Assembly (NCBI GenBank): GCA_963806185.1 | Contig: CAWDXE010000007.1 | Coordinates: 64,001 to 128,000 of the forward strand | Length of the DNA: 64,000 nt | From: an uncultured candidate division Zixibacteria bacterium | Lineage (GTDB): Bacteria; Zixibacteria; MSB-5A5; GN15; FEB-12 | Direction: 5' to 3' | Shown: positions 1 through 64,000 of the stretch, in pieces | How positions within the stretch are numbered: position 1 is the first letter of the stretch | How the letters are laid out: each line of letters begins with the position of its first letter | Program-made: the position numbers and the translations under genes | The notes under the pieces: generated by a model | Told to the model about the DNA's origin: nothing | What the model saw: only the letters and a program-made list of their open reading frames with translations | The model's database searches: none

Positions 1-68
1 CACGGTAATATATTCTCACTGACCCTCACCCCAACTGAGAGTGAGCAAGAGGCAGCTGCGATGATCCC

Positions 69-173
69 GTAGGGCAAACCCCATTTTCCCTTTATCAAGG
101 GGTTTGCCATCTCCTCCTTTCGACATTGCATCTGGCGGACCCCCTGATAATTTGAAAATGGGGTCCGCCCTAC
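69..173. repeat. Inverted pair of GTAG-type REP-like hairpins
   Basis: GTAGGGCAAACCCC...GGGGTTTGCC followed by GGCGGACCCC...GGGGTCCGCCCTAC. A related hairpin ending GCCCTAC lies at 9455-9494. Confidence 0.6.
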
Positions 174-207
174 TTGTTCTACTGACCTACCAGCGAAGAC
201 GCACCCT

Positions 208-515
208 TTGACTTGCGCTCAGGGTGACGCAGCGCGACGTCGTTTGCTTTGAGTGATATCGATTGTTTGGATGACCATCAGAGAGAATTGACTGAAGGAT
301 CGCCACGGCTCGAAACGAGCCTCGCGATGGCTTGGATGAAAGAACAGTGGACACTGAGATCCTGAATCATGAGAATGATTCAGGATGACGCAGAAAGGGA
401 AGCGAGCTTCGCGATGACAGTGACGGACGATTAGTGCGACGAGGGAAGGGCGGGTGGAACGAGGCATTTGAGGTTGCTTCGTCCCCTTCGGCTCCGCTCA
501 GGGTCCTCGCAATGA
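208..515. repeat. Cluster of palindromic REP-like elements (hairpin + GATGAC/AATGAC-like tail)
   Basis: Shares GTGGACACTGAG (347-358) and hairpin-plus-tail architecture with repeats at 9.2-9.6 kb, 13.2-13.7 kb and 53.7-54.0 kb. Confidence 0.55.
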
Positions 516-565
516 GTGGCGTGACATGATCGGGGTCGGGGAAAACACTGGGACCACAAATGTAG

Positions 566-595
566 AAACCGCCGGGCGAGGCCGTCCGGCGGTTT
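566..595 (-). terminator. Hairpin/intrinsic terminator downstream of tRNA-Leu
   Basis: AAACCGCCGGGCG-AGGC-CGTCCGGCGGTTT inverted repeat. Confidence 0.55.
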
Positions 596-603
596 GTTAT
601 TTC

Positions 604-685
604 TGCGGAAGGCGGGACTCGAACCCGCATGGATTGCTCCGCTACCCCCTCAAGATAGTGTGTCTACCAGTTCCACCACTTCCGC
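604..685 (-). tRNA. tRNA-Leu (GAG)
   Basis: Reverse complement GCGGAAGTGGTGGAACTGGTAGACAC...CTATCTT-GAG-GGGGTAG...GGTTCGAGTCCCGCCTTCCGCA. Follows secG, a conserved arrangement. Confidence 0.95.
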
Positions 686-745
686 TAGTCATCTGCGCCG
701 TTGGACTGACGAGGTGTCGATGGTCAGCCTTCGGAACAAACGGTC

Positions 746-1144
746 TTACTTCGTCGTGTCGATCGGCGTGGTCGAGGGTGCTGCCGGTTGAGCCGCGTCG
801 GTCTTCTGCTGATCCGCCTGCTGCTGACGCTGCTGCTCTGCCTCCACCGCTCTCTGGGCTTGGCGTGTTACCGCCGAATCAGTGGCTGTCGTGCCGGTAG
901 ACACGCCGCTCCGCTGCGCGGACATGTAGGCCAGAGCGCCGCAATTGAGGAAGAACACGACCGCAAGTATCGTGGTGGACTTGGAGAGGAAGGTCGCCGC
1001 ACCGCGGCCTCCAAAGACCGCTCCGGAAACGCCGCTCGAAAAGGCCGAGCCGGCCAGACCTTCGCCCTTTGATGACTGCATCAATACCACCAATACGAGA
1101 GCAATGCAGACGATCACATGAAAGATGACCCAAGAAACAAACAA
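746..1144 (-). CDS. secG: Preprotein translocase subunit SecG
   Basis: LVLVVLMQSSKGEGLAG...FGGRGAATFLSKST motif; GGAGG RBS; tpiA-secG-tRNA-Leu synteny. Confidence 0.93.
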   Translation of the reverse strand: MFVSWVIFHVIVCIALVLVVLMQSSKGEGLAGSAFSSGVSGAVFGGRGAATFLSKSTTILAVVFFLNCGALAYMSAQRSGVSTGTTATDSAVTRQAQRAVEAEQQRQQQADQQKTDAAQPAAPSTTPIDTTK

Positions 1145-1158
1145 CTGGAAACCTCCAT

Positions 1159-1908
1159 CTATACCGAACCGAGTATTTTCAAAAAGTCCTCAGCCACCAG
1201 TGACGCACCGCCCACGAGGGCGCCGTCGATATTCGGCTGAGCCAGCAATCCCTTGGCGTTGTCGCCTTTCACCGAACCGCCGTACAGAAGCGGCACCTGG
1301 TCGGCGAGACTGCCGTGTGACTTCGTCACCAAATCTCTGATCAGCTTGTGAACTGCCTCGGCCTGTTCCGGTGTGGCGACACGTCCCGTGCCGATAGCCC
1401 AGACCGGTTCATAAGCGATTACGGTTTTGCGGAGATCATCGGCGGAGAATCCATCCAAGGATCCGCGAATCTGACTGGTGACCACCGTTTCCGTTTTCCC
1501 GGCCTCGCGTTCCTTCAGGGTCTCGCCGACGCAGATGATCGGTGTGAGCCCGAAGCGAAAGGCCGTCTTAGCCTTAGCATTTACCAGCTGATCCGTCTCA
1601 GCGTGGTACTGCCGCCGTTCAGAGTGGCCCAAGATAACGTAGGTCACCCCGACTGTCAAGAGCAGGGGGGCGGAGATGTCACCGGTAAAGGCGCCCTTCT
1701 CGTGCTCGGACATATCCTGAGCGCCCAAAGCTATCCGGCTATTGACCAAAAGCTTAGCGGCCGTGGGGAGAGAGATGTACGGCGGGCAGATGACGGCTGT
1801 CGCCTTGGGAGGAGCAGCCAGACCGGCGACAAGTCTGCCGATCAGCGTTTCCGTCTCGGCGGGAGTGCCGTTCATTTTCCAGTTGCCGGCAATAATCTTC
1901 TGGCGCAT
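1159..1908 (-). CDS. tpiA: Triosephosphate isomerase
   Basis: [34 protein letters not shown] motifs. Confidence 0.98.
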
Positions 1909-1909
1909 A

Positions 1910-3122
1910 TCAGACCTTTACCGCCGTATGGTCAGTGAGGGCCGCCACCCCCGGGAGGGTCTTGCCCTCGAGGAATTCAAGTGACGCGCCGCCGCCGGTA
2001 GAGATGTGGGTCAACTTGTTTTCCAGTCCAGCCTGCGCAACGGCGGCCGCGGAGTCACCGCCTCCGACAACCGTAACGGCGCCTTTGGCCGTGAGATCTG
2101 CCAGCAATTTGGCGATGGCCAGGGTGCCGTTCGCAAACGGCTTGTTTTCGAAGACGCCCATCGGGCCGTTCCAGACGATGGTGCCGGCGTTGGACAGCTC
2201 TTTCGAAAACAGTTTGATCGTATCGGGGCCGATGTCGAGTCCCTTCATTCCGTCTGGAATCTTGTCGATAGGCACGACCTTCGTTTGGGCCGTGTCGGAA
2301 ATCTCCGACGCGATGACAGCATCGGTGGGGAAGAAGATCTTGACGTTGGCCCGCTTGGCGGCGTCAATCGTCTGTTTGGCGAGCGCGACCTTATCTTCTT
2401 CGAGCAGAGAATCGCCGATGGGGTAGCCCATCGCCTTTGAGAAGGTGAAGACCATGCCGCCGCCGATGAAGAGCATGTCGACTTTGCTCAGCAGGTTCTG
2501 GATGACGTCGATCTTGCCGGAGATCTTCGCACCGCCGAGAATGGCGGCAAAGGGGCGCTTGGGGTCGCTGACGGCTTTGCCCAGGTAACGGAGTTCCTTT
2601 TCCATAAGGAATCCGGCGACCGACTGACTGAAATATTGCGTCACGCCCTCCGTTGAAGCGTGGGCGCGATGGGCCGAGCCGAAAGCGTCGTTGACGTAAA
2701 TATCCGCCAGCGAAGCCAGTTTCTTGGCGAACTCCGGGTCGTTCTTTTCTTCTTGCGGATGGAAGCGGAGGTTCTCCAAAAGGATACAGTCGCCGTTTTT
2801 CATCTTGTCGACGACGTTGGCCGCTTCCGGGCCGATGCAGTCTTCAGCAAACTGCACCGGTTTTTTCGAGCAGCTCGCCGAGGCGCTTGGCAACCGGGCG
2901 AAGCGAAAACGACGGATCCGGTCCGCTCTTGGGGCGGCCCAGGTGCGAGCAGGCGATCACTTTGCCGCCGTCATTCATGATCTTCTGAATGGTCGGCAAT
3001 GCCTCGCGGATACGGCGATCGTCGGTGATCTGTCCGCTCTTGTCGAGCGGGACGTTGAAGTCGACCCGGACGAGCACTTTGCGGCCGCGAAAGTTGATAT
3101 CAGCAACAGTGACTTTGTTCAT
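1910..3122 (-). CDS. pgk: Phosphoglycerate kinase (one +1 frameshift in an A6 run near 2861-2866, probably a sequencing error)
   Basis: N-terminal ORF 2844-3122 ([14 protein letters not shown]) and C-terminal ORF 1910-2893 ([21 protein letters not shown]). Removing one A gives LLEKPVQF. Confidence 0.95.
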
Positions 3123-3134
3123 CTTGACCTCCCC

Positions 3135-4121
3135 TTAGAGCATCATGCGGAGCATGTCGACCATGCGGCAGGAAAAAGCCCATTCATTATCGTACCAAGC
3201 GAAGACTTTGACCAAATTGCCATGGACCGAAGTCATGCCGGCGTCAAAAACGGAACCGTGCGGATTGCCGACGATATCGATGGAGACGATCGGGTCTTCG
3301 GTATATTCCAGCGTCTGCGACAGCGGGCCACTGGTGGCGGCTTTCTTCATGGCGGCGTTGATTTGTTCGACGGTCGCTTCTTTTTCGAGAATGACGGCCA
3401 GGTCGACGAGTGAGGCATCCGGAGTGGGGACGCGGATGGCCAGACCGTTGAGTTTTCCCTTCATTTCGGGCAGTACTTCCGAGATCGCCTTCGCGGCGCC
3501 GGTAGTAGTGGGGACCATCGACATGGCGGCGGCACGGGCGCGTCGGAGATCTTTGTGCGGAGCATCCTGCAGCCGCTGGTCGGCGGTGTAGGCATGGATG
3601 GTGGTCATGAAACCCTTCTGGATGCCGAAGTTGTCGAGCAGTACTTTCACGACTGGAGCAAGGCAGTTGGTGGTACAGGAACCGATCGAGACGACGTCGT
3701 GTTTGGCTTTATCGTACTTATCGGAGTTGACGCCGAGGATGAAGGTGCCGTCGTGGCCCTTGGCCGGGGCGGAGATGAGTACTTTCTTCGCGCCGGCGGT
3801 AATATGCTTGGAGGCATCTTCCTTGGTCGTGAATTTGCCGGTGCATTCGAGAATGATATCGGCGCCGAGTTGTTTCCAAGGGAGTTTGGCCGGGTCCTTT
3901 TCGCAGAGCACCGGGATCGCTTTACCATCGACCACGAGATTGGTACCATCGACTTTCACTTCACCCGGATACCGACCGTGGATGGAGTCGTATTTCAGCA
4001 AATGGCCAAGTGTTTTGGCGTCGGTTATGTCGTTGATGCCGACTATTTCGATGTTTGTTCCGCGAGCGGCTTTGAGTACGAGACGCCCGATCCGTCCAAA
4101 ACCGTTGATTCCTACTTTCAT
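3135..4121 (-). CDS. gap: Glyceraldehyde-3-phosphate dehydrogenase type I
   Basis: GINGFGRIGR, SCTTNCLAP, WYDNEW. Confidence 0.98.
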   Translation of the reverse strand: MKVGINGFGRIGRLVLKAARGTNIEIVGINDITDAKTLGHLLKYDSIHGRYPGEVKVDGTNLVVDGKAIPVLCEKDPAKLPWKQLGADIILECTGKFTTKEDASKHITAGAKKVLISAPAKGHDGTFILGVNSDKYDKAKHDVVSIGSCTTNCLAPVVKVLLDNFGIQKGFMTTIHAYTADQRLQDAPHKDLRRARAAAMSMVPTTTGAAKAISEVLPEMKGKLNGLAIRVPTPDASLVDLAVILEKEATVEQINAAMKKAATSGPLSQTLEYTEDPIVSIDIVGNPHGSVFDAGMTSVHGNLVKVFAWYDNEWAFSCRMVDMLRMML

Positions 4122-4846
4122 CTTCCTCTCCTTGATCTATCGTCGCTCTTCTTGAATGACGAAAACAGATATTTGACGCCGACGGTGATGGTCAGCGCGC
4201 TGTAATCCTTAATGTCAATAATGGGGTCCGAGAAATTCACGGGGAGATACTGACCGGCCACTTCCAGGCCGATCATGCTGGCGAGCGGGATGTCGACACC
4301 GCCGCCGAGGACGTAATTGAATTTCGTTTCGGATGATGTGTTAACGTAGCTGTAGTAGTAACTGGACTCATAGAACTGAATGTTATGCTTGGCATAGTAG
4401 AATCCGCCGCCGGCAGTGAAATACGGGAATACTGAGCCGAGGCCGCCGGCGATGGGATAGATTTTGGCCCGTATGGTCATCGGATAGATCAGGAGGCTGC
4501 CGTAGAAAACATCCGTGCCGTCGGCAATAGTGACATCGCCACGGTTTACGACGCCCAATGTGATCTCGCCCATCAGCATTCGGCTGAAGCGGTGTGCGTA
4601 GTATCCTTCGATGTAGAAACTACCGCCGTTGAAATCAGTCTCGACATAGGTATTGGGGTTCTCGATGATGGAGCGGGGGGATTCGCCGAGATTGGCCCAG
4701 CCGCCGATTCGAATGCCCGCCTGATGGCGTCGGGTGAACTGATAGTCATTTGACAAGGTGTCCTGGGCGAGTAACTGGCCGGACAGTGCGGCGAGGAGGG
4801 CGAAGGCTCCGACGAGGGTGGGTATCTTCAAACTAGACAAGAACAT
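4118..4846 (-). CDS. Outer membrane beta-barrel protein (OmpW/OmpA-like barrel)
   Basis: Signal peptide, alternating aromatic strands (PYFTAGGGFYY, TVGVKYLF); AAGGAG RBS before ATG at 4846. Confidence 0.7.
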   Translation of the reverse strand: MFLSSLKIPTLVGAFALLAALSGQLLAQDTLSNDYQFTRRHQAGIRIGGWANLGESPRSIIENPNTYVETDFNGGSFYIEGYYAHRFSRMLMGEITLGVVNRGDVTIADGTDVFYGSLLIYPMTIRAKIYPIAGGLGSVFPYFTAGGGFYYAKHNIQFYESSYYYSYVNTSSETKFNYVLGGGVDIPLASMIGLEVAGQYLPVNFSDPIIDIKDYSALTITVGVKYLFSSFKKSDDRSRRGR

Positions 4847-4919
4847 ACTCTCCTTATGCGCGCTGTCGAAGCAGCCGTTACAGATGAATGATCCCAAACT
4901 TTGTAACCCATGTCAAGTC

Positions 4920-6494
4920 TTACAGTTTTGTATCGGCAGGATAAAGGAAGAGTCGTTCATGAGAATAATCAAACAGGACCTTAAAACTCCGCAATACCTG
5001 ATTGCCGATGTTTCCTGCCAGGTCTGCTGAACCGGCCATTCCGCTCGTCGATTCGGTTGCCATGACCTGCACGCTCGTCAGGTGAATGGAATCACCGATG
5101 ACGAGTGAGTCGACGGTGAAGGACCTGGCGTTGAGTCCGCCGCCGATTCCGGATATAGTCGCGGGCACACGTTCGCGGTTGGGAATCGACTTCATTATCT
5201 CCGGTCTGGTCGAGAAGGCTTGGTGCAAGATTAGTCCAAAGGCATTACCCAGGTCGATGATGAAGTCGCCGGGCACGCCGTTGACACTGGCCTTGACCGT
5301 AGGCACCTGCAGCGTGAGTTGAAACGGTATTTCCGTTCCGCCGGCGGGAGGCACGAAGCTATCGGGATCAAAGACGACCAACGAAGAGTCGGGGTAGTCG
5401 ATCATGACGGGAAAACGGGAGAGGAAATCGTAGCCGAGCAGGCCGCCGAAGGGGATGCCCGAGGGGTCGTCGGAGCCGATCCCGCTCAAGTCCATTCGTC
5501 CGCCGATCTGATTGAACAGCCGCAGTTCGCCGATCGCGAGCGAATCGACGCGAATCAGGGCGACTTCCTTCCAGTCAGTCACGCCCTTGGCGTGCTGGGA
5601 AGCAACTTGAGGCAAGTTGAGGGTGGCGACGGCCGGATCGTGGAAGATATTGGACGAAGCTCCGGAGTCGAGGATGAGCACAAGCCGGGTGGAACCGTTC
5701 AGAGTGACGGGGACGTAAATCTGGCCGTTGCGGATCGTGAAGGGAATGCGCAAGCGGGATTGGCCATCGGGAAAGCGACAATCCTGCAGGGCTCTTCCCG
5801 GGCGACGAAAGAGAGCCGTGTCAACCGGCGTGTTAAACTGGGCCTGGGTGACCTGAAAAATGGAAGAGAGGGGCGCACCAACGGATACGGCGGTCGACCG
5901 GAATGGCATGAGCACACCCTGAACGGACCTGTAATCGTCAAGGGTCGTGGACACCTCGGTGTTGTCCAGGTGACCGATCACGGCGCGTCGCAGGCCGGTG
6001 GCGACGTCGAAATAGACACGCACGGTATCGCCGCCGGCGGGTGTGATGTCGATCATATGGCATGGCGAGCCCTGGTAGGTGGAATCACCCACAAAACGGA
6101 TCGAGCCGGGCATACGTTGCGGGAAGAGGTAGGCGTAGGATTCGAAGTATACCTGTTCGATCAAATTTTTCAGTTCGACGCCGTTGACGGAGGTCACGCT
6201 GCCGTTCTGATCGCGCTGCCAGTAGTCCCGGCCGTCGCAAGCCTGGGTGATCCTGAACGCGCCGAGGTCAATTTCGAGATAGAAATTCCACGGCGGGACG
6301 AATAACTCGGTGAAAGTACCGGGCGTGCCATTGATGGAGACCGTGCCTTCCGCCGTGTACGAGGTCATGACGCTAAGGCGCTCGTAGGCGGTCTGTCCGC
6401 CCACGGATTTGACGAGGAGGGAGTCGAGATCAAGGGCGTGTCCGGCAGTGATGAGGAGAAAGCTGAGGAGGAGCGTGTATGGGAGTGACCTCAT
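4920..6494 (-). CDS. Secreted protein with two retropepsin-like aspartyl protease domains
   Basis: Signal peptide; LILDSGAS and GLLGYDFL, then FIIDLGNA and GNIGNQVL motifs. Confidence 0.75.
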   Translation of the reverse strand: MRSLPYTLLLSFLLITAGHALDLDSLLVKSVGGQTAYERLSVMTSYTAEGTVSINGTPGTFTELFVPPWNFYLEIDLGAFRITQACDGRDYWQRDQNGSVTSVNGVELKNLIEQVYFESYAYLFPQRMPGSIRFVGDSTYQGSPCHMIDITPAGGDTVRVYFDVATGLRRAVIGHLDNTEVSTTLDDYRSVQGVLMPFRSTAVSVGAPLSSIFQVTQAQFNTPVDTALFRRPGRALQDCRFPDGQSRLRIPFTIRNGQIYVPVTLNGSTRLVLILDSGASSNIFHDPAVATLNLPQVASQHAKGVTDWKEVALIRVDSLAIGELRLFNQIGGRMDLSGIGSDDPSGIPFGGLLGYDFLSRFPVMIDYPDSSLVVFDPDSFVPPAGGTEIPFQLTLQVPTVKASVNGVPGDFIIDLGNAFGLILHQAFSTRPEIMKSIPNRERVPATISGIGGGLNARSFTVDSLVIGDSIHLTSVQVMATESTSGMAGSADLAGNIGNQVLRSFKVLFDYSHERLFLYPADTKL

Positions 6495-6619
6495 ATACTT
6501 AGTATACACGGCAAGGAGGCGATTGTCGAGTAGTGACGGCGATCATTCGACAATTGGTACAATTGTAACGAAAGAGCTCAAACCATCGTCGCACAATCGC
6601 TACCGACAAATAGGTGGCG

Positions 6620-8023
6620 CTATTCCTTGATGCCCAGTCGATGCTTGCCGTTAATCTCCGGCGTTTTCAGCGGATATTTGCCTGAAAAGCAGCCGTGACA
6701 GAAGGTGGTGTTGGGCAGCGAGGGCATGGACAACATCCCCTCAAGCGACAAGTAGCGCAGAGAGTCAACGCCCAGATATTTCTCAATCTCCGGGACGCTC
6801 ATGTTGGCGGCGATCAATTCCTTCCGGGTGGGCATGTCGATGCCGAAGAAGCAGGGGGAGAGGATCGGCGGTGAGGTGATGCGCAGGTGAATTTCTTTGG
6901 CACCCGCCTCGCGCAGCATCTTGACCAGTTTCTTGGAGGTCGTGCCTCGGACGATGGAGTCATCGACGACGACGACGCGTTTGCCGTCGAGCACGCCCTT
7001 GACCGGGTTGAATTTCAGCTTCACGTCGAGATCACGAATCTTCTGATGCGGGTCGATAAATGTCCGTCCCACGTAATGGTTGCGAATCAAGCCGATTTCG
7101 AACCGGATGCCGGATTCCTCGGCGTACCCGAGGGTGGCCGTATTGGCGGAGTCGGGAATGCCGATGACGATGTCGGCGTCGACCGGGTGCTCGCGAGCCA
7201 GCAGCCGCCCGAGGCGGCGGCGGACCTTGTCGACGTTCTCGCCAAAGACTTTGGAATCAGGTCGCGAGAAGTAGATGTACTCAAAGATGCAGAACGCGTG
7301 CTTGGTCTTTTTCATCGGGAAGTGCGACTCCAGACCACGAGCGGTGATTTCGAGCACCTCACCAGGCTCGATGTCGCGGATATATTTCGCGCCGATGATA
7401 TCAAAAGCGCAGGTCTCGGAAGCCACGATATACGTATCGCCCAGCTTGCCCAGCGCCAGCGGGCGGAAACCAAACGTATCGCGGGCGGCGACAATGGAGT
7501 TCTCGGTCAGGAACAGGAGCGAGAAGGCGCCCTGGACGGTTTTGAGGGCGTCGCAGATCCGATCCATCTTGGTCTTTTTCTTCGACGTGGCCACGAGGTG
7601 GAGGATGATCTCGGTATCGGAAGTGGTCTGAAAGATCGAGCCCTTACCATCGAGTCTGTTTCGCAGTTCGACTGCATTGGTCAGGTTACCGTTATGAGCA
7701 ACGGCCAGATTGCTGGAGCGGTTGGTGATCAGGAAGGGCTGGATATTTATAAGTGACGAGGCGCCGGTGGTGCTGTAGCGGGTATGGCCGATGGCGATCT
7801 TGCCTACGAGTCGATCGACTTTCGACTGGTCGGCGAAGACTTCAGATACCTGCCCCATCCCTTTGTGCAGATGGAAAGCGCCGTCCTCGGAAGAAACGAT
7901 ACCGGCGGATTCCTGTCCACGGTGCTGCAGGGCGTAGAGGCCGAGGTAGGTCAATTCGGCTGCACGGGGTGAACCGAAGATGCCAAATACGCCACACTTA
8001 TCCCGAACCATTTCATCCAGCAT
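6620..8023 (-). CDS. purF: Amidophosphoribosyltransferase
   Basis: CGVFG after propeptide, LQHRGQESAG, VVDDSIVRGTTS; Fe-S Cys residues present. Confidence 0.97.
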   Translation of the reverse strand: MLDEMVRDKCGVFGIFGSPRAAELTYLGLYALQHRGQESAGIVSSEDGAFHLHKGMGQVSEVFADQSKVDRLVGKIAIGHTRYSTTGASSLINIQPFLITNRSSNLAVAHNGNLTNAVELRNRLDGKGSIFQTTSDTEIILHLVATSKKKTKMDRICDALKTVQGAFSLLFLTENSIVAARDTFGFRPLALGKLGDTYIVASETCAFDIIGAKYIRDIEPGEVLEITARGLESHFPMKKTKHAFCIFEYIYFSRPDSKVFGENVDKVRRRLGRLLAREHPVDADIVIGIPDSANTATLGYAEESGIRFEIGLIRNHYVGRTFIDPHQKIRDLDVKLKFNPVKGVLDGKRVVVVDDSIVRGTTSKKLVKMLREAGAKEIHLRITSPPILSPCFFGIDMPTRKELIAANMSVPEIEKYLGVDSLRYLSLEGMLSMPSLPNTTFCHGCFSGKYPLKTPEINGKHRLGIKE

Positions 8024-8276
8024 GCTAAAGCGGGCCTCCAAGTCCCGAAAAGAGAACAACAAGGATACAGGCGGGTCGTTCCCTTGTCAACTGAATGTGC
8101 GGTTGTGAACCGGAGTGCAGGCAAAAGCGGGTTACGGGGGAGTGGGCAGGAAAAGCACAGCAAAAAGGGCTGGCTAAGTCGTTGGCGAGTGGGTATTTTC
8201 CGACGTACTCCAATTGTACTCGCGTCGGAAAGATACATTCAGATAGCGCATACTGTTTGCTTTAGTCGGATAAGGC

Positions 8277-9053
8277 ATGGCTGACCATCAAGATAATACC
8301 CACCGCGACCGGTTCGAAATCCTCCGCGCCCTGACTATAAGCGGCGTCCGCGGAGACGAGCTGAAGCAGACAGTTGCCACGGCGCTGGCGGAAGCCTCGG
8401 CGCTGGTCGGGCTGTCGGCGGCGGCCGTCTATCTCTGGAAAGAAGGATTCGAGATTTCGTTGTCGGTGACCCATGCGGTCGACGATGCTCACCGGAAGAC
8501 GCTGTTGTCCCTGGAAAAATCGCTTTTCGCCACGCTTCGCCACGAGCGGGGACTGACCTCGGCCTATCTGTCGTTCGGGGGCGATGCCCCGGCGCAATCG
8601 TTTACTTTGCCGCTACGACACGGCAAGACGATTTTCGGCGCCGTCATTGGCCTGCAGGACAGTGAGCATAAGCTCATCTCGGAAGATTACTTTCTGGAGG
8701 CATTCAGCGGCGCGGTGGCGTTGAATGTCATTGCCGACGGCCTGGTAAAGGAGAGCGGGATCTCGAAAGAGATGCTCGACAAAGAGCGGCTGAGTGCGAT
8801 CATCGAACTGGCCGTGACAGTGAATCATGAAATCAACAATCCGCTGACGGCTATACTCGGCAACGTCCAGTTGCTTCTGCTCAAGCGCGCCGATCTTGAT
8901 CCGGAGTTGCAGGCGAAGTTGAAGACGATCGAAGTATCGGCGATGCGCATTCGGGATGTCACCCAGAAATTGTTACGCCTCACCTCCGTCAAATCGAAAG
9001 AGTATGCTGAAGGGACGAGCATGCTTGATTTGGGCGACGGGGAAAGAGAGTAG
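8277..9053 (+). CDS. GAF-like + HisKA dimerisation/phosphoacceptor protein lacking a HATPase domain
   Basis: H-box VNHEINNPLTAILG near the C-terminus; no N/G1/G2 boxes follow. Confidence 0.7.
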   Translation: MADHQDNTHRDRFEILRALTISGVRGDELKQTVATALAEASALVGLSAAAVYLWKEGFEISLSVTHAVDDAHRKTLLSLEKSLFATLRHERGLTSAYLSFGGDAPAQSFTLPLRHGKTIFGAVIGLQDSEHKLISEDYFLEAFSGAVALNVIADGLVKESGISKEMLDKERLSAIIELAVTVNHEINNPLTAILGNVQLLLLKRADLDPELQAKLKTIEVSAMRIRDVTQKLLRLTSVKSKEYAEGTSMLDLGDGERE

Positions 9054-9214
9054 CAATTTGCCGGAGCGAGGCTCCCGCGGCATATAATCGGGCAATCTCA
9101 CATCACTCTTCAATACTGATCTGCTCATATCTTTGTCCCATACCAACACCTTAATAAGGTGTTGCACTTCGTTTGTGAACTCATGGCATCCAGGGGAGGG
9201 TAAAAACCCCCATC

Positions 9215-9590
9215 GGGCTTCGACTTCGCTCAGCCCGACGCTTCCGGCACCGCAATTGTGGCGCCATGATAGTCAATCGTCGAAGGACGAGAGGTATGAG
9301 GTTGCCACGGCGCGAAGCGCGCCTCGCAATGACAAGAGAGGGGGAGCGCTCCTCGCAATGAGTATGGTTATGTAGTCGGGGCACGATTGTCGTCGCCCTT
9401 CGTCTCCGCTCAGGGCGGCGGCTCGGAGGGGCATCAAGCACTAAGAGAGAAGATGGCAGAACCCTTGTTCAATGGAAGATGGGTTCTGCCCTACAGAAGA
9501 GTCCGACGATGTCAGGCTTCTTGTTCGAATGGATGGTGAAGCCTGACCAACAAGACTCATGGATTCCGGACCAGAGGTCCGGAATGACAC
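9215..9590. repeat. Cluster of REP-like palindromic elements
   Basis: TTCGACTTCGCTCAG (also ~12980); GCCACGGCGCGAAGCGCGCCTCGC (identical at 53759-53782); TGGATTCCGGACC...GGTCCGGAATGAC. Confidence 0.6.
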
Positions 9591-9610
9591 ACGAATCGGC
9601 GACAACAACA

Positions 9611-10393
9611 TTACTTCTGCAATACCCAGGTTGCGACGGCCGACATGGCGTCGGGAAGCTGATTGGTAATGTCGGTGCCGTGACGGTCGCCTGCATATGT
9701 CAGCAGTTTGGCCGAGGGAACTAACTTGGCAATCGACGTGACCGAAGCGAAGGAATACTCATCCTTATCAGAGGCCACGAGCATTGTGTTTCCGTGGAAT
9801 GTTTTCAGCGCGTCAGTCGGTTTCAGGCCGCGGTATGCTTCGCCGGGTGATAAGAGCACGATCCTGGTCACGCCGGGGAGTTGTTGGGTCAAGAGGGCGG
9901 CAGTGTTGGCACCTATGGACGCTCCTATGACGCGGATATCGGTCGAGTCGATGTGACAGGCGGTGTCGTGAACTGCGGTCCGAATGATCGAGGCGACATC
10001 GATCGGGCATTTGACAAATTCCTCGACAGCCATACTCTCGGCCGACAACGTGGTGCTCCCTTTCTTAGTAGATTTGCCGTGTCCGCGCATATCGACAGCC
10101 AGGATATAGGGAACCGGTTGCTTGGCGAGCAGCGACTTTTCAATGAGAACCTGCACGAGATCGTCGTAGCTGGTGTGGTCGTTGCCGAGCATGGGGAGCA
10201 GGACGACGAGGGGTGCTTTCGGTTTGTCGGGGGTAAAGGTGAGCCAGCCGTGAATGACGAGAGCGTCAGAGGTCACGGCGGTGATCTCGGTGGTGAAGAG
10301 GCCGGGTTTCTGCGCAAAGGGGGCAGCGTTTGCCAACAGACAAATGAGAAGAAACACTCCGAGGAGTGCTGAGACGGGAGTTGATTTATTCAT
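9611..10393 (-). CDS. Secreted alpha/beta hydrolase
   Basis: DMRGHGKS, nucleophile elbow GASIG, C-terminal HGT. Confidence 0.8.
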   Translation of the reverse strand: MNKSTPVSALLGVFLLICLLANAAPFAQKPGLFTTEITAVTSDALVIHGWLTFTPDKPKAPLVVLLPMLGNDHTSYDDLVQVLIEKSLLAKQPVPYILAVDMRGHGKSTKKGSTTLSAESMAVEEFVKCPIDVASIIRTAVHDTACHIDSTDIRVIGASIGANTAALLTQQLPGVTRIVLLSPGEAYRGLKPTDALKTFHGNTMLVASDKDEYSFASVTSIAKLVPSAKLLTYAGDRHGTDITNQLPDAMSAVATWVLQK

Positions 10394-10419
10394 GACAGAC
10401 ATCCTTTGGTTATTAAACA

Positions 10420-10513
10420 CGGAAGGGGTAGGAATCGAACCTACCAAGGACGATGCGATCGCCCCACGCTCGGCTTTGAAGGCCGGGACCGCCACCAGAC
10501 GGCATCCTCTTCC
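10420..10513 (-). tRNA. selC: tRNA-Sec (UCA)
   Basis: Reverse complement GGAAGAGGATGCCGTCTGGTGGCGGTCCCGGCCT-TCA-AAGCCG...long variable arm...GGTAGGTTCGATTCCTACCCCTTCCG; 94 nt. Confidence 0.92.
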
Positions 10514-10687
10514 GTCCGTAGTATATGGGGCCGATGCGCGGTGGGCAATTGGTTTCATGCCGGACGCGGGTTCGGCGGCGTCCTGTAACCTGCTGGCTAT
10601 TTGTGGGTTATAGAGATCGAAGATTGCCTCGATTTGGGTGTACTTTTCACTTTCGCGAAGGGGGAGAACGATATATCCTTACGGCCC

Positions 10688-11185
10688 ATGACGGGCAAAC
10701 GGACAGATTACATTAGTTGGGACGAATATTTCATGGCGGTGGCGCAGTTATCCGCCAGGCGGTCCAAGGATCCCTCGACGCAGGTTGGCGCCTGCATCGT
10801 CAACAAGACGAAGCGGATTATCGGTATCGGGTATAACGGGTTCCCGGTCGGCTGTTCCGATGATTTGCTTCCCTGGTCACGCGAGGGGGATTTTCTGGAT
10901 ACGAAATACCCATATGTCTGCCACGCCGAGATGAACGCGATCACCAACGCCTCGAACAAGCCGGATCTGGATGGGGCGAGTCTGTATGTATCCTTATTCC
11001 CCTGCAACGAATGTGCAAAATTGATCGTTCAGGTCGGTATTAAGGCGGTGGTCTTTCTGTCCGATAAATATGCCGACGACGTTAAGTTCGTTGCGGCCCG
11101 GCGGATTTTCGATATGGCCGGAGTACAGTACCGTCAGCTCGTACCGACAACCTCTGCACTTACGATTTCGCTGAAGATCGACTGA
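10688..11185 (+). CDS. dCMP deaminase family protein
   Basis: [25 protein letters not shown]. Confidence 0.92.
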
Positions 11186-11333
11186 ACAAAATCGATCGGA
11201 TTCGGCGAAGAAAGCACGGTTTCCGCGAACACGGGGCCCGATTTTAGTGTTGCAGACATTTTCGCGGGAAATAGATTAGAGGCTTCGTTCATTCGTAAAT
11301 ACGAATACTAAACCGGCAAAGGGAGATAAATCA

Positions 11334-12659
11334 GTGACCAAGACCAAAGAAGATGTACTGCGGTTGATCGACGAAGGCGAAGTCCGGTATGTCCGGCTCT
11401 GCCTGACTGATATTCTTGGCCGCATCAAAGGGATGGACATCACCCGCTCGGAGATCGAGCAGGTGCTGGAAGAAGGACAGGGGTTTGACGGTTCATCGGT
11501 TGAGGGGTTTGCCCGAATCGATGAATCGGATCTAATGGCAATTCCTGATCCCCGGACGTTCCGCATCATGCCGTGGGATGTGGCCGGCGAAAAAGTCGGA
11601 CTCATGTTCTGTGACATTCAGACGCCGAGCGGCGATCCGTATGACGGCGATCCGCGCTGGGTGCTGAAGCGCAATCTGAAGAAGCTTGAAGCGAAGGGCT
11701 GGAACCTTTTTGTGGGGCCGGAATGCGAGTACTTCTACTTCAAGGACTCAAAAGGTCCGGAGATCATCGATCGGGACGGGTATTTCGATTACCAGTCGGT
11801 CGATACCGGGACGCAGGTCCGGACCAAGACGGTCAATGCGCTTGAGCTGATGGACATTCCGGTGGAGTGCGCACACCACGAAGTGGCGCCGAGCCAGCAT
11901 GAGATCGATCTGAAGTATCAGGAAGCGCTGGTGATGGCGGATTTTGTGCAGATCTATCGTTCCATTGTCAAAGAAGTGGCGGTGGCGAACGGGCTGTATG
12001 CGACGTTCATGCCGAAGCCGATTTTCGGACAGAACGGTTCGGGCATGCACTGCCATATGTCGCTGTTTAAGGGTGACAAGAATCTGTTTTTCGACGCCAA
12101 GGCGGAGTATCATCTGTCCAAGACGGCTCGACAGTTCACCGCCGGCGTCCTGGCGCATGTCAGGGAAATCACGCTGGTGCTGAACCAGTGGGTGAATTCG
12201 TACAAGCGTCTGGTGCCGGGGTATGAGGCGCCGGTGTATATCGGCTGGGGTCAGCGCAACCGGTCGAGCCTGGTGCGCGTGCCGATGTATCGTGTGGGCA
12301 AAGAGAAAGCGACGCGCATCGAGTTGCGCTCGCCCGATCCTGCCGCTAACCCGTACCTGGTGTTTGCCTGCATGCTGGCGGCCGGGCTCGAGGGGATCGA
12401 GAAGGGGTACGAGCTGCCCAAGCCGATCGAGCAGAATATTTTCCGGATGTCGGCTGACGAAAAAAAGAAGATGAAGATTGATGCGTTGCCGGGTTCGCTG
12501 CCGGAAGCGCTGGCGGCATTTGAAGCCTCGCCGATCGCTCGCGAGGCGTTGGGCGATCACATTTTTGAGAAACTGATTGAGAATAAGCGGAAGGAATGGG
12601 ATCAGTTCCGCATCAACGTGACCGACTACGAAATCGAGCGGTACCTTTCGCTGTTGTAA
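11334..12659 (+). CDS. glnA: Glutamine synthetase type I
   Basis: FDGSSVEGF, HHEVAPSQHE, TFMPKP, NGSGMH, RIELRSPD. Confidence 0.95.
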   Translation: MTKTKEDVLRLIDEGEVRYVRLCLTDILGRIKGMDITRSEIEQVLEEGQGFDGSSVEGFARIDESDLMAIPDPRTFRIMPWDVAGEKVGLMFCDIQTPSGDPYDGDPRWVLKRNLKKLEAKGWNLFVGPECEYFYFKDSKGPEIIDRDGYFDYQSVDTGTQVRTKTVNALELMDIPVECAHHEVAPSQHEIDLKYQEALVMADFVQIYRSIVKEVAVANGLYATFMPKPIFGQNGSGMHCHMSLFKGDKNLFFDAKAEYHLSKTARQFTAGVLAHVREITLVLNQWVNSYKRLVPGYEAPVYIGWGQRNRSSLVRVPMYRVGKEKATRIELRSPDPAANPYLVFACMLAAGLEGIEKGYELPKPIEQNIFRMSADEKKKMKIDALPGSLPEALAAFEASPIAREALGDHIFEKLIENKRKEWDQFRINVTDYEIERYLSLL

Positions 12660-12681
12660 GAGTGACGACAAGGGTCATGTC

Positions 12682-12711
12682 AGCCGTCCGGCCTGTGCCG
12701 GGCGGCTTTTT
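12682..12711 (+). terminator. Intrinsic terminator after glnA
   Basis: AGCCGTCCGGC-loop-GCCGGGCGGCT followed by a T run. Confidence 0.75.
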
Positions 12712-13233
12712 GTTGGTGCAAGGTGTATGTCAAAGTCAAAAAAGTCGTGCGACGGCGATTGAGTTGATACCAACGCCGAATGCGTCGTACCACGCATGAT
12801 GAAAAAAAACAGGGTATGACGCAGTTATCTCCCGAGTGAAAAAAAGGCAGGGGCCGACGACTGGAGAATTGCGGGGCGGATCAGAAGGGGTGGTGGGGTG
12901 GGTCCATGGGGATTTCTTGAGCTTTCGCCGTACCCCACCGCAGAGACGGTGGGGTACGGGGGTGAAATGTTCGTCGCGCTTCGACTTCGCTCAGGGCGAC
13001 GTTAGGTTTCCAGTTGGTTAGTAGAGCAGTTACGATGGTGCTCTTTATAAAGGGCCCCGATTCCGCATGTTGTAGCGAATTGGTAGCGGTGTGTGCAGGA
13101 GGGTGCGACAGTCACATTGGTGCCCGCTAACTGATTGCGTAATGTGTGTGCAATGGGGTGGAGATAGTGGGCTGGAGAAACGGTCGGATTTTTATGAGAT
13201 GTCGTGATGTGGTTTTGATGGGGCGTAGACCCA

Positions 13234-13664
13234 TGGATTCCGGACCGTTGGCCTGGAATGACAAAGGGGGTGAGTTAAGTGGACACTGAGGTTCTGGAGC
13301 CTTCGGCTCCAGAATGACAAGGTTAGAGATCGCAGAATGACTAGGGGGGTGGTGAAGGGCGGTTGGCACACGGGACGTACGCCAACCACTGAATGGGAGA
13401 AGGCGGTGGACACTGAGGTTCTGGAGCCTTCGGCTCCAGAATGACAAAGTGAAAGGCCCGGAATGACAATGGGGGTGAGTTAAGTGGACACTGAGGTTCT
13501 GGAGCCTTCGGCTCCAGAATGACGGAGGGGGGCCCAGAATGACAAGGTGAAATGGTCCGGAATGACAAGAAGGAGGTTTGAGGACTACGAGATTCTGGGC
13601 CAAGGGCCCAGAATGACAATGGGGGGAGGGGCCGGAATGACATTGGGGGAGAGTCCAGAATGAC
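13234..13664. repeat. Array of hairpin/GAATGAC repeats
   Basis: Three identical 40-bp units GTGGACACTGAGGTTCTGGAGCCTTCGGCTCCAGAATGAC (13279, 13406, 13484) and 11 GAATGAC motifs counted by eye. Confidence 0.85.
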
Positions 13665-13731
13665 TTTGGGGAACGGATCGGTTCCGCAAAAACCCCTTGC
13701 CCACAATGTTTTAGGCCGTCATATTCCGGCC

Positions 13732-14208
13732 GTGAATCCTGAACATTTTCCCAACTACATGGAACTGGCAATTGCCGAGGCCGAAAAGGCGTTTGAACGG
13801 GGTGAAGTGCCGGTCGGTGCGGTGGTCGTGTTCGAAAACAAGGTGATCGGCCGAGGACATAACCTGACCGAGTCGCTTCACGACGCCACCGCTCATGCCG
13901 AGATGATTGCCCTGTCGGCGGCGTACGAGCATTTCGGCGACTGGCGGCTGGAGAACTGTTATCTTTTCTCGACGCTTGAACCCTGCTCCATGTGTGCGTC
14001 GGCGTCGGTACTGTCGCGCATTCATACGATAGTCTACGGAGCGGCTGATCCGAAATTCGGCGGGTGCGAATCGATCTTTCAAATCCCAACCGAGCCGAAA
14101 TTGAATCATCGCTGTAAACTGGTCGGGGGGGTAAAAGAGGCGGAGGTGGCTGAACTGATGCGGGAGTTTTTCCGGAGAGTTCGCAAAGATAAGGAGAAGA
14201 TCAATTGA
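13732..14208 (+). CDS. tadA: tRNA adenosine(34) deaminase
   Basis: GEVPVGAV, HAEMIAL, TLEPCSMC. Confidence 0.88.
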   Translation: MNPEHFPNYMELAIAEAEKAFERGEVPVGAVVVFENKVIGRGHNLTESLHDATAHAEMIALSAAYEHFGDWRLENCYLFSTLEPCSMCASASVLSRIHTIVYGAADPKFGGCESIFQIPTEPKLNHRCKLVGGVKEAEVAELMREFFRRVRKDKEKIN

Positions 14209-14684
14209 GTCCGACTCCTGCAACCGGATCCGGGACAGCGCCGGACCGGACGTTTCGTCGGGTTCAAGGACTGGCGATCATCATGCTGGTCGTGGCGCCG
14301 CTGCTCTACCTGGGCATTGCCTATCTTCAGGAGATGGAAGGGATCGCGCCCGGATATGCGGTGGATCTGACAGTGTATTTGCTTTTGGCGGTGGGGATTC
14401 TGGAGCCGAGCGTCTATTGGTTGATCGAGCGCTCGCAGATAGCACATTACCGGGAATCGGGCGGCCGAAGCAAGATGTCACCCTCGCAGGTGTACTTCAC
14501 GCTGTCGGTCATTCGCATGGCATTTGTCGAAGCGATTTATGTCTTTGGCCTGACCGTCTATTTTGTCACCGGCAGTTACCAGGCGATGTTGTATTTCTAT
14601 CCGGTAGCTCTCGCCTGGACCGTCGTTCATTGGCCGCGCCGGGCGGGGTATGAACGGCTGATGCATATGTTAGGGGCACCATGA
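14205..14684 (+). CDS. Hypothetical membrane protein
   Basis: Several hydrophobic segments; overlaps tadA stop. Confidence 0.65.
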   Translation: MSPTPATGSGTAPDRTFRRVQGLAIIMLVVAPLLYLGIAYLQEMEGIAPGYAVDLTVYLLLAVGILEPSVYWLIERSQIAHYRESGGRSKMSPSQVYFTLSVIRMAFVEAIYVFGLTVYFVTGSYQAMLYFYPVALAWTVVHWPRRAGYERLMHMLGAP

Positions 14685-15199
14685 TGGAGAAGAAGACACG
14701 AGCGGACGTCGACCTGACTCGAATCATGATCAAGCCGATTTATTTCGGCATGGCCGTCAATATCCTAGCGCCGGCGGCCATCTTATTGATCTGCTACTTC
14801 CTGCAGAAGCAAAATCTGGAAAACCTGGTGGGTGATCTGGCGCGCCCGATGTTCTGGGTGTTTTGCGTGCTGGCGGCGGGCGTGTCCGGGTTTGTCTTGT
14901 GGTGGCGATCGAGGTTGCTGAAGGAACCGGCGGCACGATCAAAGGAGACGCTCGAAGAGGATTTGCGGGAAGCGCTGGGGCTTCGTCTCAGACCGGTACT
15001 GGTCCTGGTGGCGGCGATTTCGCTATTTGGCTACAGCTATTTCTTTCTGACCGGGCGGTTCCAGGAGGCGCTGATATTCGTGCTCTGGTCGTTCATACTG
15101 TTTCAGATCATCCGCCCGCGGTATGGGGCGGTGCAGACCTGGGCCGATTACCAGTTGGAGTTGGCGGAGCAGGGGAAGTTTCTCAAGCCCAAGCCGTAA
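14681..15199 (+). CDS. Hypothetical membrane protein
   Basis: About four hydrophobic segments; ATGA overlap with the previous gene. Confidence 0.65.
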   Translation: MMEKKTRADVDLTRIMIKPIYFGMAVNILAPAAILLICYFLQKQNLENLVGDLARPMFWVFCVLAAGVSGFVLWWRSRLLKEPAARSKETLEEDLREALGLRLRPVLVLVAAISLFGYSYFFLTGRFQEALIFVLWSFILFQIIRPRYGAVQTWADYQLELAEQGKFLKPKP

Positions 15200-15328
15200 T
15201 CGGCGATGGCGCGAGAGAGGGTGTGAGAATCTCGGGCGCCGGCCGATGTGTCGATAAACCGCTTTACAGCCGATGAAATTCGAGTACATTAGGCATTCGC
15301 CGAAAGCGGCGGGATGGTTCAGTCGATC

Positions 15329-15414
15329 GGAGAGGTGGCTGAGTGGTCGAAAGCGGCGGTCTCGAAAACCGTTATACCCTTCGGGTATCTAGGGTTCGAA
15401 TCCCTACCTCTCCG
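15329..15414 (+). tRNA. tRNA-Ser (CGA); island integration site
   Basis: GGAGAGGTGGCTGAGTGGTCGAAAGC...GCGGTCT-CGA-AAACCGT...GGGTTCGAATCCCTACCTCTCCG. Confidence 0.96.
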
Positions 15415-15417
15415 CAT
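15397..15417 (+). repeat. attL (21-bp direct repeat, tRNA 3' end)
   Basis: Identical to 31698-31718. Confidence 0.9.
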
Positions 15418-15716
15418 GTAACATATTGATATATAATTGGTTATGGCCATTTCTTGGCCGCCTGCCTTTTCGTACCCTCTCCGCTGTCAATATCTTTAAA
15501 GTTAGTCATTGTAGCAATGAGAACTACTCTAATTGCTGTTGATTCGATCCTCCATCCTTTTGCACTTCGAAGCTTTTAACAAACTATTGCACTGAATATC
15601 ACCAATCGAATAACGACACAAATGGCCCTCACGGCCTCCATCGATAAGACTTTGCCTGATTGTGATAAACTACTCTGATGCGACGGAACAACGGGTAAAT
15701 GCTCGCCAAAGATGTC

Positions 15717-15762
15717 TTGACACTCTGCCGATATGAATATATATTCGCCTAGGCGAATATAT
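15717..15762 (+). promoter_or_regulatory. Sigma70 promoter with overlapping palindromic operator (probable ArsR site)
   Basis: TTGACA (15717), 17 bp, TATATT (15740); perfect 24-bp palindrome ATATATTCGCCTAGGCGAATATAT at 15739-15762. Confidence 0.8.
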
Positions 15763-15817
15763 GAATATGTTGCGGTCTGGTTTACGGACTGAGTTAATAG
15801 AGTGAGAGAGTTTGAAA

Positions 15818-16414
15818 ATGAAAATGTCAGTGTATGATCCTGCTATGTGCTGCCCGACTGGTGTCTGTGGTCCGGCAGTCGATCCGAAACTGCCGCGCTT
15901 TGCAGCCGACCTCGAGTGGCTTGGAAATCAAGGCATAACCGTTGAACGGTTCAACCTGGCCCAGCAACCGGCGGCCTTCGCACAGAATCCGGTGGTAAAG
16001 GAAATGCTCGGTAAGCAGGGTAACGACTGCCTGCCGCTGATCTTGGTGGATGGCGCAGTCGTGTCCACGGTCAGTTATCCAACCCGAGAGAAACTCGCTG
16101 CCTTTGTCAATCTCTCGTATGCTCGGGTCCCCAGCATCTTCACCGATGCAGTTTCCGAATTGGTCGCCATTGGGGCCGCGATTGCCTCAAACTGCGAACC
16201 ATGTTTCCGCTTCCACTATGATAAGGCGCGGAAATTGGGTGTCTCTAAAGAGGATATGGCTCTGGCCGTCGCAATCGCTCAGGGCGTCAAAGAAACTCCG
16301 GCCAAGTCGATTCTTGAAATGGCTGATCGTTACCTCAAATCGAAAAGTACCGACGAGCCAATGACTCTTCCCATGGCAGAAGTCGCCTCCAAATCCAGCG
16401 GCAAATGCTGCTGA
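15818..16414 (+). CDS. arsD: Arsenic metallochaperone ArsD fused to a C-terminal AhpD/CMD-like domain
   Basis: YDPAMCCPTGVCG and RFNLAQQP (ArsD), then ELVAIGAAIASNCEPCFRFH (CMD CxxC); ends in CC. Confidence 0.88.
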   Translation: MKMSVYDPAMCCPTGVCGPAVDPKLPRFAADLEWLGNQGITVERFNLAQQPAAFAQNPVVKEMLGKQGNDCLPLILVDGAVVSTVSYPTREKLAAFVNLSYARVPSIFTDAVSELVAIGAAIASNCEPCFRFHYDKARKLGVSKEDMALAVAIAQGVKETPAKSILEMADRYLKSKSTDEPMTLPMAEVASKSSGKCC

Positions 16415-16427
16415 CCAAGGCTAGATT

Positions 16428-18227
16428 ATGTTGATACTAGATAACCCATCGAGGAATCTGTTCTTCACCGGCAAAGGGGGTGTGGGAAAGACATCGTTAG
16501 CCTGTGCCACGGCGGTGTCCCTTGCCGATCGCGGCAAGAGGGTGCTACTGGTAAGCACAGATCCCGCATCAAATCTCGATGAAGTCCTTAATGTGCACCT
16601 TTCCGCCGTCCCGACCGCGATACCGGACGCTTCCAACTTGTTCGCGCTCAATATCGATCCCGAAGCGGCTGCTCACGCCTATCGGGAGCGAATGGTCGGG
16701 CCGTATCGGGGCCTGCTTCCTGAAGCAGCCGTAGCCAGTATAGAAGAGCAGCTGTCTGGCGCCTGCACCACTGAGATTGCCGCGTTCGACGAATTCGCCA
16801 AACTACTGGGCGATCCCGCTGCGACGGCCGACTTCGACCACATCGTTTTCGATACCGCGCCGACCGGCCATACTCTGCGCTTACTGCAGTTGCCGGCAGC
16901 GTGGAGCGACTTCATTGAGTCGAGCGCGGGTGGGACCTCGTGCCTGGGTCCGCTATCCGGATTGCAGACGCAGCGTGAACTCTACGCGCAAACGGTCCGC
17001 GCATTGGCCGATCCAGCTATCACGACTCTGGTTCTCGTAAGCAGGCCGGAGCGAGCGGCTCTGCAGGAAGCGGACCGGACGCGACAGGAACTGTCGGCTG
17101 TCGGCGTTGGAAATCAGCACTTCATTCTCAATGGGACGTTCGTTGCCCAGGACCGCGAAGATCCAATTGCTTTGGCGCTTGAAGAACGTGGCAGACAAGC
17201 GGTGAACTCCATGCCGGCAGCTCTGGCACAACTTCCGCAGTCTCGAACACAGCTTCTTCCCTTTGGTCTGATTGGCGTACCTTCGTTACGGGCTCTGGTA
17301 AATGCGGACCCCCGAGAAACGACTCCAGCGGCACCTGCTCGACAAACTGCTGGAATCACTTTGCCGGCGCTTTCGACGCTGATTCGCCAATTGGAGACAA
17401 GCAAGCGCGGCGTGATAATGGTTATGGGCAAAGGGGGAGTAGGCAAGACCACTGTCGCGGCCGCTATTGCGGTAGCACTGGCCGATCATGGCCATACCGT
17501 TCACCTGACTACCACCGACCCGGCCGGACAGGTGCAGTCGGCACTGGCAAATAGTGTGGCGGGGCTGACCGTCAGCCGCATCGACCCCGTTGCCGAAACC
17601 GAGGCGTATCGTCTGGAAGTAATGCGCACTGCCGGTGGCAAGCTGGATGATCAGGGACTTCGTCTGTTAGAGGAAGAGCTACGCTCTCCCTGCACCGAAG
17701 AGATGGCGGTCTTTCGCGCGTTCGCGCAGAAGGTTGCCGAAGGGGCAAATGAATTTGTCGTGCTTGATACCGCTCCGACCGGTCACACGCTCCTGCTCCT
17801 GGATGCTACTGAGGCCTACCATCGGCAGGTCTCGCACACTATGAGTGATGTGCCGGATTCCGTTCGGCAGCTACTCCCGCGGCTGCGGGATGCGGAGTAC
17901 ACCAAGGTGCTCATCGTCACCTTGCCGGAAGCGACACCGGTCCATGAGGCCGCGCAACTCCAGAAGGATTTGAAACGAGCCGAAATCACGCCGCACGCCT
18001 GGGTGATCAACCAGTGTCTGACGCCGCATGCGGTCTCTGACCCCGTCTTGAAAACCAGGCAGGCGAGAGAAGGTCTGTTTATCGACGAGGTGACGCAGGT
18101 GCACAGCACAACGGCGTACATGATCCCATGGATGGAAGCAGGAGCAACTTTGGCAGACAGCCTGCGCAAAGTGGTGGCCGCCACGGCGGTAAGCGACAAA
18201 CCTATGGTCAGCAGACAAGGAAGTTAG
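16428..18227 (+). CDS. arsA: Arsenical pump-driving ATPase
   Basis: Two GKGGVGKT P-loops, two DTAPTGHT motifs, SGACT and SCLGP. Confidence 0.96.
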
Positions 18228-18232
18228 GAATT

Positions 18233-19306
18233 ATGGCGCAGCAGGAAGCAAAGCGATTGTCGTTTCTTGACCGCTACTTGACACTCTGGATTTTCCTGGG
18301 CATGGGAGCAGGCGTGGCACTGGGATGGCTGCTACCGCAGACCGAGCAGTTCATCAACCGCTTTCAGGTTGGCACGACCAATGTCCCGATCGCCATTGGT
18401 CTCATTCTGATGATGTATCCTCCGTTGGCGAAAGTGAAGTACGAGGAGCTTGGAGACGTATTCCGCAACACGAAAGTTCTCGGGCTCTCACTATTACAGA
18501 ATTGGGTGATCGGACCGATTCTCATGTTTTTCCTGGCGATTGCGTTTCTCTCGGGCTATCCCGAGTACATGGTCGGGTTGATCATGATCGGCCTGGCGCG
18601 CTGCATTGCCATGGTGATTGTCTGGAACGAATTGGCCAAGGGAGACACCGAGTATGCCGCTGGACTAGTGGCATTCAACTCGATTTTCCAGGTGCTCTTT
18701 TATTCAGTCTATGCCTGGGTGTTCATCACCGTGCTGCCGCCACTGTTCGGTCTCAGCGGCTCAGTAGTCGATGTCAGTATGAGGCAAATCGCCGAATCGG
18801 TATTCATTTATCTGGGGATTCCCTTTATCGCAGGTATGCTCACCCGCCTGATCGCGCTCAAGACCAAAGGACGGGAATGGTACGAGCAAAAGTTCATTCC
18901 GAAAATCAGTCCAATTACTTTGATCGCTCTGCTCTTTACAATCGTTGTGATGTTCAGTCTCAAAGGGAATCTGATCGTGCAAATCCCGCTTGACGTGGTG
19001 AGGATCGCGGTGCCACTCTTGATCTATTTTGTCGTCATGTTCCTGGTTAGTTTTTGGATGGGTCGCAAAGCGGGCGCAGACTACTCAAAAACGGCCACCC
19101 TGTCCTTCACGGCCGCCAGTAACAACTTCGAGCTGGCGATTGCTGTGGCCGTGGCGGTATTTGGCATTAACTCCGGCGCGGCCTTTGCGGCCGTTATTGG
19201 ACCGCTTGTCGAGGTGCCCGTTCTCATTGGATTGGTCAATGTGGCACTCTATTTCCAGCGAAAATACTTCGCACAACCGAACGCAGCTATGGAGGCGGCA
19301 CGATGA
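18233..19306 (+). CDS. acr3: ACR3-family arsenite efflux permease
   Basis: [39 protein letters not shown]. Confidence 0.96.
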
Positions 19307-19641
19307 AGACTCACGAAGCGTTTAAGGGGCTGTCTGATCCGACGCGGCTTCGCATCGTCGCGCTTCTGCTGGAGCAGGAACTCTGCGTGTGTGACTTGAT
19401 GGCCGTCTTGCAATTGCCTCAATCAACAGTGTCCCGTCATATGATACGCTTGAAAGCCGCGGGGCTGGTCGCGGATCGACGCGCGGGCAAATGGGTGCAC
19501 TATTGCCTGCTTGAAAATTCCCTGGTAAGCGATCTGCGGCGCCTGCTGCAGAACCATTTGGCCGGCGCTGAGCCCTATAAGAAAGACGCAACTGCCTTGC
19601 GACGATATGTCCGAAACGGGAACTGTGCTGAAAACTCGTGA
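19303..19641 (+). CDS. arsR: ArsR/SmtB transcriptional repressor (1)
   Basis: [26 protein letters not shown]. Confidence 0.92.
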
Positions 19642-19654
19642 GAAGATCGAACCG

Positions 19655-20095
19655 ATGAACGACAACAAGACACTGCGTATTTTGGTGCTGTGCACCGGCA
19701 ATTCCTGTCGATCGCAGATCGCCGAAGGGTACTTTCGTCACTATGGAGGAGACAGAGTGGAAGTCTTCTCTGCCGGGCTTGAGCCAAAGGGAGTCAACCC
19801 ACGGGCGATTCAGGTGATGAAGGAAGTTGGCATTGATATATCGCAGCATGCTTCAGACCACCTGTCAAAGTACATGGGCCAGTCATTTGATTACGTCATT
19901 ACTGTCTGCGATAACGCGGCGGCCAATTGCCCGGTGTTTCCGGGAGCCGGAACGAAACTGCACTGGCCGTTTGAAGATCCCGCCGACGCGACTGGCACGG
20001 AAGAACAGGTGTTGGCGGTTTTCCGTCAAATACGTGACGAAATTGGTGCAAAGGTGAAGAACTGGTTGAGGACAACCCAAGAGCTGGCCCGATAG
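19655..20095 (+). CDS. arsC: Arsenate reductase (thioredoxin-coupled, LMW-PTP fold)
   Basis: CTGNSCRS P-loop; TVCD...NCPVFP; HWPFEDP. Confidence 0.93.
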   Translation: MNDNKTLRILVLCTGNSCRSQIAEGYFRHYGGDRVEVFSAGLEPKGVNPRAIQVMKEVGIDISQHASDHLSKYMGQSFDYVITVCDNAAANCPVFPGAGTKLHWPFEDPADATGTEEQVLAVFRQIRDEIGAKVKNWLRTTQELAR

Positions 20096-20247
20096 CTTTT
20101 CGGGATATGGCTTCCTTGTCCGACCAAAGGCAATGCGCAGTTTGTGAGTAAATGAACAACAGAGGCGCGACGCCTGTTTATAAAATGGAGAAAGAAGTCG
20201 ATTACATGGGTCCACGATAGTAAGGTAACCACAGAATGGAGGAACAG

Positions 20248-20997
20248 ATGTTCAGGAAAATCAGCATTGTGACCGTTGCTCTGCTGCTTATGGCGGTAGC
20301 GGCCTTTGGCGCGGCACAACAACAACTGGAAGCGGCCGCAAAATCCGGCAACGTGGCCTTCGTCTTGGTGTATGACGCCACTGCTACCACTCTCGAGCAG
20401 GCGCGTCAGCTAACCGCGCAGGCGGTCGGCCGCGTGCCCGGATCGATAGCGATCGAAGTCAATCGCGGTGACGCCTCCGAAGCGGATTTTGTGAAGCGAT
20501 ATGGGCTGGCTACTGCTCCGGTACCGCTCATCTTAGTGAGCTCATCTGCCGGCGTCATCACCGGCGGTGTCATCGCCGCCCAGGCCAATGTTGACCAACT
20601 GGTGAAACTTGTACCATCACCCAAGAAAGCTGAAATCATCCAGGCGTTGTCGCAGGGAAATGCCGTGTTCATTACCGCGAGTCGGAAGAGCATGGCGACA
20701 GCAACAACTGTCAATAGCGCATGCGCCGCCGCGTGCCAACAGATGGCTGGGAAATCGGTACAAGTGACTGTTGATATGGATGATCCAAAAGAGGCCGGTT
20801 TCCTGACCGAGATGAAAGTCAATCTGCAATCAGCAGAACCGATCACGTTGGTAGCCAACGCTCAGGGGCAGATTGCCGGGATGTACACTGGGGCCATGCA
20901 GGTTACCGATCTCGTGACCGCCGCGACCAAGAAAGTTGGCGGCTGTTGCCCATCGACTGTTGCCAAACCGGACGCTTCATGCGCGCCTAAGAAGTAA
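20248..20997 (+). CDS. Secreted/periplasmic Cys-containing protein upstream of ABC exporter
   Basis: Signal peptide; CAAAC and C-terminal GGCCP...SC. Confidence 0.7.
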   Translation: MFRKISIVTVALLLMAVAAFGAAQQQLEAAAKSGNVAFVLVYDATATTLEQARQLTAQAVGRVPGSIAIEVNRGDASEADFVKRYGLATAPVPLILVSSSAGVITGGVIAAQANVDQLVKLVPSPKKAEIIQALSQGNAVFITASRKSMATATTVNSACAAACQQMAGKSVQVTVDMDDPKEAGFLTEMKVNLQSAEPITLVANAQGQIAGMYTGAMQVTDLVTAATKKVGGCCPSTVAKPDASCAPKK

Positions 20998-21008
20998 GGA
21001 AAGCCAAA

Positions 21009-22229
21009 ATGAAGCTTCAAACTATACTCTGGCGCGAGCTATGGCTGCGAAAGTCGCAGCTCGTGTCGGCCTTACTTGGAATCACGCTTGGCATCGCCGT
21101 AATAGTTGGCATTCAATCGGTTTCAGCGGTTTCCGAGACAGCGGTCAAGGTAAGTCTCGACAACTTGGGGGCTAATATCCTGGTGCTGCCTCAAGCCGCG
21201 TCGGTTGATGACTACTATTCGTCTGATATTGACGCACCGACGTTTTCCGAAGACTATGTAGAACGACTTGCCACGTCGATGTTGCCGGGTGTCGACAACC
21301 TTTCCCCAAAGCTAACCCGGCGCGTGAAAGTTGGCGATGTGCCAATTATCCTCACTGGTATTCTACCAGCTAACGAGCTGGCTGCGAAACCGATTTGGCA
21401 AACGGCCGGTTTGGTCGGGGACGGTCTGAATGCAGCGTGTGATCCTGGCACCACGGCTAATCAGTCGTTTGGATATCAGGACGAACGGCTGCAACGCAAG
21501 GCGGTCGACTCGCTGGCGACCACTGATGTGTTGGTCGGTAGCAGCGCTGCGCAGCGGTTGAATCTGCGCGAGGGACAGACCGTGACAATTGAAGGTAAGA
21601 CTTTTACTGTTGCCCGCGTTATCCCAGAGACCGGCACCATTGACGACAGTCGCGTGTATGCCCACCTGCACACGGTCCAGCAGCTTTTGGGGACTGGCCG
21701 GCAGGTCAGCGCCATCGAGATCATGGGGTGCTGCTCAGCTATCTCGGATGGACTCCTTGGCAAGCTCCGCAATATCTTGCCCGATACGCGGATTACGACG
21801 ATCAATCAGATTGTCAGCACGCAAATCAGGACCAATCAGCTCATGAGCAAGATCTCCATGGTCTTTCTGGTGATCATCATCATTGTCGGAGCCATAACGA
21901 TTGGCAACTACATGTGGGCGAATGTCGAAGAGCGACGTCGCGAGATCGGCATTCTGATCACCATCGGTACGAAGCGTTCGGCCATCTACCGTCTCTTCTT
22001 GTCAAAAGCAGTGTTCCTGGGTGTAATTGGCGGCATTGGCGGTTTCATCGTTGGGACCGGGGCTGCAATGATTCTTGGACCGCAACTAGCTGGGCTACAT
22101 GTTTCGCCGATGCCACTTTATTTGCTGTTATCAGTGGTCGTAGCAGTGTCGATAGCATTGCTTGGCAGTATTCTTCCGGTTTACCGGGCAGCGAGATTTG
22201 ACCCAGCTGTCATCATGCAGGAGGTGTGA
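21009..22229 (+). CDS. ABC transporter permease, MacB/FtsX family
   Basis: N-terminal TM, large periplasmic domain (contains GCCS), ERRREIGIL, three C-terminal TMs, PVYRAARFDP. Confidence 0.9.
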   Translation: MKLQTILWRELWLRKSQLVSALLGITLGIAVIVGIQSVSAVSETAVKVSLDNLGANILVLPQAASVDDYYSSDIDAPTFSEDYVERLATSMLPGVDNLSPKLTRRVKVGDVPIILTGILPANELAAKPIWQTAGLVGDGLNAACDPGTTANQSFGYQDERLQRKAVDSLATTDVLVGSSAAQRLNLREGQTVTIEGKTFTVARVIPETGTIDDSRVYAHLHTVQQLLGTGRQVSAIEIMGCCSAISDGLLGKLRNILPDTRITTINQIVSTQIRTNQLMSKISMVFLVIIIIVGAITIGNYMWANVEERRREIGILITIGTKRSAIYRLFLSKAVFLGVIGGIGGFIVGTGAAMILGPQLAGLHVSPMPLYLLLSVVVAVSIALLGSILPVYRAARFDPAVIMQEV

Positions 22230-22898
22230 GTGATGTTTGCCATTCACAACTTGAGCAAGGTCTACACCTCTCAACACGGCACGGTTCGGGCACTGGATGA
22301 CATATCGCTGACCGTCGAGAAAGGCAGTTTTGTTGCCGTGACCGGCGGGTCCGGTTCGGGCAAGACGACCATGTTGTTGACGCTTGGCGGTCTCATTCGA
22401 CCGACGAGCGGAACGGTGTCGTTCTCCGGCAAGACCATTTACACTATGTCCGAGCCAGAGCTTGCCGAGTATCGCAATCGCAAGATTGGTTTTGTACTAC
22501 AGACATTCAATCTGATCCCATACCTTACAGCGTTGGAAAACGTCATGCTTCCGATGATATTTTCTTCTAACGGCAACGGCACCGCGCAAGCCCAGGCGGA
22601 AGCATTGCTGGAGAAAGTAGGCCTAAAAGATCGCGAAGAACATCTGCCGAGAGAGCTGTCCGTGGGGCAACAGCAGCGGGTGGCTATTGCGCGAGCTCTC
22701 GCCAATAGTCCGGAGGTAATTCTTGCTGACGAGCCAACGGGCAATCTGGATCCCAGTCTGTCACTCGAAGTGCTGAAGATTCTCAAACGGCTCAATGAAG
22801 AAGAGGGACGAACGGTTATCATGGTGACTCACAGCCCGGAAGCGGCGACATTCGGGAATCGCCAGGTTCGCCTAAAAGACGGTAAGGTACACGACTGA
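22230..22898 (+). CDS. ABC transporter ATP-binding protein, LolD/MacB family
   Basis: GGSGSGKT, LSVGQQQRVAIARAL, ADEPTGNLD. Confidence 0.95.
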   Translation: MMFAIHNLSKVYTSQHGTVRALDDISLTVEKGSFVAVTGGSGSGKTTMLLTLGGLIRPTSGTVSFSGKTIYTMSEPELAEYRNRKIGFVLQTFNLIPYLTALENVMLPMIFSSNGNGTAQAQAEALLEKVGLKDREEHLPRELSVGQQQRVAIARALANSPEVILADEPTGNLDPSLSLEVLKILKRLNEEEGRTVIMVTHSPEAATFGNRQVRLKDGKVHD

Positions 22899-22899
22899 T

Positions 22900-23836
22900 A
22901 TGGGGAAACACGACAACAAGCGCGACCGGCACGGCAAAAAGCACTCCGGCAAGCGCAGCCACAGGCAATCGGTAGGTAGCGGGACCTCCCGCCATTGGGT
23001 GGGATGGGCAGCGCTCGCAGTTGTCCTGGTCGCCGGCGTAGGCATCGCATGGACGCTTTTCAAAGAAGAAAGTCCGAGAATTACTGCGTCTACTCCGGTG
23101 ACCAAGCTTCCGGAGTCAGTGTTACCAAAGAATCTGGAGACCAGGCCCGCTGAGTCGAAGCCAGTACCGCCACCGGCTGCGCCGCGTCTCGACATTCCGG
23201 AACCGGAATTTGATTTCGGCTTCGTGCCACAGAATGCGAAGATAAGTCACGTGTTCTGGCTACACTCGGCCGGCACCGACACACTCAAGATCATCAAGGT
23301 CAACCCCGGCTGAGGCTGCACCCAAGCGCCCTTGGAAAAGGACGCACTGGCTGTCGGCGACAGCACTACCCTTGAGATTATCTTCAGTACCGGAAGCTAC
23401 AGTAACCAGGTGAGCAAAGCGCCGTCGATATTGACCAACGAAGCGCAGGGGGCCAAAAACGTCACCATCAAGGCCAACATCGTCACAAAGCCGGACTCGA
23501 CTTATCCGATCGTCATTCAACCGCCCAAGATCGAATTTGCGAGCCGGCGACAGCACCGAAACGATGGAGTTTACGATCACGAACAAGTCGGACGGAGCGC
23601 TAATTCCGAGAATTGTTAGCGCACCGCGCCGTTTTGTCAGTATAAACTTGCCGCAGTCTATTCCGGCGGGCGAATCTACCATAGGGAGTGTTACACTCAA
23701 GAAGGCCGGACTTAAGACGGGTTTCGAGAAGTCAGTGACCGTCCAATTAAACGATCAGGCGAAGAGCCGCTTTACCATTCCGATCAAGCGATCGGTGGTT
23801 GGCCAAGCTGTTGTTGTTCCGGCCGGAGGGCATTGA
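22900..23836 (+). CDS. Membrane-anchored DUF1573-like (Ig-fold) probable selenoprotein; UGA at 23311-23313; +1 frameshift near 23537
   Basis: FDFGFV...HVFWL...LKIIKVNPG-TGA-GCTQAP aligns with the family's C-G-C-T motif; the frame continues through ORF 23332-23619 and then 23537-23836. Confidence 0.75.
23326..23345 (+). promoter_or_regulatory. Candidate bacterial SECIS hairpin
   Basis: GCGCCCTT-GGAA-AAGGACGC (7 bp, one mismatch); G-first apical loop 20 nt after the UGA. Confidence 0.55.
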
Positions 23837-23920
23837 GTTTCGTGACGGCCCAGGACACATAGCGCATTTGCATCATTTGAGGATAGTCGAACAGTCTACC
23901 CAAATAACAGGAGGATTCCA

Positions 23921-24379
23921 GTGAAACGATTTATTATAACGATGGCCCTTTTCCTTATGGCCATTACAATGGCCTGTAACAAATCATCGGAAACTCCTGC
24001 TCGCCAAGGTGCGGGCACTAATTCGGGCGCAGCACAGCCTGCCACTGCATCTCCCGATTTGTCCAAGGCACCACCTGTCACCGTGGCTAATCCTCCTGCG
24101 GCTACACCACAAACTCCCTCTGGGTATGCTACTGCTCCGGGCATGAATCCTCCGCACGGTCAACCGAGTCATCGCTGTGATATTCCCGTTGGGGCACCAC
24201 TTAATTCGCCGCCAGGTACACAGTCGACACCGGTCGTTCCTTCACAGCCCAATGCCACTGTCCAGACTCCGCCAACTACGACGGCTCCGGGCATGAATCC
24301 ACCGCATGGACAGCCGAATCATCGCTGTGATATTCCCGTAGGAGCGCCCCTCAGCTCAGCCCCTTCGCAGCCGAAGTAA
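23921..24379 (+). CDS. Pro-rich lipoprotein with two 24-aa His/Cys repeats
   Basis: Lipobox TMAC; TAPGMNPPHGQP(S/N)HRCDIPVGAPL twice (24131-24202, 24281-24352); GGAGG RBS. Confidence 0.8.
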   Translation: MKRFIITMALFLMAITMACNKSSETPARQGAGTNSGAAQPATASPDLSKAPPVTVANPPAATPQTPSGYATAPGMNPPHGQPSHRCDIPVGAPLNSPPGTQSTPVVPSQPNATVQTPPTTTAPGMNPPHGQPNHRCDIPVGAPLSSAPSQPK

Positions 24380-24437
24380 TTGTGCTGGCTACAGTTAAGA
24401 GGAGAGCGAAAATTCGTGAGAAATTCTGTTGATCTTG

Positions 24438-24461
24438 TTGGTAATTTGGCGATATTACCAA
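24438..24461 (+). promoter_or_regulatory. Inverted repeat upstream of second arsR (probable operator)
   Basis: TTGGTAAT-N8-ATTACCAA; a related TTTGGC-N6-GCCAAA site lies at 24835-24852. Confidence 0.55.
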
Positions 24462-24491
24462 GTATAAGGAAATAGCGAAGGAATTCAAAGT

Positions 24492-24818
24492 ATGGATAAT
24501 AAGACTAAAGCACATTTCGAGGCCAAGGCCAGAATTATTAAGGCGATGGCGCATCCGACGAGGCTCTTTATTGTGGATGAGCTGTCGCGAAAGGAACGGT
24601 GTGTATGCGATCTGACCGAAATGATCGGCGCGGATACATCGACCGTGTCCAAACATCTGTCCATTCTAAAAGCGGCCGGGATAGTGTCCGATGACAAGCG
24701 CGGTCTGCAGGTCTTCTACTCCCTGAAGGTGCCGTGCATCTTGAATTTCTTCGGATGTGTTTCGCAGGTGCAGAAGCTGTCGGCGAAGGAGCAGGTCGCG
24801 CTGGTCGTACGAAAGTAG
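24492..24818 (+). CDS. arsR: ArsR/SmtB transcriptional repressor (2)
   Basis: KAMAHPTRL, ERCVCDL, STVSKHLSILK. Confidence 0.9.
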   Translation: MDNKTKAHFEAKARIIKAMAHPTRLFIVDELSRKERCVCDLTEMIGADTSTVSKHLSILKAAGIVSDDKRGLQVFYSLKVPCILNFFGCVSQVQKLSAKEQVALVVRK

Positions 24819-24878
24819 TTTTTTTGGGTCCATCTTTGGCTGTTTGGCCAAATAGACATATGAAAATAGGCGTTTGAT

Positions 24879-26180
24879 ATGAAATGGAAAGCAGAGTGGA
24901 AGCCCCTGACCCTAATAATTATCATATTCCTGGTCAGTTTCTATCTGCCGGTCGGCAAACCGCGTTTTGACAATGCGGTTACTGAATCGTTACAACTGGT
25001 AAAATGGTACGCGCAAGAGCATGTTCTACTCTGCCTGATACCGGCGTTCTTCATTGCCGGAGCGATTGGAGTCTTTGTCAGCCAGGCTTCAGTCATGCGC
25101 TACCTGGGAGCCAAAGCCAACAAGGTTCTCGCCTACGGTGTGGCGTCGATCTCTGGAACCATTCTGGCAGTATGCTCATGCACGGTGCTCCCCCTGTTTG
25201 CGGGTATCTATCGGATGGGCGCAGGGCTCGGCCCGGCCAGTGCCTTTCTCTACTCCGGACCGGCAATCAACGTGCTGGCCATATTTCTGACCGCGCGGAT
25301 TCTCGGGATCGAAATGGGTGTGGCCCGCGCAGTCGGCGCGGTCGTGTTCAGCGTAATCGTTGGGCTCATCATGCATTTCATCTACCGCAAAGAGGAAACG
25401 GCCAAAGCTGACGCTCAAATGGCTCTGCCCGATCCACCGCCGACGCGCCCGCTCTGGCAGACGATACTCTATTTTGCTTCAATGATAGCCATACTCGTCT
25501 TCGCCAACTGGGGCAAGTCAAGCGAACCAGTCGGCATCTGGAATGCAATTTACGAACTCAAATGGTATCTGACTGCCTTGTCAGCTGCGGCCCTCGGATT
25601 GATGCTGGCTACCTGGTTTAACGTCACCTGGTGGAAAATTGGCGCGGTCGCAGTTCCGGTCGCGATCCTAGGCCTGGTCTTTCGCGAATATCCGTTGATT
25701 CCGTTCGCTGCGGGGTTTGTAGGGCTCTCCATCATTACCAGCACCGATGACGGCGAGATGGGGAGCTGGTTCGAACAGACCTGGGGATTCGCCAAGCAGA
25801 TTCTGCCGCTACTTCTCTTTGGCGTTCTCGTCGCAGGACTTCTCTTGGGCAGGCCCGGACACGAGGGAATCATTCCTTCCGAGTGGATCAGTCGCTCGGT
25901 GGGCGGCAACTCACTCTGGGCGAATCTCTTTGCCTCGGTAGCAGGCGCCTTTATGTATTTCGCCACGTTGACAGAGATCCCGATTCTGCAAGGTCTCCTG
26001 GGGAGCGGCATGGGTAAGGGTCCGGCGTTGGCGCTTTTGCTGGCCGGACCGGCGCTTTCTCTTCCGAGCATGCTAGTACTGCGGAGCATTATGGGCCTTA
26101 GAAAGACGGCAGTGTTTGTGAGTATCGTGGTAGTCATGGCTACTATCACGGGAATGACGTACGGCTATTTCTTTGGATAG
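24879..26180 (+). CDS. Permease, DUF318/ArsP-like
   Basis: Polytopic; AVCSCTVLPLF, FLYSGPAIN, YFATLTEIP, GPALSLPS. Confidence 0.82.
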   Translation: MKWKAEWKPLTLIIIIFLVSFYLPVGKPRFDNAVTESLQLVKWYAQEHVLLCLIPAFFIAGAIGVFVSQASVMRYLGAKANKVLAYGVASISGTILAVCSCTVLPLFAGIYRMGAGLGPASAFLYSGPAINVLAIFLTARILGIEMGVARAVGAVVFSVIVGLIMHFIYRKEETAKADAQMALPDPPPTRPLWQTILYFASMIAILVFANWGKSSEPVGIWNAIYELKWYLTALSAAALGLMLATWFNVTWWKIGAVAVPVAILGLVFREYPLIPFAAGFVGLSIITSTDDGEMGSWFEQTWGFAKQILPLLLFGVLVAGLLLGRPGHEGIIPSEWISRSVGGNSLWANLFASVAGAFMYFATLTEIPILQGLLGSGMGKGPALALLLAGPALSLPSMLVLRSIMGLRKTAVFVSIVVVMATITGMTYGYFFG

Positions 26181-26190
26181 GAGATACACA

Positions 26191-26424
26191 ATGAAACTGA
26201 TTCAAATCCTAGGCACGGGCTGTCCCAAGTGCAAGAAGCTCGAAGAGCAGACGCGCGAAGCGGCCAAGGCCATCGGCCTTGAGTGTGAGATCCTCAAGGT
26301 GACCGATATCGAGGCGATCATGCGCATGGGCGTGATGATGACCCCGGGGCTGGCAATCGACGGGCAGGTTGTTCTGTCTGGGAAAGTACCGTCGGTTGAT
26401 GAACTCAAAAAGATTCTGGCCTGA
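26191..26424 (+). CDS. Small redox-active disulfide protein (thioredoxin-like)
   Basis: IQILGTGCPKC, GVMMTPGLAIDG. Confidence 0.88.
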   Translation: MKLIQILGTGCPKCKKLEEQTREAAKAIGLECEILKVTDIEAIMRMGVMMTPGLAIDGQVVLSGKVPSVDELKKILA

Positions 26425-26437
26425 AAGGGAACCTCAG

Positions 26438-26929
26438 ATGAATAAGGCAAAAGTCGCAGCGATCCTCGTAGGCATCGCAGCAATGTGGGTGGGTGGATAC
26501 CTGTTGGCCAATGCGGGTAACGGAACAGCAGATTCGCCGTCCACCGTTTCTCCTACCGCCGCCACGACCGATAGCGTTACCGCTATACCCCACAAAGTCG
26601 TTGCCTACTATTTCCACGGCAATGTCCGCTGTGTGACCTGTCGAAAGATCGAAGCATACACCGGCGAAGCGATTGACAGCGGTTTCGCGGCTGAACTCAA
26701 ATCCGGATTGCTTGAGTGGCATGCGATAAACACGGATTCATCGCAAAACGAGCATTATTTGGAGGACTACCAATTATTCACCAAGTCGGTAATTCTCTCA
26801 GATCTGCACCATGGTAAGCAGACCCGCTGGAAAAACCTCGACAAGATCTGGACGCTGACGGGAAACAAGTCCGACTTCATGAAATACATCCGGGATGAAG
26901 TCAGGATCATGCTGGATTCAACCAAGTAA
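26438..26929 (+). CDS. ArsF-like thioredoxin-fold exported protein (1)
   Basis: N-terminal TM/signal; YYFHGNVRCVTCRKIE; WKNLDKIW. Confidence 0.75.
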   Translation: MNKAKVAAILVGIAAMWVGGYLLANAGNGTADSPSTVSPTAATTDSVTAIPHKVVAYYFHGNVRCVTCRKIEAYTGEAIDSGFAAELKSGLLEWHAINTDSSQNEHYLEDYQLFTKSVILSDLHHGKQTRWKNLDKIWTLTGNKSDFMKYIRDEVRIMLDSTK

Positions 26930-26943
26930 AGGAACGACAGACA

Positions 26944-27414
26944 ATGACCCCTCGCAAAATCATCACGTTTGTTCTGCTCCTTCTGGTTGGAGTGAGTATT
27001 GTCGTCTTCGTGGCGCGACAAACAGGTCTTATTTCCGCGGACCTGGTATCAATCGGTGCATCAGCGGATGCGCCCCGACACAAGGTCATCGCCTATTATT
27101 TCCACGGCACGGTGCGGTGCGAAACCTGCCTGAATATCGAGCACTACACCGACGAAGCACTCAAGACCTACTTTGCCGATGACCTGGCCGATGGCCGCTT
27201 GGAATGGCGCGTGATCAACCGCGAAGTACCACCCAATGAACACTTTGTACAGGACTATGGACTGTATTCTCAGGCTCTGATCATCATCGACTCAATACCG
27301 GGACAGAAAGCCGAATACAAAAACCTCGAGGCCATGTGGGATTACGCCCACGACAAACCGGCGTTTATGGCATGGGTGCGTGGTGAAGTCGATCAGTACC
27401 TGAGGAGGCTGTAG
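26944..27414 (+). CDS. ArsF-like thioredoxin-fold exported protein (2)
   Basis: YYFHGTVRCETCLNIE; paralog of the preceding gene. Confidence 0.75.
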   Translation: MTPRKIITFVLLLLVGVSIVVFVARQTGLISADLVSIGASADAPRHKVIAYYFHGTVRCETCLNIEHYTDEALKTYFADDLADGRLEWRVINREVPPNEHFVQDYGLYSQALIIIDSIPGQKAEYKNLEAMWDYAHDKPAFMAWVRGEVDQYLRRL

Positions 27415-28103
27415 TGGAGTCACTCTACGTTGCGGCTCTTTCGGCGATCTGGCTGGGCATACTGACTTCCATCAGCCCCTGTCCGCTCGCCACCAACATT
27501 GCGGCCGTTTCCTATATAGGCAAGCATGTGGCCAGTGGCCGGCATGCGGTGTGGTCCGGACTTCTCTATGTACTGGGCCGTCTCGTGACCTATGTGGCGG
27601 TGGGCGCGATCGTGACCGCTGGTGTTCTCTCCATTCCGGGCGTGTCGAATTTCCTGCAGAAGTACATGAACAGCTTGCTTGGCCCGGTCCTTATCCTGGT
27701 TGGACTCGTCTTGCTGAACTGGTTACCGATCAATATACCGGGCCTTACCCCCAGCGATAAAATGCAGGAACGCGCCTCACACGGGAGTCTTTGGGGTGCA
27801 TGTGCCCTTGGTGCCATCTTTGCGCTGTCGTTTTGCCCTGTGTCGGCGGCTCTGTTCTTCGGAAGTCTGATTCCGCTATCGGTTCAGCACCACTCATACT
27901 TACTCTTGCCATCGCTATACGGCTTCGGTACTGGATTGCCGGTGCTGGTGGTGGGCATTATGCTGGCCTATAGTGCTAAATCGGTGGGAAGGCTGTTTAC
28001 CGGTATCCAGCGCTTTGAGAGTTGGGTCCGCGTCATGACAGCGGTGATCTTTATTATCATCGGGATCTATATGATCCTGCGATACGTTTTTTACCTATTC
28101 TAA
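27414..28103 (+). CDS. ArsG-like / DsbD-CcdA family membrane protein
   Basis: LTSISPCPLATNIAA and ALSFCPVSA conserved Cys-Pro motifs. Confidence 0.8.
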   Translation: MESLYVAALSAIWLGILTSISPCPLATNIAAVSYIGKHVASGRHAVWSGLLYVLGRLVTYVAVGAIVTAGVLSIPGVSNFLQKYMNSLLGPVLILVGLVLLNWLPINIPGLTPSDKMQERASHGSLWGACALGAIFALSFCPVSAALFFGSLIPLSVQHHSYLLLPSLYGFGTGLPVLVVGIMLAYSAKSVGRLFTGIQRFESWVRVMTAVIFIIIGIYMILRYVFYLF

Positions 28104-28172
28104 TCATGGGCCGGTGCCGGGCAAGAGCTCGACGCCGCCACTTACGCAATTCAAACGCATGCAAATGTTCGA

Positions 28173-28215
28173 TTGACACTCGTGCGAGAATCCATATATT
28201 TCGATATATGTCGAA
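28173..28215 (+). promoter_or_regulatory. Sigma70 promoter and operator for the arsR-hgcAB operon (likely leaderless)
   Basis: TTGACA (28173), 16 bp, TATATT (28195); TTCGA-N6-TCGAA (28200-28215) overlaps the ATG at 28208. Confidence 0.65.
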
Positions 28216-28573
28216 CTATAGTACTAAGACCCTCAAGCGTGTTTCGCAACAGTTTGCCGCCCTGTCTAATCCCAACCGAGCCGCAATCTTTGCGCGACTG
28301 GCCGGTTGTTGTTGTGGAACGGCCGAGACCTGCAGACATGACGCCATGCGCACGTGCGTAGGAGATTTGGGAAAAGATCTCAGCATCGCCGCTTCGACGG
28401 TGTCTCACCATATCAAAGAGCTCCATCGGGCTGGTCTGATTAAGCTCGAACGATGTGGCAGAACGGTCAGATGTTGTGTTGATACAAAGACCGTGAAGGA
28501 AATGGCTGGATTTCTAGATGGCGCAACCGCAGCGGGACGACAAGCGCCGACGAACAAGCCGAAACGAGCCTGA
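28208..28573 (+). CDS. Cys-rich ArsR-family regulator (3) heading the hgcAB operon
   Basis: FAALSNPNR, GCCCG, CVGDL, ASTVSHHIKEL, RCC; eight Cys. Confidence 0.85.
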   Translation: MSNYSTKTLKRVSQQFAALSNPNRAAIFARLAGCCCGTAETCRHDAMRTCVGDLGKDLSIAASTVSHHIKELHRAGLIKLERCGRTVRCCVDTKTVKEMAGFLDGATAAGRQAPTNKPKRA

Positions 28574-28589
28574 CAATCGGAGGATAGAC

Positions 28590-29186
28590 GTGGACGATAT
28601 CAACAAAGACAATCTACCCGGCTGCTGTGAGGGTGGCCAGTGCTGCTCACCAACGCCAGGTGGCGATACCCGCAAACCTGACCGTTGGAAATCTCTGATG
28701 TTCTCGGGAGTGATTTTGCTGGCATGTGCAGTGGCAGCATACTCTCTGTTCTGGCGAAGTCCGGATGCCGCGACCTCTGCCTGTTGCCCGCCGGGATCAG
28801 CGGCCGCGGTAGCTTGTGGCTCGTCGGCGGTCATTCCGGTCTTCGACCACTCCATGGCTCCGGCGGGTTTGTCGCTGTATCTCTTGTTATCGGCGACCGA
28901 TTCGCTTAGCCAGCAGCAGTTCGCGGTAATAAGTGAAGTTCGAGGGGCCGTGGAGTCAAAGGGGTCGCGGTTGGAACTTGAGACGTTGAGGCCCAGCGAC
29001 GGCTTCTTTCCGGCAATGGTCAGTGGTCATGGTATCACTTCCTTTCCGGCATTTCTGGTGTTCGGACAGCGCGACAGTTTGACCCTGAGTCTCACGAGTT
29101 TTCGAAGCGATACGATATTGAGCGTCTTTGTCCTGCCAGCTGAATCGTCGGAGGTGTCAACTACGTCCGAAACTAACCCTCAATAG
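28590..29186 (+). CDS. Membrane-anchored protein with three Cys-Cys pairs
   Basis: GGAGG RBS + GTG; GCCEGGQCC, one TM, ACCPPG. Confidence 0.7.
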   Translation: MDDINKDNLPGCCEGGQCCSPTPGGDTRKPDRWKSLMFSGVILLACAVAAYSLFWRSPDAATSACCPPGSAAAVACGSSAVIPVFDHSMAPAGLSLYLLLSATDSLSQQQFAVISEVRGAVESKGSRLELETLRPSDGFFPAMVSGHGITSFPAFLVFGQRDSLTLSLTSFRSDTILSVFVLPAESSEVSTTSETNPQ

Positions 29187-29189
29187 CTG

Positions 29190-29895
29190 GTGAATGCGAT
29201 GGATTGGATAGAGCAAGTACTGCGATCCCCGGAATTCAGCATGGCTGCCCTGCCGGCGGCCCTCGTGCTGGGCCTGCTAACGGCAGTAACGTCGTGCTGC
29301 AATTTTGGCATCATCGCAGCTGTGGTAGGATATGCCGGAAGTCGCGACGAGCAGTATCATCGCCGCGACGCCGTCGTGACGGCCATTTCCTTCATGGTCG
29401 GCACGGTCGTGGCCCTCTCCGTGTTGGGGCTTCTCATCGGCCATGTCAGCGGACTAGCCGGAACCTCATTCAAACGCTACAGCACACTGATCATGGGGTT
29501 CGCTGTAATAATTGCCGGCCTGTGCCGCACTGAAGCTGCTGCCATTTCGATTGCCCTCCGTTAACTGGTCAAAAGTGAAGCGTCCCGGCGGTCGTTTCGG
29601 GTCGATTGTTTTCGGATTAGTCATCGGAACTGCGAGTATCGCGTGCACTGCAGCCTGCTGCGGCCCGCTGGTTCTCGTAGTCTTAGGCATGACCGCAATA
29701 GCGGGTCAGGCACTGCAGGGGGCAGTGATACTGGGGCTCTTTGCTATTGGCTACGGTCTTCCTCTGGCTGCGCTGATGCTTGGCGTTGGCCTCGGACGAA
29801 CCTCTGCGATTGCCCAGAAGTTGACTAAACCGATTCGCGTCGTTGCCGGATCGGGACTGCTTTTTGTGGGGTTCTGGTTACTCGCGACTATGTGA
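29190..29895 (+). CDS. CcdA/DsbD-like thiol-transfer membrane protein (+1 frameshift near 29522)
   Basis: ORFs 29190-29564 and 29512-29895; TSCCN and CTAACCGP at the positions of the two CcdA Cys motifs; FAIGYGLP. Confidence 0.72.
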
Positions 29896-29907
29896 GGATG
29901 CGCGGAT

Positions 29908-31062
29908 ATGCTTGACACACCAGACCGTGGTTTGCCGCCCTGTTCGCCTGATTGCTGCTCGCCGGTGCAGATCACTACTCTTCAAAGCCATCCCCGGGTG
30001 GCGATACGCATGCCCATTCCCAAAGATCCGTGGGTCATCGGAACGGTTGCATCGCCATTCGGGGAAATCCCTCAGGTTGATGCGAAGTTGCAGTGGCTCG
30101 ATACTCTTGGCTCCTGGAAGGCTCGATGGGGCATCGGGCGTTCGAATTACAGCGTCCAGCCGCGCCTCTATGCCGTCGGCAATCCCGCCAAAACATCACC
30201 GGTGTTCGTTACGGCCAACTATAAGATGAGTTTTGACCGTCTCCGGTCGAACCTGGCTGATATCGACGGCTGGATCCTGGTTCTGGATACCAAGGGCATC
30301 AACGTATGGTGCGCGGCTGGTAAGGGCACCTTTGGCACCGAGGAACTTATCCGTCGAGTTGAGGTAGAGGGTCTGAAGCAGATTGTGTCTCATCGCCGCC
30401 TGATTCTCCCGCAGTTGGGTGCCACCGGCGTCAGCGCGCACCACACGCGCGAGCGCAGCGGTTTCCACGTTTTCTACGGCCCCGTCCGGGCGAAGGATAT
30501 TCCAGAGTTCATGCAAGCCAGGATGAAGGCGACCGAAGCCATGCGGAAAATCACCTTTACGCTGGCCGAACGGGCAGTCCTGATCCCGATCGAGTTTGTA
30601 AACAATCTTAAATACGCGCTCTTCGCAGCTGCGTGCCTGCTGCTACTCACCGGCGTTGGGTTGGATATCTACTCTCTGGATCGAGTGAAGGATTTCGGCA
30701 TCACCAATGCCGGCTTGGTACTTCTGTCAACTTTGTGCGGTGCATTGTTGCCCGCGCTGCTTTTGCCGTGGTTACCGGGGCGGGCGTTTTCGTTCAAGGG
30801 AGCTGCTGCCGGGCTACTGCCAGCAATCGGCATCGCCGCTCTGATGTGGTGGCATCCGGAGACTTTTCGCAATCGGGTCAGCGGCACTAGCTGGATGTTC
30901 ATTTTCCCAGCGGTGTCGAGCTTTCTAGGGATGAACTTCACGGGTAGTTCGACTTATACGTCGTTGTCAGGCGTCAAGAAAGAGATGCGCGTTGCCTTGC
31001 CAGCACAGATTTCAGTCGCTGTGTGCGGACTCGTATTGTGGCTAGTAGGATTGTTCATATGA
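29908..31062 (+). CDS. hgcA: Mercury methylation corrinoid protein HgcA
   Basis: TANYKMSFD, diagnostic cap helix GINVWCAAGKGTFG, LPQLGA, C-terminal TMs, NFTGSSTYTSLSGVKKEM; hgcB adjacent. Confidence 0.97.
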   Translation: MLDTPDRGLPPCSPDCCSPVQITTLQSHPRVAIRMPIPKDPWVIGTVASPFGEIPQVDAKLQWLDTLGSWKARWGIGRSNYSVQPRLYAVGNPAKTSPVFVTANYKMSFDRLRSNLADIDGWILVLDTKGINVWCAAGKGTFGTEELIRRVEVEGLKQIVSHRRLILPQLGATGVSAHHTRERSGFHVFYGPVRAKDIPEFMQARMKATEAMRKITFTLAERAVLIPIEFVNNLKYALFAAACLLLLTGVGLDIYSLDRVKDFGITNAGLVLLSTLCGALLPALLLPWLPGRAFSFKGAAAGLLPAIGIAALMWWHPETFRNRVSGTSWMFIFPAVSSFLGMNFTGSSTYTSLSGVKKEMRVALPAQISVAVCGLVLWLVGLFI

Positions 31063-31355
31063 CGACCAAGTATCTCTCGGGCGTTGTAACGCTCGAGCTT
31101 AATTCGGATAAGTGCAATGGCTGCGGTATGTGCCTACAGGTTTGTCCGCACGCCGTCTTTGCGCTCGAGAATAAGCGGGCGAAGATTGTCGATCTCGATG
31201 CATGTATGGAATGTGGGGCTTGTGCTTTGAATTGCCCAGAAGGCGCGATTAGCGTTCGGTCCGGAGTTGGATGTGCAGCGGGCATTTTGACCGGAGCTTT
31301 ACGAGGAACTGAACCCACTTGCGGTTGCGGAGATGACTCGGGGGGTTGCTGCTAA
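31059..31355 (+). CDS. hgcB: Mercury methylation ferredoxin HgcB
   Basis: CNGCGMCLQVCP and CMECGACALNCP 2x[4Fe-4S], GVGCA, C-terminal CC; ATGA overlap with hgcA. Confidence 0.96.
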   Translation: MTTKYLSGVVTLELNSDKCNGCGMCLQVCPHAVFALENKRAKIVDLDACMECGACALNCPEGAISVRSGVGCAAGILTGALRGTEPTCGCGDDSGGCC

Positions 31356-31697
31356 CATATGGCCTCAAGTGTGCACCGTAGTATTTCAACAGACATGTTG
31401 TATGATGTTGAAGTCACTTGTATAGCGGTTCAGCTAAAGTTGCATATCACAAAGCTATTTGCCAGAGTTGGGGCCGGAGCTTGCGAATATCTGTTGAATG
31501 CCTCGAAGCTCTTAAAACGGAATGCGCAATCCATGATCGGATTGTGGCGTTTGGGACCAATTGGGGACCGTGGGACTTCAAAACAGTCAATACGCACTAC
31601 GAATCATTCAAAACTATTTGATGACGCAATCAATTGGTGGAACTCACCTTACGGCGTAATTGACACAATGACAATCATTTATGGGAAACATACAGTA

Positions 31698-31718
31698 CGA
31701 ATCCCTACCTCTCCGCAT
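31698..31718 (+). repeat. attR (21-bp copy of tRNA-Ser 3' end)
   Basis: CGAATCCCTACCTCTCCGCAT identical to 15397-15417. Confidence 0.9.
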
Positions 31719-31898
31719 TTTTCTTACTAAATCATTACAATTGAAGTTGTAGACGATGTGCGCTATGTTGGAGATAATGGGCGGGCAGGTCGGAAGACTT
31801 GCTGCGCACGGAACCCACCGCTGGCCTTGGGCCAGCGAAGATAAGAGAAAGACGCGGGCCACCGGCCGTCGTATTCGGGAAATAAGGTGTGCTACCGG

Positions 31899-32330
31899 CT
31901 ACGTGTGCCACCAGTCGACAATATGCTCATCTTTCCACCGAAGCCAGATGGTGTCGGGAGCCTGTGGTCCTCTCGTGAGCAGAGAATCTTCTTTCGCCCA
32001 CGCATGGAGCCAACTCATGACGACGATCGTACTATCATTTAGGACGGTTACGGATGCTGAATCTGCGTCGTGATAAACAGCGAGTTTCTGGCTCAGCCCG
32101 GGCAGCTCCCATCCGCGAAATAGATAATCCGCTATTGGAAACCGAACCCACAGCACATCGACGGTATTGCTGGGCCACGGGCACTTAAACACGGTAACGA
32201 CGTCGTCATTGATCACGTGTCGTTCAAGTCGATCAAGTTGTAGGCCCGAAAGTACTATGGGACCCAGCATTATCACTAGAAGGCAAACGAACGCAAAGCC
32301 AAGTCTGCGTGCCGGTGTGGACCTTTCCAT
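31899..32330 (-). CDS. Hypothetical membrane-anchored protein
   Basis: ORF with N-terminal hydrophobic segment; no recognisable motif. Confidence 0.4.
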   Translation of the reverse strand: MERSTPARRLGFAFVCLLVIMLGPIVLSGLQLDRLERHVINDDVVTVFKCPWPSNTVDVLWVRFPIADYLFRGWELPGLSQKLAVYHDADSASVTVLNDSTIVVMSWLHAWAKEDSLLTRGPQAPDTIWLRWKDEHIVDWWHT

Positions 32331-32738
32331 GAAATACATATAACTCTCAACAATAGTACAATTGAAACTCAGAAATTGCCGTAGAATCCTCGAATCAAAT
32401 AGTATCTGTCGATCGACTGGTGTCCCACGGCAAGCCGTGGGCCACCGAAAAGAAGAGAAAGACACGGGCTGCCCACCGCATAGGCGGTGGGGTACGGAGA
32501 ACAGCCGGCTGAAAACCGCGCTTGACGAAGCCCTATCGCTCCACATTTATTAGCTCAACGCTATCCTAAACTCCTTATAGAACGGCAACTGTATTGACGG
32601 CATCAAGGCCGATCGATTTGTGAGTGCAACGACGTAAGGATGGACCCCCGACGCAACCGGGGGACGGGAGTAATCATGATGAGCAATACCAACAGGCGGC
32701 GTACCTTGGGTTCAAACGCTCTTGGCTCGAGGCAGGCC

Positions 32739-33416
32739 ATGGAGAGGACTTGCCTCCTCCTCGCGTGCGCGGTGATCTGGTTCGCTCCTGCGGGTGAAGC
32801 CCGCACGCGTAGCCTGGATGATACGCTTCCCAGACAACTGACTTCCTATGTCACCGTATTCGGAGGGTATCATCTCGGCTTTGGCGGCAATACCACGGTC
32901 GAATGGCAGGACGAGTACAACTACCATATCGCGACTCTGGGGTATAGCGATCTCTTCAAAGCCTCCCCCAACGTCGGTGTATCAATCGGTACCTATGGGA
33001 ACGGTTTTGGCATGCAGGTCGGGTTGCGGTATTCCCAGTACCGCGTCAAAAGCTCAGTGCAGGTGCGGGACGAAGTCGGCAACGTAGTTTTGTTGATACC
33101 GTCCGACCACGATCTCTCGCTCTACAATTTTGATTTTGGGCTGATCTTTCCGCTCACCAATATGCACTCGCGCGTCATTCCCGTGCTGGCACCGTCGATC
33201 TCTTCAGCCGCCGATGAATCGTTTTTTCAGCAGAGCGGACGTCTGTTCCACGTAGTGATCACCGGCATGGTGATCATCCGGGTTAACGCGAAGGCGGCCG
33301 GCAAGAATTATCTCGGCGTGATTCCGAGTGTTTCGTACGATGTGGGTCGGAAAGACAGGCTGCCGGCGACGTTGTTTGTCAATGTCGGCTTGGGATGGTT
33401 TATGTCCCGATGGTAA
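32739..33416 (+). CDS. Hypothetical outer membrane beta-barrel protein
   Basis: Signal peptide; amphipathic strands, terminal FVNVGLGWF. Confidence 0.55.
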   Translation: MERTCLLLACAVIWFAPAGEARTRSLDDTLPRQLTSYVTVFGGYHLGFGGNTTVEWQDEYNYHIATLGYSDLFKASPNVGVSIGTYGNGFGMQVGLRYSQYRVKSSVQVRDEVGNVVLLIPSDHDLSLYNFDFGLIFPLTNMHSRVIPVLAPSISSAADESFFQQSGRLFHVVITGMVIIRVNAKAAGKNYLGVIPSVSYDVGRKDRLPATLFVNVGLGWFMSRW

Positions 33417-33473
33417 TGACATCAGGATCGCCCGGCAGGAGTGGTTGGGCGGTCAGTAGAAGGAGTGCGATTC

Positions 33474-34245
33474 ATGCCCTCGAAGTTTACGCGAGCGATT
33501 GTCCGGCAGCCGGGAAGATCGATGGTGCGCGGGCTCACCACGGCGAATCTTGGCGTGCCGGATTTCGAGAAGGCCCAGAGGCAGCATTGTGCCTATGTAC
33601 AGGCTTTGCTCCAATGCGGGCTGACTGTCATCTATTTGCCGGCTGACGAGAGCAACCCGGACTCGACATTTGTGGAGGACACCGCGCTGCTCACACCGGC
33701 ATGTGCGATCATAATGAGGTCGGGAGCGGAAACGCGCCGGGGGGAGACGGAACATATTGAGAACCCCATTCGAGATTTCTTTCCCTTCATTCATCGAGTA
33801 GAAGCTCCGGGGACGGCCGACGCCGGCGATATCATGGCGGTCGGTCGGCATTACTACATCGGGATTTCAGAGCGGACGAATGAGGAGGGAGCCCGGCAAA
33901 TTATCGAAATACTGCAGCGGCACGGGATGACGGGATCGACTATTTCCGTCGGGCAAGGCCTGCACATGAAGTCCGGTGTTTCGTATCTGGAGAATGACAC
34001 GGTGCTTGTCACCGACAGCTTCAGAGCAGCGTCCGGATTGAGTCAGATGCGTCAGATCCCGGTGTCTGACGACGAACAGTATGCGGCCAACAGCCTCTGG
34101 ATCAATGACACGGTCCTCGTGCCGAGTGGTTTTCCCAAGACAGAACGGGCCATCCAATCCTGTGGCTATAAGACGATTTCTCTCGATGTCTCTGAGATTT
34201 CGCAAGCTGGACGGTGGGCTGAGCTGCCTGTCCCTGCGACTCTAA
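33474..34245 (+). CDS. Dimethylarginine dimethylaminohydrolase / amidinotransferase (+1 frameshift near 34197)
   Basis: PDSTFVEDTA, HMKSG; the family C-terminus FRKLDGGLSCLS lies in the +1 frame, ending TAA at 34245. Confidence 0.85.
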
Positions 34246-34255
34246 TCCAGCTTCT

Positions 34256-34621
34256 TCAACAATTGACTTCTGAAGGCAGGGCTTTTACGGCGTACTCTGC
34301 CTGGATGAGCACGATGAGGAGTTCTGTATCTTGCGGAAGAGCGGCAAATTGGAGCCCAACGTCAAAGACGCCACGGTTGGCGGTTTTCGATTTCCATTTA
34401 CAGGTGGCTTTTAGGTCGATAGTTCGGGTACTCATGACCGGTCTGGGCAGGACGACCTTGAGTTGGTACTGTCGCCCTTTCTCGAAGGGACCCTTGCCGG
34501 TGAGCATCATGCCATGAATGGACAGGTCGCGCAGGAAACCTACCGTGACGTTGGTGGCGCTGTCTTTGACGGGGATGGTCTCAGGGGCGACAATCCTTCG
34601 CGCTTTGCGTTTTTCGGCCAT
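34256..34621 (-). CDS. PilZ domain protein
   Basis: RxxxR (EKRKARR) and DxSxxG (DLSIHG). Confidence 0.8.
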   Translation of the reverse strand: MAEKRKARRIVAPETIPVKDSATNVTVGFLRDLSIHGMMLTGKGPFEKGRQYQLKVVLPRPVMSTRTIDLKATCKWKSKTANRGVFDVGLQFAALPQDTELLIVLIQAEYAVKALPSEVNC

Positions 34622-34715
34622 GCGGATGCCCTCCGTCACAAGTTGGTTGCCCCCTACAACGGTATCGACACAACTGACGACGGCCTGAACGGCCGTTGGA
34701 ATCCGGCCTGATATA

Positions 34716-36469
34716 TCAGGTCTGGGTAGTCAGCCACGCCTGCATCCGTCGGTCGAGCATATCGAGCGGAAGGCAACCGGCGCCGAGGATCTGGTCGTGG
34801 AAGGCGCGAATGTCGAAACGGGGGCCGAGCGTCTTTCTCGCATCTGGCGCGAATCTCGCTGATCCTCAGTTCGCCGATTTTATAGGCGAGTGCCTGGCCG
34901 GGCCATACGATGTAGCGGTCGATTTCCACCTGGATGTCGTGGCGTGACTTGCTGGAATTCTCCATGAAGAAGGCAATGGCTTGCTCGCGAGTCCAGCCCT
35001 TGGCGTGCAGGGCGGGATCGACGACGAGGCGGATGGCGCGCCACATCTCGTAGGTGAGCTGGCCGAATTTGGCGTAGGGGTCGCCGTAGAAGCCCATGTC
35101 CTCGCCGAGGCGTTCGGAATAGAGCGCCCAACCCTCGCCGTAGGCGGTAATCCACATGTATTTTCTGAATTCGGGGATGCCCTGCAATTCCTGCATCAAG
35201 CGCGATCTGCAAATGGTGGCCGGGGACAGCCTCGTGAAGGGTGAGGGCTTCCATTTCCCACTTCGGGCGGGATTTCAGATCATAGGTATTGGCATAGAAA
35301 TAGCCGGGGCGGCCGGCGGCAGGTGAGCCGGGTTCGTAGTAGGCAGTGGTCTGGGATTTTTCGGCATACGACGGAATCGGGGTTACGCCGTAGGGGAGGC
35401 GGGGCAAAGTGCCAAACAGGCGGGCCAGTTCGGGGTCGACGCGTTTGGAAATGTCGCGATACGTGGTGAGCAGTTCGGCAGCCGAGGTGCAGAAGAAGCG
35501 GGGATCGGTGCGCAGGAATTCACACCAGGCGGCAAAATCACCGGAGAAATTGGCGGAGGCAATGACGGCCTGCATTTCGCGCTTGATGCGGGTCACCTCG
35601 GACATGCCGATGTCGAAAATCTGATCGGGGGTGAGATCGGTGGTGGTATGGCGACGAACGAGGAAGCGGTACCAGTCGAGGCCGTTGGGGAGGTCGGTCC
35701 AGGCGGTGGTTGTCCGGCAGGCAGGGAGGTAGCGGTCGCGCAGGAAGGTATGGAGTGATTTCAGGGCAGGAGTGATTTGTTCGGTGAAGATCGCCCGAGC
35801 TTCTTCGCAGGCGCCGATAAAGTCGACGGACTTGTCGGTGCGGGCGGAGCGTTCGAAGGCGGCGAGCATCGGAGAGGCGTGGGGATCCTCGATAATCTGA
35901 TTGAGCACCTGCTGAGGGAGCTCGGCGACACAGGCGCGGGGCGGCGTTATGCCGCGTTCGATGCCTTGCGCGAGAAGATCAGTTGTCTGAGCGAGGAAGG
36001 CGGGGACAGCCTCGAGGCGGCGGAGGATATTTTCGCGCTGTTCAGCCGATTGCGCGCTCATCATGGAAAGCATGCGGGGGATATTCTGATGAGGGCCGTC
36101 CATCTGCGTGACCAGCGTCAGCTCGGTCGGGAAGGTGAGTTCCTCGGCGTCGACGTCGAGGCTGCGTTTGAATAAATCGTAAGATAACTGATCGTCGGCT
36201 GTCAGGGCGGAGCGATCGATGGCGCTCAGGGCGCGGAGTTGAATGCCGGTGGCGGAACGGCGGCGACGCCAGCCGTCGGCGGAGTAATCGGGCCAGCGAT
36301 CATCGTAGCCGGGGAAACCATTGGCCGTGGCCGCGTCGGGGCTTTCGGCCATGGTGTAGTGCCAGGCGAGATCGAGAAGTCGGTGGAAACGGGCTGAGAC
36401 ATCCGTGATTGAGTGGTTGGCGGGGAATAGCTCTAGTTGTGATAATAGCTCTATTTGCGTGGGGGTCAT
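34716..36469 (-). CDS. DUF885 family protein (two +1 frameshifts near 35200 and 34835)
   Basis: HEAVPGHHLQ, EGWALYSE, WPGQALAYKIG, then FDIRAFHD in the third frame. Confidence 0.85.
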
Positions 36470-36569
36470 GATCGCATCTCCTTACTCATGCCGAAAGATA
36501 CGGCACGAAGGAATACGTTGCAATGGCCGGCGCGCGGCGGCATTCGGCAAGGGTGATGGATTGATGGAT

Positions 36570-37874
36570 TTAGCGAGCGGCGACCGGTTGCTCGACATCG
36601 GCAAGATGTCGCTTCAACCGCTGCTCAACGTTGGCCATGTAGGAGGAATCGTGGGCCAGAACGCCATCGGTGGCGGTAATCTTGGTCAACTCTTCGATGA
36701 CGGAACGGAGAGCGTCGACGCCGGCAATGATACTGTGGACGTGGTCAGTGACAATGCGCTGGGGGTCGACGATGCTGCCGCTCTCCACGGCTTTCTGTAC
36801 CTGGTCGGCGCGATCGCGGACGATAGCGGAGGCCTCGTACATGTACCGAGAGAAAGTAAGGGTAGCCTGCCGGAGCGATTGCCAGCTTGACCGAGCGAGC
36901 TGGTCGTGGGCGATCTGCTGCTGCATCTGGCGGTTTTCGCGGAGGAGAGTCTCGACAGTCAGGTACTGTTCGAACAGAAGTTGGTTGGCCTGAGAGAGGA
37001 TCTCCTCCGGCTGGCCGATTTCGATTTCGAGGAACTGAGCCTCCTTGATGGTCTGTTCGAACAAGCGGACCTCGAGGGCGGTCAGATGCTCGACCGGGAT
37101 ATTCAAGTTGACCCGCATGATGTCTTTGTTTTCGATATCGAAAGCATTGGAAGTCGCGTTGGCGGCCAGGCCGAAGTGCGAGATCAGATGAGCGAGGGCG
37201 ACGATTTGCGGAAGGATCAGTTCCGGTGTTGTTGTCCCAGGGACGAAGACCGAGTGGTGGCGGCCGACGGCTTCGCAGATGCGATCGGGGAGGTGCCACT
37301 GTTGAAGGAGGAATTGTCCGACGCGGGCGTGATTGGTGCCCCAGAGTTCTTCCTCCTGCTCCATCATTTCGCCATTTTTGTGGGCCTGTTTCCAGAGGCG
37401 GGCGAATTCGGCGGGGTATGATTTTTCAAGAATCAGCACGCCGATATCGTGCAGCAGGCCGGAGATGAATGCTTCTTCCGCGTGCGGGTATTTGATTTCC
37501 TCGGCGATCAGGCGCGCAGCGATGGCGACCTCGAGTGAGTGGCGCCAGAAACGTGTTCGTTCGAGTGACGACTGCCAGCTATCGGTCATGCGGTAGACGG
37601 AAGACGAGAGGGCCAGGGCGGTGACCTGGCGCATGCCGAGAGTCATGACGGCCTGGGTCATGGTGCCGATTTGCCGGCCGACGCCGTAGAAGGGGGAATT
37701 GACGATGCGGAGGACGCGCGCAGTCAGGGAAGGGTCCTTCATAATCACGCCGGCCAGATCGCCGGCGGAGGAGTTTTCATCGTTAACGACACGCATCACT
37801 TCGGAGAGCGTCTGAGGCAGAGAGGCCAGATGGCGATTGTCGTTGAGGACCTTTTTGATGACGTTGTTGTCCAT
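36570..37874 (-). CDS. HDOD domain signalling protein with C-terminal coiled coil
   Basis: LASLP, DPSLTARVLRIVNS, FWRHS, GLLHDIG. Confidence 0.88.
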   Translation of the reverse strand: MDNNVIKKVLNDNRHLASLPQTLSEVMRVVNDENSSAGDLAGVIMKDPSLTARVLRIVNSPFYGVGRQIGTMTQAVMTLGMRQVTALALSSSVYRMTDSWQSSLERTRFWRHSLEVAIAARLIAEEIKYPHAEEAFISGLLHDIGVLILEKSYPAEFARLWKQAHKNGEMMEQEEELWGTNHARVGQFLLQQWHLPDRICEAVGRHHSVFVPGTTTPELILPQIVALAHLISHFGLAANATSNAFDIENKDIMRVNLNIPVEHLTALEVRLFEQTIKEAQFLEIEIGQPEEILSQANQLLFEQYLTVETLLRENRQMQQQIAHDQLARSSWQSLRQATLTFSRYMYEASAIVRDRADQVQKAVESGSIVDPQRIVTDHVHSIIAGVDALRSVIEELTKITATDGVLAHDSSYMANVEQRLKRHLADVEQPVAAR

Positions 37875-37927
37875 AGCATGCCCTTGAGAGGTTATCGGCG
37901 CGGCGGCGGAAAAGTTGAGTAGGGAGG

Positions 37928-39160
37928 TTATATCTGTCGTGATCGTTTGACCTGCAGGCGGGCGAGGCGGTGATTGAGTTGCTCGCGATGGTGCAGGCCA
38001 AACGGGCAGGTGGCGAGGGCGGCGTTGGTGCAGGCGATAGCTTGAGTGACATCGGCGCCGTGGCGCTCGAAGTACTTGGCCAATTCGAGATTGGCGAAAT
38101 ATCCTTCGCGAGTCTCCAAGCCGGCTAACTGTTGCCAAAGGGCGACCGCGCGGTCGTACTGGCCGCAGCGCTTAAAGGTGTTGGCGTGGTAGAGGGTAAT
38201 ATCCGGAGCGAGGGCCGGCTGAGAGGGATCGGGCTCGATGCGGCCGTACAATTCAACGACGCGGTCGAGCTGACGTCGACGGCCGTAGACCCGGGAGAGG
38301 GAATGGAGATCGTCGACGTCGAACAATACCTCGCCGCGCGTCTGGAAGATTTCAGCGATGTGCACGGCCAAAGCGGCGAGGGCGATGATATCCCGACGAT
38401 TGTGTTCCAGAGTTCCCACCAGACCGTCTGTTTTCTGGTAGGAAAGCCAATCGAAATAGAGGGAGGGAATGAGGTAGCCGGGAGTGTCGTTGACGCGGTG
38501 ATAGTCGAAGATCATCCGTTCGATATTGGTGAGCTGACAGTCGCGCAGGCGGCGGCGGTAGAGGCGGCGGGCGGCGTGGAGAAGATCAAAATGACCCGCG
38601 TGAGGGAGTTCTCGGGCGACCCGATTAATGATTACGCGATCGCGGAGCAAAGGGAGATCGAAAGCGGCGCCGTTGTAGGTGACGAGGTGGGCCTGAGGGG
38701 AGAATTCGTTCAGCGCGAACTCAAGCATGGCCGCCTCGTCGGCATAGTCGGGAAGCAAGTATTGTCTGATCTCAAAACCGGATTCGGTCAGGCGACCGAT
38801 GCCGATGAGGAAGGCGACGGCGCCGGCGCCGCCGAGGCCGGTGGTTTCGGTGTCGAGAAAGAGCATGTCGCGCAGAGACACCTGGCCCTCGTGTTCATCG
38901 GCGGTGAAGCAAGAGACGGGCAGGTCGGCCATGGCGAAAGCGTCGTTCGGGGTCAGGTCGCGAATGAGATGAGTGAAGTCGACTGATCGTCGCACCAGGC
39001 AACTGCATCCGGCAGTATGGTGGTGAAGTTCGCCCTCAACCGAAGCGGCCAGGATGGCGTACCGATCGTGCGTTGGGTCTTTTCCTGATGTTGGTGCCGG
39101 GGTCGGGTTGAGGTGATGCTTCAGGCGGGCGAGACGATCGTTGAGGTTATTGGGTTCCAT
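37928..39160 (-). CDS. RNase H-like (YprB-type) exonuclease domain + TPR protein
   Basis: FLDTETTGL, TYNGAAFDLP, HFDLLH, HNRRD. Confidence 0.82.
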   Translation of the reverse strand: MEPNNLNDRLARLKHHLNPTPAPTSGKDPTHDRYAILAASVEGELHHHTAGCSCLVRRSVDFTHLIRDLTPNDAFAMADLPVSCFTADEHEGQVSLRDMLFLDTETTGLGGAGAVAFLIGIGRLTESGFEIRQYLLPDYADEAAMLEFALNEFSPQAHLVTYNGAAFDLPLLRDRVIINRVARELPHAGHFDLLHAARRLYRRRLRDCQLTNIERMIFDYHRVNDTPGYLIPSLYFDWLSYQKTDGLVGTLEHNRRDIIALAALAVHIAEIFQTRGEVLFDVDDLHSLSRVYGRRRQLDRVVELYGRIEPDPSQPALAPDITLYHANTFKRCGQYDRAVALWQQLAGLETREGYFANLELAKYFERHGADVTQAIACTNAALATCPFGLHHREQLNHRLARLQVKRSRQI

Positions 39161-40097
39161 GGGCGTACGTATCGATAGCCGACTGGATGCGGACGCGCAC
39201 GAGCCGGTCGGTTTCAGCGTCGAGCATAGTCTGATGGTACCCGTGAGTGTTTTTCGGGTCGGCCTGAATGAGAGCGACGGCAGCGGAGCCCCGGCGGTCG
39301 GGATCGGCGGCTTTTGATTGGGTGAAGAGCAACTGCACGGCTTCTTCGCCGCCCAGTTTCCCCAGTACCGAACAGGCGACGTCGCCGAGAAGGGCGCTGG
39401 GTGAAGCGAGGGAGTCATTCAAAGTCCTGAGGACTGTTGTAGTATCGAGCGAGAGCAGAGATGCTGCGGCCGACATGCGGGCGCCGTAGAAGGGGTCGCC
39501 GAGCAGGCCCACCAGTTTCGCGGTGCTCCCGTTAAGTTTCAATTTGCCGGCCGAGACGGCCGCGGCCTTGCGGACAATTTCATTACTGTCGGCGAGGGCA
39601 GCGTCGACCACAGCGGCACCGCGCTGGTCGCGGATGCTGCCGAGAGCGCCGACCGATTGCTCGCGGACCTGCCAGCGGTGGTGGCGAGAGATTTCGACCA
39701 GAGGGAGTGTGGCGGACGAATCGGCGATTTCGCCGAGGGAACCGCAAATTCGTTCGACGCGAAGGCCGCAGGTATCGCCGAGATTGTGCACCAATTCAGG
39801 TACGGCGGCGGAGCCGATCTTCTTGAGAATTTCCATGATGGTGACACGTTCGCGGGCGGATTTAGTGTCCAGCTTCTGGACCAGGCGCGGAGCGGCCTGA
39901 GCGCCGAGCGCGGCAATGCTGTCTTTGGCGGGCTGGACCATTTTCTGAAACTTGACCTCACCTGACGACGCGATAACGAACAACGAATCGATCTTCTTGT
40001 CGAGCACGGTTTTGCCGGCCGCGGAACTTGCCCACACTCCGACAATGAGAAACAGAAGGGTCGGAACACAAATCACATATCGCCGTAGGGGTGTCAT
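39147..40097 (-). CDS. Secreted HEAT-repeat protein
   Basis: Signal peptide; repeated VRxxAxxALG units. Confidence 0.8.
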   Translation of the reverse strand: MTPLRRYVICVPTLLFLIVGVWASSAAGKTVLDKKIDSLFVIASSGEVKFQKMVQPAKDSIAALGAQAAPRLVQKLDTKSARERVTIMEILKKIGSAAVPELVHNLGDTCGLRVERICGSLGEIADSSATLPLVEISRHHRWQVREQSVGALGSIRDQRGAAVVDAALADSNEIVRKAAAVSAGKLKLNGSTAKLVGLLGDPFYGARMSAAASLLSLDTTTVLRTLNDSLASPSALLGDVACSVLGKLGGEEAVQLLFTQSKAADPDRRGSAAVALIQADPKNTHGYHQTMLDAETDRLVRVRIQSAIDTYAHGTQ

Positions 40098-42040
40098 TTT
40101 GCACCTGTAGTCGTGGTGGTGTCCGGAGGGGGAGTCAGTTGAATATCGAGGCCACCGCCCCAGACGGACTTGGATTGCCAGTAGAAATTGTCTTTGCCAT
40201 TGCCGGCGTATTGGTCGAGGCCGCCGAGATCGATGAACAGGCCGATCGAGCCATAGTCGCGGCGGGGGTTGCCATACCCTTGAGTGTTGGCGTAGTTTTT
40301 CGCAAAGTAACGGTCGTCGCCTTCATTATCAGCGAGGATTCCGACGCCGTTGGCGGAACCAGCTCCCTGTGACAGATCGTAAGCAGTGTACGTGTCATTG
40401 CCGTGACGGTCGAGCAGCATGCCGCACGAGTAGTCGTGGCCGCACCCTTGCATGAGACCTTTGCCGAAGTAGACGTCGTTGCCAAAGTCATCTACAAGGA
40501 TGCCGACGGTCATATGCGTGGCGCACCCCTGACCGTATTGGAAGAGTGAATAACTGTCGTTGCCCGAGGAATCGTAGAGGACACCCAGGCCCCACCAGTA
40601 GGAAGCGCCCTGGGCGAAGATGTCGCCGAAATACTGGTCATTTCCGGTGAGATCGACAATGGCGCCGATGCCGCCGGAGAGGTAGGGGCGAAGTCCCTGG
40701 CCAAAGCCCTGCGAGAGGGAGAGGTAGCGATCTTCGTAACGGAGGATGTCTTTGTACTTGCCGCCGGCGAAATAGAGATCGTTGCCGGCCATGTCGTAGA
40801 TTATCCCGGCGCCCTGGGTGAAGCCGAAGCCTTGCGAATATACGGCCGAGCGGTAGGTGTCGCGGCCACCCTCATCAATCAAGAGACCCAGGCCGAACGA
40901 GGCTGCCCCTTCGACGTGGGTATCTCCGTCGTAGCAGTCGTCGCCGGCTGCGTCATATAACAGGCCGAAGCCGAAGTAGCCGGAGCCGAGGCCGAATGAT
41001 TTGCAGTCGTACCGATCGTCGCCGCCGAAATCGAGCAGGAGGCCGACAGACAGGCAGCCGGAGCCGACGGTGAAATCGGACTTGCCACGGTAGCTGTCAT
41101 TGCCGCCCAGATCGATGATCAGCACGGGGTGCGGCTTGGCCGGGTCGTAAGTCAGATCGTAAACGTCATCGCCACCGAGGTCGAGAATAAACGTGTAATC
41201 GCCCGTGTAGTAATCGTTGCCTGGGCCACCGATTTTCCATCCGGTCTGTTGACCGAGGGTGATCTGGCGATCGGTCTGTTCGCCAACCGGATTCCCGCTC
41301 TTAATCAATGCCTCCGGGGTGACGCGATTGGAATCGAGGAGGCCCTGGATATGACGAACCTGGAGCAGGATGTCGCGCAGGCATTCGATGCCGGCGGCGA
41401 TAACGGGATCTTTGTCAATCTTGGAGCCGAACAGGGCGAAGGACTGGGCGTACTTCTCTTCAAGCTGCTCCAGCGAGTCCATCGCTTCGGCCGAGAGTTG
41501 TTCGTCTTCCTCGCGCATCGTCAGCATGAATTTGAACTCGTTGAGCAGGAATTTGCGTTCTTTCGCTGTGAGGCGGGCGAGAGCCATCTCAGTCGACTTG
41601 GGGATGACGATATTCAGATAGTACGACGCTCGACTGAGGAGTTCATTGGTGGCCAGGTGCGAGTAATACAGATTGTAATTGCCGCGGATTTCCTCAGCGG
41701 AAGCCTTGTAGAAGCCGGATCTCCCGGTGTGACCCTGCCAGGCCAGATCTTCGAACATAATGCGGGATAGAATTTCCGGCTGGCCCTGTACATGGGCCTG
41801 TCGGAGGGAAGCGGTATAATCGATCATCCCGAGCGGCTTGTGCATCAGATTGGCGACCAGGTCAAGGCGGAAGGAGTCGAGGTCGGTGTAATCGTCGCGA
41901 AAGCCGATATCATCCGGAGTCAGGCCGAGCGACTGGGTCAGGCGGCGGAGTCCGGTGAACTCCGGCGCGGGCTGCGTAGAATCCTGAGCGACGGCGGTCG
42001 TATACAGGATCAACAGAAGAGTGAGGACGATACGTTTCAT
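40094..42040 (-). CDS. Secreted protein with tandem Gly/Asp-rich repeats
   Basis: Signal peptide; many DxxGxDxY and (S/G)QGxG units. Confidence 0.75.
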   Translation of the reverse strand: MKRIVLTLLLILYTTAVAQDSTQPAPEFTGLRRLTQSLGLTPDDIGFRDDYTDLDSFRLDLVANLMHKPLGMIDYTASLRQAHVQGQPEILSRIMFEDLAWQGHTGRSGFYKASAEEIRGNYNLYYSHLATNELLSRASYYLNIVIPKSTEMALARLTAKERKFLLNEFKFMLTMREEDEQLSAEAMDSLEQLEEKYAQSFALFGSKIDKDPVIAAGIECLRDILLQVRHIQGLLDSNRVTPEALIKSGNPVGEQTDRQITLGQQTGWKIGGPGNDYYTGDYTFILDLGGDDVYDLTYDPAKPHPVLIIDLGGNDSYRGKSDFTVGSGCLSVGLLLDFGGDDRYDCKSFGLGSGYFGFGLLYDAAGDDCYDGDTHVEGAASFGLGLLIDEGGRDTYRSAVYSQGFGFTQGAGIIYDMAGNDLYFAGGKYKDILRYEDRYLSLSQGFGQGLRPYLSGGIGAIVDLTGNDQYFGDIFAQGASYWWGLGVLYDSSGNDSYSLFQYGQGCATHMTVGILVDDFGNDVYFGKGLMQGCGHDYSCGMLLDRHGNDTYTAYDLSQGAGSANGVGILADNEGDDRYFAKNYANTQGYGNPRRDYGSIGLFIDLGGLDQYAGNGKDNFYWQSKSVWGGGLDIQLTPPPDTTTTTGAK

Positions 42041-42311
42041 AGTGGTAGGGATAATAGGCCGAAACCTGTTGGCCGTCAACAAGAACCGTCGAATGTCGAA
42101 GAATCCCGGAAACACCGCTGAAGTGAAGCAAGGGCGGTCGAAAAAAAATGTAACTCAAGGCGCTTCAATCTGTTAATCCGTCAGATCGGTCTTGCCAAGA
42201 GAGTCCGGCTACTATATATTATTCGGCTAAGGGTGAGGCGAAAGTTGAGGAACTTTTCGTCTCAGTATGGTATTGTTTGAAGAGTAGCAATTGGTGAATA
42301 GAGGTAATGAC

Positions 42312-42524
42312 GTGAAAGCTGGTATCCATCCGGATTACAAAGAGGTGACCATCACGTGCGCCTGCGGGGCGACCTATCCGACTCGTTCGACGCGCAAGAC
42401 GATCAACGTAGAAATTTGCTCCAACTGCCACCCGTTCTTCACGGGTCGTCAGAAACTGATCGACACGGCTGGTCGCGTGGATCGGTTCCGTCGAAAATAC
42501 GCGAAGATGGAGCCCAAGAAGTAA
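42312..42524 (+). CDS. rpmE: 50S ribosomal protein L31 (Zn-binding type)
   Basis: [28 protein letters not shown]. Confidence 0.96.
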
Positions 42525-42622
42525 AGCGATCCTGGCCGTATAATGCGGCCGGCAATCGATGAAGAGAGAAAGTCGCCGACTGCCTGTCAGTCGGCCTTTT
42601 GTATACGGCAGGAAAGAGACTG

Positions 42623-43591
42623 ATGCCCGATCTGAATGTTGGTGGACAAGCGGTAATCGAAGGGGTCATGATGCGCGCCAAGGATAAGGTGGCGACCGCC
42701 GTCCGAGTTGCATCGGGTGAAATCCTCATCAAGACGCAAGACTACAAATCACTGGCCGGTCGGCACAAGTGGTTGAAGATTCCGATTCTGCGCGGGGCGG
42801 TTGCCTTCGTGGAGATGCTGCTTCTGGGCATCAGTACGCTGAATTTCTCCGCCGACATCGCAATGAAGGAATTGGAGAAGGCGGAGGCCGCCCAGAAGGG
42901 GGAAGCATACGTTGAGAAGACGAAGTCGTCGTCCAACGTCAAGCTGGCTTTCACCGCCCTGTTTGCGCTGGCGATCGGGCTGGCTTTCTTTCTCTTCCTG
43001 CCGCTGGCTCTGGCGAATATTTTTGGGGTGAGCAAAGATGCGGTGGCGTTCAATTTGATTGCGGGCACGGTTCGGTTGGTGATGTTTGTCGCATATGTGT
43101 GGGTGATTTCGTTCTTCAAGGATATTCAGCGGATCTTTCAGTATCACGGCGCGGAGCACAAATCCATCTACGCGTACGAGATGGGCGACGAGTTGACGCC
43201 GGAGCGGGCGGCCGGTCACACCCGGTTTCACCCGAGGTGCGGGACGTCGTTCATTCTCATCGTGGCCTTGTTCGCCGTGCTGATTTACGCCATATCGGAC
43301 AGTATTTATCAGGTAGTTGCGGGTGTACCGCCTCATCTATTGCTGCGGTTTGGCATTCATCTGTGTTTGTTGCCGTTGGTGGCGGGCGGATCGTATGAGT
43401 TGCTCAAGCTTTCCGGCAAGACACGCGACAACGCGGTAACGAAGGTACTAATCAAGCCAGGGCTCTGGCTGCAGAAGATTACGACCAAAGAGCCGAGTCA
43501 CGACCAACTGGAAGTGGCGATTGCAGCGCTGGAAGCGGCGCTGGGTATCACCGAGTCGCGGATCACCTCCCGCAAGACTGCCGTCTACTAG
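42623..43591 (+). CDS. DUF1385 membrane protein
   Basis: GGQAVIEGVMM, YHGAEHK, HPRCGTSF; rpmE-prfA context. Confidence 0.9.
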   Translation: MPDLNVGGQAVIEGVMMRAKDKVATAVRVASGEILIKTQDYKSLAGRHKWLKIPILRGAVAFVEMLLLGISTLNFSADIAMKELEKAEAAQKGEAYVEKTKSSSNVKLAFTALFALAIGLAFFLFLPLALANIFGVSKDAVAFNLIAGTVRLVMFVAYVWVISFFKDIQRIFQYHGAEHKSIYAYEMGDELTPERAAGHTRFHPRCGTSFILIVALFAVLIYAISDSIYQVVAGVPPHLLLRFGIHLCLLPLVAGGSYELLKLSGKTRDNAVTKVLIKPGLWLQKITTKEPSHDQLEVAIAALEAALGITESRITSRKTAVY

Positions 43592-43656
43592 CGAGCGCCT
43601 CGCTTGCCCTAATTCCAACATCCCATTACATTGTTATTTCCCGGGTAGAAGTCCGT

Positions 43657-44745
43657 ATGATAGAAATTGTAGACAAACTTGAGCAACGCCTGGCCGCACT
43701 GGACCAGGAACTGGCCGATCCGGCGAATCAGGCCGATCGAAAGAGACTCATCGAGTTGAATCGCGAGCGCCGAGGTCTGGCTGAAGTGGTCGCGGTGGGC
43801 AGAGAGTACCGCAAGGTGCGGCAGGCGGTCGACGAGGCGCAGCAGATTATTCGTGACGGGGGCGATGAAGACCTGCTGACGATGGCAAGGGAGGAATTGG
43901 CGAAATATGAAGGCGAAGTCGAAGGGCTGGAGCAGAAATTCAAGCTGATCCTGTTGCCGCGCGATCCGAATGACGACAAGGCGGCGGTAGTGGAAATTCG
44001 CGCCGGGACCGGAGGGGATGAAGCAGGATTATTCGCCGCCGACATGTTTCGCATGTACCAGCGGTATACCGATCTCAAGGGGTGGAAGCTGGAAATCCTG
44101 TCCACCAGTGAATCGACGATGGGTGGATTCAAGGAAGTGATCTTTTCGGTGGCGGGTGACGACGTCTACGGCCATCTGAAGTACGAGTCGGGTGTTCACC
44201 GGGTGCAGCGGGTGCCGGCCACGGAGGCGCAGGGGAGAATTCACACGTCGGCCGTAACAGTCGCCGTCTTTCCCGAGGCCGAGGAAGTGGATATTGAAAT
44301 CAAGGAGAGTGAGCTGAAGATCGACGTCTACCGGTCATCGGGGCCGGGAGGGCAGTCGGTCAATACGACTGATTCGGCGGTGCGGGTGACCCACATTCCG
44401 ACCAATACGGTGGTCACATGTCAGGATGAAAAGTCGCAGCTCAAGAATAAGCAGAAAGCGCTTAAGGTCCTTCGCGCCCGATTGTACGACCGCAAGATGG
44501 CCGAACAGCAGGCGAAGATCGCCGCTGAGCGACGTTCGATGGTATCGACCGGGGATCGTTCGGCGAAGATACGGACGTACAATTTCCCGCAGTCACGAGT
44601 GACGGATCATCGCATAAATATCAGCTTGTACAAATTGCCGGAAATCATGGCAGGCGCGCTCGATGACCTGATCGAGCCGCTCCGCCGGCACGATCAGGAA
44701 GAACGGCTTAAACTTGAAGCGCAACAGGCGGCGTCGCACGTATGA
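43657..44745 (+). CDS. prfA: Peptide chain release factor 1
   Basis: GGQ motif, PAT (PxT) specificity tripeptide, RTYNFPQ. Confidence 0.97.
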   Translation: MIEIVDKLEQRLAALDQELADPANQADRKRLIELNRERRGLAEVVAVGREYRKVRQAVDEAQQIIRDGGDEDLLTMAREELAKYEGEVEGLEQKFKLILLPRDPNDDKAAVVEIRAGTGGDEAGLFAADMFRMYQRYTDLKGWKLEILSTSESTMGGFKEVIFSVAGDDVYGHLKYESGVHRVQRVPATEAQGRIHTSAVTVAVFPEAEEVDIEIKESELKIDVYRSSGPGGQSVNTTDSAVRVTHIPTNTVVTCQDEKSQLKNKQKALKVLRARLYDRKMAEQQAKIAAERRSMVSTGDRSAKIRTYNFPQSRVTDHRINISLYKLPEIMAGALDDLIEPLRRHDQEERLKLEAQQAASHV

Positions 44746-45737
44746 AGTGGAAATTCGTCGGATTGGCGATCGTGATCACGGTCATCATGTTGTTCATTGC
44801 CCGGACCAACTCCCGAGGGCGATCGGAACATGTGAAACGAACTATCGGCGATATCACCTTTGAGATGAATACCGTGCCGAAGATTGTTGAACATGAGAAG
44901 GATACGGTGCGAGTGACGGTCACGGGAATCGGCAAGAACGACAAAGTGCTCTTTCGAAACATCATGCGCGATCCGTCCGGCCACGACACGGTGGTAACGT
45001 CGCAGTTATTACAGTCGTGGGGAACTGACACGTATCGAGCCGAGGTGGTGGCGGGCAGCAAAGGGTTGCGACGCCTCTACGCCATAGATGTAGTTGACAG
45101 CGCCAATCAGCATCGGGCACGCTTTCTGGGAGAGAAGGGGGAGCCCTTCTATATCCGGTATATCGGGAGAGTGCCGGGATCGGTGTTAGCCTTGCACGTC
45201 ATATTCATTTTTGCGACGGTGTTCTTTGTGGCCATGGGGGCATTGTATGCCTGGCAGTTGTTCAAGGGAGCGGAGGTACTGAGGCAGATCGCCTTCCATT
45301 TCTTCTGGGCGGTTGTCTGCTGCTGGCTGGGCGGTTATCCGTTTGGCTTCGCCATGAATTACTATGCGTTTGGCGGATTGTGGGAGGGTGTGCCGTTCGG
45401 CACCGATGCCACCGACAACAAGACGCAGTTGATCCTGGTGTATCTGATCATGGTGGCGGTGGTGGCGGCCGGGCACTATGGGAAGGGGATGCTGGGGCGT
45501 GCGGTGTTCAGCCAACGGACGCTGGCGGTGATCGCTATAGGCGCCGTGCCGGTAATGGCGTTCATCTACCTGATACCACATTCGATACAGTTCTCAGCCG
45601 GGTTCACCTACGCGTTCTGTTATGCCTTTACCGGGATAGTGGTGGCCATCTACCTGATCGGTTTTCTCACCAGCAAGCCGGTGACGGTGGCGATATCGAC
45701 CGATCCGGGCAACGCGAAGCCGGCGCGTCGAAAATAG
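44742..45737 (+). CDS. Hypothetical membrane protein between prfA and prmC
   Basis: N-terminal TM, soluble domain, several C-terminal TMs with WEGVPFGTDATDNKT; ATGA overlap. Confidence 0.75.
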   Translation: MKWKFVGLAIVITVIMLFIARTNSRGRSEHVKRTIGDITFEMNTVPKIVEHEKDTVRVTVTGIGKNDKVLFRNIMRDPSGHDTVVTSQLLQSWGTDTYRAEVVAGSKGLRRLYAIDVVDSANQHRARFLGEKGEPFYIRYIGRVPGSVLALHVIFIFATVFFVAMGALYAWQLFKGAEVLRQIAFHFFWAVVCCWLGGYPFGFAMNYYAFGGLWEGVPFGTDATDNKTQLILVYLIMVAVVAAGHYGKGMLGRAVFSQRTLAVIAIGAVPVMAFIYLIPHSIQFSAGFTYAFCYAFTGIVVAIYLIGFLTSKPVTVAISTDPGNAKPARRK

Positions 45738-45741
45738 CAGC

Positions 45742-46614
45742 ATGACGGAAACTGTTGAGCATCTTCCGAAGCTGATCGCCGAAAGGGCCAAGGTACTGAC
45801 GGCGGCCGGCATTCAATCCGCGGCCGCCGAGATCGAATGGATGCTCTGTCACATCCTCGACGTCGACCGACTCAATCTCTATCTTCACGGTTCCCGTCTA
45901 TTGACTCCCGAAAAACTGGTGCGACTGGATGAGCTCATTCAGAAGCGTTTAACGCGCTGGCCGCTGCAGTTCATCCTGAATGAATCCTGGTTTTATGGGC
46001 GGAAGTTCTATGTCACACCGGATGTCATGGCGCCGACGCCGGAGACGGAGCTGCTCTGTGAGGCGGCATTGCGACTCATTGCGCAGCGGAAGCTGCAGGT
46101 CCCTCGAGTGCTGGATGTCGGAACGGGTTCGGGGGTGGTGGCAGTGACGATGGCCAATGAGGCGCCGACGGCCGAGGTGGTGGCACTGGATGTTTCGGAG
46201 GCGGCGCTGGCGGTGGCGCGACGAAATGCGAACGCTCTTGGTGCGGATGATCGCATTCGGTTTCGCCAGTCCGACCTGTTCGAGGCAGTCTCGCCGGACG
46301 AGCGGTTCGATCTCATTCTCTCCAACCCTCCCTACATCGCCGAACCGGATTATGCCGGTCTGGAGCCGGAAGTGAAGGCCGATCCAAAGATCGCCATGAC
46401 GGCCGGGGTGGAAGGGCTGGATATTATTAAGCGGTTGGTGGCCGAGGCGCCGGGGTATCTTGCGCCCGCGGGACGGATCATGTTTGAAATCGGGTATGGA
46501 CAGTCTGAGAAGATTGCGGCACTGACCAGTCAAGATGAGCGGTATTCGTCGCTGGATATATTGCAGGATTTGAACGGTATCGATCGAATAATCGTTTTGA
46601 CGTGCGGAGACTGA
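45742..46614 (+). CDS. prmC: Release factor glutamine methyltransferase
   Basis: LDVGTGSG, SNPPYI, FEIG. Confidence 0.93.
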   Translation: MTETVEHLPKLIAERAKVLTAAGIQSAAAEIEWMLCHILDVDRLNLYLHGSRLLTPEKLVRLDELIQKRLTRWPLQFILNESWFYGRKFYVTPDVMAPTPETELLCEAALRLIAQRKLQVPRVLDVGTGSGVVAVTMANEAPTAEVVALDVSEAALAVARRNANALGADDRIRFRQSDLFEAVSPDERFDLILSNPPYIAEPDYAGLEPEVKADPKIAMTAGVEGLDIIKRLVAEAPGYLAPAGRIMFEIGYGQSEKIAALTSQDERYSSLDILQDLNGIDRIIVLTCGD

Positions 46615-46616
46615 GA

Positions 46617-47267
46617 ATGGCTCGCGAGTCTCAAGCGGCCAAGATCGAACGCGGGAAAGAGGTCGTGAAGCGGCTCAAGCAGACCTACCCGGACGTCCGC
46701 TGCATGCTGATTTTTTCCTCCACACATGAATTGATGATCGCGGTGATGCTCTCGGCACAGAGCACTGACGAGCGGGTCAATATGGTCACGCCGGCATTGT
46801 TCAAGAAGTACCGGACGGTCGAGGCGTTTGCCAAGGCGAGGGCTGAGGATATAGAAGCGATCATTCATTCGGTGGGGTTGAGCGGGGGCAAAGCGAGCAA
46901 TATCAAGCAGTCGGCGATCGAATTGCTGGAGCGGTTTGGCGGGGAGGTTCCAAGGACGCTTGGTGAACTTGTGACGTTGCCGGGAGTGGGGCGGAAGACG
47001 GCCTCCGTGATACTTGGAGTTGGTTTTGGACTGGCCGAAGGGGTAGTAGTCGACACGCATGTGACGCGACTGTCCAACTTGCTCGGATTCACGAAGCAAA
47101 GTGATCCTTTGAGAATTGAGCGCGACCTGGTGAAGATCATTGGGCGTGATGATTGGATTGTATTTTCGCACCTGATGATTTTCCATGGGCGGGCGATCTG
47201 CAAGGCGCGCCGGCCTGAATGCGGGCAATGCGCTGTTCGGCGACTTTGCCCGTCGTCACTGGTGTAG
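46617..47267 (+). CDS. nth: Endonuclease III
   Basis: LSAQSTD, HhH LPGVGRKTA, VDTHV, C-terminal 4Fe-4S Cys cluster. Confidence 0.95.
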   Translation: MARESQAAKIERGKEVVKRLKQTYPDVRCMLIFSSTHELMIAVMLSAQSTDERVNMVTPALFKKYRTVEAFAKARAEDIEAIIHSVGLSGGKASNIKQSAIELLERFGGEVPRTLGELVTLPGVGRKTASVILGVGFGLAEGVVVDTHVTRLSNLLGFTKQSDPLRIERDLVKIIGRDDWIVFSHLMIFHGRAICKARRPECGQCAVRRLCPSSLV

Positions 47268-47557
47268 TCGGAGGGTGTTGACAGGAAGGGGCTTTGAGTC
47301 GACAGGCCAGAGCACACTAGGCAAGGGATGAGCTGATTTAGAAGACCAAATATCCTAACTGCAGTGATGTCTTGATTTTACCGGGGATCCGGTGGTGGAG
47401 CGGGGTGAACGGGAACTTTGGATCTTGAGGGTGGTTTCACAGGGTAAATAATCTCTTGGCGAGCAAGGGATTAAGGCCTATATTTGGGGCTGGGGAAGAG
47501 GAAAACTGTTCAGAATCTGAACGGATTGACGATAAAATTAGTAGAGCAGGAGCTACC

Positions 47558-47875
47558 TTGTTTAACGAGTCGTTTTTGCTGATGGGGGGGCCACAGGGAG
47601 GTGGTTCGGGCAGCAGTGTATTTCTGCTGGTGTATTTGGGGCTGATTTTCGTGCTGATGTACATGCTGTTGATCAGGCCGCAGCGCAAGAAGGCGAAAGA
47701 GCACGAGAAGCTGATCAGTGAGTTGAAAAAAGGTGACAAAGTTGTGACCAACGGCGGGATGTTCGGCATAATCTTCGCGATTGACGACGACAGTGGTCGG
47801 GTCATTTTGAAGATTGGAGAGGATACCAAAATGGAATTCCTCAAGTCGGCCATAGCGGCGAAGGTCGAGAAATAG
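47558..47875 (+). CDS. yajC: Preprotein translocase subunit YajC
   Basis: IRPQRKK, LKKGDKVVTNGG; AGGAG RBS + TTG. Confidence 0.92.
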   Translation: MFNESFLLMGGPQGGGSGSSVFLLVYLGLIFVLMYMLLIRPQRKKAKEHEKLISELKKGDKVVTNGGMFGIIFAIDDDSGRVILKIGEDTKMEFLKSAIAAKVEK

Positions 47876-47895
47876 GAACAGTGTGAGGAGTTACC

Positions 47896-48402
47896 GTGGC
47901 TGAGCGTCGGATCGTCATATACGGCGACCCGGTTCTACGGGAAGTATCTCGACCGGTTGAGGAAGTCAACCAGGAGATCAAGGATCTCGTGTCCGATATG
48001 GTGGACACGGTCAAGCAAGCGCGAGGATTGGGACTGGCGGCAGTCCAGGTCGGTGTGGCGAAGCGGATTTTTATTGTCGATTTTTCCGCTATCGATATCA
48101 ACGGCTCTTTGATGGTCTTTATCAATCCGGAAATACTGGAAGCATCCGGCCAGGTGGAAATGGAAGAAGGGTGTTTGTCATTTCCGGAAATTTATCAGAA
48201 AATTACCCGCCCGGCGCGTGTACGGATTCGCGCCCTTGACGGCAATGGCCGGCCGTTCGAACTGACGGCTGAGGGTCTGCCGGGGCGAGCCATTTTGCAT
48301 GAGTTTGACCATCTCGAAGGCCGGTTAATCATCGATCATATCACCCCGATCGCTCGAACGTTGCTTCGCGGCCGACTCCGGAAACTAGCGGCAGCTTCAT
48401 AA
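47896..48402 (+). CDS. def: Peptide deformylase
   Basis: GLGLAAVQ, EGCLS, HEFDHLEG. Confidence 0.96.
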   Translation: MAERRIVIYGDPVLREVSRPVEEVNQEIKDLVSDMVDTVKQARGLGLAAVQVGVAKRIFIVDFSAIDINGSLMVFINPEILEASGQVEMEEGCLSFPEIYQKITRPARVRIRALDGNGRPFELTAEGLPGRAILHEFDHLEGRLIIDHITPIARTLLRGRLRKLAAAS

Positions 48403-48465
48403 TCTGCTTCCGCGTTAGAGCCCACGCGCCGACAGGCGCCGGCACTCTCTCACGGCTGTCCCAAC

Positions 48466-49425
48466 ATGCGAATCGTCTTTATGGGTACGCCCGAGTTTGC
48501 TCGGGCGGTTCTGGCCCATCTATGTGAGAGTAAACACCAGGTGGTGGCGGTGGTGACCGGCCGGGACAAGCGGTCGCGCCGTGGAGGGGAAGTTCTGCCT
48601 ACAGCCGTACGCGTGGAGGCCGAGAAGCAGGGCTTGCCGGTTTTGACTCCTGCCAGGTTGACGGATGACGCCTTTTTTGAGCAACTCAAAAAGTTGGTGC
48701 CGGACCTGTTTGTCGTGGCAGCCTTCAAGATTCTTTCGCCACGTCTCTTTACCCTCCCGAAGTACGGTTCCATCAACATTCATGGTTCGCTGTTGCCCAA
48801 GTATCGCGGCGCCGCCCCGATTCACTGGGCGCTCGTCAACGGCGAAACCGAAACCGGGTTGTCGAGTTTCTTTCTGAAGGAGACGGTCGACACCGGAGCG
48901 ATCATTTTGCAGGAGAGAACGACCATCGAGCCGGACGCGACGTACGACACCCTGTACGCCAAACTGGCTGAAATGGCCGGTCCGTTCTGTGTGCGCACCA
49001 TCGACCTGATTGAAGCCGGCAAGGCGAAGGCGTTGCCACAGGACGAGAGTCAGGTGACCCGGGCGCCGAAGATCGGACCGTTTGACGCGATGGTCGATTT
49101 CGGCTTTCCGGCAGAACATGTTCGCAATTTTATTCGCGGGTTGGCGACCAAACCAGGAGCGTACACCTATTTTCGCGAGAAGAAGGTGAAACTCCATGCC
49201 GCCCGTGTAGTCCAGACCGAATGTACAGGGCAGCTCGTGCCGGGAACAGTGATTCCCGACCGTAAGCGTCTGCTGGTGCAGTGTAACAGCTCGGTCATCG
49301 AATTACTGAAGCTTGTGCCGGAAGGGAAGAAAGAGATGGACGGGGTGTCGTTCGTCAACGGCTTTAAGCCGCTTTCGGCCGAGCGATTTGGCCAGATGCC
49401 TTCAGGGGCTAAGGAGACTGCGTGA
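48466..49425 (+). CDS. fmt: Methionyl-tRNA formyltransferase
   Basis: FMGTPEFA, NIHGSLLPKYRGAAP. Confidence 0.96.
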   Translation: MRIVFMGTPEFARAVLAHLCESKHQVVAVVTGRDKRSRRGGEVLPTAVRVEAEKQGLPVLTPARLTDDAFFEQLKKLVPDLFVVAAFKILSPRLFTLPKYGSINIHGSLLPKYRGAAPIHWALVNGETETGLSSFFLKETVDTGAIILQERTTIEPDATYDTLYAKLAEMAGPFCVRTIDLIEAGKAKALPQDESQVTRAPKIGPFDAMVDFGFPAEHVRNFIRGLATKPGAYTYFREKKVKLHAARVVQTECTGQLVPGTVIPDRKRLLVQCNSSVIELLKLVPEGKKEMDGVSFVNGFKPLSAERFGQMPSGAKETA

Positions 49426-50958
49426 AGAAAGAGATTGTTGTAAACACCACGGCGTACGAGACACGAGTCGCGATTTTAGAGGACGGCCTTTTGGTGGAGT
49501 TGATGGTCGAGCGGGCCAACGCCGACCGGATGGTGGGGGATATCTACAAGGGCAAGATCAAGACGGTCCTCCCCGGGATGCAGGCCGCGTTTGTCGATAT
49601 CGGCATGGAAAAAGCGGCCTACCTGCATTCGTCGGATATCGGCAAGGTGTCCAAGGGGCGGTACGACTCGGACGACGAGGAGGAAGAAGCACCGGCGGAA
49701 ATCATCCGCAAGACGCGACGCGCCGGGATTGAGACGGTGCTGAAGAAGAACCAGGATATTCTGGTGCAGGTGATCAAGGAGCCGATTTCCACCAAGGGGC
49801 CGAGGATTGCGTCGGAAATCTCTCTGCCGGGCCGATTTCTGGTGATGGTGCCGGGGGACGATCATATCCGGGTGTCCAAGCGGATCAGCGACTGGGGCGA
49901 GAAGCGGCGGCTGCAGAAAGATACTCGATCCGCTTCGGCCGGAAGGGTTCGGGTTGATTATTCGCACCGAGGCCGAGGGAAAGGACGAGCGGGATTTTGC
50001 GGCTGATATCAAACGGCTGCAGAAGCTCTGGACCAAGCTGAAACGCAAAGCGGACACGTTGCCTGCGCCGGTGCTGATTCACAAGGAATCGGAGATGATA
50101 GTCGGGATGATCCGGGACATTTTCACGGAAGATGTAAATCAGATTGTGCTCGACGACCGGGAAGATTACAAGAAAATCATGGGGTTTGTACGGCAGATCG
50201 CGCCGCATCTCAAGGACCGGGTCAAATTGTATCGCGGCGGGAAGCCGGTGTTTGATAACTATGATCTCGAGCCCGAAATCGACAAGATGCTGTCGCGAAA
50301 GGTCTGGATCAAGAAGGGGGCCTACCTGGTGCTCGACCAGACCGAGGCGATGATGACGATTGACGTCAACACCGGCCGGTTTGTCGGGGGCAAGGACCAG
50401 GAACAGACGATTCTGCAGACCAATTTGCTGGCGGCGCGGGAAATTGCGCGGCAGATTCGGCTTCGGGATATCGGCGGACTAGTGGTTTGCGACTTCATCG
50501 ATATGTACAATCGGGACAATCGTCGTCGCCTGTACGAGGAATTCAAGAATTGTTTTCGGCACGACCGCGCCAAACGGGCGATCAACCCGGTGACCGAGTT
50601 CGGGCTGGTGGAGATGACGCGCGAGCGGGTGCGTCCGTCGCACATGCAGACGCTTTCCGAGCCCTGTCCGCACTGTGCGGGACTGGGGCGGGTGATGTCC
50701 AAGGATGTGCTGGCGACCAAGATTGAGCGGTGGTTTGACCGTGCCCGGGTGGATAAGCGCTTTACCAACTTCCATTTGGTGGTCAACCCGAATCTGGCGG
50801 CCCTTTTGGTGGAAAACGGCACGAATCGAATTGACCGGATCATGCGGGCGTACCGATTCCGCATTAACCTGATCCGTGACACCACTTTGCCGCATCAGGA
50901 GTTCAAGTTATACAGCGCCGAAGACAACAAGGATATCACGGAGATGTATACGGTGTAA
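49422..50958 (+). CDS. rng: Ribonuclease G/E family (+1 frameshift near 49918)
   Basis: S1 domain GMQAAFVDIG, IDVNTG, DFIDM, CPHC; ORFs 49422-50006 and 49954-50958. Confidence 0.9.
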
Positions 50959-50988
50959 GCTTCGGCTCGACAGACAAGTGAGAGCAGG

Positions 50989-51022
50989 CCGCGCGATTTG
51001 TCGACAAACCGCGCGGTTTTTT
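50989..51022 (+). terminator. Intrinsic terminator after rng
   Basis: CCGCGCG-ATTTG-TCGA-CAAAC-CGCGCGG + T6. Confidence 0.65.
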
Positions 51023-51072
51023 GTCGAAAGAGGTTGCCAGAGCATTCGAAACAGGCCTATATTTTTGATGCT

Positions 51073-51711
51073 ATGACTACACAGGGCGAACCCAATCTGG
51101 AAATCGAGATCAAACTTCAACTAGCATCCTTCATGGACTATCTGAAGTTAATCGGTTCGTTGTCGCCGCTCGACGGCGAGCGGCACCATGTCAACAGCTT
51201 CTACGACAGCGAGGATCGGTTGTTGTCCCGGGGGGGCTGGGCACTTCGCGTGCGGGCGGAATCTGATCGTGGGTTCGTGACGCTCAAGAGCATCGACGCA
51301 CCGTTGGGGACGGCCACCGTGCGTCGCGAGATCGAGGCGGAGATCGGGCCGGCGGCGGCGCACCGGATATTGCTTCTTCAGGAGGAGGTCCTGGACCTGG
51401 ATGTAGCGCCGGTGAAATTTATCCAGGAGCATTTTCCGAAGATTCGTCTCGCGAAGCTGATCCAGTTTGAGAACGTTCGTTCGTTGAAGAACTATCAAAT
51501 CGGCGATTATCAATACTTGTTCGAGATCGACAAGACATCGTTCAGTGACGGCTCGGTGGATTATGAGCTGGAGGTGGAGCTGGAGAGTCAGGATCGGGTG
51601 GTATTCGTCGAAAATGCGCTGCGACGGCTGTTTAGTACGCTGGCGATACCGTTCGAGAAGCAGATGGAGAGCAAGTTTGCGCGGGCGTTGAAGCGGGCGA
51701 GGATGGTGTAG
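51073..51711 (+). CDS. CYTH domain protein
   Basis: EIEIK, ALRVR, VTLK, YELEVE, SKFARAL. Confidence 0.85.
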   Translation: MTTQGEPNLEIEIKLQLASFMDYLKLIGSLSPLDGERHHVNSFYDSEDRLLSRGGWALRVRAESDRGFVTLKSIDAPLGTATVRREIEAEIGPAAAHRILLLQEEVLDLDVAPVKFIQEHFPKIRLAKLIQFENVRSLKNYQIGDYQYLFEIDKTSFSDGSVDYELEVELESQDRVVFVENALRRLFSTLAIPFEKQMESKFARALKRARMV

Positions 51712-51731
51712 GGGGGGGCGATAAGGACAAT

Positions 51732-51763
51732 GCCGCCGGGCGATGGTGCCGGGCGGCTTTTTT
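51732..51763 (+). terminator. Intrinsic terminator
   Basis: GCCGCC...GGCGGC + T6. Confidence 0.6.
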
Positions 51764-51919
51764 GTTTGGGGGAAAACCTATTCCATTTCACAGCTTTTCT
51801 AAGTATCCGAACTGGTTCATGATCTCGCAATCTGCAATCGGAAGATTGAGTTCTTCAGTTCGTGTATTATCTTACAAGTTAGTCAGCCGAGATAGAGTCG
51901 AAAAAGGAAGTGTCGTAAC

Positions 51920-52477
51920 ATGTCTGTATTCCCGATTTTGTCGGTCATTCCCATCTACAGGTGCACTGAAAGCGATCATCACGCAACTATGGAGAGGAAA
52001 AAGGCAGAACTTCTGGCAGAGTGTTCTGACGGAGCGACCCCACTCGCAGAAGCCATCACGGTCCGACTCAACTCGTACTTCGAAAGGGTCATTAACTATT
52101 CGTGGACTTTCAATGAGATTGTGGGATGGATCGAATTGTACCTTGACGACGAACGTGTTGTCGGCGATTTGTGGCTCGACGAGTCGAAGCGATTCTGTAG
52201 TGGCATCAGAAAGAAGAAGATATGCTACGTGGGCAAGTGCCTAGAAGTCTCCACAGGCATATGTCGTTCCTCCGTTGAGGTATTTGAATCCATGGTAGTA
52301 GAATTGAATCGCGTCGCTAGCAAACGTCGGTTGCGAAAGCGATACGTTGACCTGGAGATTTTCACGAACACGGGCCGGTTCTTGGATTGGAAGACGCTTG
52401 TGGAATCCAGGTTGAAAGATCAGTTTGTTGAGGTTGGTAATATTCGGTGCCCTAAGCGTTTAACCCATCCAGGATGA
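51920..52477 (+). CDS. Hypothetical protein (AT-richer islet)
   Basis: 185-aa ORF co-oriented with the Sir2-like gene; start uncertain. Confidence 0.5.
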   Translation: MSVFPILSVIPIYRCTESDHHATMERKKAELLAECSDGATPLAEAITVRLNSYFERVINYSWTFNEIVGWIELYLDDERVVGDLWLDESKRFCSGIRKKKICYVGKCLEVSTGICRSSVEVFESMVVELNRVASKRRLRKRYVDLEIFTNTGRFLDWKTLVESRLKDQFVEVGNIRCPKRLTHPG

Positions 52478-52527
52478 ACTTCAATTGATCGATAATCTGA
52501 AATCAGTTCGAAAGGTACCTTTCAGCA

Positions 52528-53580
52528 ATGTTCCTCGATGACGAACTGAAGGATCTCTTTGAAGCACCCAAAGAACTGCTTATTGAAAGGCCGTTTGCCA
52601 ATCGCAGACACGTAGTGATACTCGGTGCGGGTGCTAGCAAGCAGGCATTTCCAAATGGAGATGCTGCTGGCAATCGCATCCCGCTTCTCGACGAATTAGT
52701 AGAGACCATCTGTCTAGGCGGCGTCCTAGGACAGTCGCACATTGCGTGGAAGGGCCTAAATTTCGAGGCGGTCTATAGCAAGCTACACCAAGCCGATCCG
52801 AACTCAAGTGTTCTCAAAGCGATCGAAGGACGCATTCGTGAGTACTTTGGGGGCTTTTCTTTGCCAAACACAGCTTCACTATACGACTTTCTCGTAGTAT
52901 CGCTACAGCCTAAGGATTTAATTGCCACCTTCAACTGGGATCCGTTTCTTCTCGAAGCGTACGAAAGGAATGACGGCTTTGTCCCTTTGCCGCAGATCGT
53001 CCACTTGCATGGATGTGTTGCGTTGGGCTATTGTTCGGAACACCGAGTTTATGGTCGCGTTGGAAGGGCGTGCCCTACCTGCGGTTCTAGACTCGCGCCT
53101 ATGTCGCTGTTATACCCCGTTGAAAAGAAGAACTACGCGGCCGATCCACTAATTAAGGATCAGTGGAATATCTTACGGCGCGCCCTGTCAGAGGCCTATA
53201 CCGTAACGATTTTTGGCTACGGCGGGCCCAAGACAGATCGTGAGGCGCTGGAAATGCTCAAACGTGGGTGGAACACGGGGAACAAGCGAAGTTGGGAGAC
53301 TAGCGAAATCATCGACATTCGCAATGAATATGAATTACGTAACTTCTGGAACAAGTCCGTCAAGAATCATTCATTCATTTATACGGAAGACTATTTCTCT
53401 TCTAATATCGCGCGTCATCCACGCCGAAGTTGCGAGGCATTGTACATCCCGAAGATTTACGGTAGACTGGTTGAGGACTTCCCATTGCCAAGAGTCGAAT
53501 CTCTTCAAGACCTGCACGAAGCAGTACAAGCTCATGTTTCTGCTGAGCAGCGACTTGCGAGGACCAAGTCGTCGGTGTAG
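52528..53580 (+). CDS. SIR2-like (Sir2_2) domain protein
   Basis: VILGAGAS, TFNWD, HLHG, CxxH/CxxC insert, IFGYG. Confidence 0.75.
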   Translation: MFLDDELKDLFEAPKELLIERPFANRRHVVILGAGASKQAFPNGDAAGNRIPLLDELVETICLGGVLGQSHIAWKGLNFEAVYSKLHQADPNSSVLKAIEGRIREYFGGFSLPNTASLYDFLVVSLQPKDLIATFNWDPFLLEAYERNDGFVPLPQIVHLHGCVALGYCSEHRVYGRVGRACPTCGSRLAPMSLLYPVEKKNYAADPLIKDQWNILRRALSEAYTVTIFGYGGPKTDREALEMLKRGWNTGNKRSWETSEIIDIRNEYELRNFWNKSVKNHSFIYTEDYFSSNIARHPRRSCEALYIPKIYGRLVEDFPLPRVESLQDLHEAVQAHVSAEQRLARTKSSV

Positions 53581-53750
53581 ACCACTGCAACGGAGGGCAA
53601 GCAAGGTGCCCGGCGGGTGACAGTTAGAATCGGTTGGGTATCCGATCCGTCGCCTTAAGCGAATCGGCAGGGCTCGCGGCGACTCGTCGCGCAGTGGAGG
53701 GGTTTCTGCCCGGTCGAATCCGCGGGGTTTTCAGCCAACATAAGAGAGCT

Positions 53751-54042
53751 GAGAATTCGCCACGGCGCGAAGCGCGCCTCGCGATGGCGGGTATGATAGC
53801 TCAGTGTACATTGAGATGCTGAAGCCCGATAAGAATTGGCTTCAGCATGACAATTTTATAGGCTCCCGCTCAAGGCAGGGGTGACATTGGGGGAGAGATG
53901 TGCCCCATGGATTCTGGACCTTCGGTCCAGAATGACAAGGGAGGGGGGGAAGTGGACTTCGAGATTCTGAAGCCTGACAGGCCAATCTGGCGCTTGCCCT
54001 GTCAGACTCCGGAATGACAAAGGTTGCGGGTTCAGGATGACG
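53751..54042. repeat. Cluster of REP-like hairpin/GAATGAC elements
   Basis: GCCACGGCGCGAAGCGCGCCTCGC; TTCTGGACCTTCGGTCCAGAATGAC; CCGGAATGAC. Confidence 0.6.
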
Positions 54043-54185
54043 ATGAGGGGAGATGGTCGGGCGTGGCGCACGAGACGTACGCCACGCACGGAATGGCTTC
54101 TTGCCAGGTTGACGTTTTTTGGGTGGGCGTTGCCGGAGAGAGGGATACCGGTTATATTACCAGTTATCAAAAACGGGAGAAATCA

Positions 54186-54530
54186 ATGACCGACCGTGTA
54201 GAACAATGGCAGGAAGAGCGCAGGAAGCTCAACGAAATCGTCCTGGGGCGCAAGGACCTGAATATCAAGCGGTTCTTCGGAATCGATTCGGCAGTCTACC
54301 GCGACGGGGGATTGGACGCCAAGACCAAAGAACTGCTGGGGCTTGTTGCATCATTGGTTCTTCGCTGTGACGACTGCATAACGTATCACGTCATACGAGC
54401 GCATGAATGTCAAACTACTGATACTGAATTCGACGAGGTCATGTCAATCGGCCTGGTGGTGGGAGGATCGATCACCATTCCTCACCTTCGCCGCGCCTTT
54501 CGCACCTGGACTGAACTTCAACAGAAATAA
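54186..54530 (+). CDS. Carboxymuconolactone decarboxylase/AhpD family protein
   Basis: KTKELLGLVASLVLRCDDCITYH. Confidence 0.85.
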   Translation: MTDRVEQWQEERRKLNEIVLGRKDLNIKRFFGIDSAVYRDGGLDAKTKELLGLVASLVLRCDDCITYHVIRAHECQTTDTEFDEVMSIGLVVGGSITIPHLRRAFRTWTELQQK

Positions 54531-54533
54531 CCT

Positions 54534-55424
54534 ATGAAACAAGTCATCATCGCACTTCTCCTGGTCGCCGCAACGTCGAGTCTCGCCGCGGCCGAAGGCA
54601 CAATTAATACCGCGCAGCGGCCGATTGAATGGTACCTTCAGCAGTATCCGTTCATTCAGTACAAGGGAGTTATTTTCTCCTTTGAGAATCAGTTTGACTG
54701 GCCGAGCGGGTTTGCGCGCGTGGATTCGGCCAAGTTGACGCCTTACCAGTTCTGGATTTCCAATCTTCCACTCTGGTTTAAGGATCGTCCGGTCGGATCA
54801 CTCAAGCACGGCACGGTTCAGAAGGCGGATTCGATTTCGCGCGTGGTGCACTTGCCGTGGCGCACAATCAAGTTTTCCGACAAAATCATCCCCCTGCATT
54901 TGACGGCCGATTACCTTTTCGTAAAAGGGCAAGATGACAAACTGTCGGCCATTACCCTGTCGGGCGATACCATTACGTTTGACCGGTATCTCTCCGGTAC
55001 GGTAGGTTACGGCCCGAGGCAGGAGATTCGCTGGACACCCGTCAAGCGACGGCCACCGACGGAAGCCGAATACGACAGGTGCGTCGGGCTCATTGCTGAT
55101 AACACGACCTATCGCAGCCTATTGCACAATTGCGTGTCGATAGCCGAGAGCGATGTCCTGCCCGGTGATTTCTATATCACCTGCGATTCGACCGGAGAGC
55201 GCGGCAGAGTTGCGGTCGCGCTCGTGACGATCGAAAATGCCAACGGTCATCGACTGTATATCTTTGGCACCGGCTGTGCCAACGAATGCGACTTTCATAT
55301 TCCGTTATTCAATAACCGGCGGGATTATCCCTGGACGACCACTGAAGAAGTAGTGAAGCGGTTTGGACCAGCGATGGCGATCAGCGGTTTTTATCGGATC
55401 AAGCTTCCCGAGCTAAAGCGCTGA
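54534..55424 (+). CDS. Secreted hypothetical protein (DUF4846-like, tentative)
   Basis: Signal peptide; PSGFARV...ISNLPL, PGDF. Confidence 0.55.
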   Translation: MKQVIIALLLVAATSSLAAAEGTINTAQRPIEWYLQQYPFIQYKGVIFSFENQFDWPSGFARVDSAKLTPYQFWISNLPLWFKDRPVGSLKHGTVQKADSISRVVHLPWRTIKFSDKIIPLHLTADYLFVKGQDDKLSAITLSGDTITFDRYLSGTVGYGPRQEIRWTPVKRRPPTEAEYDRCVGLIADNTTYRSLLHNCVSIAESDVLPGDFYITCDSTGERGRVAVALVTIENANGHRLYIFGTGCANECDFHIPLFNNRRDYPWTTTEEVVKRFGPAMAISGFYRIKLPELKR

Positions 55425-55479
55425 CATTCGTGGTTTTTTGTTGCCATGCTTGTCGCTATTGGGGTATCGTGCTGGTGTC

Positions 55480-56688
55480 ATGAATCTCAAATTGTCTTTC
55501 GTCCTATCTTCAATCGTCGCAGTCGGCGTGACGAGCGGATCGGCTGCCGTGCGAACAGTCGGGCGTGGCGCTGATCTGCAGGCCGCCATCATGTCGGCTC
55601 GGAGCGGCGATACGTTGAGATTGTCGGCCGACAGTTTTGTCGCCAAGCCGACGATGTTCACCGACACGCTTTGCGGGAATTGCCAGGATCCGCGCACCAA
55701 GGTGGCGGCGAGCTTCGGTTTTCGCGTTGCGAATAAGGCACTGGTTATCATAGGCGCTAGTCGGGGAAAGACACGACTGGTAACCAACGCCGGGTACGGG
55801 CTGTTTTTTGATAATGCCGGGAGTAGTGCGCTCTTCAATCTGACAGTCACCGGCGGCATGCGTGACGCCGACGGCAGTGCCACCGATGCGGGGATTGTCG
55901 TGCGCAACAGCCGGGTGACGGTCGAGCAGTGTGATATCAGAGAAAACAAGCGGCGGATTGATTCGGTAATCGTCGGGATCGGGGGCGTATTTGGCCGCGA
56001 GGGGGCGGAGTTGACGGTCAGCAACTGCAATATTGTCGGCAACACGTGGGACGGGATAGCGCTCTATCGCGGGGCGAATGCGGTAGTGTCGGATTGCCTG
56101 ATCAAGGATGGACGCGGGGTAGGGATCGGCGTGACGTGGGACGCCAATTGTGATGCGTATCGGAACGAGGTGACCGGGTATTGGAAAGGGATAGGATCGT
56201 TTGGTACGTCGAATGTAACGGCGCGAAACAACCTGGTGCACCGAAACCTGGGGTGGGGAATTATTGCGACCGGCGAGTCATCGATGGAGGCGACGAACAA
56301 CGTCGTTTATCATAACGGCAATTGCGGCGTGGCGTCGTGGGGAACTGACGCGCGGGGGAAATTCATAAACAATGTCATCGTCGACAATGGTTGGCGGGAT
56401 CAGTGGGTCTGTCCTTGTGTCGGTGTCTGGAATTACGGGGACTGGTCGAAGTGGGTCTTTCGGAACAACATCATCTGGGGAAACAAGGCCAACCAGTTTG
56501 AGGGGATTTGGGATCAGACCGAGGTGGGGGGAAATCTATCAGTCGATCCGCAGTTTGCCGACGACGGCACGTTTGCGCTCAAAGACAGCTCACCAGCGAT
56601 ACATGCCGGGGATTCGACGATTTACAATTTGGACGGTACGCGGTCTCACATCGGCCTGACCGGTGGCGGCCGGGCAGATCGCAAGTAG
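55480..56688 (+). CDS. Secreted right-handed parallel beta-helix protein
   Basis: Repeated NxxxxN/GI units; DPQF...SPAIHAGD tail. Confidence 0.75.
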   Translation: MNLKLSFVLSSIVAVGVTSGSAAVRTVGRGADLQAAIMSARSGDTLRLSADSFVAKPTMFTDTLCGNCQDPRTKVAASFGFRVANKALVIIGASRGKTRLVTNAGYGLFFDNAGSSALFNLTVTGGMRDADGSATDAGIVVRNSRVTVEQCDIRENKRRIDSVIVGIGGVFGREGAELTVSNCNIVGNTWDGIALYRGANAVVSDCLIKDGRGVGIGVTWDANCDAYRNEVTGYWKGIGSFGTSNVTARNNLVHRNLGWGIIATGESSMEATNNVVYHNGNCGVASWGTDARGKFINNVIVDNGWRDQWVCPCVGVWNYGDWSKWVFRNNIIWGNKANQFEGIWDQTEVGGNLSVDPQFADDGTFALKDSSPAIHAGDSTIYNLDGTRSHIGLTGGGRADRK

Positions 56689-56805
56689 TTGGAAATCAAT
56701 CGGGTCAAGATATTGGAGAATCAGACTCAGGTTTGGGGCTGGGCGAGCCGAAACTGAGAGATATTCACAGCAGTTTTCATAGTTCCGGAAAGAGAGGAAT
56801 TCCAC

Positions 56806-57735
56806 ATGAGACGACTCACGATTTTGTCCCTTTGCGCTATTGTCATCGGAGCGCTGGTCATTGCTCTGGGCTGCAGTTCCGACAAATCGACCAATGAGCC
56901 GTTGCCGCAGCCGAATCAGGCGACGGCCGATTTTGTGGCGTCCTCAGTGGGGACCTCGCTGATTGATGGCGCCAATGAGTCAATTCATCAGACGCTGGAA
57001 TTATTCGATTTCCCGGTGGGGTCACCGAATCGCCCCAGTATCGGCAGCTTGCGGGCGGCGGATTCATCGGCATTCGATACGGTGATCTACACCTACACCG
57101 ACGGACACCACGCGTTCTATTTTGTTTCGTCAGTAACGGAGACGCTGGGCAGCGACACGCTTTGGACCGCAACGCTTCGCGGCTGGGATACGGTGACATT
57201 GTGGAATAACGGTGTTGCTCAGCCTGACCGGGACACCACGACTGATTCAATCCGCGCCAATCTGGTGGTGGAATATGCGCAGTCGGGACCCGGCTTCGAG
57301 ATTATGGCGTGGCGCAAGCATGGAGTGGGCGTTGACGGCAATCCGTGGACGGATTCGTCGTTCGGGGTGGACGGCAGTCTTCTGGATTCGGCCCGATTTT
57401 CGATCAGTAATGACAGCGGCTCTTGCGAATTGAAGACACATTCGACCGGCAGCGTTGTAGACGTAGTGCTGGATAGTAATGTGATCTATAACGACGCCTG
57501 TCCGTCGTCGGGCGGGCTCAATTTCAATGCTGCGCTGGCGCTCACTTGCCAGGGGAACGGCGGCAGCGGGATGCAGAGTCTGACGATCAACGGCAACTGG
57601 GGAATCGATGTGACCTGGGATGGCGTGGTGCAGACGACGCACCTGACGCACAATGGGGCGGTGTTTAATTCGACGGACTCCTGCGGCACGGAACCGTCGT
57701 TGGCCAAGCTTGGGCCATGGCTGCAGGCACGTTAG
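56806..57735 (+). CDS. Hypothetical lipoprotein
   Basis: Lipobox ALGC; GAGG RBS. Confidence 0.7.
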   Translation: MRRLTILSLCAIVIGALVIALGCSSDKSTNEPLPQPNQATADFVASSVGTSLIDGANESIHQTLELFDFPVGSPNRPSIGSLRAADSSAFDTVIYTYTDGHHAFYFVSSVTETLGSDTLWTATLRGWDTVTLWNNGVAQPDRDTTTDSIRANLVVEYAQSGPGFEIMAWRKHGVGVDGNPWTDSSFGVDGSLLDSARFSISNDSGSCELKTHSTGSVVDVVLDSNVIYNDACPSSGGLNFNAALALTCQGNGGSGMQSLTINGNWGIDVTWDGVVQTTHLTHNGAVFNSTDSCGTEPSLAKLGPWLQAR

Positions 57736-57791
57736 TAAGATTCCTGAATTACGCCGATAGCGTGATGGCAGTGCGCACTGCCGGGAATGCG

Positions 57792-57823
57792 AGCGCCCCG
57801 AGGGACCGGGGCGCTTTTGTTTT
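57792..57823 (+). terminator. Intrinsic terminator
   Basis: AGCGCCCCG-loop-CGGGGCGCT + T-rich tail. Confidence 0.7.
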
Positions 57824-57910
57824 GGGTGAGGCCGATGCGGGGCGGGCGATGAGGGAGAGGGCTTGACTTGGGGTAGTGAAAGCGGCATTTTCCTTGAGCG
57901 ATCGAAGAAC

Positions 57911-57995
57911 GGAGGAGTGGCTGAGTGGTCGAAAGCGGCGGTCTTGAAAACCGTTGTACCGCAAGGTACCGTGGGTTCGAATCCTACCTCCTCCG
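57911..57995 (+). tRNA. tRNA-Ser (TGA)
   Basis: GGAGGAGTGGCTGAGTGGTCGAAAGC...GCGGTCT-TGA-AAACCGT...GGGTTCGAATCCTACCTCCTCCG. Confidence 0.95.
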
Positions 57996-58801
57996 CTTGT
58001 AACCCATTACAATGTAGTCATTTCGACTTGTTCTCGGGCTGAAGGCTTCTTTGGGCTCCTCCGCCGATCAGACTTATGGAATTTTTGCGGATTGATGTCT
58101 GCCCAGAAGGGGGAGAGATTCCTCCTCTCAACTCACACTGCTGATTGAGTTCCTTTGGCACGGTAACAGTCGATCAAATGGTCGGTCGGTTTATTGACCT
58201 CTCTGTACTTCCCGTTAGAACCCATTGAAGTGCTCAAGAATCGGGCAACGTGGATTGCCCCACACCTGCTCGCTATCTCAATACTCGATCCTCTCAATTG
58301 GCGGAACGCGGCATTGTCACGTGATGCCGCTGAGACGAAAAGATGGTTCGAACGGATAGCTGTCCTTGGGCGCGAAACAATATTGGGAGTTGCCAAATCC
58401 TGCACAGGGCGGTACCGCCCTTTTCCAAGCGTACCTCAAGAGAAATACTAATATGAGGGCAACAAACGCGCGATTTAGAATCGATCACCAGCGGGTTCGA
58501 AGGGTTTGTACTCTACGTTTCGCGACAAACTGGACGAAAACTCAGATTGAATTCGGTCTGAATTTCAAGTGGCGTGGAGCACCGCGACAATCAATCCGCC
58601 TGGTATCTGTGCTCACCCAAATTGCCCGATGGCAGCAGTTCAATGCGCCTGGAGAGATGCGATGCGATCTCCACTATCACTTCGGGCGAATGAACTGTGG
58701 GGCGATGGGCAGCCTTGCAGTCTTGACATTCAGATTCTCACAGCATTTATTTAATGAATAGAATTTTCAGGAATGGCGCTTCGAGAGGAGAGTCTGCCGG
58801 G

Positions 58802-60124
58802 ATGGGTAAAGTTCGAAGGAAATCAGCAATTCCAGTTGAAGAAGAGGGGCATCCCCACTTAAGTGAACACCAATCGGCATTCGACAATGCGCTGAGGCAA
58901 TTTGACCGGGCGGCTCACATTATCAATTTGTCCCCGGATCAGATCGCGATGATTAAGGAGCCTCGCAAGATTGCGCAAGTGGAACTTCCCGTCCGCATGG
59001 ACGACGGCCGTATTCGTTTATTTACCGGCTATCGTGTTCAGCATTCTGTCGCCCGCGGACCGGCAAAGGGCGGCGTGCGCTTCCATCCGCAGGTGACACT
59101 TGACGAAGTCAAGGCGCTGGCATTCTGGATGACGTTCAAGTGTGCGACGATCGGCATCCCGATGGGCGGAGGCAAAGGCGGCGTGGTGGTCGATCCGCGG
59201 CAACTTAGCGATGGTGAGTTGGAGCGCCTCTCGCGACGATACTTCGCAGATTTGATCGACATGTTCGGTCCCGATCGGGATGTCCCAGCTCCCGATGTTA
59301 ACACCAATCCCCAGATCATGGCCTGGTTCATGGATACATACTCAATGCACTTCGGCGGCGACTATCTGCCCGCAGTCGTCACCGGCAAACCACTGGAGCT
59401 GGGCGGGTCGGAAGGGCGCGGTTCGGCGACGGCACAGGGCATGGTGTTTTGTGTCGTGCGTGCAGCCGCACACCTCAAGATGAACCTCGCGAAAGCGTCC
59501 GTAGCTATCCAGGGGTTTGGTAACGCAGGATCCCATTCTGCGCTTCTTCTTCACGATCAAGGATGCACGATTCAGGCAATTTCGGATATTGATGGCGCCT
59601 TCTACAATCCCAAAGGTATCGACCCTAAGATGGCCATCACCTATCTGGCAAAGCACAAATCCTTGAAAGGATTCCATACGCAGGCAGAAGTGGAGAGTAT
59701 CACCAATCCGATGGATCTGCTTGAATTGCCCGTTGACATCCTCATCCCTGCCGCCCTTGAGAACCAGATTACCGCAAAGAACGCATCCAAAATCAAGGCG
59801 AAGATTATCGCCGAGTGCGCCAACGGTCCATGCACACCGGAAGCGGATGATATTCTGGAGAAGAAGAAGACATTCGTCATTCCCGATATTCTCTGCAATG
59901 CCGGCGGAGTCGGAGTCTCATACCTGGAATGGGTCCAAAATCGAATGGGATATTATTGGACCATCGAGAATGTCCAGAAGGATTTGAAACAGATGATGGA
60001 CCAAGCGTTTGACGTCGTACTTGAGACATCACTCAAACACAAGGTGCCAATGCGGACGGCAGCCTTCGTTGTCGCCATTCAGCGAGTTGCCCGAGCCGCC
60101 GAATTACGGGGGCTATACGCCTGA
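58802..60124 (+). CDS. gdh: Glu/Leu/Phe/Val dehydrogenase (glutamate dehydrogenase)
   Basis: GPAKGGVRF, GGGKGG, VPAPDVNT, IQGFGNAG, NAGGVGVSY. Confidence 0.92.
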   Translation: MGKVRRKSAIPVEEEGHPHLSEHQSAFDNALRQFDRAAHIINLSPDQIAMIKEPRKIAQVELPVRMDDGRIRLFTGYRVQHSVARGPAKGGVRFHPQVTLDEVKALAFWMTFKCATIGIPMGGGKGGVVVDPRQLSDGELERLSRRYFADLIDMFGPDRDVPAPDVNTNPQIMAWFMDTYSMHFGGDYLPAVVTGKPLELGGSEGRGSATAQGMVFCVVRAAAHLKMNLAKASVAIQGFGNAGSHSALLLHDQGCTIQAISDIDGAFYNPKGIDPKMAITYLAKHKSLKGFHTQAEVESITNPMDLLELPVDILIPAALENQITAKNASKIKAKIIAECANGPCTPEADDILEKKKTFVIPDILCNAGGVGVSYLEWVQNRMGYYWTIENVQKDLKQMMDQAFDVVLETSLKHKVPMRTAAFVVAIQRVARAAELRGLYA

Positions 60125-60208
60125 CCTGGAATGAATGTCGAGGCAGATCGAAGCGAGTTACGGCTGATTTGACGACGGTCCGGTCCCGTGGATCCGTCCG
60201 GTGCGTTT

Positions 60209-61069
60209 ATGACTTGCTACTTCGTCTCTGATCTCCACGGTTCAATCGCCCGATATCAGAAACTCTTTGCCGCGATCCGGAAAGAAAAACCACAAGCGGT
60301 GTTTTGTGGCGGCGATCTGTTGCCGACAGGGCCGAAGGCACAGTCTTGGTCGTCCAGCCATTACCGCAACTTCGTGCATGATTTCCTCGCCCCCGCCTGC
60401 CTGGAGTTGAGAAGCGCAGTGGGGAATGCCTATCCGCGTATATTCATCATTCTCGGCAACGATGATCCCAAATCTCAGGAACCGTCGTTGTTGGATGGCG
60501 TCGAATGCGGTCAATGGGAGTATGTTCACGGCCGACGCGTTGCCTTCGGTGATTACCACGTGATGGGCTATAGTTGCGTACCGCCGACCCCTTTTCTACT
60601 TAAAGACTGGGAACGATACGATGTGTCACGGTTTATCGACGCCGGCTGCGTGTCGCCGGAAGAAGGTCGCTATTCTGTCGAAGTATCGCCTGGGGAGAAG
60701 AAATACTCGACTATCCAGGCAGAGCTTGAGAGTCTAGCCATAGGTTTCGATTTAGCCCGAACGATCTGCCTTTTTCATTCGCCGCCTTACCAATCCCACC
60801 TTGATCGCGCAGCACTTGACGGACGGATGGTAGACATGGCGCCGCTCGACGTTCATGTCGGAAGTATTGCCATACGGAGATTTATTGAAAAGCATCAGCC
60901 ATTCCTCACGCTTCATGGGCATGTACATGAAGCGGCCCGCCTGACGGGCTTCTGGCGCGATCAGATCGGCCGCACGGTGATGTTGACGGCGGCACACGAT
61001 GGCCCAGAGCTGGCTCTGGTAAAATTTGATCCCGAGAATCCTGCTGCGGCCGTGCGGGAGTTGCTCTAG
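60209..61069 (+). CDS. Calcineurin-like metallophosphoesterase
   Basis: SDLHG, GGDL, GNDD, FH, HGHVHE. Confidence 0.88.
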   Translation: MTCYFVSDLHGSIARYQKLFAAIRKEKPQAVFCGGDLLPTGPKAQSWSSSHYRNFVHDFLAPACLELRSAVGNAYPRIFIILGNDDPKSQEPSLLDGVECGQWEYVHGRRVAFGDYHVMGYSCVPPTPFLLKDWERYDVSRFIDAGCVSPEEGRYSVEVSPGEKKYSTIQAELESLAIGFDLARTICLFHSPPYQSHLDRAALDGRMVDMAPLDVHVGSIAIRRFIEKHQPFLTLHGHVHEAARLTGFWRDQIGRTVMLTAAHDGPELALVKFDPENPAAAVRELL

Positions 61070-61076
61070 TTGGCCA

Positions 61077-64000
61077 TCACTTGTGCCCGAGCGGCAGACG
61101 GCGGGCCGGATCGGTCACGGCGTCGATCTTCGCGGCGAATGATGTATGTGCAGCAATGTCCTCGTCTGTCACGATGTGGACGTCAAGCAGGCCGCCCGTC
61201 CGATGGCCGGTATGCAAGTAGTTGACTTCATCCAGGCAAAGACTCCAACCGCTCAGCCAGGATAGCAGCATCTCCCTTTGGCACGTATCGCCCGCGAAAT
61301 GAATGAGAAGATCGATGTCGCTTGCCGGGCCTGCCGTGGCGTTCTTGCTGCTGCCAAATATGTACATGGCCTTGACACCGAATCGCTCTGCGTCCAGTTC
61401 AGACGAGATCCTTTCGGCCACCCGCAAGCGCCAGCGCCAAGGACTTTCCTGCTCCTCTTGATGCAATGGCTGATACACGGTCCCTTCTGCAGGCTGGCTC
61501 TTGGGCTGCGCTAAGAGTCCGATGGCCTCCTCTTGATCAGCATTCAGGAGTATTTGTAGTATCCGCCCTCCGGTAGCCTGCGGCACATCTATCACACGAA
61601 CGACATTTGCCAGCGACTCAAACTCCGGCAGGAGTTGACTCAGCATATTAGGTGATTCGGTGAAAAATGTTTCGTTGAACACATTGACCGGGTCATCGGG
61701 GTACAAAGGAAGATACCTGATATTCGCCTCCACCAGATCCTGGAAGAAATGCGTGCCGAACGAGAGGTCCGGAAGATAGTTTCCTTTTTTGCGCGCTACT
61801 TCAATCAGGCACGATGTATTGCTGACATCGGAGTAGGTAACACTGACGCCGAGCTTAATATCGCCGCGACTGCCCCAGCGCCCGGGACCGATCAATATGA
61901 ACTGTCGTTTCGGCAGCAATTTGTTCAACCGTCCCACTGCGCGTCCGACCGCAAGCAGTTGCTGACGGTCTGGAATCTCACCGTATTCCAGCGGATCGAC
62001 GTACACGATGTGCGTAATGTCAGGCACCCGGCCGTTGGAAATGTACTTGTTGGCCGTAAACACAATGTCCTTCGACGGCACACCCCGGGGAATCGGTGTC
62101 GAACTGCTTCGTTTGGAATAGCTCTGCGGACGACATTGGAGCAGATAGAAATCGGTACCGTCAGACGCAAACTCGATATCCACCGGCGTCCCAAACGTTT
62201 CTTGCAGCAGTTTAAGAATGGCCTGTATGCGTTTGATAAACGTTGTCTGCGTCAACATTCCTTCGAATGTCACCAACATCTGCCCCTCTTGCAAATCCAT
62301 ACCGGCATACGAGAGAGCATGACTGCGGTCTCCCTCAATCATCGACACCATGTCAGCAAGGTTGGGAATACTGTACCCCGATAACCGAAGCACGTCGGCG
62401 ACCGGTACTGTCTCAAACGCTCTGGTCCTGAGATTGATGAGATCGATGAAATGAGGTGAGTAGCGGATTTGCTCATCGAGCGACACATTGACGCGTAGTC
62501 CTGGTTGACCCGGAGCTACGAGAATCGGGTAATCATCAGTGAGACGATCCACCGCCCGGGTGCCCAGTCCGGGTACCAGGCGAATCAGACCGTCCTCACG
62601 TCTGATACGAGGTGACCATCTGAATTCGTTGTTGCTGAACGCCACACCTGCGAATGCCGGCATGAAATAATCACCGACCGTGATACCGACGACCTCCTGG
62701 ATCATGATGCCCATTTCCTCGTTGAAATCCAGTAGTCCGCGCTCAACTCTATATTCGACAGGATCGGGACCAAATGTGGATGCGTAAACTTCTGCAATGG
62801 CATCCTTCAAGGCATCCAGCCTCTCCTGCTTTGTGCCCTGGTTAGCAAGAAACAGGCTTTTGTATTTCCCCGAAAAAGCGGAGCCCATCCGATCCTCGAG
62901 CAAACTGGAACTACGGACGATGATGGGTACAATGCCCAGATCATCAAGCGCGACCGACAAACCCTGTACGATTTCCGGAGGGAAATTTGAGTGCTTGAAG
63001 GTCTGTACGATGTGAGGGTATTCGAGTCGGATCTGATCGAGTTCCTTGTATTTCTGCTCTACGATTTCCTCAAGATTGTTGTGGTACATGAAGCTTAACA
63101 GCGCATCGGACGTGATATACCACGTTCTAGGTACCTTGATGTCCGCCAACAAAGGTGAATCCTGCCCAGCCCGTTTCAGAATCTTTGCCGCCACATACAA
63201 GCCCGCACTTTTTCCGCCCAAATGGCCGCTGCTCTCCGCAGTGAAGATCACGTAGGGGAGAAGATCGTAAAAATCAGCCACCGTGACGAACCGCTTAGCA
63301 ACATCGACAAACTGCACCTGCTCGCTAAAGAAGCGCCTGACCAGCGCCGCGCTGACGCCGCGCTGAGTGGGACTGCGCGGCTCCATCTCCTGGGGAGCTA
63401 TACGCCGATACCGGCGAATGGCCTCCGCGACCTCGGAAAGGGTAAGATTCCGATTAAGCGCACGCACGAGAAATCGTTGTTTATCTTCTTGTATCCGCTT
63501 TTGTATGAATAGCAGTATTTCGGCATCACCAATTTCATCGGAAGCGATCTTGAATATCTCGTCGCTGAGGAAATCGTTTGACGTTGTCAGCATTTTGCGA
63601 TGAAGTGGAACGTTGGAGTCCCCGTCGGCCCCCTCAGATTCTTTGGTGGTACCAGCCGTGTAATACTGCTCCAGCTTCTTGGCGGCCTCGACACCGCACC
63701 AGCACAAGTGATTGAGAAGTTTGTGAGAAATACTGAAAAATAAGTCCTGATCGGTTTGGCGTAACATATCGACAACGCCCCGCCACTCCGGTCGTTGTTG
63801 TTTAGACACACTAGCCTGAACGGCCTGCCAGTCTTGATAAACCGCCCTCATCTGTCGATACATCAGGAAGTGACTCAATCGGTCGGCGATTGAGTGAATC
63901 AGGCGAGTTTCCTCTTTGAGAAACGGGCCGTGATCCACCGATTCCTTCTCCGTCGTATAATAAACGCTAATGCGTCCGATTACTTTCTCCTGAATTAAGA
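61077..64000 (-). CDS. PEP/pyruvate-binding (PPDK N-terminal-like) protein with N-terminal GAF-like and C-terminal nucleotidyltransferase domains; 5' end runs off the window
   Basis: LGGKSAG, VRSSSLLED, GLGTRAV, VDIEFA, LLQCRP, GPGRWGS; C-terminal FGSS...SDIDLL; frame stays open from 63938 to the window edge. Confidence 0.85.
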   Translation of the reverse strand, partial: LIQEKVIGRISVYYTTEKESVDHGPFLKEETRLIHSIADRLSHFLMYRQMRAVYQDWQAVQASVSKQQRPEWRGVVDMLRQTDQDLFFSISHKLLNHLCWCGVEAAKKLEQYYTAGTTKESEGADGDSNVPLHRKMLTTSNDFLSDEIFKIASDEIGDAEILLFIQKRIQEDKQRFLVRALNRNLTLSEVAEAIRRYRRIAPQEMEPRSPTQRGVSAALVRRFFSEQVQFVDVAKRFVTVADFYDLLPYVIFTAESSGHLGGKSAGLYVAAKILKRAGQDSPLLADIKVPRTWYITSDALLSFMYHNNLEEIVEQKYKELDQIRLEYPHIVQTFKHSNFPPEIVQGLSVALDDLGIVPIIVRSSSLLEDRMGSAFSGKYKSLFLANQGTKQERLDALKDAIAEVYASTFGPDPVEYRVERGLLDFNEEMGIMIQEVVGITVGDYFMPAFAGVAFSNNEFRWSPRIRREDGLIRLVPGLGTRAVDRLTDDYPILVAPGQPGLRVNVSLDEQIRYSPHFIDLINLRTRAFETVPVADVLRLSGYSIPNLADMVSMIEGDRSHALSYAGMDLQEGQMLVTFEGMLTQTTFIKRIQAILKLLQETFGTPVDIEFASDGTDFYLLQCRPQSYSKRSSSTPIPRGVPSKDIVFTANKYISNGRVPDITHIVYVDPLEYGEIPDRQQLLAVGRAVGRLNKLLPKRQFILIGPGRWGSRGDIKLGVSVTYSDVSNTSCLIEVARKKGNYLPDLSFGTHFFQDLVEANIRYLPLYPDDPVNVFNETFFTESPNMLSQLLPEFESLANVVRVIDVPQATGGRILQILLNADQEEAIGLLAQPKSQPAEGTVYQPLHQEEQESPWRWRLRVAERISSELDAERFGVKAMYIFGSSKNATAGPASDIDLLIHFAGDTCQREMLLSWLSGWSLCLDEVNYLHTGHRTGGLLDVHIVTDEDIAAHTSFAAKIDAVTDPARRLPLGHK

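Follow-up and report, generated by a model that had tools for sequence, protein, structure and literature searches.

How did hgcAB, the gene pair for mercury methylation, come to lie with arsenic genes behind a tRNA gene of an uncultured Zixibacteria bacterium, and did the host become a methylator in this way? We analysed a stretch of 64,000 nt (the window) in which a preliminary description had proposed an att-bounded island, and started with its two ends:

15329..15415, + strand: tRNA-Ser(CGA), the presumed integration target, which closes a conserved tadA-hypothetical-hypothetical-tRNA block
15397..15417, + strand: left copy of the 21-bp core (putative attL), beginning within the T loop of tRNA-Ser(CGA)
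31553..31569, + strand: tandem arm-type repeat GGGACCAATTGGGGACC, 145 bp upstream of the right core
31698..31718, + strand: right copy of the 21-bp core (putative attR), found by a repeat search of the window

The perfect repeat of the tRNA 3' end was confirmed. The core occurs exactly twice in the window (0 of 100 shuffles), and its two copies are still identical to each other. The left copy is formed by the tRNA-Ser(CGA) 3' end, downstream of a tadA block that is conserved at the family loci, and the far border thus carries the direct repeat of a tRNA 3' end that marks tRNA-integrated islands. Elsewhere in the genome, with up to 3 mismatches allowed, the core matched only the tRNA-Ser(GCT) end on contig C4. 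The block between the cores is about 16.3 kb long, its genes all lie on a single strand, and the cores bracket an arsD...hgcB cargo as originally described: arsD is the first ORF (15812) and hgcB the last annotated gene (end 31355). DNA without a family match amounts to about 390 bp inside the left core and about 340 bp inside the right one.

The right core appears to behave like an att site, because the arm motif lies 145 bp upstream of it, as it does at a second tRNA island of the host and at tRNA fragments in genomes of the order. Within the host genome, an 18-bp copy of the tRNA-Leu(CAG) end, lying 33 kb behind tRNA-Leu(CAG), likewise has this arm in front of it at a spacing of 145 bp, and arms resembling it stand before two copies of the tRNA-Ser(TGA) end. 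Across the order, the arm (up to 1 mismatch) was present in 22 of 160 genomes, compared with 1 of 160 for a reversed control. A piece of tRNA lay within 300 bp of 17 of the 27 arm sites (15 of 25 without the host genome) and of 10 of 200 random windows; at 14 of those 17 it was 132–146 bp downstream. The right-core arm is absent at tRNA-Ser(CGA) itself, and no tandem arm (up to 3 mismatches) was found at the left end, so the two ends may derive from different elements.

Twelve genomes of the order, picked by integrase match, carry a tyrosine integrase directly behind tRNA-Ser(CGA), mostly after a similar tandem TGTGACCA repeat, which suggests that this tRNA is a frequent integrase target in the order. 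These elements (G061 and 11 others) share with the island the target tRNA and similar tandem arm repeats, but in G061-type elements an integrase gene follows the tRNA after about 100 bp, a place taken by arsD in the island. The proposal that the repeats are attL and attR was therefore supported by the right-end arm and by the integrases at the same tRNA, but not by a left tandem arm.

Next, we examined the cargo. From the left end it begins with arsenic genes:

15717..15762, + strand: sigma-70-like promoter (11/12) and, overlapping it, a perfect palindrome of 24 bp (15739-15762), likely an ArsR operator
15812..16414, + strand: arsD fused to a CMD/AhpD-like domain (PF06953 and PF02627; NF033727 above cut-off)
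16428..18227, + strand: arsA, arsenical pump-driving ATPase (TIGR04291, 787.8 bits; cut-off 650)
18233..19306, + strand: acr3 arsenite efflux permease (TIGR00832 above cut-off; 81.5% to a second copy on contig C1)
19303..19641, + strand: ArsR/SmtB repressor 1 (NF033788)
19655..20095, + strand: arsC-like gene, thioredoxin type (TIGR02691, 165.7 bits, 9 bits below the curated cut-off of 174.3)
20236..22898, + strand: hypothetical exported protein, MacB/FtsX-like permease and ABC ATPase (family matches)
22900..23836, + strand: DUF1573 protein (in-frame TGA at 23311-23313; a frame break further on), likely one selenoprotein
23921..24379, + strand: hypothetical Pro-rich lipoprotein (71-bp internal repeat)
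24492..28103, + strand: arsR2, arsP-family permease, arsE, arsF, arsF and arsG (PF03773; TIGR00412, NF040494 twice and NF040495 above cut-off)

The arsRDA-acr3-arsC operon set (ArsR, ArsD, ArsA, arsenite permease and ArsC) is complete, with ArsC 9 bits short. ArsE, ArsF, ArsG and an ArsP-family permease are all present, and arsR2-arsP-arsEFFG is, by its predicted substrates, an organoarsenical module. The notion of a full arsenic arsenal beside hgcAB thus stood as to both ars sets and hgcAB; "full" was too strong, as none of the 27 island ORFs matched arsM, arsH, arsI, arsB or arsenate/arsenite respiration genes. ArsA exceeded the family cut-off in only one of 160 order genomes, that of the host, and arsD, arsA, arsP and arsEFG are single-copy there. 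A resident acr3-arsR-arsC lies on C1, and the island Acr3 is 87–88% identical to those of G022 and G080 versus 81.5% to the C1 copy. The modules also occur apart: arsR-arsP-arsEFG stands alone in G063, G060 and G069, and G030 has acr3...arsG on one contig, with the ABC exporter genes adjoining acr3-arsR in the same order, and arsR-hgcAB on another.

The remainder of the block is the hgc cassette:

28173..28215, + strand: second strong promoter (11/12) with a 16-bp palindrome, ahead of the cassette
28208..29895, + strand: arsR3, Cys-rich hypothetical and ArsG/CcdA-like membrane gene (the last split over two frames, but unbroken on C1)
29908..31062, + strand: hgcA (NF040863, 449 bits; cut-off 275), with the NVWCAAGK cap helix, an N-terminal CC and a membrane domain
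31059..31355, + strand: hgcB (NF040864, 128.7 bits; cut-off 99), with two [4Fe-4S] sites, the CMECGA motif and a C-terminal CC

Contig C1 carries a second intact arsR-hyp-arsG-like-hgcA-hgcB cassette, and the HgcA and HgcB copies from both places have the diagnostic features of their families. The two copies share 69% (HgcA) and 82% (HgcB) identity; at the nucleotide level the hgc cassette and acr3-arsR-arsC paralogues keep the same gene order with only 68–72% identity. The C1 hgcAB sits 13 kb past the right end of a tRNA-Asp island, and no further core or arm was found in its surroundings. Since this intact hgcAB lies outside any att site found, the host probably did not gain mercury methylation through the island, and the acquisition route that had been proposed was not supported.

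We built one quick tree of HgcA, after dropping one motif-less locus and three duplicates, and one careful tree of 37 rows. The island HgcA grouped with relatives from the same phylum, and in the 37-row tree, whose bootstrap was unsettled, it was sister to that of G059 (support 100/93; 72% identity) rather than to the C1 copy, both host copies falling inside one three-member clade. Constraining the two host copies together was rejected (p-AU 0.035), in a test on a quick 14-row tree for a group named after the tree had been seen. In the family as a whole, 10 of 107 genomes have hgcA.

What kind of element is this? A Pfam scan of the 27 island ORFs found no integrase, a lack that the preliminary description had passed over, no relaxase, coupling or mating-pair family, and no transposase or IS family. 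The host genome (82% complete) has no integrase, resolvase or serine recombinase besides XerC/XerD, and neither a genome-wide Pfam search nor tblastn with two relatives' integrases yielded integrase remnants. The island thus lacks the integrase of an autonomous ICE, IME or prophage and the transfer genes of an ICE or IME; without an integrase of its own, it would work like a cis-mobilizable element. CIMEs, as characterized in the available text of PMC5704250, have lost integration and transfer genes, retain attL and attR at tRNA ends, and are often in tandem. The island likewise keeps both ends at a tRNA without such genes. It differs in that no adjacent ICE or IME or element integrase was found in the host, its ends are putative att sites, its cargo is ars plus hgcAB, and its host belongs to an uncultured phylum. 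Similarly, the Dehalococcoides ssrA islands (rdhA/vcrABC), according to the accessible sections of PMC3146451, combine a repeat of about 20 bp from a tRNA-like gene end with an environmentally important metabolic gene; they are in tandem, and 15 have no integration module. They use the serine integrase DsiB at ssrA, whereas the probable helpers of the island are tyrosine integrases that target tRNA-Ser, and here no near-identical cargo was seen in several hosts. The element type as such is ordinary.

We then looked for the locus without the island. The block is absent behind tRNA-Ser(CGA) in all 20 family genomes examined, none of them congeneric, and these loci have neither hgcA nor a second core copy there. 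The genes to the right of 31718 are likewise absent behind this tRNA at all 20 loci, which means that the variable region does not stop at the right core; the right-flank protein was found beside tRNA-Ser(CGA) in the family only as two weak, stop-containing C-terminal matches. The suggested comparison with relatives therefore showed a missing block but no empty-site junction, the right flank also being absent there. An exact metagenome search with the right core plus trailer returned 0 stretches. One public run contained 5% of the left-flank words, only in conserved pieces of other organisms, and no joint across the island; no circular form was seen either. The composition is unlike that of the host, but mildly so (GC 54.5% versus 56.5 +- 1.0; rank 6 among 218 windows by tetranucleotide distance).

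A search of other genomes for hgcA within tRNA-anchored repeats was partly successful. G042 has an arsR-hgcAB cassette, without any ars resistance gene, between perfect 49-bp repeats of a tmRNA-type att arm and within a tandem att array; this is an independent second case of att-bounded hgcAB. The metagenome locus L321, with an arm, is a partial third. For 17 of the 19 hgcAB copies in 18 order genomes, no att ends were found within the 2.8–60 kb examined. Among 80 hgcAB loci from named genomes (up to about 10 kb per side), 8 included a tRNA or tmRNA gene, whose end was repeated in no case; among 80 metagenome loci, of which only 16 reach 15 kb, the arm occurred in L321 only. These blanks are weak because the arm motifs are lineage-specific. 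In G032, what looked like an arm close to hgcAB was rejected: it sits inside a coding gene, and the hgcAB cassette there occupies a chromosomal setting common to G029.

We think it probable that the block is an integrase-less, CIME-like element, inserted by a tRNA-targeting tyrosine integrase, that brought a second hgcAB from a related donor. A circular form would have recombined in the T loop of tRNA-Ser(CGA), restoring the tRNA and pushing the old end to 31698; the integrase would have come from a helper element or been deleted later. A Zixibacteria donor may have been where lineage modules (acr3-arsR-arsC, the ABC exporter, arsP-arsEFG and arsR-hgcAB) were combined into this cargo, with arsDA added from outside the order. 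From family knowledge, ArsC is predicted to reduce As(V), ArsD to pass As(III) to ArsA, and Acr3 to act as the exporter; ArsP and ArsEFG would handle organoarsenicals, and HgcA and HgcB would methylate Hg(II), controlled by an ArsR-type repressor and a promoter of their own. Renewed movement would occur only with an incoming cognate integrase and if both ends still work.

It is rather unlikely, in our judgement, that an older element left the att ends behind and that ars modules and hgc cassette entered later and separately, so that the block never moved as a unit. The cargo, on one strand, leaves less than 400 bp to spare on either side between the ends, the cores remain identical, the ORFs include no transposase or IS match, and the G042 cassette is equally tightly bracketed by att arms; on the other hand, the missing integrase and left tandem arm, the separate modules of G030, G063, G060 and G069, the cassette's own promoter and the wide occurrence of ArsP homologues (95 of 159 other order genomes) all fit such a history. 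That the island made the host a methylator, with arsenic selection spreading the trait, draws on the rarity of hgcA in the family, on arsDA being unique to the host within the order, on a real physical ars-hgcAB linkage and on the induction of hgcAB by arsenic in P. mercurii ND132 (described in the accessible part of 10.1101/2022.10.17.512643). We consider it very improbable, given the intact C1 hgcAB with no att end found nearby, the resident acr3-arsR-arsC and the att-bounded G042 cassette without ars resistance genes. We give scant credence to the idea that the island genes arose by an old duplication of the hgc and acr3 clusters on C1 and a relocation inside the genome: despite the shared gene order and the common HgcA clade, nucleotide identity to C1 is low, HgcA and Acr3 have nearer relatives in G059 and in G022/G080, arsD, arsA, arsP and arsEFG have no second copy, and the AU test weakens this idea further. 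Finally, the chance that the right core is a random match or an assembly error is negligible. Indel errors do exist in the assembly, PGK and RNase E each being split in two frames, but the shuffles gave no such repeat, the contig is 1.04 Mb long, and the arm before the right core, absent at the tRNA, recurs at fixed spacing in other genomes, which also argues against the mis-assembly at 31698 that had been considered at the outset.

Neighbourhoods of hgcAB with arsR, acr3, arsC and arsM are already on record in the portions of PMC7438021 and 10.1101/2022.10.17.512643 available, in line with the preliminary description; there, as here, hgcAB lies behind an ArsR-like gene close to ars genes, and relative to those portions the island set adds arsDA, arsP and arsEFG. 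The latter source also poses arsenic as a possible driver of hgcAB transfer as an open question. PMC7438021, in the same portions, detected hgcA neither on viral contigs nor close to insertion sequences or transposases already known, and argues for transfer of hgcAB, yet without a mobile context; neither source reports att ends of hgcAB there. PMC10083202 favours mainly vertical descent and loss, and the origin of the patchy distribution is disputed. For hgcAB inside att ends, as the preliminary description had supposed, we found no report in the literature searched; the ars neighbourhood of hgcAB and the idea that arsenic drives its transfer had been published. Att-bounded hgcAB points to a physical vehicle for lateral spread, and its defined ends make transfer testable, including by scans for tRNA-end repeats instead of integrases. 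Tentatively, Zixibacteria might maintain, at the ends of tRNA and tmRNA genes, a pool of att cassettes that lack an integrase and are moved by helper tyrosine integrases; this pool would have taken up arsR-hgcAB at least twice, from distinct HgcA lineages, and hgcAB would thus be mobile today, here hitchhiking on arsenic resistance. If so, this would be the first named vehicle of hgcAB transfer and would explain the empty transposase and phage scans near hgcA. The presence of two divergent intact hgcAB cassettes in one genome matters, too, when methylators are counted from hgcA abundance.

The island lies between two exact copies of a 21-bp repeat (the core) of the tRNA-Ser(CGA) 3' end, confirmed at the positions given for it in the preliminary description (15397-15417 and 31698-31718). 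The repeat arose in none of 100 shuffles, and tRNA-Ser(CGA) itself terminates in the left copy. All annotated genes in the 16.3 kb between the cores are on the + strand and were assigned with Pfam and NCBIfam:

Genes of the island (15397..31718), in order
Part 1, + strand: arsD (with a fused CMD domain), arsA, acr3, arsR, arsC-like gene
Part 2, + strand: exported protein with MacB-like permease and ABC ATPase, DUF1573 gene, lipoprotein
Part 3, + strand: arsR, ArsP-family permease, arsE, two arsF, arsG
Part 4, + strand: arsR, hypothetical gene, ArsG/CcdA-like gene, hgcA, hgcB

These functions are predictions from family knowledge. HgcA and HgcB exceed the curated cut-offs, with the cap-helix and ferredoxin motifs both present; the arsC-like gene scores marginally below its NCBIfam cut-off. 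Since one of the two top promoter matches precedes the last arsR, on a palindrome, the hgc cassette is likely its own transcription unit; the other match, also with a palindrome, lies 5' of arsD. Island composition is mildly atypical for the genome. ArsD (15812-16414) has a CxxC in its CMD/AhpD-like fusion and a C-terminal CC. The DUF1573 gene (22900-23836) has an in-frame TGA within a PG-U-GC motif, and the domain match spans the TGA. Its product is likely a selenoprotein; a paralogue on the same contig, C7, has a TGA at the equivalent position, and the host tRNA-Sec is at 10419-10514.

The 21-bp repeat is most likely an att site. The right core is preceded, at a distance of 145 bp, by a tandem repeat (the arm, 31553..31569). 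The arm has a single further match in the genome (G000), again with 145-bp spacing, ahead of an 18-bp copy of the tRNA-Leu(CAG) end located 33 kb behind that tRNA. Similar arms are found at two copies of the tRNA-Ser(TGA) end, and a 19-bp copy of the tRNA-Asp end lies 24 kb off. The cores of the Ser(CGA), Leu(CAG), Ser(TGA) and Asp sites share a start point in the T loop, a crossover position known for tyrosine integrases. Across the order, the arm was present in 22 of 160 genomes, versus 1 of 160 for a reversed control. A tRNA piece lay within 300 bp of the arm at 17 of 27 sites, versus 10 of 200 random windows, and at 14 of those 17 it lay at +132 to +146. An integrase clade was found in 66 of the 160 genomes, G000 not among them, and an integrase directly follows tRNA-Ser(CGA) in 12 genomes selected through their match to this clade. 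In 20 family loci selected by tRNA-Ser(CGA), not by integrase, neither hgcA nor a second core copy was found behind the tRNA. Two of these 20 carry acr3-arsR-arsC in reversed orientation; among the 18 with ORFs listed, one begins with an integrase and the remainder vary between genera. Some 60 bp in from the left border, a 10-bp echo of the tRNA-Ser(CGA) 3' end (15472-15483) was also seen. Like echoes occur at about equal distance behind tRNA-Ser(TGA) in the host and in integrase-bearing elements that two other order genomes, G098 and G051, carry behind tRNA-Ser(CGA).

We consider it reasonably probable that the island is a CIME-like element (att ends kept, own integration and transfer genes lost; PMC5704250). 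A tyrosine integrase, either provided in trans or subsequently lost, would have inserted it site-specifically at the tRNA, and the element would now be stranded unless a helper arrives. The main rival, an old att scar filled piecemeal, seems rather unlikely to us. No integrase, resolvase or serine recombinase was found in the island, and the only recombinases in the assembly (3.65 Mb, 8 contigs, 82% complete) are XerD and an XerC-like gene next to topA and hslVU. A tandem arm was looked for at the left end and not found, nor did searches return an empty site or a circular form. The genes right of 31718 are likewise variable among relatives, and synteny returns near DUF1385-prfA, 21-27 kb from tRNA-Ser(CGA) in three genomes of genus g44. 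The right-core trailer resembles that of tRNA-Ser(GCT); it may be the native trailer or the beginning of another relic.

The proposal that the host first acquired Hg methylation via the island is not supported: a second intact arsR-hyp-arsG-like-hgcA-hgcB cassette lies on contig C1, and a scan of its surroundings found no att end. A second acr3-arsR-arsC is also present in the genome. The nearest HgcA records are from Zixiibacteriota, and order-mates cluster with them, so the host probably belongs to this phylum. In the tree, island HgcA pairs with the HgcA of G059, from the same order, as its sister (100/93), with the C1 copy next, inside a fully supported same-phylum clade; a tree uniting both host copies was rejected (p-AU 0.035, for a group picked after the tree was seen). 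Of the 159 other order genomes, 95 have ArsP homologues (identity up to 90%), and the acr3-to-arsG gene order recurs in G030 and G159. ArsA exceeded the cut-off in 1 of 160 order genomes, G000 itself, and its best database matches show 76-79% identity. From these comparisons the island appears to be a within-phylum composite carrying foreign arsDA, and it contributes a second hgcAB.

Another family member, G042, has an HgcA 54% identical to that of the island, on a different branch. Its arsR-hyp-arsG-like-hgcA-hgcB genes are flanked on each side by a copy of a perfect 49-bp repeat that contains an att arm of tmRNA type, all inside a series of degenerate tmRNA-end cores. This series starts on a different contig, behind the tmRNA gene, and we infer that it is continuous across the break. 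No integrase or ars resistance gene was found in this region. A metagenome locus, L321 (HgcA 67%), has the same tmRNA-type arm together with a degenerate core about 130-200 bp past hgcB, on a contig covering that one end only. After the island, G042 is thus a second case of att-bounded hgcAB and L321 a partial third. On the other hand, no att ends were seen for 17 of the 19 hgcAB copies carried by 18 order genomes (2.8-60 kb read), or at any of 80 named-genome hgcAB loci.

As far as the available text of these sources goes, hgcAB adjoins acr3, arsC, arsM and arsR, and no hgcA was found on viral contigs or close to IS or transposases (PMC7438021); hgcAB is under ArsR control, and a possible influence of arsenic on its transfer is raised as a question (10.1101/2022.10.17.512643); its history is argued to be mainly vertical with loss (PMC10083202); five islands were predicted, none assigned hgcAB (PMC5255934); ssrA islands are described (PMC3146451), as is an N-terminal CU/CC in HgcA (10.1101/2022.07.06.499078). 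In the hgc literature covered, mostly papers outside subscription, none described hgcAB as lying between att sites, though supplementary neighbourhood tables could list such cases. The kind of element and the hgcAB-ars association are known; hgcAB as cargo of such an element is apparently unreported.

Indel errors in the assembly are indicated by PGK and RNase E (1910-3122 and 49422-50958), each of which is broken into two frames; the split ArsG-like gene 5' of hgcA may reflect another. Short palindromic, REP-like repeats at 31810-31870 and 32420-32500 recur at many genome sites.

In contig coordinates the window spans C7:64001-128000. Further tRNA-anchored, repeat-bounded regions in G000 are at Leu-CAG (C7:4635-37433), Asp-GTC (C1:631830-656061) and Ser-TGA (two in tandem, C7:121978-160310, starting at window 57978). 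The Leu-CAG and both Ser-TGA regions have arms at fixed spacing, and no integrase ORF was seen in any of these regions. The Leu-CAG island contains three tmRNA-type att sites (C7:4896-4928, 23942-24022 and 33071-33176). The tmRNA gene itself is distant, on C1, with a site of this type 1.9 kb downstream of it; apparently one array was transported inside another. Elsewhere in the order (loci L189-L215), the 5' half of tRNA-Leu(TAA) follows many arm sites on the opposite strand; such elements rebuild the tRNA at its 5' end, and one query found no integrase within 1.5 kb. Near 11422-17755 of G069:C12 (L301-L302), arsR-arsP-arsE-arsF-arsG adjoins tRNA-Leu(TAG), an arm-like motif follows, and this is possibly another att-bounded ars module.

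What the first reader, a model, noticed from the sequence alone, without database searches (positions are those of the whole stretch)
22900..23836. Hidden selenoprotein: DUF1573-like protein with U-G-C motif and SECIS-like hairpin
Seen: the ORF 'stops' at TGA 23311-23313 in ...KVNPG-TGA-GGC-TGC-ACC, and the same frame continues with domain-like sequence. A hairpin GCGCCCTT-GGAA-AAGGACGC follows at 23326-23345, and tRNA-Sec is encoded at 10420-10513. Established: this Ig-like family carries a C-G-C-T motif, and bacterial SECIS elements lie just 3' of the UGA. Inference: an exported Sec-containing protein is part of the ABC module in an As/Hg island. Selenols bind Hg very strongly. Standard gene callers would split this gene into three pieces.
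Basis: partly seen in the sequence, partly recalled or inferred. Interest (0 to 1): 0.78.

Follow-up and report, generated by a model that had tools for sequence, protein, structure and literature searches.

The report
Selenoprotein recruited into arsenic-resistance islands
The stop codon inside this gene is very likely read as selenocysteine, giving a predicted membrane-anchored protein of an already catalogued selenoprotein family, and such selenium-form copies sit again and again beside an unnamed transporter in arsenic-resistance islands, where they would likely help handle arsenic outside the cytoplasm.

Summary
Confirmed. TGA 23311-13 lies on the conserved Cys of a DUF1573 domain. Read-through restores the domain (E 9e-17). 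Of 106 homologous sites, 104 are TGA, TGC or TGT. The genome has selA, selB, selD and tRNA-Sec. DUF1573 with a UGC motif is already a listed bacterial selenoprotein family, and this scan met it before on other DNA (75 findings). Two extras. (2) Beside the Cys-Cys MacB-type ABC module, 21 of 42 loci in this class carry DUF1573, and all 22 copies are TGA forms from several lineages. The function is untested; an arsenic-binding selenol/thiol accessory is my best guess.

The parts
22900..23836 (+). Sec-form DUF1573 gene; about 311 aa once the extra base near 23541-43 is discounted (inferred)
   Evidence: the ortholog in L076 is one frame with only the TGA
22993..23049 (+). Predicted single transmembrane anchor (residues 32-50) after a basic N-tail (15 of 32 residues K/R/H)
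   Evidence: N-in/C-out topology inferred from the positive-inside rule
23197..23481 (+). Ig-like domain 1 (PF07610 DUF1573) carrying U138-G-C140
   Evidence: ortholog model is two beta-sandwiches, pLDDT 93.8
23311..23313 (+). In-frame TGA, predicted Sec138
23317..23319 (+). Cys140, invariant partner Cys
   Evidence: invariant column C49 in alignment A1
23326..23345 (+).
23350..23364 (+). Hairpin 2, GCTGTC-GGC-GACAGC, loop 42 nt after UGA; nearly fixed in TGA genes, mostly missing in Cys genes
23541..23543 (+). One extra base (frameshift), most likely an assembly error
   Evidence: 4 contigs from 3 runs lack one base here; tuf, rpoB and fusA are also broken in this assembly
23549..23782 (+). 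Ig-like domain 2 (weak PF07610 match, no Cys)
20236..20997 (+). Exported tandem thioredoxin-fold protein with a Cys-rich tail; core partner of the permease
   Evidence: 80 of 80 permease loci; fold
21009..22229 (+). MacB/FtsX-type permease with an invariant G-C-C (C241-C242) in the predicted periplasmic domain
22230..22898 (+). ABC ATPase (LolD/MacB-like); its stop is one base before the DUF1573 start
15397..31718 (.). ars/hgcAB genomic island bounded by a perfect 21-bp repeat of the tRNA-Ser 3' end (15397-15417 and 31698-31718)
15717..15745 (+). Promoter-like site (11 of 12 consensus matches) ahead of arsD
   Evidence: consensus match only
10419..10514 (-). tRNA-Sec (selC), outside the island

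Best explanation
The gene very likely encodes one selenoprotein, predicted to be anchored in the inner membrane with two Ig-like domains facing outward, whose Sec-Gly-Cys loop likely acts as a selenol/thiol clamp for trivalent arsenic beside a Cys-Cys MacB-type ABC transporter. Shown: the TGA lies on the family's Cys column; the Sec machinery is present; two downstream hairpins track the TGA form; TGA-form copies sit repeatedly beside the module. Inferred, step by step: SelB binds the hairpin region and inserts Sec138 (about 0.96); the anchor puts the loop in the periplasm (about 0.85); the gene is an optional, selected accessory of the module (about 0.75); the loop catches As(III) or organoarsenicals and passes them to, or cycles them with, the Cys pairs of the permease and the thioredoxin-fold partner (about 0.45).
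For: Read-through raises PF07610 from no hit plus 1.8e-6 (halves) to 9.1e-17. Codons at the site in 106 distinct homolog hits: TGA 42, TGC 44, TGT 18, AAC 2; no TAA, TAG or TGG. An in-genome paralog has TGA at the same site next to a Cys twin. selA, selB and selD are over their cut-offs, and selD has its own TGA. selA is in 59 of 61 phylum genomes. TGA closes 516 of 1091 long ORFs here, so there is no general recoding. Hairpin 2 has at least 6 bp in 74 of 84 TGA versus 4 of 70 Cys genes; hairpin 1 has at least 5 bp in 42 of 84 versus 7 of 70. Sec and Cys forms interleave on the tree (18 changes, at least 6 forced). Module link: 21 of 42 permease-selected loci in the class carry DUF1573 and all 22 copies have TGA, against 52 TGA in the 150 listed family hits (my count). 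One clade of island copies is rejected (p-AU 1.6e-32). L080 has a 95%-identical permease but a 32%-identical TGA-form DUF1573 in the same slot. Eight Bacteroidota loci carry a Cys-form DUF1573 by the same module. acr3 is near 55 of 80 loci.
Against: No experiment, no proteomics. The gene is dispensable: 21 of 42 class loci and 66 of 80 cross-phylum loci lack it in the stretch fetched. TGA-form DUF1573 genes occur in most relatives in ordinary tandem clusters with no ars gene seen within 1.5 kb, so the family's basic job is not arsenic-specific. Island copies come from only about four lineages, so 22 of 22 overstates independence. The Ig fold gives no function. Two chalcogen ligands are one short of the three-thiol As(III) sites of ArsR/ArsD (recalled). 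One genome with a TGA-form copy (G095, 100% complete, 110 contigs) showed no selA or selB, though its selD keeps a TGA; another (G073) has only a selA piece at a contig end. Hairpin 2 shows almost no covariation within its subfamily because it is nearly invariant.
Confidence: 0.45

Rival explanations
1. Sec is inserted, but the protein is an envelope thiol-redox or folding helper that keeps the island's many exported Cys-rich proteins in the right redox state. It would be fed by the ArsG/CcdA-ArsF relay and would not bind arsenic itself.
For: The island encodes two CcdA/DsbD-type membrane proteins, two ArsF proteins and a small thioredoxin. CcdA and thioredoxin genes in ars operons were noted in PMC2963123 (passages). 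The fold resembles PapD-like periplasmic chaperone domains. The family is general in this lineage.
Against: It has no thioredoxin fold and no CxxC motif. Its position tracks the ABC module more tightly than arsG or ccdA: 18 of 26 copies directly follow the ATPase and 5 lie upstream of the thioredoxin-fold gene.
Confidence: 0.27
2. Sec is inserted and the selenol serves mercury capture or delivery for HgcAB.
For: hgcA and hgcB pass the NCBIfam cut-offs in the same island, and the order is kept in L076. CU/CC motifs in HgcA and the SAO system are linked to heavy metals in 10.1101/2022.07.06.499078 (passages).
Against: hgcA is near 8 of 80 module loci and 1 of 46 class loci, against acr3 in 31 of 46 (those stretches reach only about 5 kb, and hgcA lies 7 kb away here, so this undercounts). 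None of the 14 DUF1573-bearing loci showed hgcA. hgcAB beside ars genes is a known pattern (10.1101/2022.10.17.512643, passages).
Confidence: 0.1
3. It is a genuine selenoprotein that rides in the island as a passenger with an unrelated envelope role.
For: Half of the module loci lack it, and it has a close chromosomal TGA paralog.
Against: Several unrelated subfamilies fill the same slot, always in the TGA form within this class, and a Cys form does so in Bacteroidota.
Confidence: 0.14
4. The TGA is a true stop or a base-call error, and the gene is a pseudogene with two lesions.
For: There is a second break in the gene, and the assembly is error-prone.
Against: 84 distinct TGA sites in homologs at the same column, selected hairpins, an intact ortholog, and the second break is absent from related contigs.
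Confidence: 0.04

Closest known systems
'DUF1573 domain-containing protein' selenoprotein family, PF07610, motif UGC (tables of PMC9312934 and PMC13188914); probably the OS_HP2 family of PMC1976440 and NCBIfam NF041425 (that equation is my inference; the 2007 main text does not name DUF1573)
   Same: Same Pfam domain, same U-G-C motif, Cys-containing homologs, downstream hairpin.
   Different: Scores 52.7 bits against the NF041425 cut-off of 100. It has two Ig domains plus a membrane anchor, comes from a lineage whose named homologs are Zixibacteria, has a second distal hairpin, and is tied to an ars-linked ABC module.
SAO system (SaoABP etc.; bioRxiv 10.1101/2022.07.06.499078)
   Same: An ABC transporter with CC/CU-bearing extracytoplasmic parts, a thioredoxin-like partner, an ArsP-family exporter nearby, and an inferred metal(loid) substrate.
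   Different: SaoP is a MetI-like importer permease with Sec at the gate and SaoB is a substrate-binding protein. Here the permease is MacB/FtsX-type with Cys-Cys only (83 of 83 motif hits), there is no MerB-like lyase, and the Sec is on an Ig-fold accessory.
ars islands with ArsP, ArsE/F/G, CcdA and hgcAB (PMC2963123; bioRxiv 10.1101/2022.10.17.512643)
   Same: The same neighbouring genes.
   Different: In the passages I saw, neither paper mentions this ABC module or DUF1573. PMC4435449 counts only 5 ABC transporters in ars operons and does not name MacB or FtsX.
ASH/PapD-like Ig domains (Hydin, CEP192, VesB C-terminal domain, P. gingivalis 2QSV)
   Same: Fold: best Z 13.1, rmsd 1.8 A over 98 residues; Foldseek E about 1e-10.
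   Different: About 6-20% identity; a shared fold implies no function.

Membership tests
Bacterial selenoprotein | In-frame UGA aligned to Cys of homologs, with similarity on both sides | tested here: met
Bacterial selenoprotein | Host has selA, selB, selC and selD | tested here: met
Bacterial selenoprotein | SECIS consensus (3-9 nt loop, G in the first two loop positions, 16-37 nt spacing, MFE at most -7.5; PMC13188914) | tested here: met
   Hairpin 1: loop GGAA, spacing 20, -9.0 kcal/mol, checked by hand, not with bSECISearch. Hairpin 2 fails the spacing (42 nt).
Bacterial selenoprotein | Selenium shown in the protein | not testable with these tools
   needs 75Se labelling or mass spectrometry
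Bacterial selenoprotein | TGA supported by raw reads | tested here: inconclusive
   Related contigs cover the codon and no difference is listed there, but the table was cut (40 rows shown, 520 not).
DUF1573 (PF07610) UGC selenoproteins | PF07610 over the gathering score, with a U-G-C motif | tested here: met
   61.3 bits vs 26.1
OS_HP2 family, NCBIfam NF041425 | Score at least 100 bits | tested here: not met
   52.7 bits; none of 7 matches in the genome passes
SAO system | SaoL, SaoP and SaoB genes in the cluster | tested here: not met
   The 17 island proteins scanned hit no Sao model except a sub-threshold SaoE match on arsP; the permease is FtsX/MacB-type.
Thioredoxin-fold redox selenoproteins | Thioredoxin fold with UxxC/CxxU | tested here: not met
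   all-beta Ig sandwiches, U-x-C
Arsenic-resistance determinant | Arsenite induction and a resistance or binding phenotype | not testable with these tools
   only gene context

The most novel reading that the evidence does not exclude
A selenocysteine-armed arsenic-handling machine in the cell envelope: a Cys-Cys MacB-type ABC transporter with a tandem-thioredoxin partner, to which Sec-DUF1573 proteins have been recruited several times as an As(III)/organoarsenical clamp. It would give DUF1573 its first function and tie arsenic resistance to selenium supply in sediment bacteria. Its mRNA would also use a two-hairpin SECIS whose main SelB site lies beyond the accepted 37-nt limit.
Probability: 0.35. 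Interest if true: 0.75.

Novelty: new variant of a known kind. Interest (0 to 1): 0.47.

Why it matters
As annotation, it fixes a gene that databases cut at UGA: many homolog records begin just after it. The family is known as a selenoprotein but no function for it appears in the four papers that name DUF1573 (passages seen in two, listings only for the other two). The repeated, Sec-only recruitment to one arsenic-linked ABC module gives a concrete, testable function. The distal hairpin gives a simple test of whether bacterial SECIS spacing rules are too narrow, which would affect selenoprotein prediction.

Tried and rejected
A naive hexamer scan for other UGA read-through genes gave 784 noisy candidates and was dropped. 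No RNA holder was listed, which says nothing on expression. A focused read check of the TGA could not be obtained, so raw support for that codon stays open. Complex prediction (Cys-form DUF1573 with its cognate permease domain) was not available, so there is no verdict on binding. Sequence search of solved structures gave only E 0.06 or worse. Genome-wide TGA=Trp recoding is rejected: TGA is the commonest stop and the column holds Cys. Programmed frameshifting at 23541-43 is rejected: related contigs lack the base and orthologs are continuous. Hairpin 2 as a lineage-wide SECIS rule is rejected: SelD genes have it in 2 of 24 and Prx-like genes in 6 of 19, while the proximal hairpin (at least 6 bp) is in 22 of 24 and 14 of 19. 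tRNA-Sec as part of the island is rejected. The careful tree did not finish; quick trees on about 106 columns are poorly resolved. Not found in print: DUF1573 with arsenic or ABC context, and a second-hairpin SECIS (search 86, phrase 'second hairpin' in 0 of the 20 listed). I opened no supplements; BSepDB (PMC13326102) and deep-Sep (PMC12013277), seen as listings only, may already list these genes.

Full report
Observation. The ORF from 22900 meets TGA at 23311-13 in KVNPG-stop-GCT, and the frame stays open to 23619. Standard calling gives three ORFs. The piece before the TGA has no Pfam hit and the piece after it scores E 1.8e-6. Read through, the domain scores E 9.1e-17 over PF07610 positions 4-98.

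Sec evidence. The genome has selA (498 bits), selB (330 bits) and selD (390 bits, with its own TGA), all over their cut-offs. A paralog on the same contig has TGA at the same column, next to a tandem Cys twin. In 106 distinct tblastn hits from the loci held at that point the codon is TGA 42, TGC 44, TGT 18, AAC 2. A later, larger set held 84 TGA and 70 Cys sites; it required the motif, and 40 of its loci were fetched because they had a TGA, so it gives no frequency. TGA is the commonest stop of long ORFs here (516 of 1091). selA was found in 59 of 61 phylum genomes. The two without it both carry TGA-form DUF1573 and TGA-bearing selD; one has a selA piece at a contig end and the other showed neither selA nor selB, which may be an assembly gap or a real loss. 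Direct read support for the TGA is inconclusive, because the difference table was cut.

The second break. The third ORF is the second Ig domain, 47% identical to the Cys paralog's C-terminal half. Four contigs from three runs of three studies lack one base at 23541-43; one matches 151 bases with no other difference. Their depth is low, 2-4.5. Both tuf copies, rpoB and fusA are also broken by frameshifts in this assembly. The syntenic ortholog in L076 is one frame with only the TGA. I read the break as an assembly error, giving about 311 aa.

Protein. A basic N-tail and one hydrophobic stretch (residues 32-50) predict a membrane anchor. The ortholog's model is two beta-sandwiches (pLDDT 93.8, 97-row alignment) of the ASH/PapD-like type. 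The only Cys/Sec residues of the two domains are the U-G-C pair in a loop after the third strand; the second Cys is invariant.

RNA signal. Hairpin 1 meets the published bacterial consensus by hand check (loop G, spacing 20 nt, -9.0 kcal/mol; criteria from PMC13188914, passages). It lies where SelD and Prx-like genes of relatives have their hairpin. Against synonymous recoding it averages z -2.8 in 33 close TGA genes and -0.4 in 37 Cys genes. Hairpin 2 (23350-64) is more consistent: at least 6 bp in 74 of 84 TGA versus 4 of 70 Cys genes. Where the protein reads AVGDS, 60 of 62 TGA genes use the pairing codons and 0 of 3 Cys genes do, while neighbouring four-fold sites vary freely. In 24 loci holding both forms, 25 of 25 TGA copies have it and 0 of 34 Cys neighbours do (my count). 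A distant subfamily has a different stem at the same place with the same GG(T/C) in the loop. RNAalifold finds this stem in 68 TGA rows and not in 31 Cys rows, with almost no covariation because it is nearly invariant. Ten of 84 TGA genes lack a 6-bp stem. Its 42-nt spacing exceeds the 16-37 nt consensus. It is not a lineage-wide rule. Whether SelB binds hairpin 1, hairpin 2 or both is untested. Kin are not independent, but Sec and Cys forms interleave on the tree.

Context. The gene follows a tandem-thioredoxin-fold exported protein, a MacB/FtsX-type permease with an invariant periplasmic Cys-Cys and an ATPase. These lie inside a 16.3-kb island bounded by a 21-bp repeat of the tRNA-Ser 3' end, with arsDA, acr3, arsC, arsP, arsEFG and hgcAB. 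In the best 80 of 196 permease loci across phyla, the thioredoxin-fold gene is in 80, the ATPase in 78, acr3 in 55, arsC in 41 and hgcA in 8 (many contigs are short). DUF1573 is in 14: six TGA forms and eight Cys forms in Bacteroidota, the latter one clade. In the window's class, 56 of 285 genomes have the permease. I examined 46 of the 55 others, leaving out 8 with 45-49% identity and 1 partial. Of these 46, 25 carry DUF1573, 26 copies, all TGA. Dropping four loci first found through DUF1573 gives 21 of 42 and 22 copies. This set overlaps that. Island copies fall in at least three separated places, and one clade is rejected (quick tree; some 'other' rows have unknown context). L080 pairs a 95%-identical permease with a 32%-identical, longer TGA-form DUF1573, which looks like replacement in place. 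Against a core role: half the class loci lack the gene, and most TGA-form genes of relatives lie in ordinary tandem clusters.

Mechanism. I commit to a periplasm-facing selenol/thiol clamp for trivalent arsenic that serves the Cys-armed ABC module as an optional accessory (0.45). Rivals are an envelope redox or folding helper (0.27), a passenger (0.14), mercury handling (0.10) and a pseudogene (0.04). Sec insertion itself is about 0.96. Binding, substrate and transport direction are all inferred; no complex prediction was available.

What is known. Two reviews list 'DUF1573 domain-containing protein, UGC' as a selenoprotein family (PMC9312934 and PMC13188914, table passages). PMC1976440 lists OS_HP2 with two selenoprotein members (passages). 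The protein fails the NF041425 cut-off, so it belongs to the Pfam-level family but not to that model. The scan's earlier notes report Sec-DUF1573 in at least 68 genomes, one noting a distant RNA signal, and one describes a Cys-rich MacB module in an ars operon. A words search for DUF1573 selenoprotein with the arsenic ABC island found none. Verdict: a real selenoprotein of a known family, made a variant by its repeated Sec-only tie to an arsenic module and by its distal hairpin.

Noticed in passing
window 20236-22898: A three-gene module (tandem-thioredoxin exported protein, Cys-Cys MacB-type permease, ATPase) is tightly conserved in ars operons of several phyla. It has no specific Pfam or NCBIfam model for the first gene, and I found no paper on it. 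It may be more novel than the flagged gene.
   Followed up: partly
window 29908-31355: hgcA and hgcB pass the NCBIfam cut-offs (449 and 129 bits), predicting a mercury methylator. This HgcA has the N-terminal Cys-Cys form, not Cys-Sec.
   Followed up: partly
window 29190-29895: The CcdA/DsbD-like gene is split by a frameshift; the ortholog in L076 (11038-11733) is one ORF, so this is probably another assembly error.
   Followed up: partly
window 15397-15417 and 31698-31718: Perfect 21-bp direct repeat of the tRNA-Ser(CGA) 3' end bounding the island; no integrase was seen among the ORFs scanned.
   Followed up: partly
window 23921-24379: Predicted lipoprotein with two repeats of APGMNPPHGQPxHRCDIPVGAPL, no Pfam hit; recurs in a few module loci (L078, L085, L106, L307, L308, L330, L339).
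   Followed up: no
window 15812-16414: ArsD fused to a carboxymuconolactone-decarboxylase-like (CMD) domain with a Cys-rich tail.
   Followed up: no
G000:C7:586000-588350 (L001, L004, L006): Chromosomal tandem of three DUF1573 genes (CGC, UGC, CGC); this arrangement recurs in many relatives.
   Followed up: partly
L214, L215, L217, L219-L234: Several peroxiredoxin-like subfamilies of relatives have an in-frame TGA at the catalytic Cys with a proximal hairpin.
   Followed up: partly
G095, G073: TGA-bearing selD and DUF1573 but no full selA found; G095 also showed no selB. Assembly gap or recent Sec loss.
   Followed up: partly

Follow-up and report, generated by a model that had tools for sequence, protein, structure and literature searches.

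What is the role of two genes that stand between an arsR repressor gene and the mercury-methylation genes hgcA and hgcB? The question arises in a window of 64,000 nucleotides from an uncultured Zixibacteria bacterium, where five co-oriented genes (arsR, ORF2, ccdA-like, hgcA and hgcB) follow one another closely, as a preliminary description of the locus had noted, with gaps of only 16, 12, 12 and -4 nt. For the poorly defined uptake of Hg(II) and release of methylmercury by methylators, the two middle genes offer candidate proteins whose cysteines are defined. The evolutionary purpose of HgcAB is posed as an open question in the available text of two papers (PMC11984097; PMC10349881). We give a probability of about 0.42 to the reading that ORF2 and the CcdA-like protein belong to ArsR-headed metal(loid) operons as an obligate two-gene module, which has joined hgcAB on several occasions and which carries soft metal(loid)s bound to thiols (As or Hg, methylated or inorganic) outward across the inner membrane. 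The analysis establishes the gene order, the obligate pairing, the folds (as predicted models), the conservation of the cysteines and the range of partner genes; the transfer itself is proposed. The parts of the cassette are as follows.

28173..28200, plus strand: sigma70-type promoter, -35 TTGACA, 16-nt spacer, -10 TATATT (11/12 consensus matches)
28200..28215, no strand assigned: palindromic putative operator TTCGA-TATATG-TCGAA (TTCGA-N6-TCGAA), covering the arsR ATG; presumed repressor binding site
28208..28573, plus strand: arsR, ArsR/SmtB repressor, 121 aa (NF033788, 55.8 bits against a cut-off of 55)
28590..29186, plus strand: ORF2, 198 aa (no Pfam or NCBIfam match; AlphaFold model with Foldseek and VIA matches to thioredoxins)
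29199..29895, plus strand: ccdA-like gene, DsbD_TM fold, 231 aa when read through (PF02683 on both halves)
29908..31062, plus strand: hgcA, corrinoid mercury methyltransferase (NF040863, 449 bits against a cut-off of 275, profile 1-324)
31059..31355, plus strand: hgcB, 2[4Fe-4S] ferredoxin with C-terminal CC (NF040864, 128.7 bits against a cut-off of 99)

The cassette and its split gene

The promoter and operator earlier placed at 28173-28215 are borne out. The promoter scan alone provides no evidence, because 4 such sites were found where shuffling predicts 3.3. TTGAC and an A+T rich -10 occur at the equivalent position in 9/9 related cassettes. The arsR ATG lies only 7 nt 3′ of the -10, and the transcript is therefore likely to be leaderless. 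The operator palindrome, allowing one mismatch, is present in 21 of 150 loci, nearly always over the ATG of the same ArsR type. The profile score above cut-off and the conserved palindrome over its own promoter place the protein in the ArsR/SmtB family, and alignment reveals conserved Cys35, Cys50 and Cys89.

The identities of HgcA and HgcB also stand. HgcA carries NVWCAAGK at 30301-30324, in agreement with N(V/I)WCA(A/G)GK, which we take to be the cap helix pattern of the family. HgcB has two CxxCxxCxxxC motifs, and its gene overlaps hgcA by 4 nt. Methylation of Hg(II) by this HgcAB pair is predicted from these features. Every Cys motif previously named in the five products is present. Since CC occurs anywhere in only 149 of 1541 ORFs of at least 300 aa in the genome, vicinal cysteines in 5/5 cassette products are well above chance. 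A second cassette, intact, is located on contig C1 of the same genome.

The ccdA-like gene needs a correction. Its SCC and ACCGP motifs and its CcdA-like character are as described, but it is not one ORF: an extra base at 29523 breaks the frame in the assembly, leaving SCC in ORF 29190-29564 and ACCGP in ORF 29512-29895. Because of the split, both halves score below the PF02683 gathering score; the intact paralog P0068 has a precomputed PF02683 assignment, and the intact paralog on C1 is 72% identical. The pgk, DDAH and DUF1573 genes of the window are frameshifted as well, and in contigs about 96% identical to the stretch the base is missing in 2 of the 4 runs tabulated. A third run's contig also has one gap across 29523. 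The extra base is thus likely, but not proven, to be an assembly error; none of the sequencing runs contains more than 0.13 of the words of the stretch. A genome-wide scan flagged 5 of 67 genes as frameshifted, three of them junction artefacts.

Two Cys-rich proteins: electrons or cargo

ORF2 consists of an N-terminal CC-x4-CC tail, one TM helix (residues ~32-55), a Cys-bearing linker and a thioredoxin-fold domain. The tail is predicted to be cytoplasmic, from K/R bias alone (31/38 homologs). In the AlphaFold model, the domain (residues ~91-180) appears as a four-strand, three-helix thioredoxin core with cis-Pro153, which is invariant in 38/38 homologs. The model has a pLDDT of 92-97 per block across residues 101-180 and matches thioredoxins by Foldseek (E 8e-5) and VIA (Z 8.7, rmsd 3.1, 85 aligned); leads from the ESM Atlas, all below 0.9, are also thioredoxin-like. 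The CxxC at the start of helix 1 that marks redox-active thioredoxins is lacking: no CxxC follows the TM helix in any of the 38 homologs, and we reject ORF2 as an active thioredoxin. In mini forms of ORF2 the thioredoxin domain is absent altogether while the Cys tails are retained on both sides. A scan of a collection of genome contigs (genome_contigs) with the single ORF2 sequence found only 2 loci, the method being too insensitive to indicate rarity.

ArsD, whose fold is thioredoxin-like, offers one comparison. In 25/38 ORF2 tails the spacing is CC-x4-C, that of the ArsD cysteines 12, 13 and 18, which form its As(III) site according to the available text of PMC12415280. The likeness is possibly a coincidence, because the tails are disordered, low-confidence stretches of the model. 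ArsD (NF033727) shares this ligand spacing and the fold, whereas ORF2 is membrane-anchored, and its Cys motif and its thioredoxin fold are predicted to face opposite sides of the membrane. ORF2 was rejected as an ArsD for want of a PF06953 or NF033727 match and because of its TM helix, the CC-x4-C spacing being the only motif in common.

The CcdA-like protein has cysteines in TM1 (SCC) and TM4 (CxxxC(C)xP). It has the six-TM fold of CcdA and DsbD-beta (PF02683, PF13386; 5VKV), with one conserved Cys each in TM1 and TM4, and its best Foldseek match is CcdA 5VKV (probability 1.00, TM 0.54, E 0.015; model pLDDT 63.5); a PDB sequence search with its profile gave no match. The two core cysteines are kept in 74/76 and 76/76 homologs. 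The family nonetheless stands apart from CcdA and DsbD-beta: it has two additional cysteines (63/76 and 62/76), many members lack a Pro after the TM1 Cys, its partner has no CxxC, and no cytochrome c maturation genes are near. We reject the protein as a cytochrome c maturation CcdA. Profile scores leave a clean gap between the family (266-349 bits) and generic CcdA proteins of the same genomes (at most 86).

A comparable system is ArsEFG (TIGR00412, NF040494, NF040495), likewise an ArsR operon in which a CcdA-fold protein is preceded by a single-TM protein, ArsF, which is thioredoxin-like. ArsG is homologous to the CcdA-like protein (HHalign 95%, 24% identity) but has two Cys-Pro sites where the latter has four Cys, and ArsF has the CxxC that ORF2 lacks, whereas ORF2 has Cys tails on both sides. 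The pair is not ArsFG itself. ORF2 was rejected as ArsF (no NF040494 match, HHalign 1.7%, no CxxC), and the CcdA-like protein as ArsG (NF040495 29.3 bits for the N-half against 200; no match of the intact C1 copy at 1e-8). ArsG is listed as an organoarsenical efflux transporter in the accessible part of PMC9144182.

Modeled together, ORF2 and the CcdA-like protein gave a complex score of 0.54, against 0.01 for the best of three controls. At least 91% of contacts are shared between runs, and partner pLDDT is at least 78. The score mark is reached by 116 of 157 solved pairs and 2 of 215 mismatched pairs; the passing pairs at or below 0.60 comprise only 18 solved pairs plus both mismatches. The prediction weakly suggests that the two proteins may bind each other.

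CcdA proteins move electrons outward, and this classical chemistry provides an alternative to transport. The CcdA-like protein would take electrons from a cytoplasmic donor (thioredoxin, a fused Rdx selenoprotein or AhpD-like neighbors) and use them to maintain the outer ORF2 tails, or further thiols of the envelope, in reduced form, either to trap metal or for repair when metals stress the cell, with no metal crossing. The conserved core cysteines and the match to 5VKV favor it. So do CxxU selenoprotein domains of the Rdx type that are joined to ORF2, on the side predicted to be cytoplasmic, in four genomes (G029, G225, G233, G221), which point to redox chemistry and against the cargo reading. 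A 2010 paper interpreted the CcdA and thioredoxin homologs of ars operons as a redox system, although in the part available it questions electron flow across the membrane on the ground that ArsC is a cytoplasmic protein (PMC2963123). Against it, a linked extracytoplasmic CxxC acceptor was found in 0/38 ORF2 homologs (an unlinked partner elsewhere is possible), the outer domain is sometimes missing, and a single disulfide exchange needs neither extra membrane Cys. We consider this explanation unlikely, but it deserves to be taken seriously. Cargo rather than electrons is favored because CxxC is lacking in ORF2, the mini forms keep the tails, the CcdA-like protein adds two membrane cysteines, the tail spacing is ArsD-like and the relative ArsG is listed as an efflux transporter.

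Partners of the module

Among 57 informative non-redundant loci, an HMM finds an ORF2-like gene directly 5′ of the ccdA-like gene in 53, and in the remaining four a Cys-tail/TM ORF was read upstream, so pairing is 57/57. We surveyed 285 Zixibacteria genomes, 49 of which carry hgcA. Of 21 module loci in the phylum, 17 are directly before hgcA (about one third of the phylum's methylator loci), 3 before arsM (all three products scoring above the ArsM cut-off) and 1 in an arsR-acr3-arsC-arsP operon. Across 63 informative non-redundant loci, 56 are metal-linked: 31 have hgcA downstream, and most of the rest have a gene for resistance to arsenic or heavy metals there. The hgc share is inflated, because the profiles were seeded with hgc-linked sequences, and is 16/46 among metagenome-led representatives. 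The range outside Zixibacteria comprises two source names (Planctomycetota and Deltaproteobacteria) and unlabelled metagenome contigs; a plasmid tblastn search gave no matches. Our search found no publication describing the pair.

The preliminary description had proposed that the two middle genes form a thiol relay for HgcAB. The obligate pair, its relay anatomy and its enrichment before hgcA uphold part of this proposal: in module-bearing genomes outside the seed set hgcA is the next gene in 7/11, whereas 49/285 genomes have hgcA. Counted by genome, hgcA is present in 17/20 with the module vs. 32/265 others (Fisher p 5.5e-12, a value overstated by kinship and given no weight here). What fails is specificity for HgcAB: the pair also precedes arsM, arsD/arsA, arsP, acr3 and P1B ATPases, and it is absent from 26 of the 47 informative hgcA loci of the phylum. 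Since it also precedes arsenic and heavy-metal resistance genes, the module is not mercury-specific and, judged from sequence, is likely a unit for the thiol-based hand-over or efflux of soft metal(loid)s in general, an analogue of ArsFG. The link to hgc changed at least 9 times on the tree, and a single hgc clade is rejected (p-AU 0.0013); the count is from quick trees, with L094, L105, L079 and L107 left out.

A 16.4-kb tRNA-anchored arsenic/mercury island, bounded and filled as follows, carries the cassette at its end.

15329..15415, plus strand: tRNA-Ser(CGA), left end of the island
15812..28103, plus strand: upstream ars genes, in order arsD, arsA, acr3, arsR, arsC, a gene for a 253-aa protein (function unassigned), ABC exporter, DUF1573, arsR, arsP, arsE, arsF, arsF, arsG
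31698..31718, plus strand: perfect 21-nt copy of the tRNA-Ser 3′ terminus, resembling an attR, at the right end of the island

ArsEFG is thus encoded separately, just upstream of the cassette. The setting suggests another alternative, in which the module serves only arsenic or general metal resistance, and mobile ArsR operons have acquired hgcAB at their ends without any functional contact between hgcAB and the two genes. That hgcAB can be next to arsR, acr3, arsC and arsM is already known (PMC7438021; PMC11984097), half of the informative module loci lack hgcA and most hgcA loci lack the module. But in phylum hgcA loci with a transporter-including ars-type or module context, a CcdA-fold gene is directly upstream in 20/20, and the other hgcA loci fetched have no acr3, arsC or arsA. 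Most hgc cassettes, moreover, consist of five genes that stand by themselves, with a repressor type of their own and without further ars genes, and they are conserved at 36-72% identity. The neighbor of hgcA in L075 and L077 is the module, not acr3 or arsC. This explanation is doubtful to us. If it holds, the window has hgcAB riding on a tRNA-anchored arsenic island, and the module would nonetheless be a two-gene ars component that has gone unannotated, its current label being "cytochrome c biogenesis protein."

Other ArsR-preceded hgcAB loci bear comparison. ArsR2-hgcAB of Pseudodesulfovibrio mercurii ND132 and MAG loci likewise have a Cys-rich ArsR upstream and linkage to arsenic genes. ND132 has no other ars genes with hgcAB, according to the available text of bioRxiv 2022.10.17.512643. 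The descriptions of such loci, in the parts accessible, mention neither a CcdA-fold nor a Cys-tailed membrane gene in the interval from arsR to hgcA.

Possible steps of an outward transfer

According to the cargo reading, metal(loid) binding would first release the repressor from its operator. The cytoplasmic CC-x4-C(C) tail of ORF2 may then take the product or substrate of the neighboring enzyme (MeHg from HgcAB, methylarsenite from ArsM), and the four membrane cysteines of the CcdA-like protein would carry it across, possibly by the alternating access known for CcdA. Finally, the outer ORF2 tails could accept it. The module would be an optional accessory, not required for mercury methylation. 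The hgcA loci without the module, the lack of other ars genes beside hgcAB in the model methylator ND132, the close relative L049, in which a non-hgc gene is downstream, and the frameshift in the window's copy count against this reading. Should metal(loid)s indeed pass through the module, HgcAB would gain a named transport step, and cargo transport of the ArsG type would reach further within the CcdA fold. The more specific proposal, that HgcAB and ArsM share the pair as an exporter of methylated soft metal(loid)s (MeHg and methylarsenite), which would supply the missing membrane hand-over for HgcAB, is improbable as it stands. If true, HgcAB would be interchangeable with ArsM in methylate-and-export detoxification, and the CcdA fold would comprise a broader class of transporters for organometal(loid)s.

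MerT and MerP have vicinal cysteines on both membrane faces beside a mercury-transforming enzyme, and mer transport carries Hg inward, to an enzyme in the cytoplasm. By analogy, the outer tails could capture Hg(II) or As(III) for the CcdA-like protein to deliver inward to the ORF2 tail, and then to HgcB/HgcA or ArsM. The module resembles MerT/MerP in its Cys pairs on both sides of the membrane and its adjacent mercury enzyme, and a metal(loid) methyltransferase gene is just downstream in 35/63 informative loci (31 hgcA, 4 arsM). It differs in having no sequence or fold relation, in being under ArsR rather than MerR and in lacking merA; no MerT, MerC, MerF or MerP family in Pfam or NCBIfam matched at E 0.01. 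Import would do harm in pure efflux systems (ArsDA, Acr3, ArsP, P1B ATPases), yet the module is found before these too, and we hold an importer to be very unlikely. Supply of reductant to HgcAB, also raised in the preliminary description, is unlikely, because HgcB and the corrinoid domain of HgcA are cytoplasmic, CcdA electrons flow outward and thiol couples are too weak for Co(I) formation; we reject the module as a source of reductant for the HgcA cobalt.

The occurrence of the same module before either hgcAB or arsM amounts to a natural swap experiment. A canonical ArsG gene is directly 5′ of hgcA in two genomes (G255 and G252), a third being partly masked.

The cassette and its split gene

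Five co-oriented genes behind a single promoter and operator were claimed in the preliminary description, and this arrangement stands: all lie on the + strand, separated in order by 16, 12, 12 and -4 nt. ORF2 denotes the Cys-tailed one-TM protein encoded between arsR and the CcdA-like gene, and CcdA* the four-Cys CcdA-fold subfamily to which the latter belongs.

28173-28200, promoter-like site TTGACA-16-TATATT
28200-28215, palindrome TTCGA-N6-TCGAA, overlying the arsR ATG
28208-28573, + strand, arsR, ORF
28590-29186, + strand, ORF2, ORF
29199-29895, + strand, CcdA-like gene, split into two frames
29908-31062, + strand, hgcA (NCBIfam 449 bits, cut-off 275; cap helix present)
31059-31355, + strand, hgcB (NCBIfam 128.7 bits, cut-off 99; both ferredoxin motifs)

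The family scores and motifs bear out the identities proposed for hgcA and hgcB. Every Cys pair named earlier was found in the sequence, and of the 1541 long ORFs in this genome (G000) just 149 contain CC. All nine of nine related cassettes share the promoter, the palindrome and the very short leader, which makes a leaderless, autoregulated operon likely.

The CcdA-like gene, described as a single gene, is there, but its frame is broken in the assembly. The base at 29523 is missing from ~96% identical related contigs of sequencing runs X2 and X4, and a run X3 contig spanning the site likewise shows one gap. Since frameshifts also break the pgk (about 2890), DUF1573 (about 23540) and DDAH (about 34200) genes of the window, the split probably stems from an assembly error; the pattern points to indel errors in the window's assembly. 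A DUF885-like gene (34650-35200) is apparently frameshifted too. In the read-through CcdA* sequence of the window, Cys109 is an artefact, the frame step having been set a few bases too late. A second, intact five-gene cassette lies on another contig of G000 (C1 669636-672772; L033 8637-11776), 68-70% identical to the window's in DNA and 54-80% in its proteins. Among 49 hgcA-positive genomes, only G000 has two full-length hgcA matches.

Occurrence of the ORF2-CcdA* module

The module of ORF2 and CcdA* is real and conserved. A CcdA-like profile made from 10 sequences matched 118 of the 285 genomes of the phylum set. CcdA* forms a distinct group of 20 intact matches in 20 genomes (266-349 bits), plus the window's two halves; generic CcdA proteins score at most 86 bits. 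Directly downstream of these 21 loci is hgcA in 17 and ArsM in three (329-343 bits, cut-off 263), and the other locus lies in an arsR-acr3-arsC-arsP operon. The 11 genomes outside the profile set divide as seven, three and one, respectively, compared with 49/285 genomes that carry hgcA overall. Conversely, three of all 50 hgcA loci lie no more than 500 bp from the end of their contig. CcdA* accompanies 17 of the 47 informative loci, canonical ArsG lies directly upstream in three and an ORF2 homolog alone in one. The module is thus enriched beside hgcA but optional, since the remaining 26 have none of these. The neighbourhood survey proposed in the preliminary description therefore upholds enrichment (17/21 CcdA* loci precede hgcA), whereas the ArsM and ars operon loci and the 26/47 module-free loci speak against an exclusive tie to hgc. 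The phylum is probably Zixibacteria, the name under which a homolog from G034, a genome of the same family, is recorded. The accessible text of PMC12484752 already reports hgcA in Zixibacteria.

The three ArsG cases (G255 and G252, which exceed the cut-off, and the partly masked G253) have an arsR-arsP-arsE-arsF-arsG operon followed directly by hgcAB (L139, L141 and L138, respectively), so that a second type of CcdA-fold gene occupies the CcdA* position. The lone ORF2 homolog (G170, L136 2809-3339), directly before hgcA, is without CcdA* and without an N-terminal Cys tail.

For a wider view, 80 metagenome loci (the best 80 of 139 relatives) were combined with 20 loci from genomes; after removal of one short fragment, 90% clustering left 76 representatives, 13 of which stop at a contig edge. 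Among the 63 informative representatives, the gene recognised first in the 1.3 kb that follow is hgcA (31), a P1B ATPase (9), arsD (5), arsM (4), arsP, acr3, arsR or an ICMT-like gene (1 each), or something else (10); counting ars genes within 6 kb, 56/63 are metal-linked. Of the metagenome-led representatives 16/46 are hgc-linked, in a search whose seeds were themselves hgc-linked. Among 61 labelled rows of a quick tree the hgc state changes at least nine times, and a single hgc clade is rejected (p-AU 0.0013, quick tree, four long or compositionally odd rows omitted). Named homologs include a Planctomycetota MAG and a Deltaproteobacteria MAG; none from a named isolate was seen among them. 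In one locus (L049 1060-1395) an unrelated gene, not hgcA, follows a CcdA* very near the window's copy on the tree. In another (L076 2390-4474), a CDF cation-efflux protein and a complete HgcA share one open frame of 694 aa, either as a true fusion or through a lost stop codon.

The presence of homologs of CcdA and of thioredoxin within ars operons was pointed out in 2010 (PMC2963123, in part). No description of hgcA with CcdA or DsbD, or of the ORF2-CcdA* pair, was found in a literature mostly without subscription papers, where published neighbourhood figures and supplements (including preprint Table S4) may show the genes unnamed. The module is apparently undescribed in the literature as searched.

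Two proteins and their possible function

ORF2 matched no family in Pfam or NCBIfam; its homologs number 36 representatives at E ≤0.001. The model predicted from 38 sequences (pLDDT 76) runs from a disordered Cys tail through one TM helix and a disordered linker to a confidently modelled domain that resembles thioredoxins (Foldseek E 8e-5; VIA Z 8.7, rmsd 3.1, 85 aligned). Pro153 is invariant, and no CxxC follows the TM in any of the 38 homologs. Before the TM, 37/38 have at least three Cys and 25/38 have CC-x4-C, a spacing that matches the As(III) ligands of ArsD, Cys12, 13 and 18 (PMC12415280, in part). K/R bias predicts the N-tail inside in 31/38. Mini forms retain tail-TM-tail alone, and in some homologs an Rdx domain bearing CxxU forms the N-terminus: an in-frame TGA is read there in L030 (6521-7576), L039, L040 and L041, the last with a second in-frame TGA ahead of the Cys tail. 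L072, L074 and L108 have N-terminal Rdx similarity only.

The CcdA* model is moderate (pLDDT 63.5), with CcdA 5VKV as top match (probability 1.00, TM 0.54, E 0.015). Cys34 and Cys153 are present in 74/76 and 76/76 representatives, Cys33 and Cys149 in 63/76 and 62/76. ArsG is a distant homolog (HHalign 95%), and a search with the ArsG family ruled out membership of that family. Of 57 informative loci, 53 have an ORF2-like gene ahead of CcdA* that the HMM detects, and reading of the remaining four shows one as well. The predicted complex scores 0.54 against 0.01 for the best control (contact agreement ≥91%, partner pLDDT ≥78). The mark for such scores was reached by 116/157 solved pairs and 2/215 mismatched pairs, those at or below 0.60 comprising 18 solved pairs and both mismatches. 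The modelling thus weakly supports binding of ORF2 to CcdA*. We regard the module as a variant within the CcdA/ArsFG type of membrane thiol modules; its tie to hgcAB recurs but is not exclusive.

We tentatively favor (probability about 0.4) an outward hand-over, in which the module would pass thiol-bound metal(loid) species to the outside; all of its transport steps we infer. It is favored because the module has surplus cysteines and no canonical electron acceptor, and because its partners are methyltransferases or efflux systems, ArsG being listed as an organoarsenical exporter (PMC9144182, in part). A plain redox relay, for which the CcdA fold and the Rdx fusions speak, is rather unlikely given that same lack of an acceptor. 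The related proposal of reductant supply to HgcAB is, on grounds of direction and potential, unlikely for the HgcA cobalt. A passenger role is unlikely, too, and ranked behind the relay; in its favor, 26 hgcA loci do without the module, and linkage of arsR and other ars genes to hgcAB is already known (PMC7438021; bioRxiv 10.1101/2022.10.17.512643; PMC10349881; PMC11984097; each in part). MerT-like import fits poorly beside efflux pumps and is improbable.

The surrounding arsenic/mercury island

The cassette ends a 16.4-kb island (window 15329-31718) with these boundaries:

15329-15415, tRNA-Ser
31698-31718, 21-nt repeat of the tRNA-Ser 3' end

The island contains arsD, arsA, acr3, arsC, an ABC exporter and arsR-arsP-arsE-arsF-arsF-arsG; no integrase was seen among its ORFs. 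As hgcAB are the last genes of this bounded ars island, the arrangement fits horizontal movement of hgcAB together with ars genes. The ArsD match (15812-16414) is confined to residues 4-98 of 200; a CxxC lies in the C-terminal half, which resembles small proteins, presumably AhpD/CMD-like, encoded ahead of ORF2 at several ars-type loci. A 253-aa unknown protein (20236-20997), distantly related to the thioredoxin-like domain of ORF2 (HHalign 78%), is encoded ahead of the ABC exporter, and in G068 (L035 2224-5850) this block replaces arsR directly upstream of ORF2-ccdA*-hgcAB. The DUF1573/OS_HP2-like gene (22900-23836) has an in-frame TGA at 23311-23313, probably selenocysteine, besides its frameshift; a tRNA-SeC lies at 10419-10514. 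An apparently intergenic stretch (13341-13706) contains repeated units, which show up as recurring peptides in spurious ORFs.
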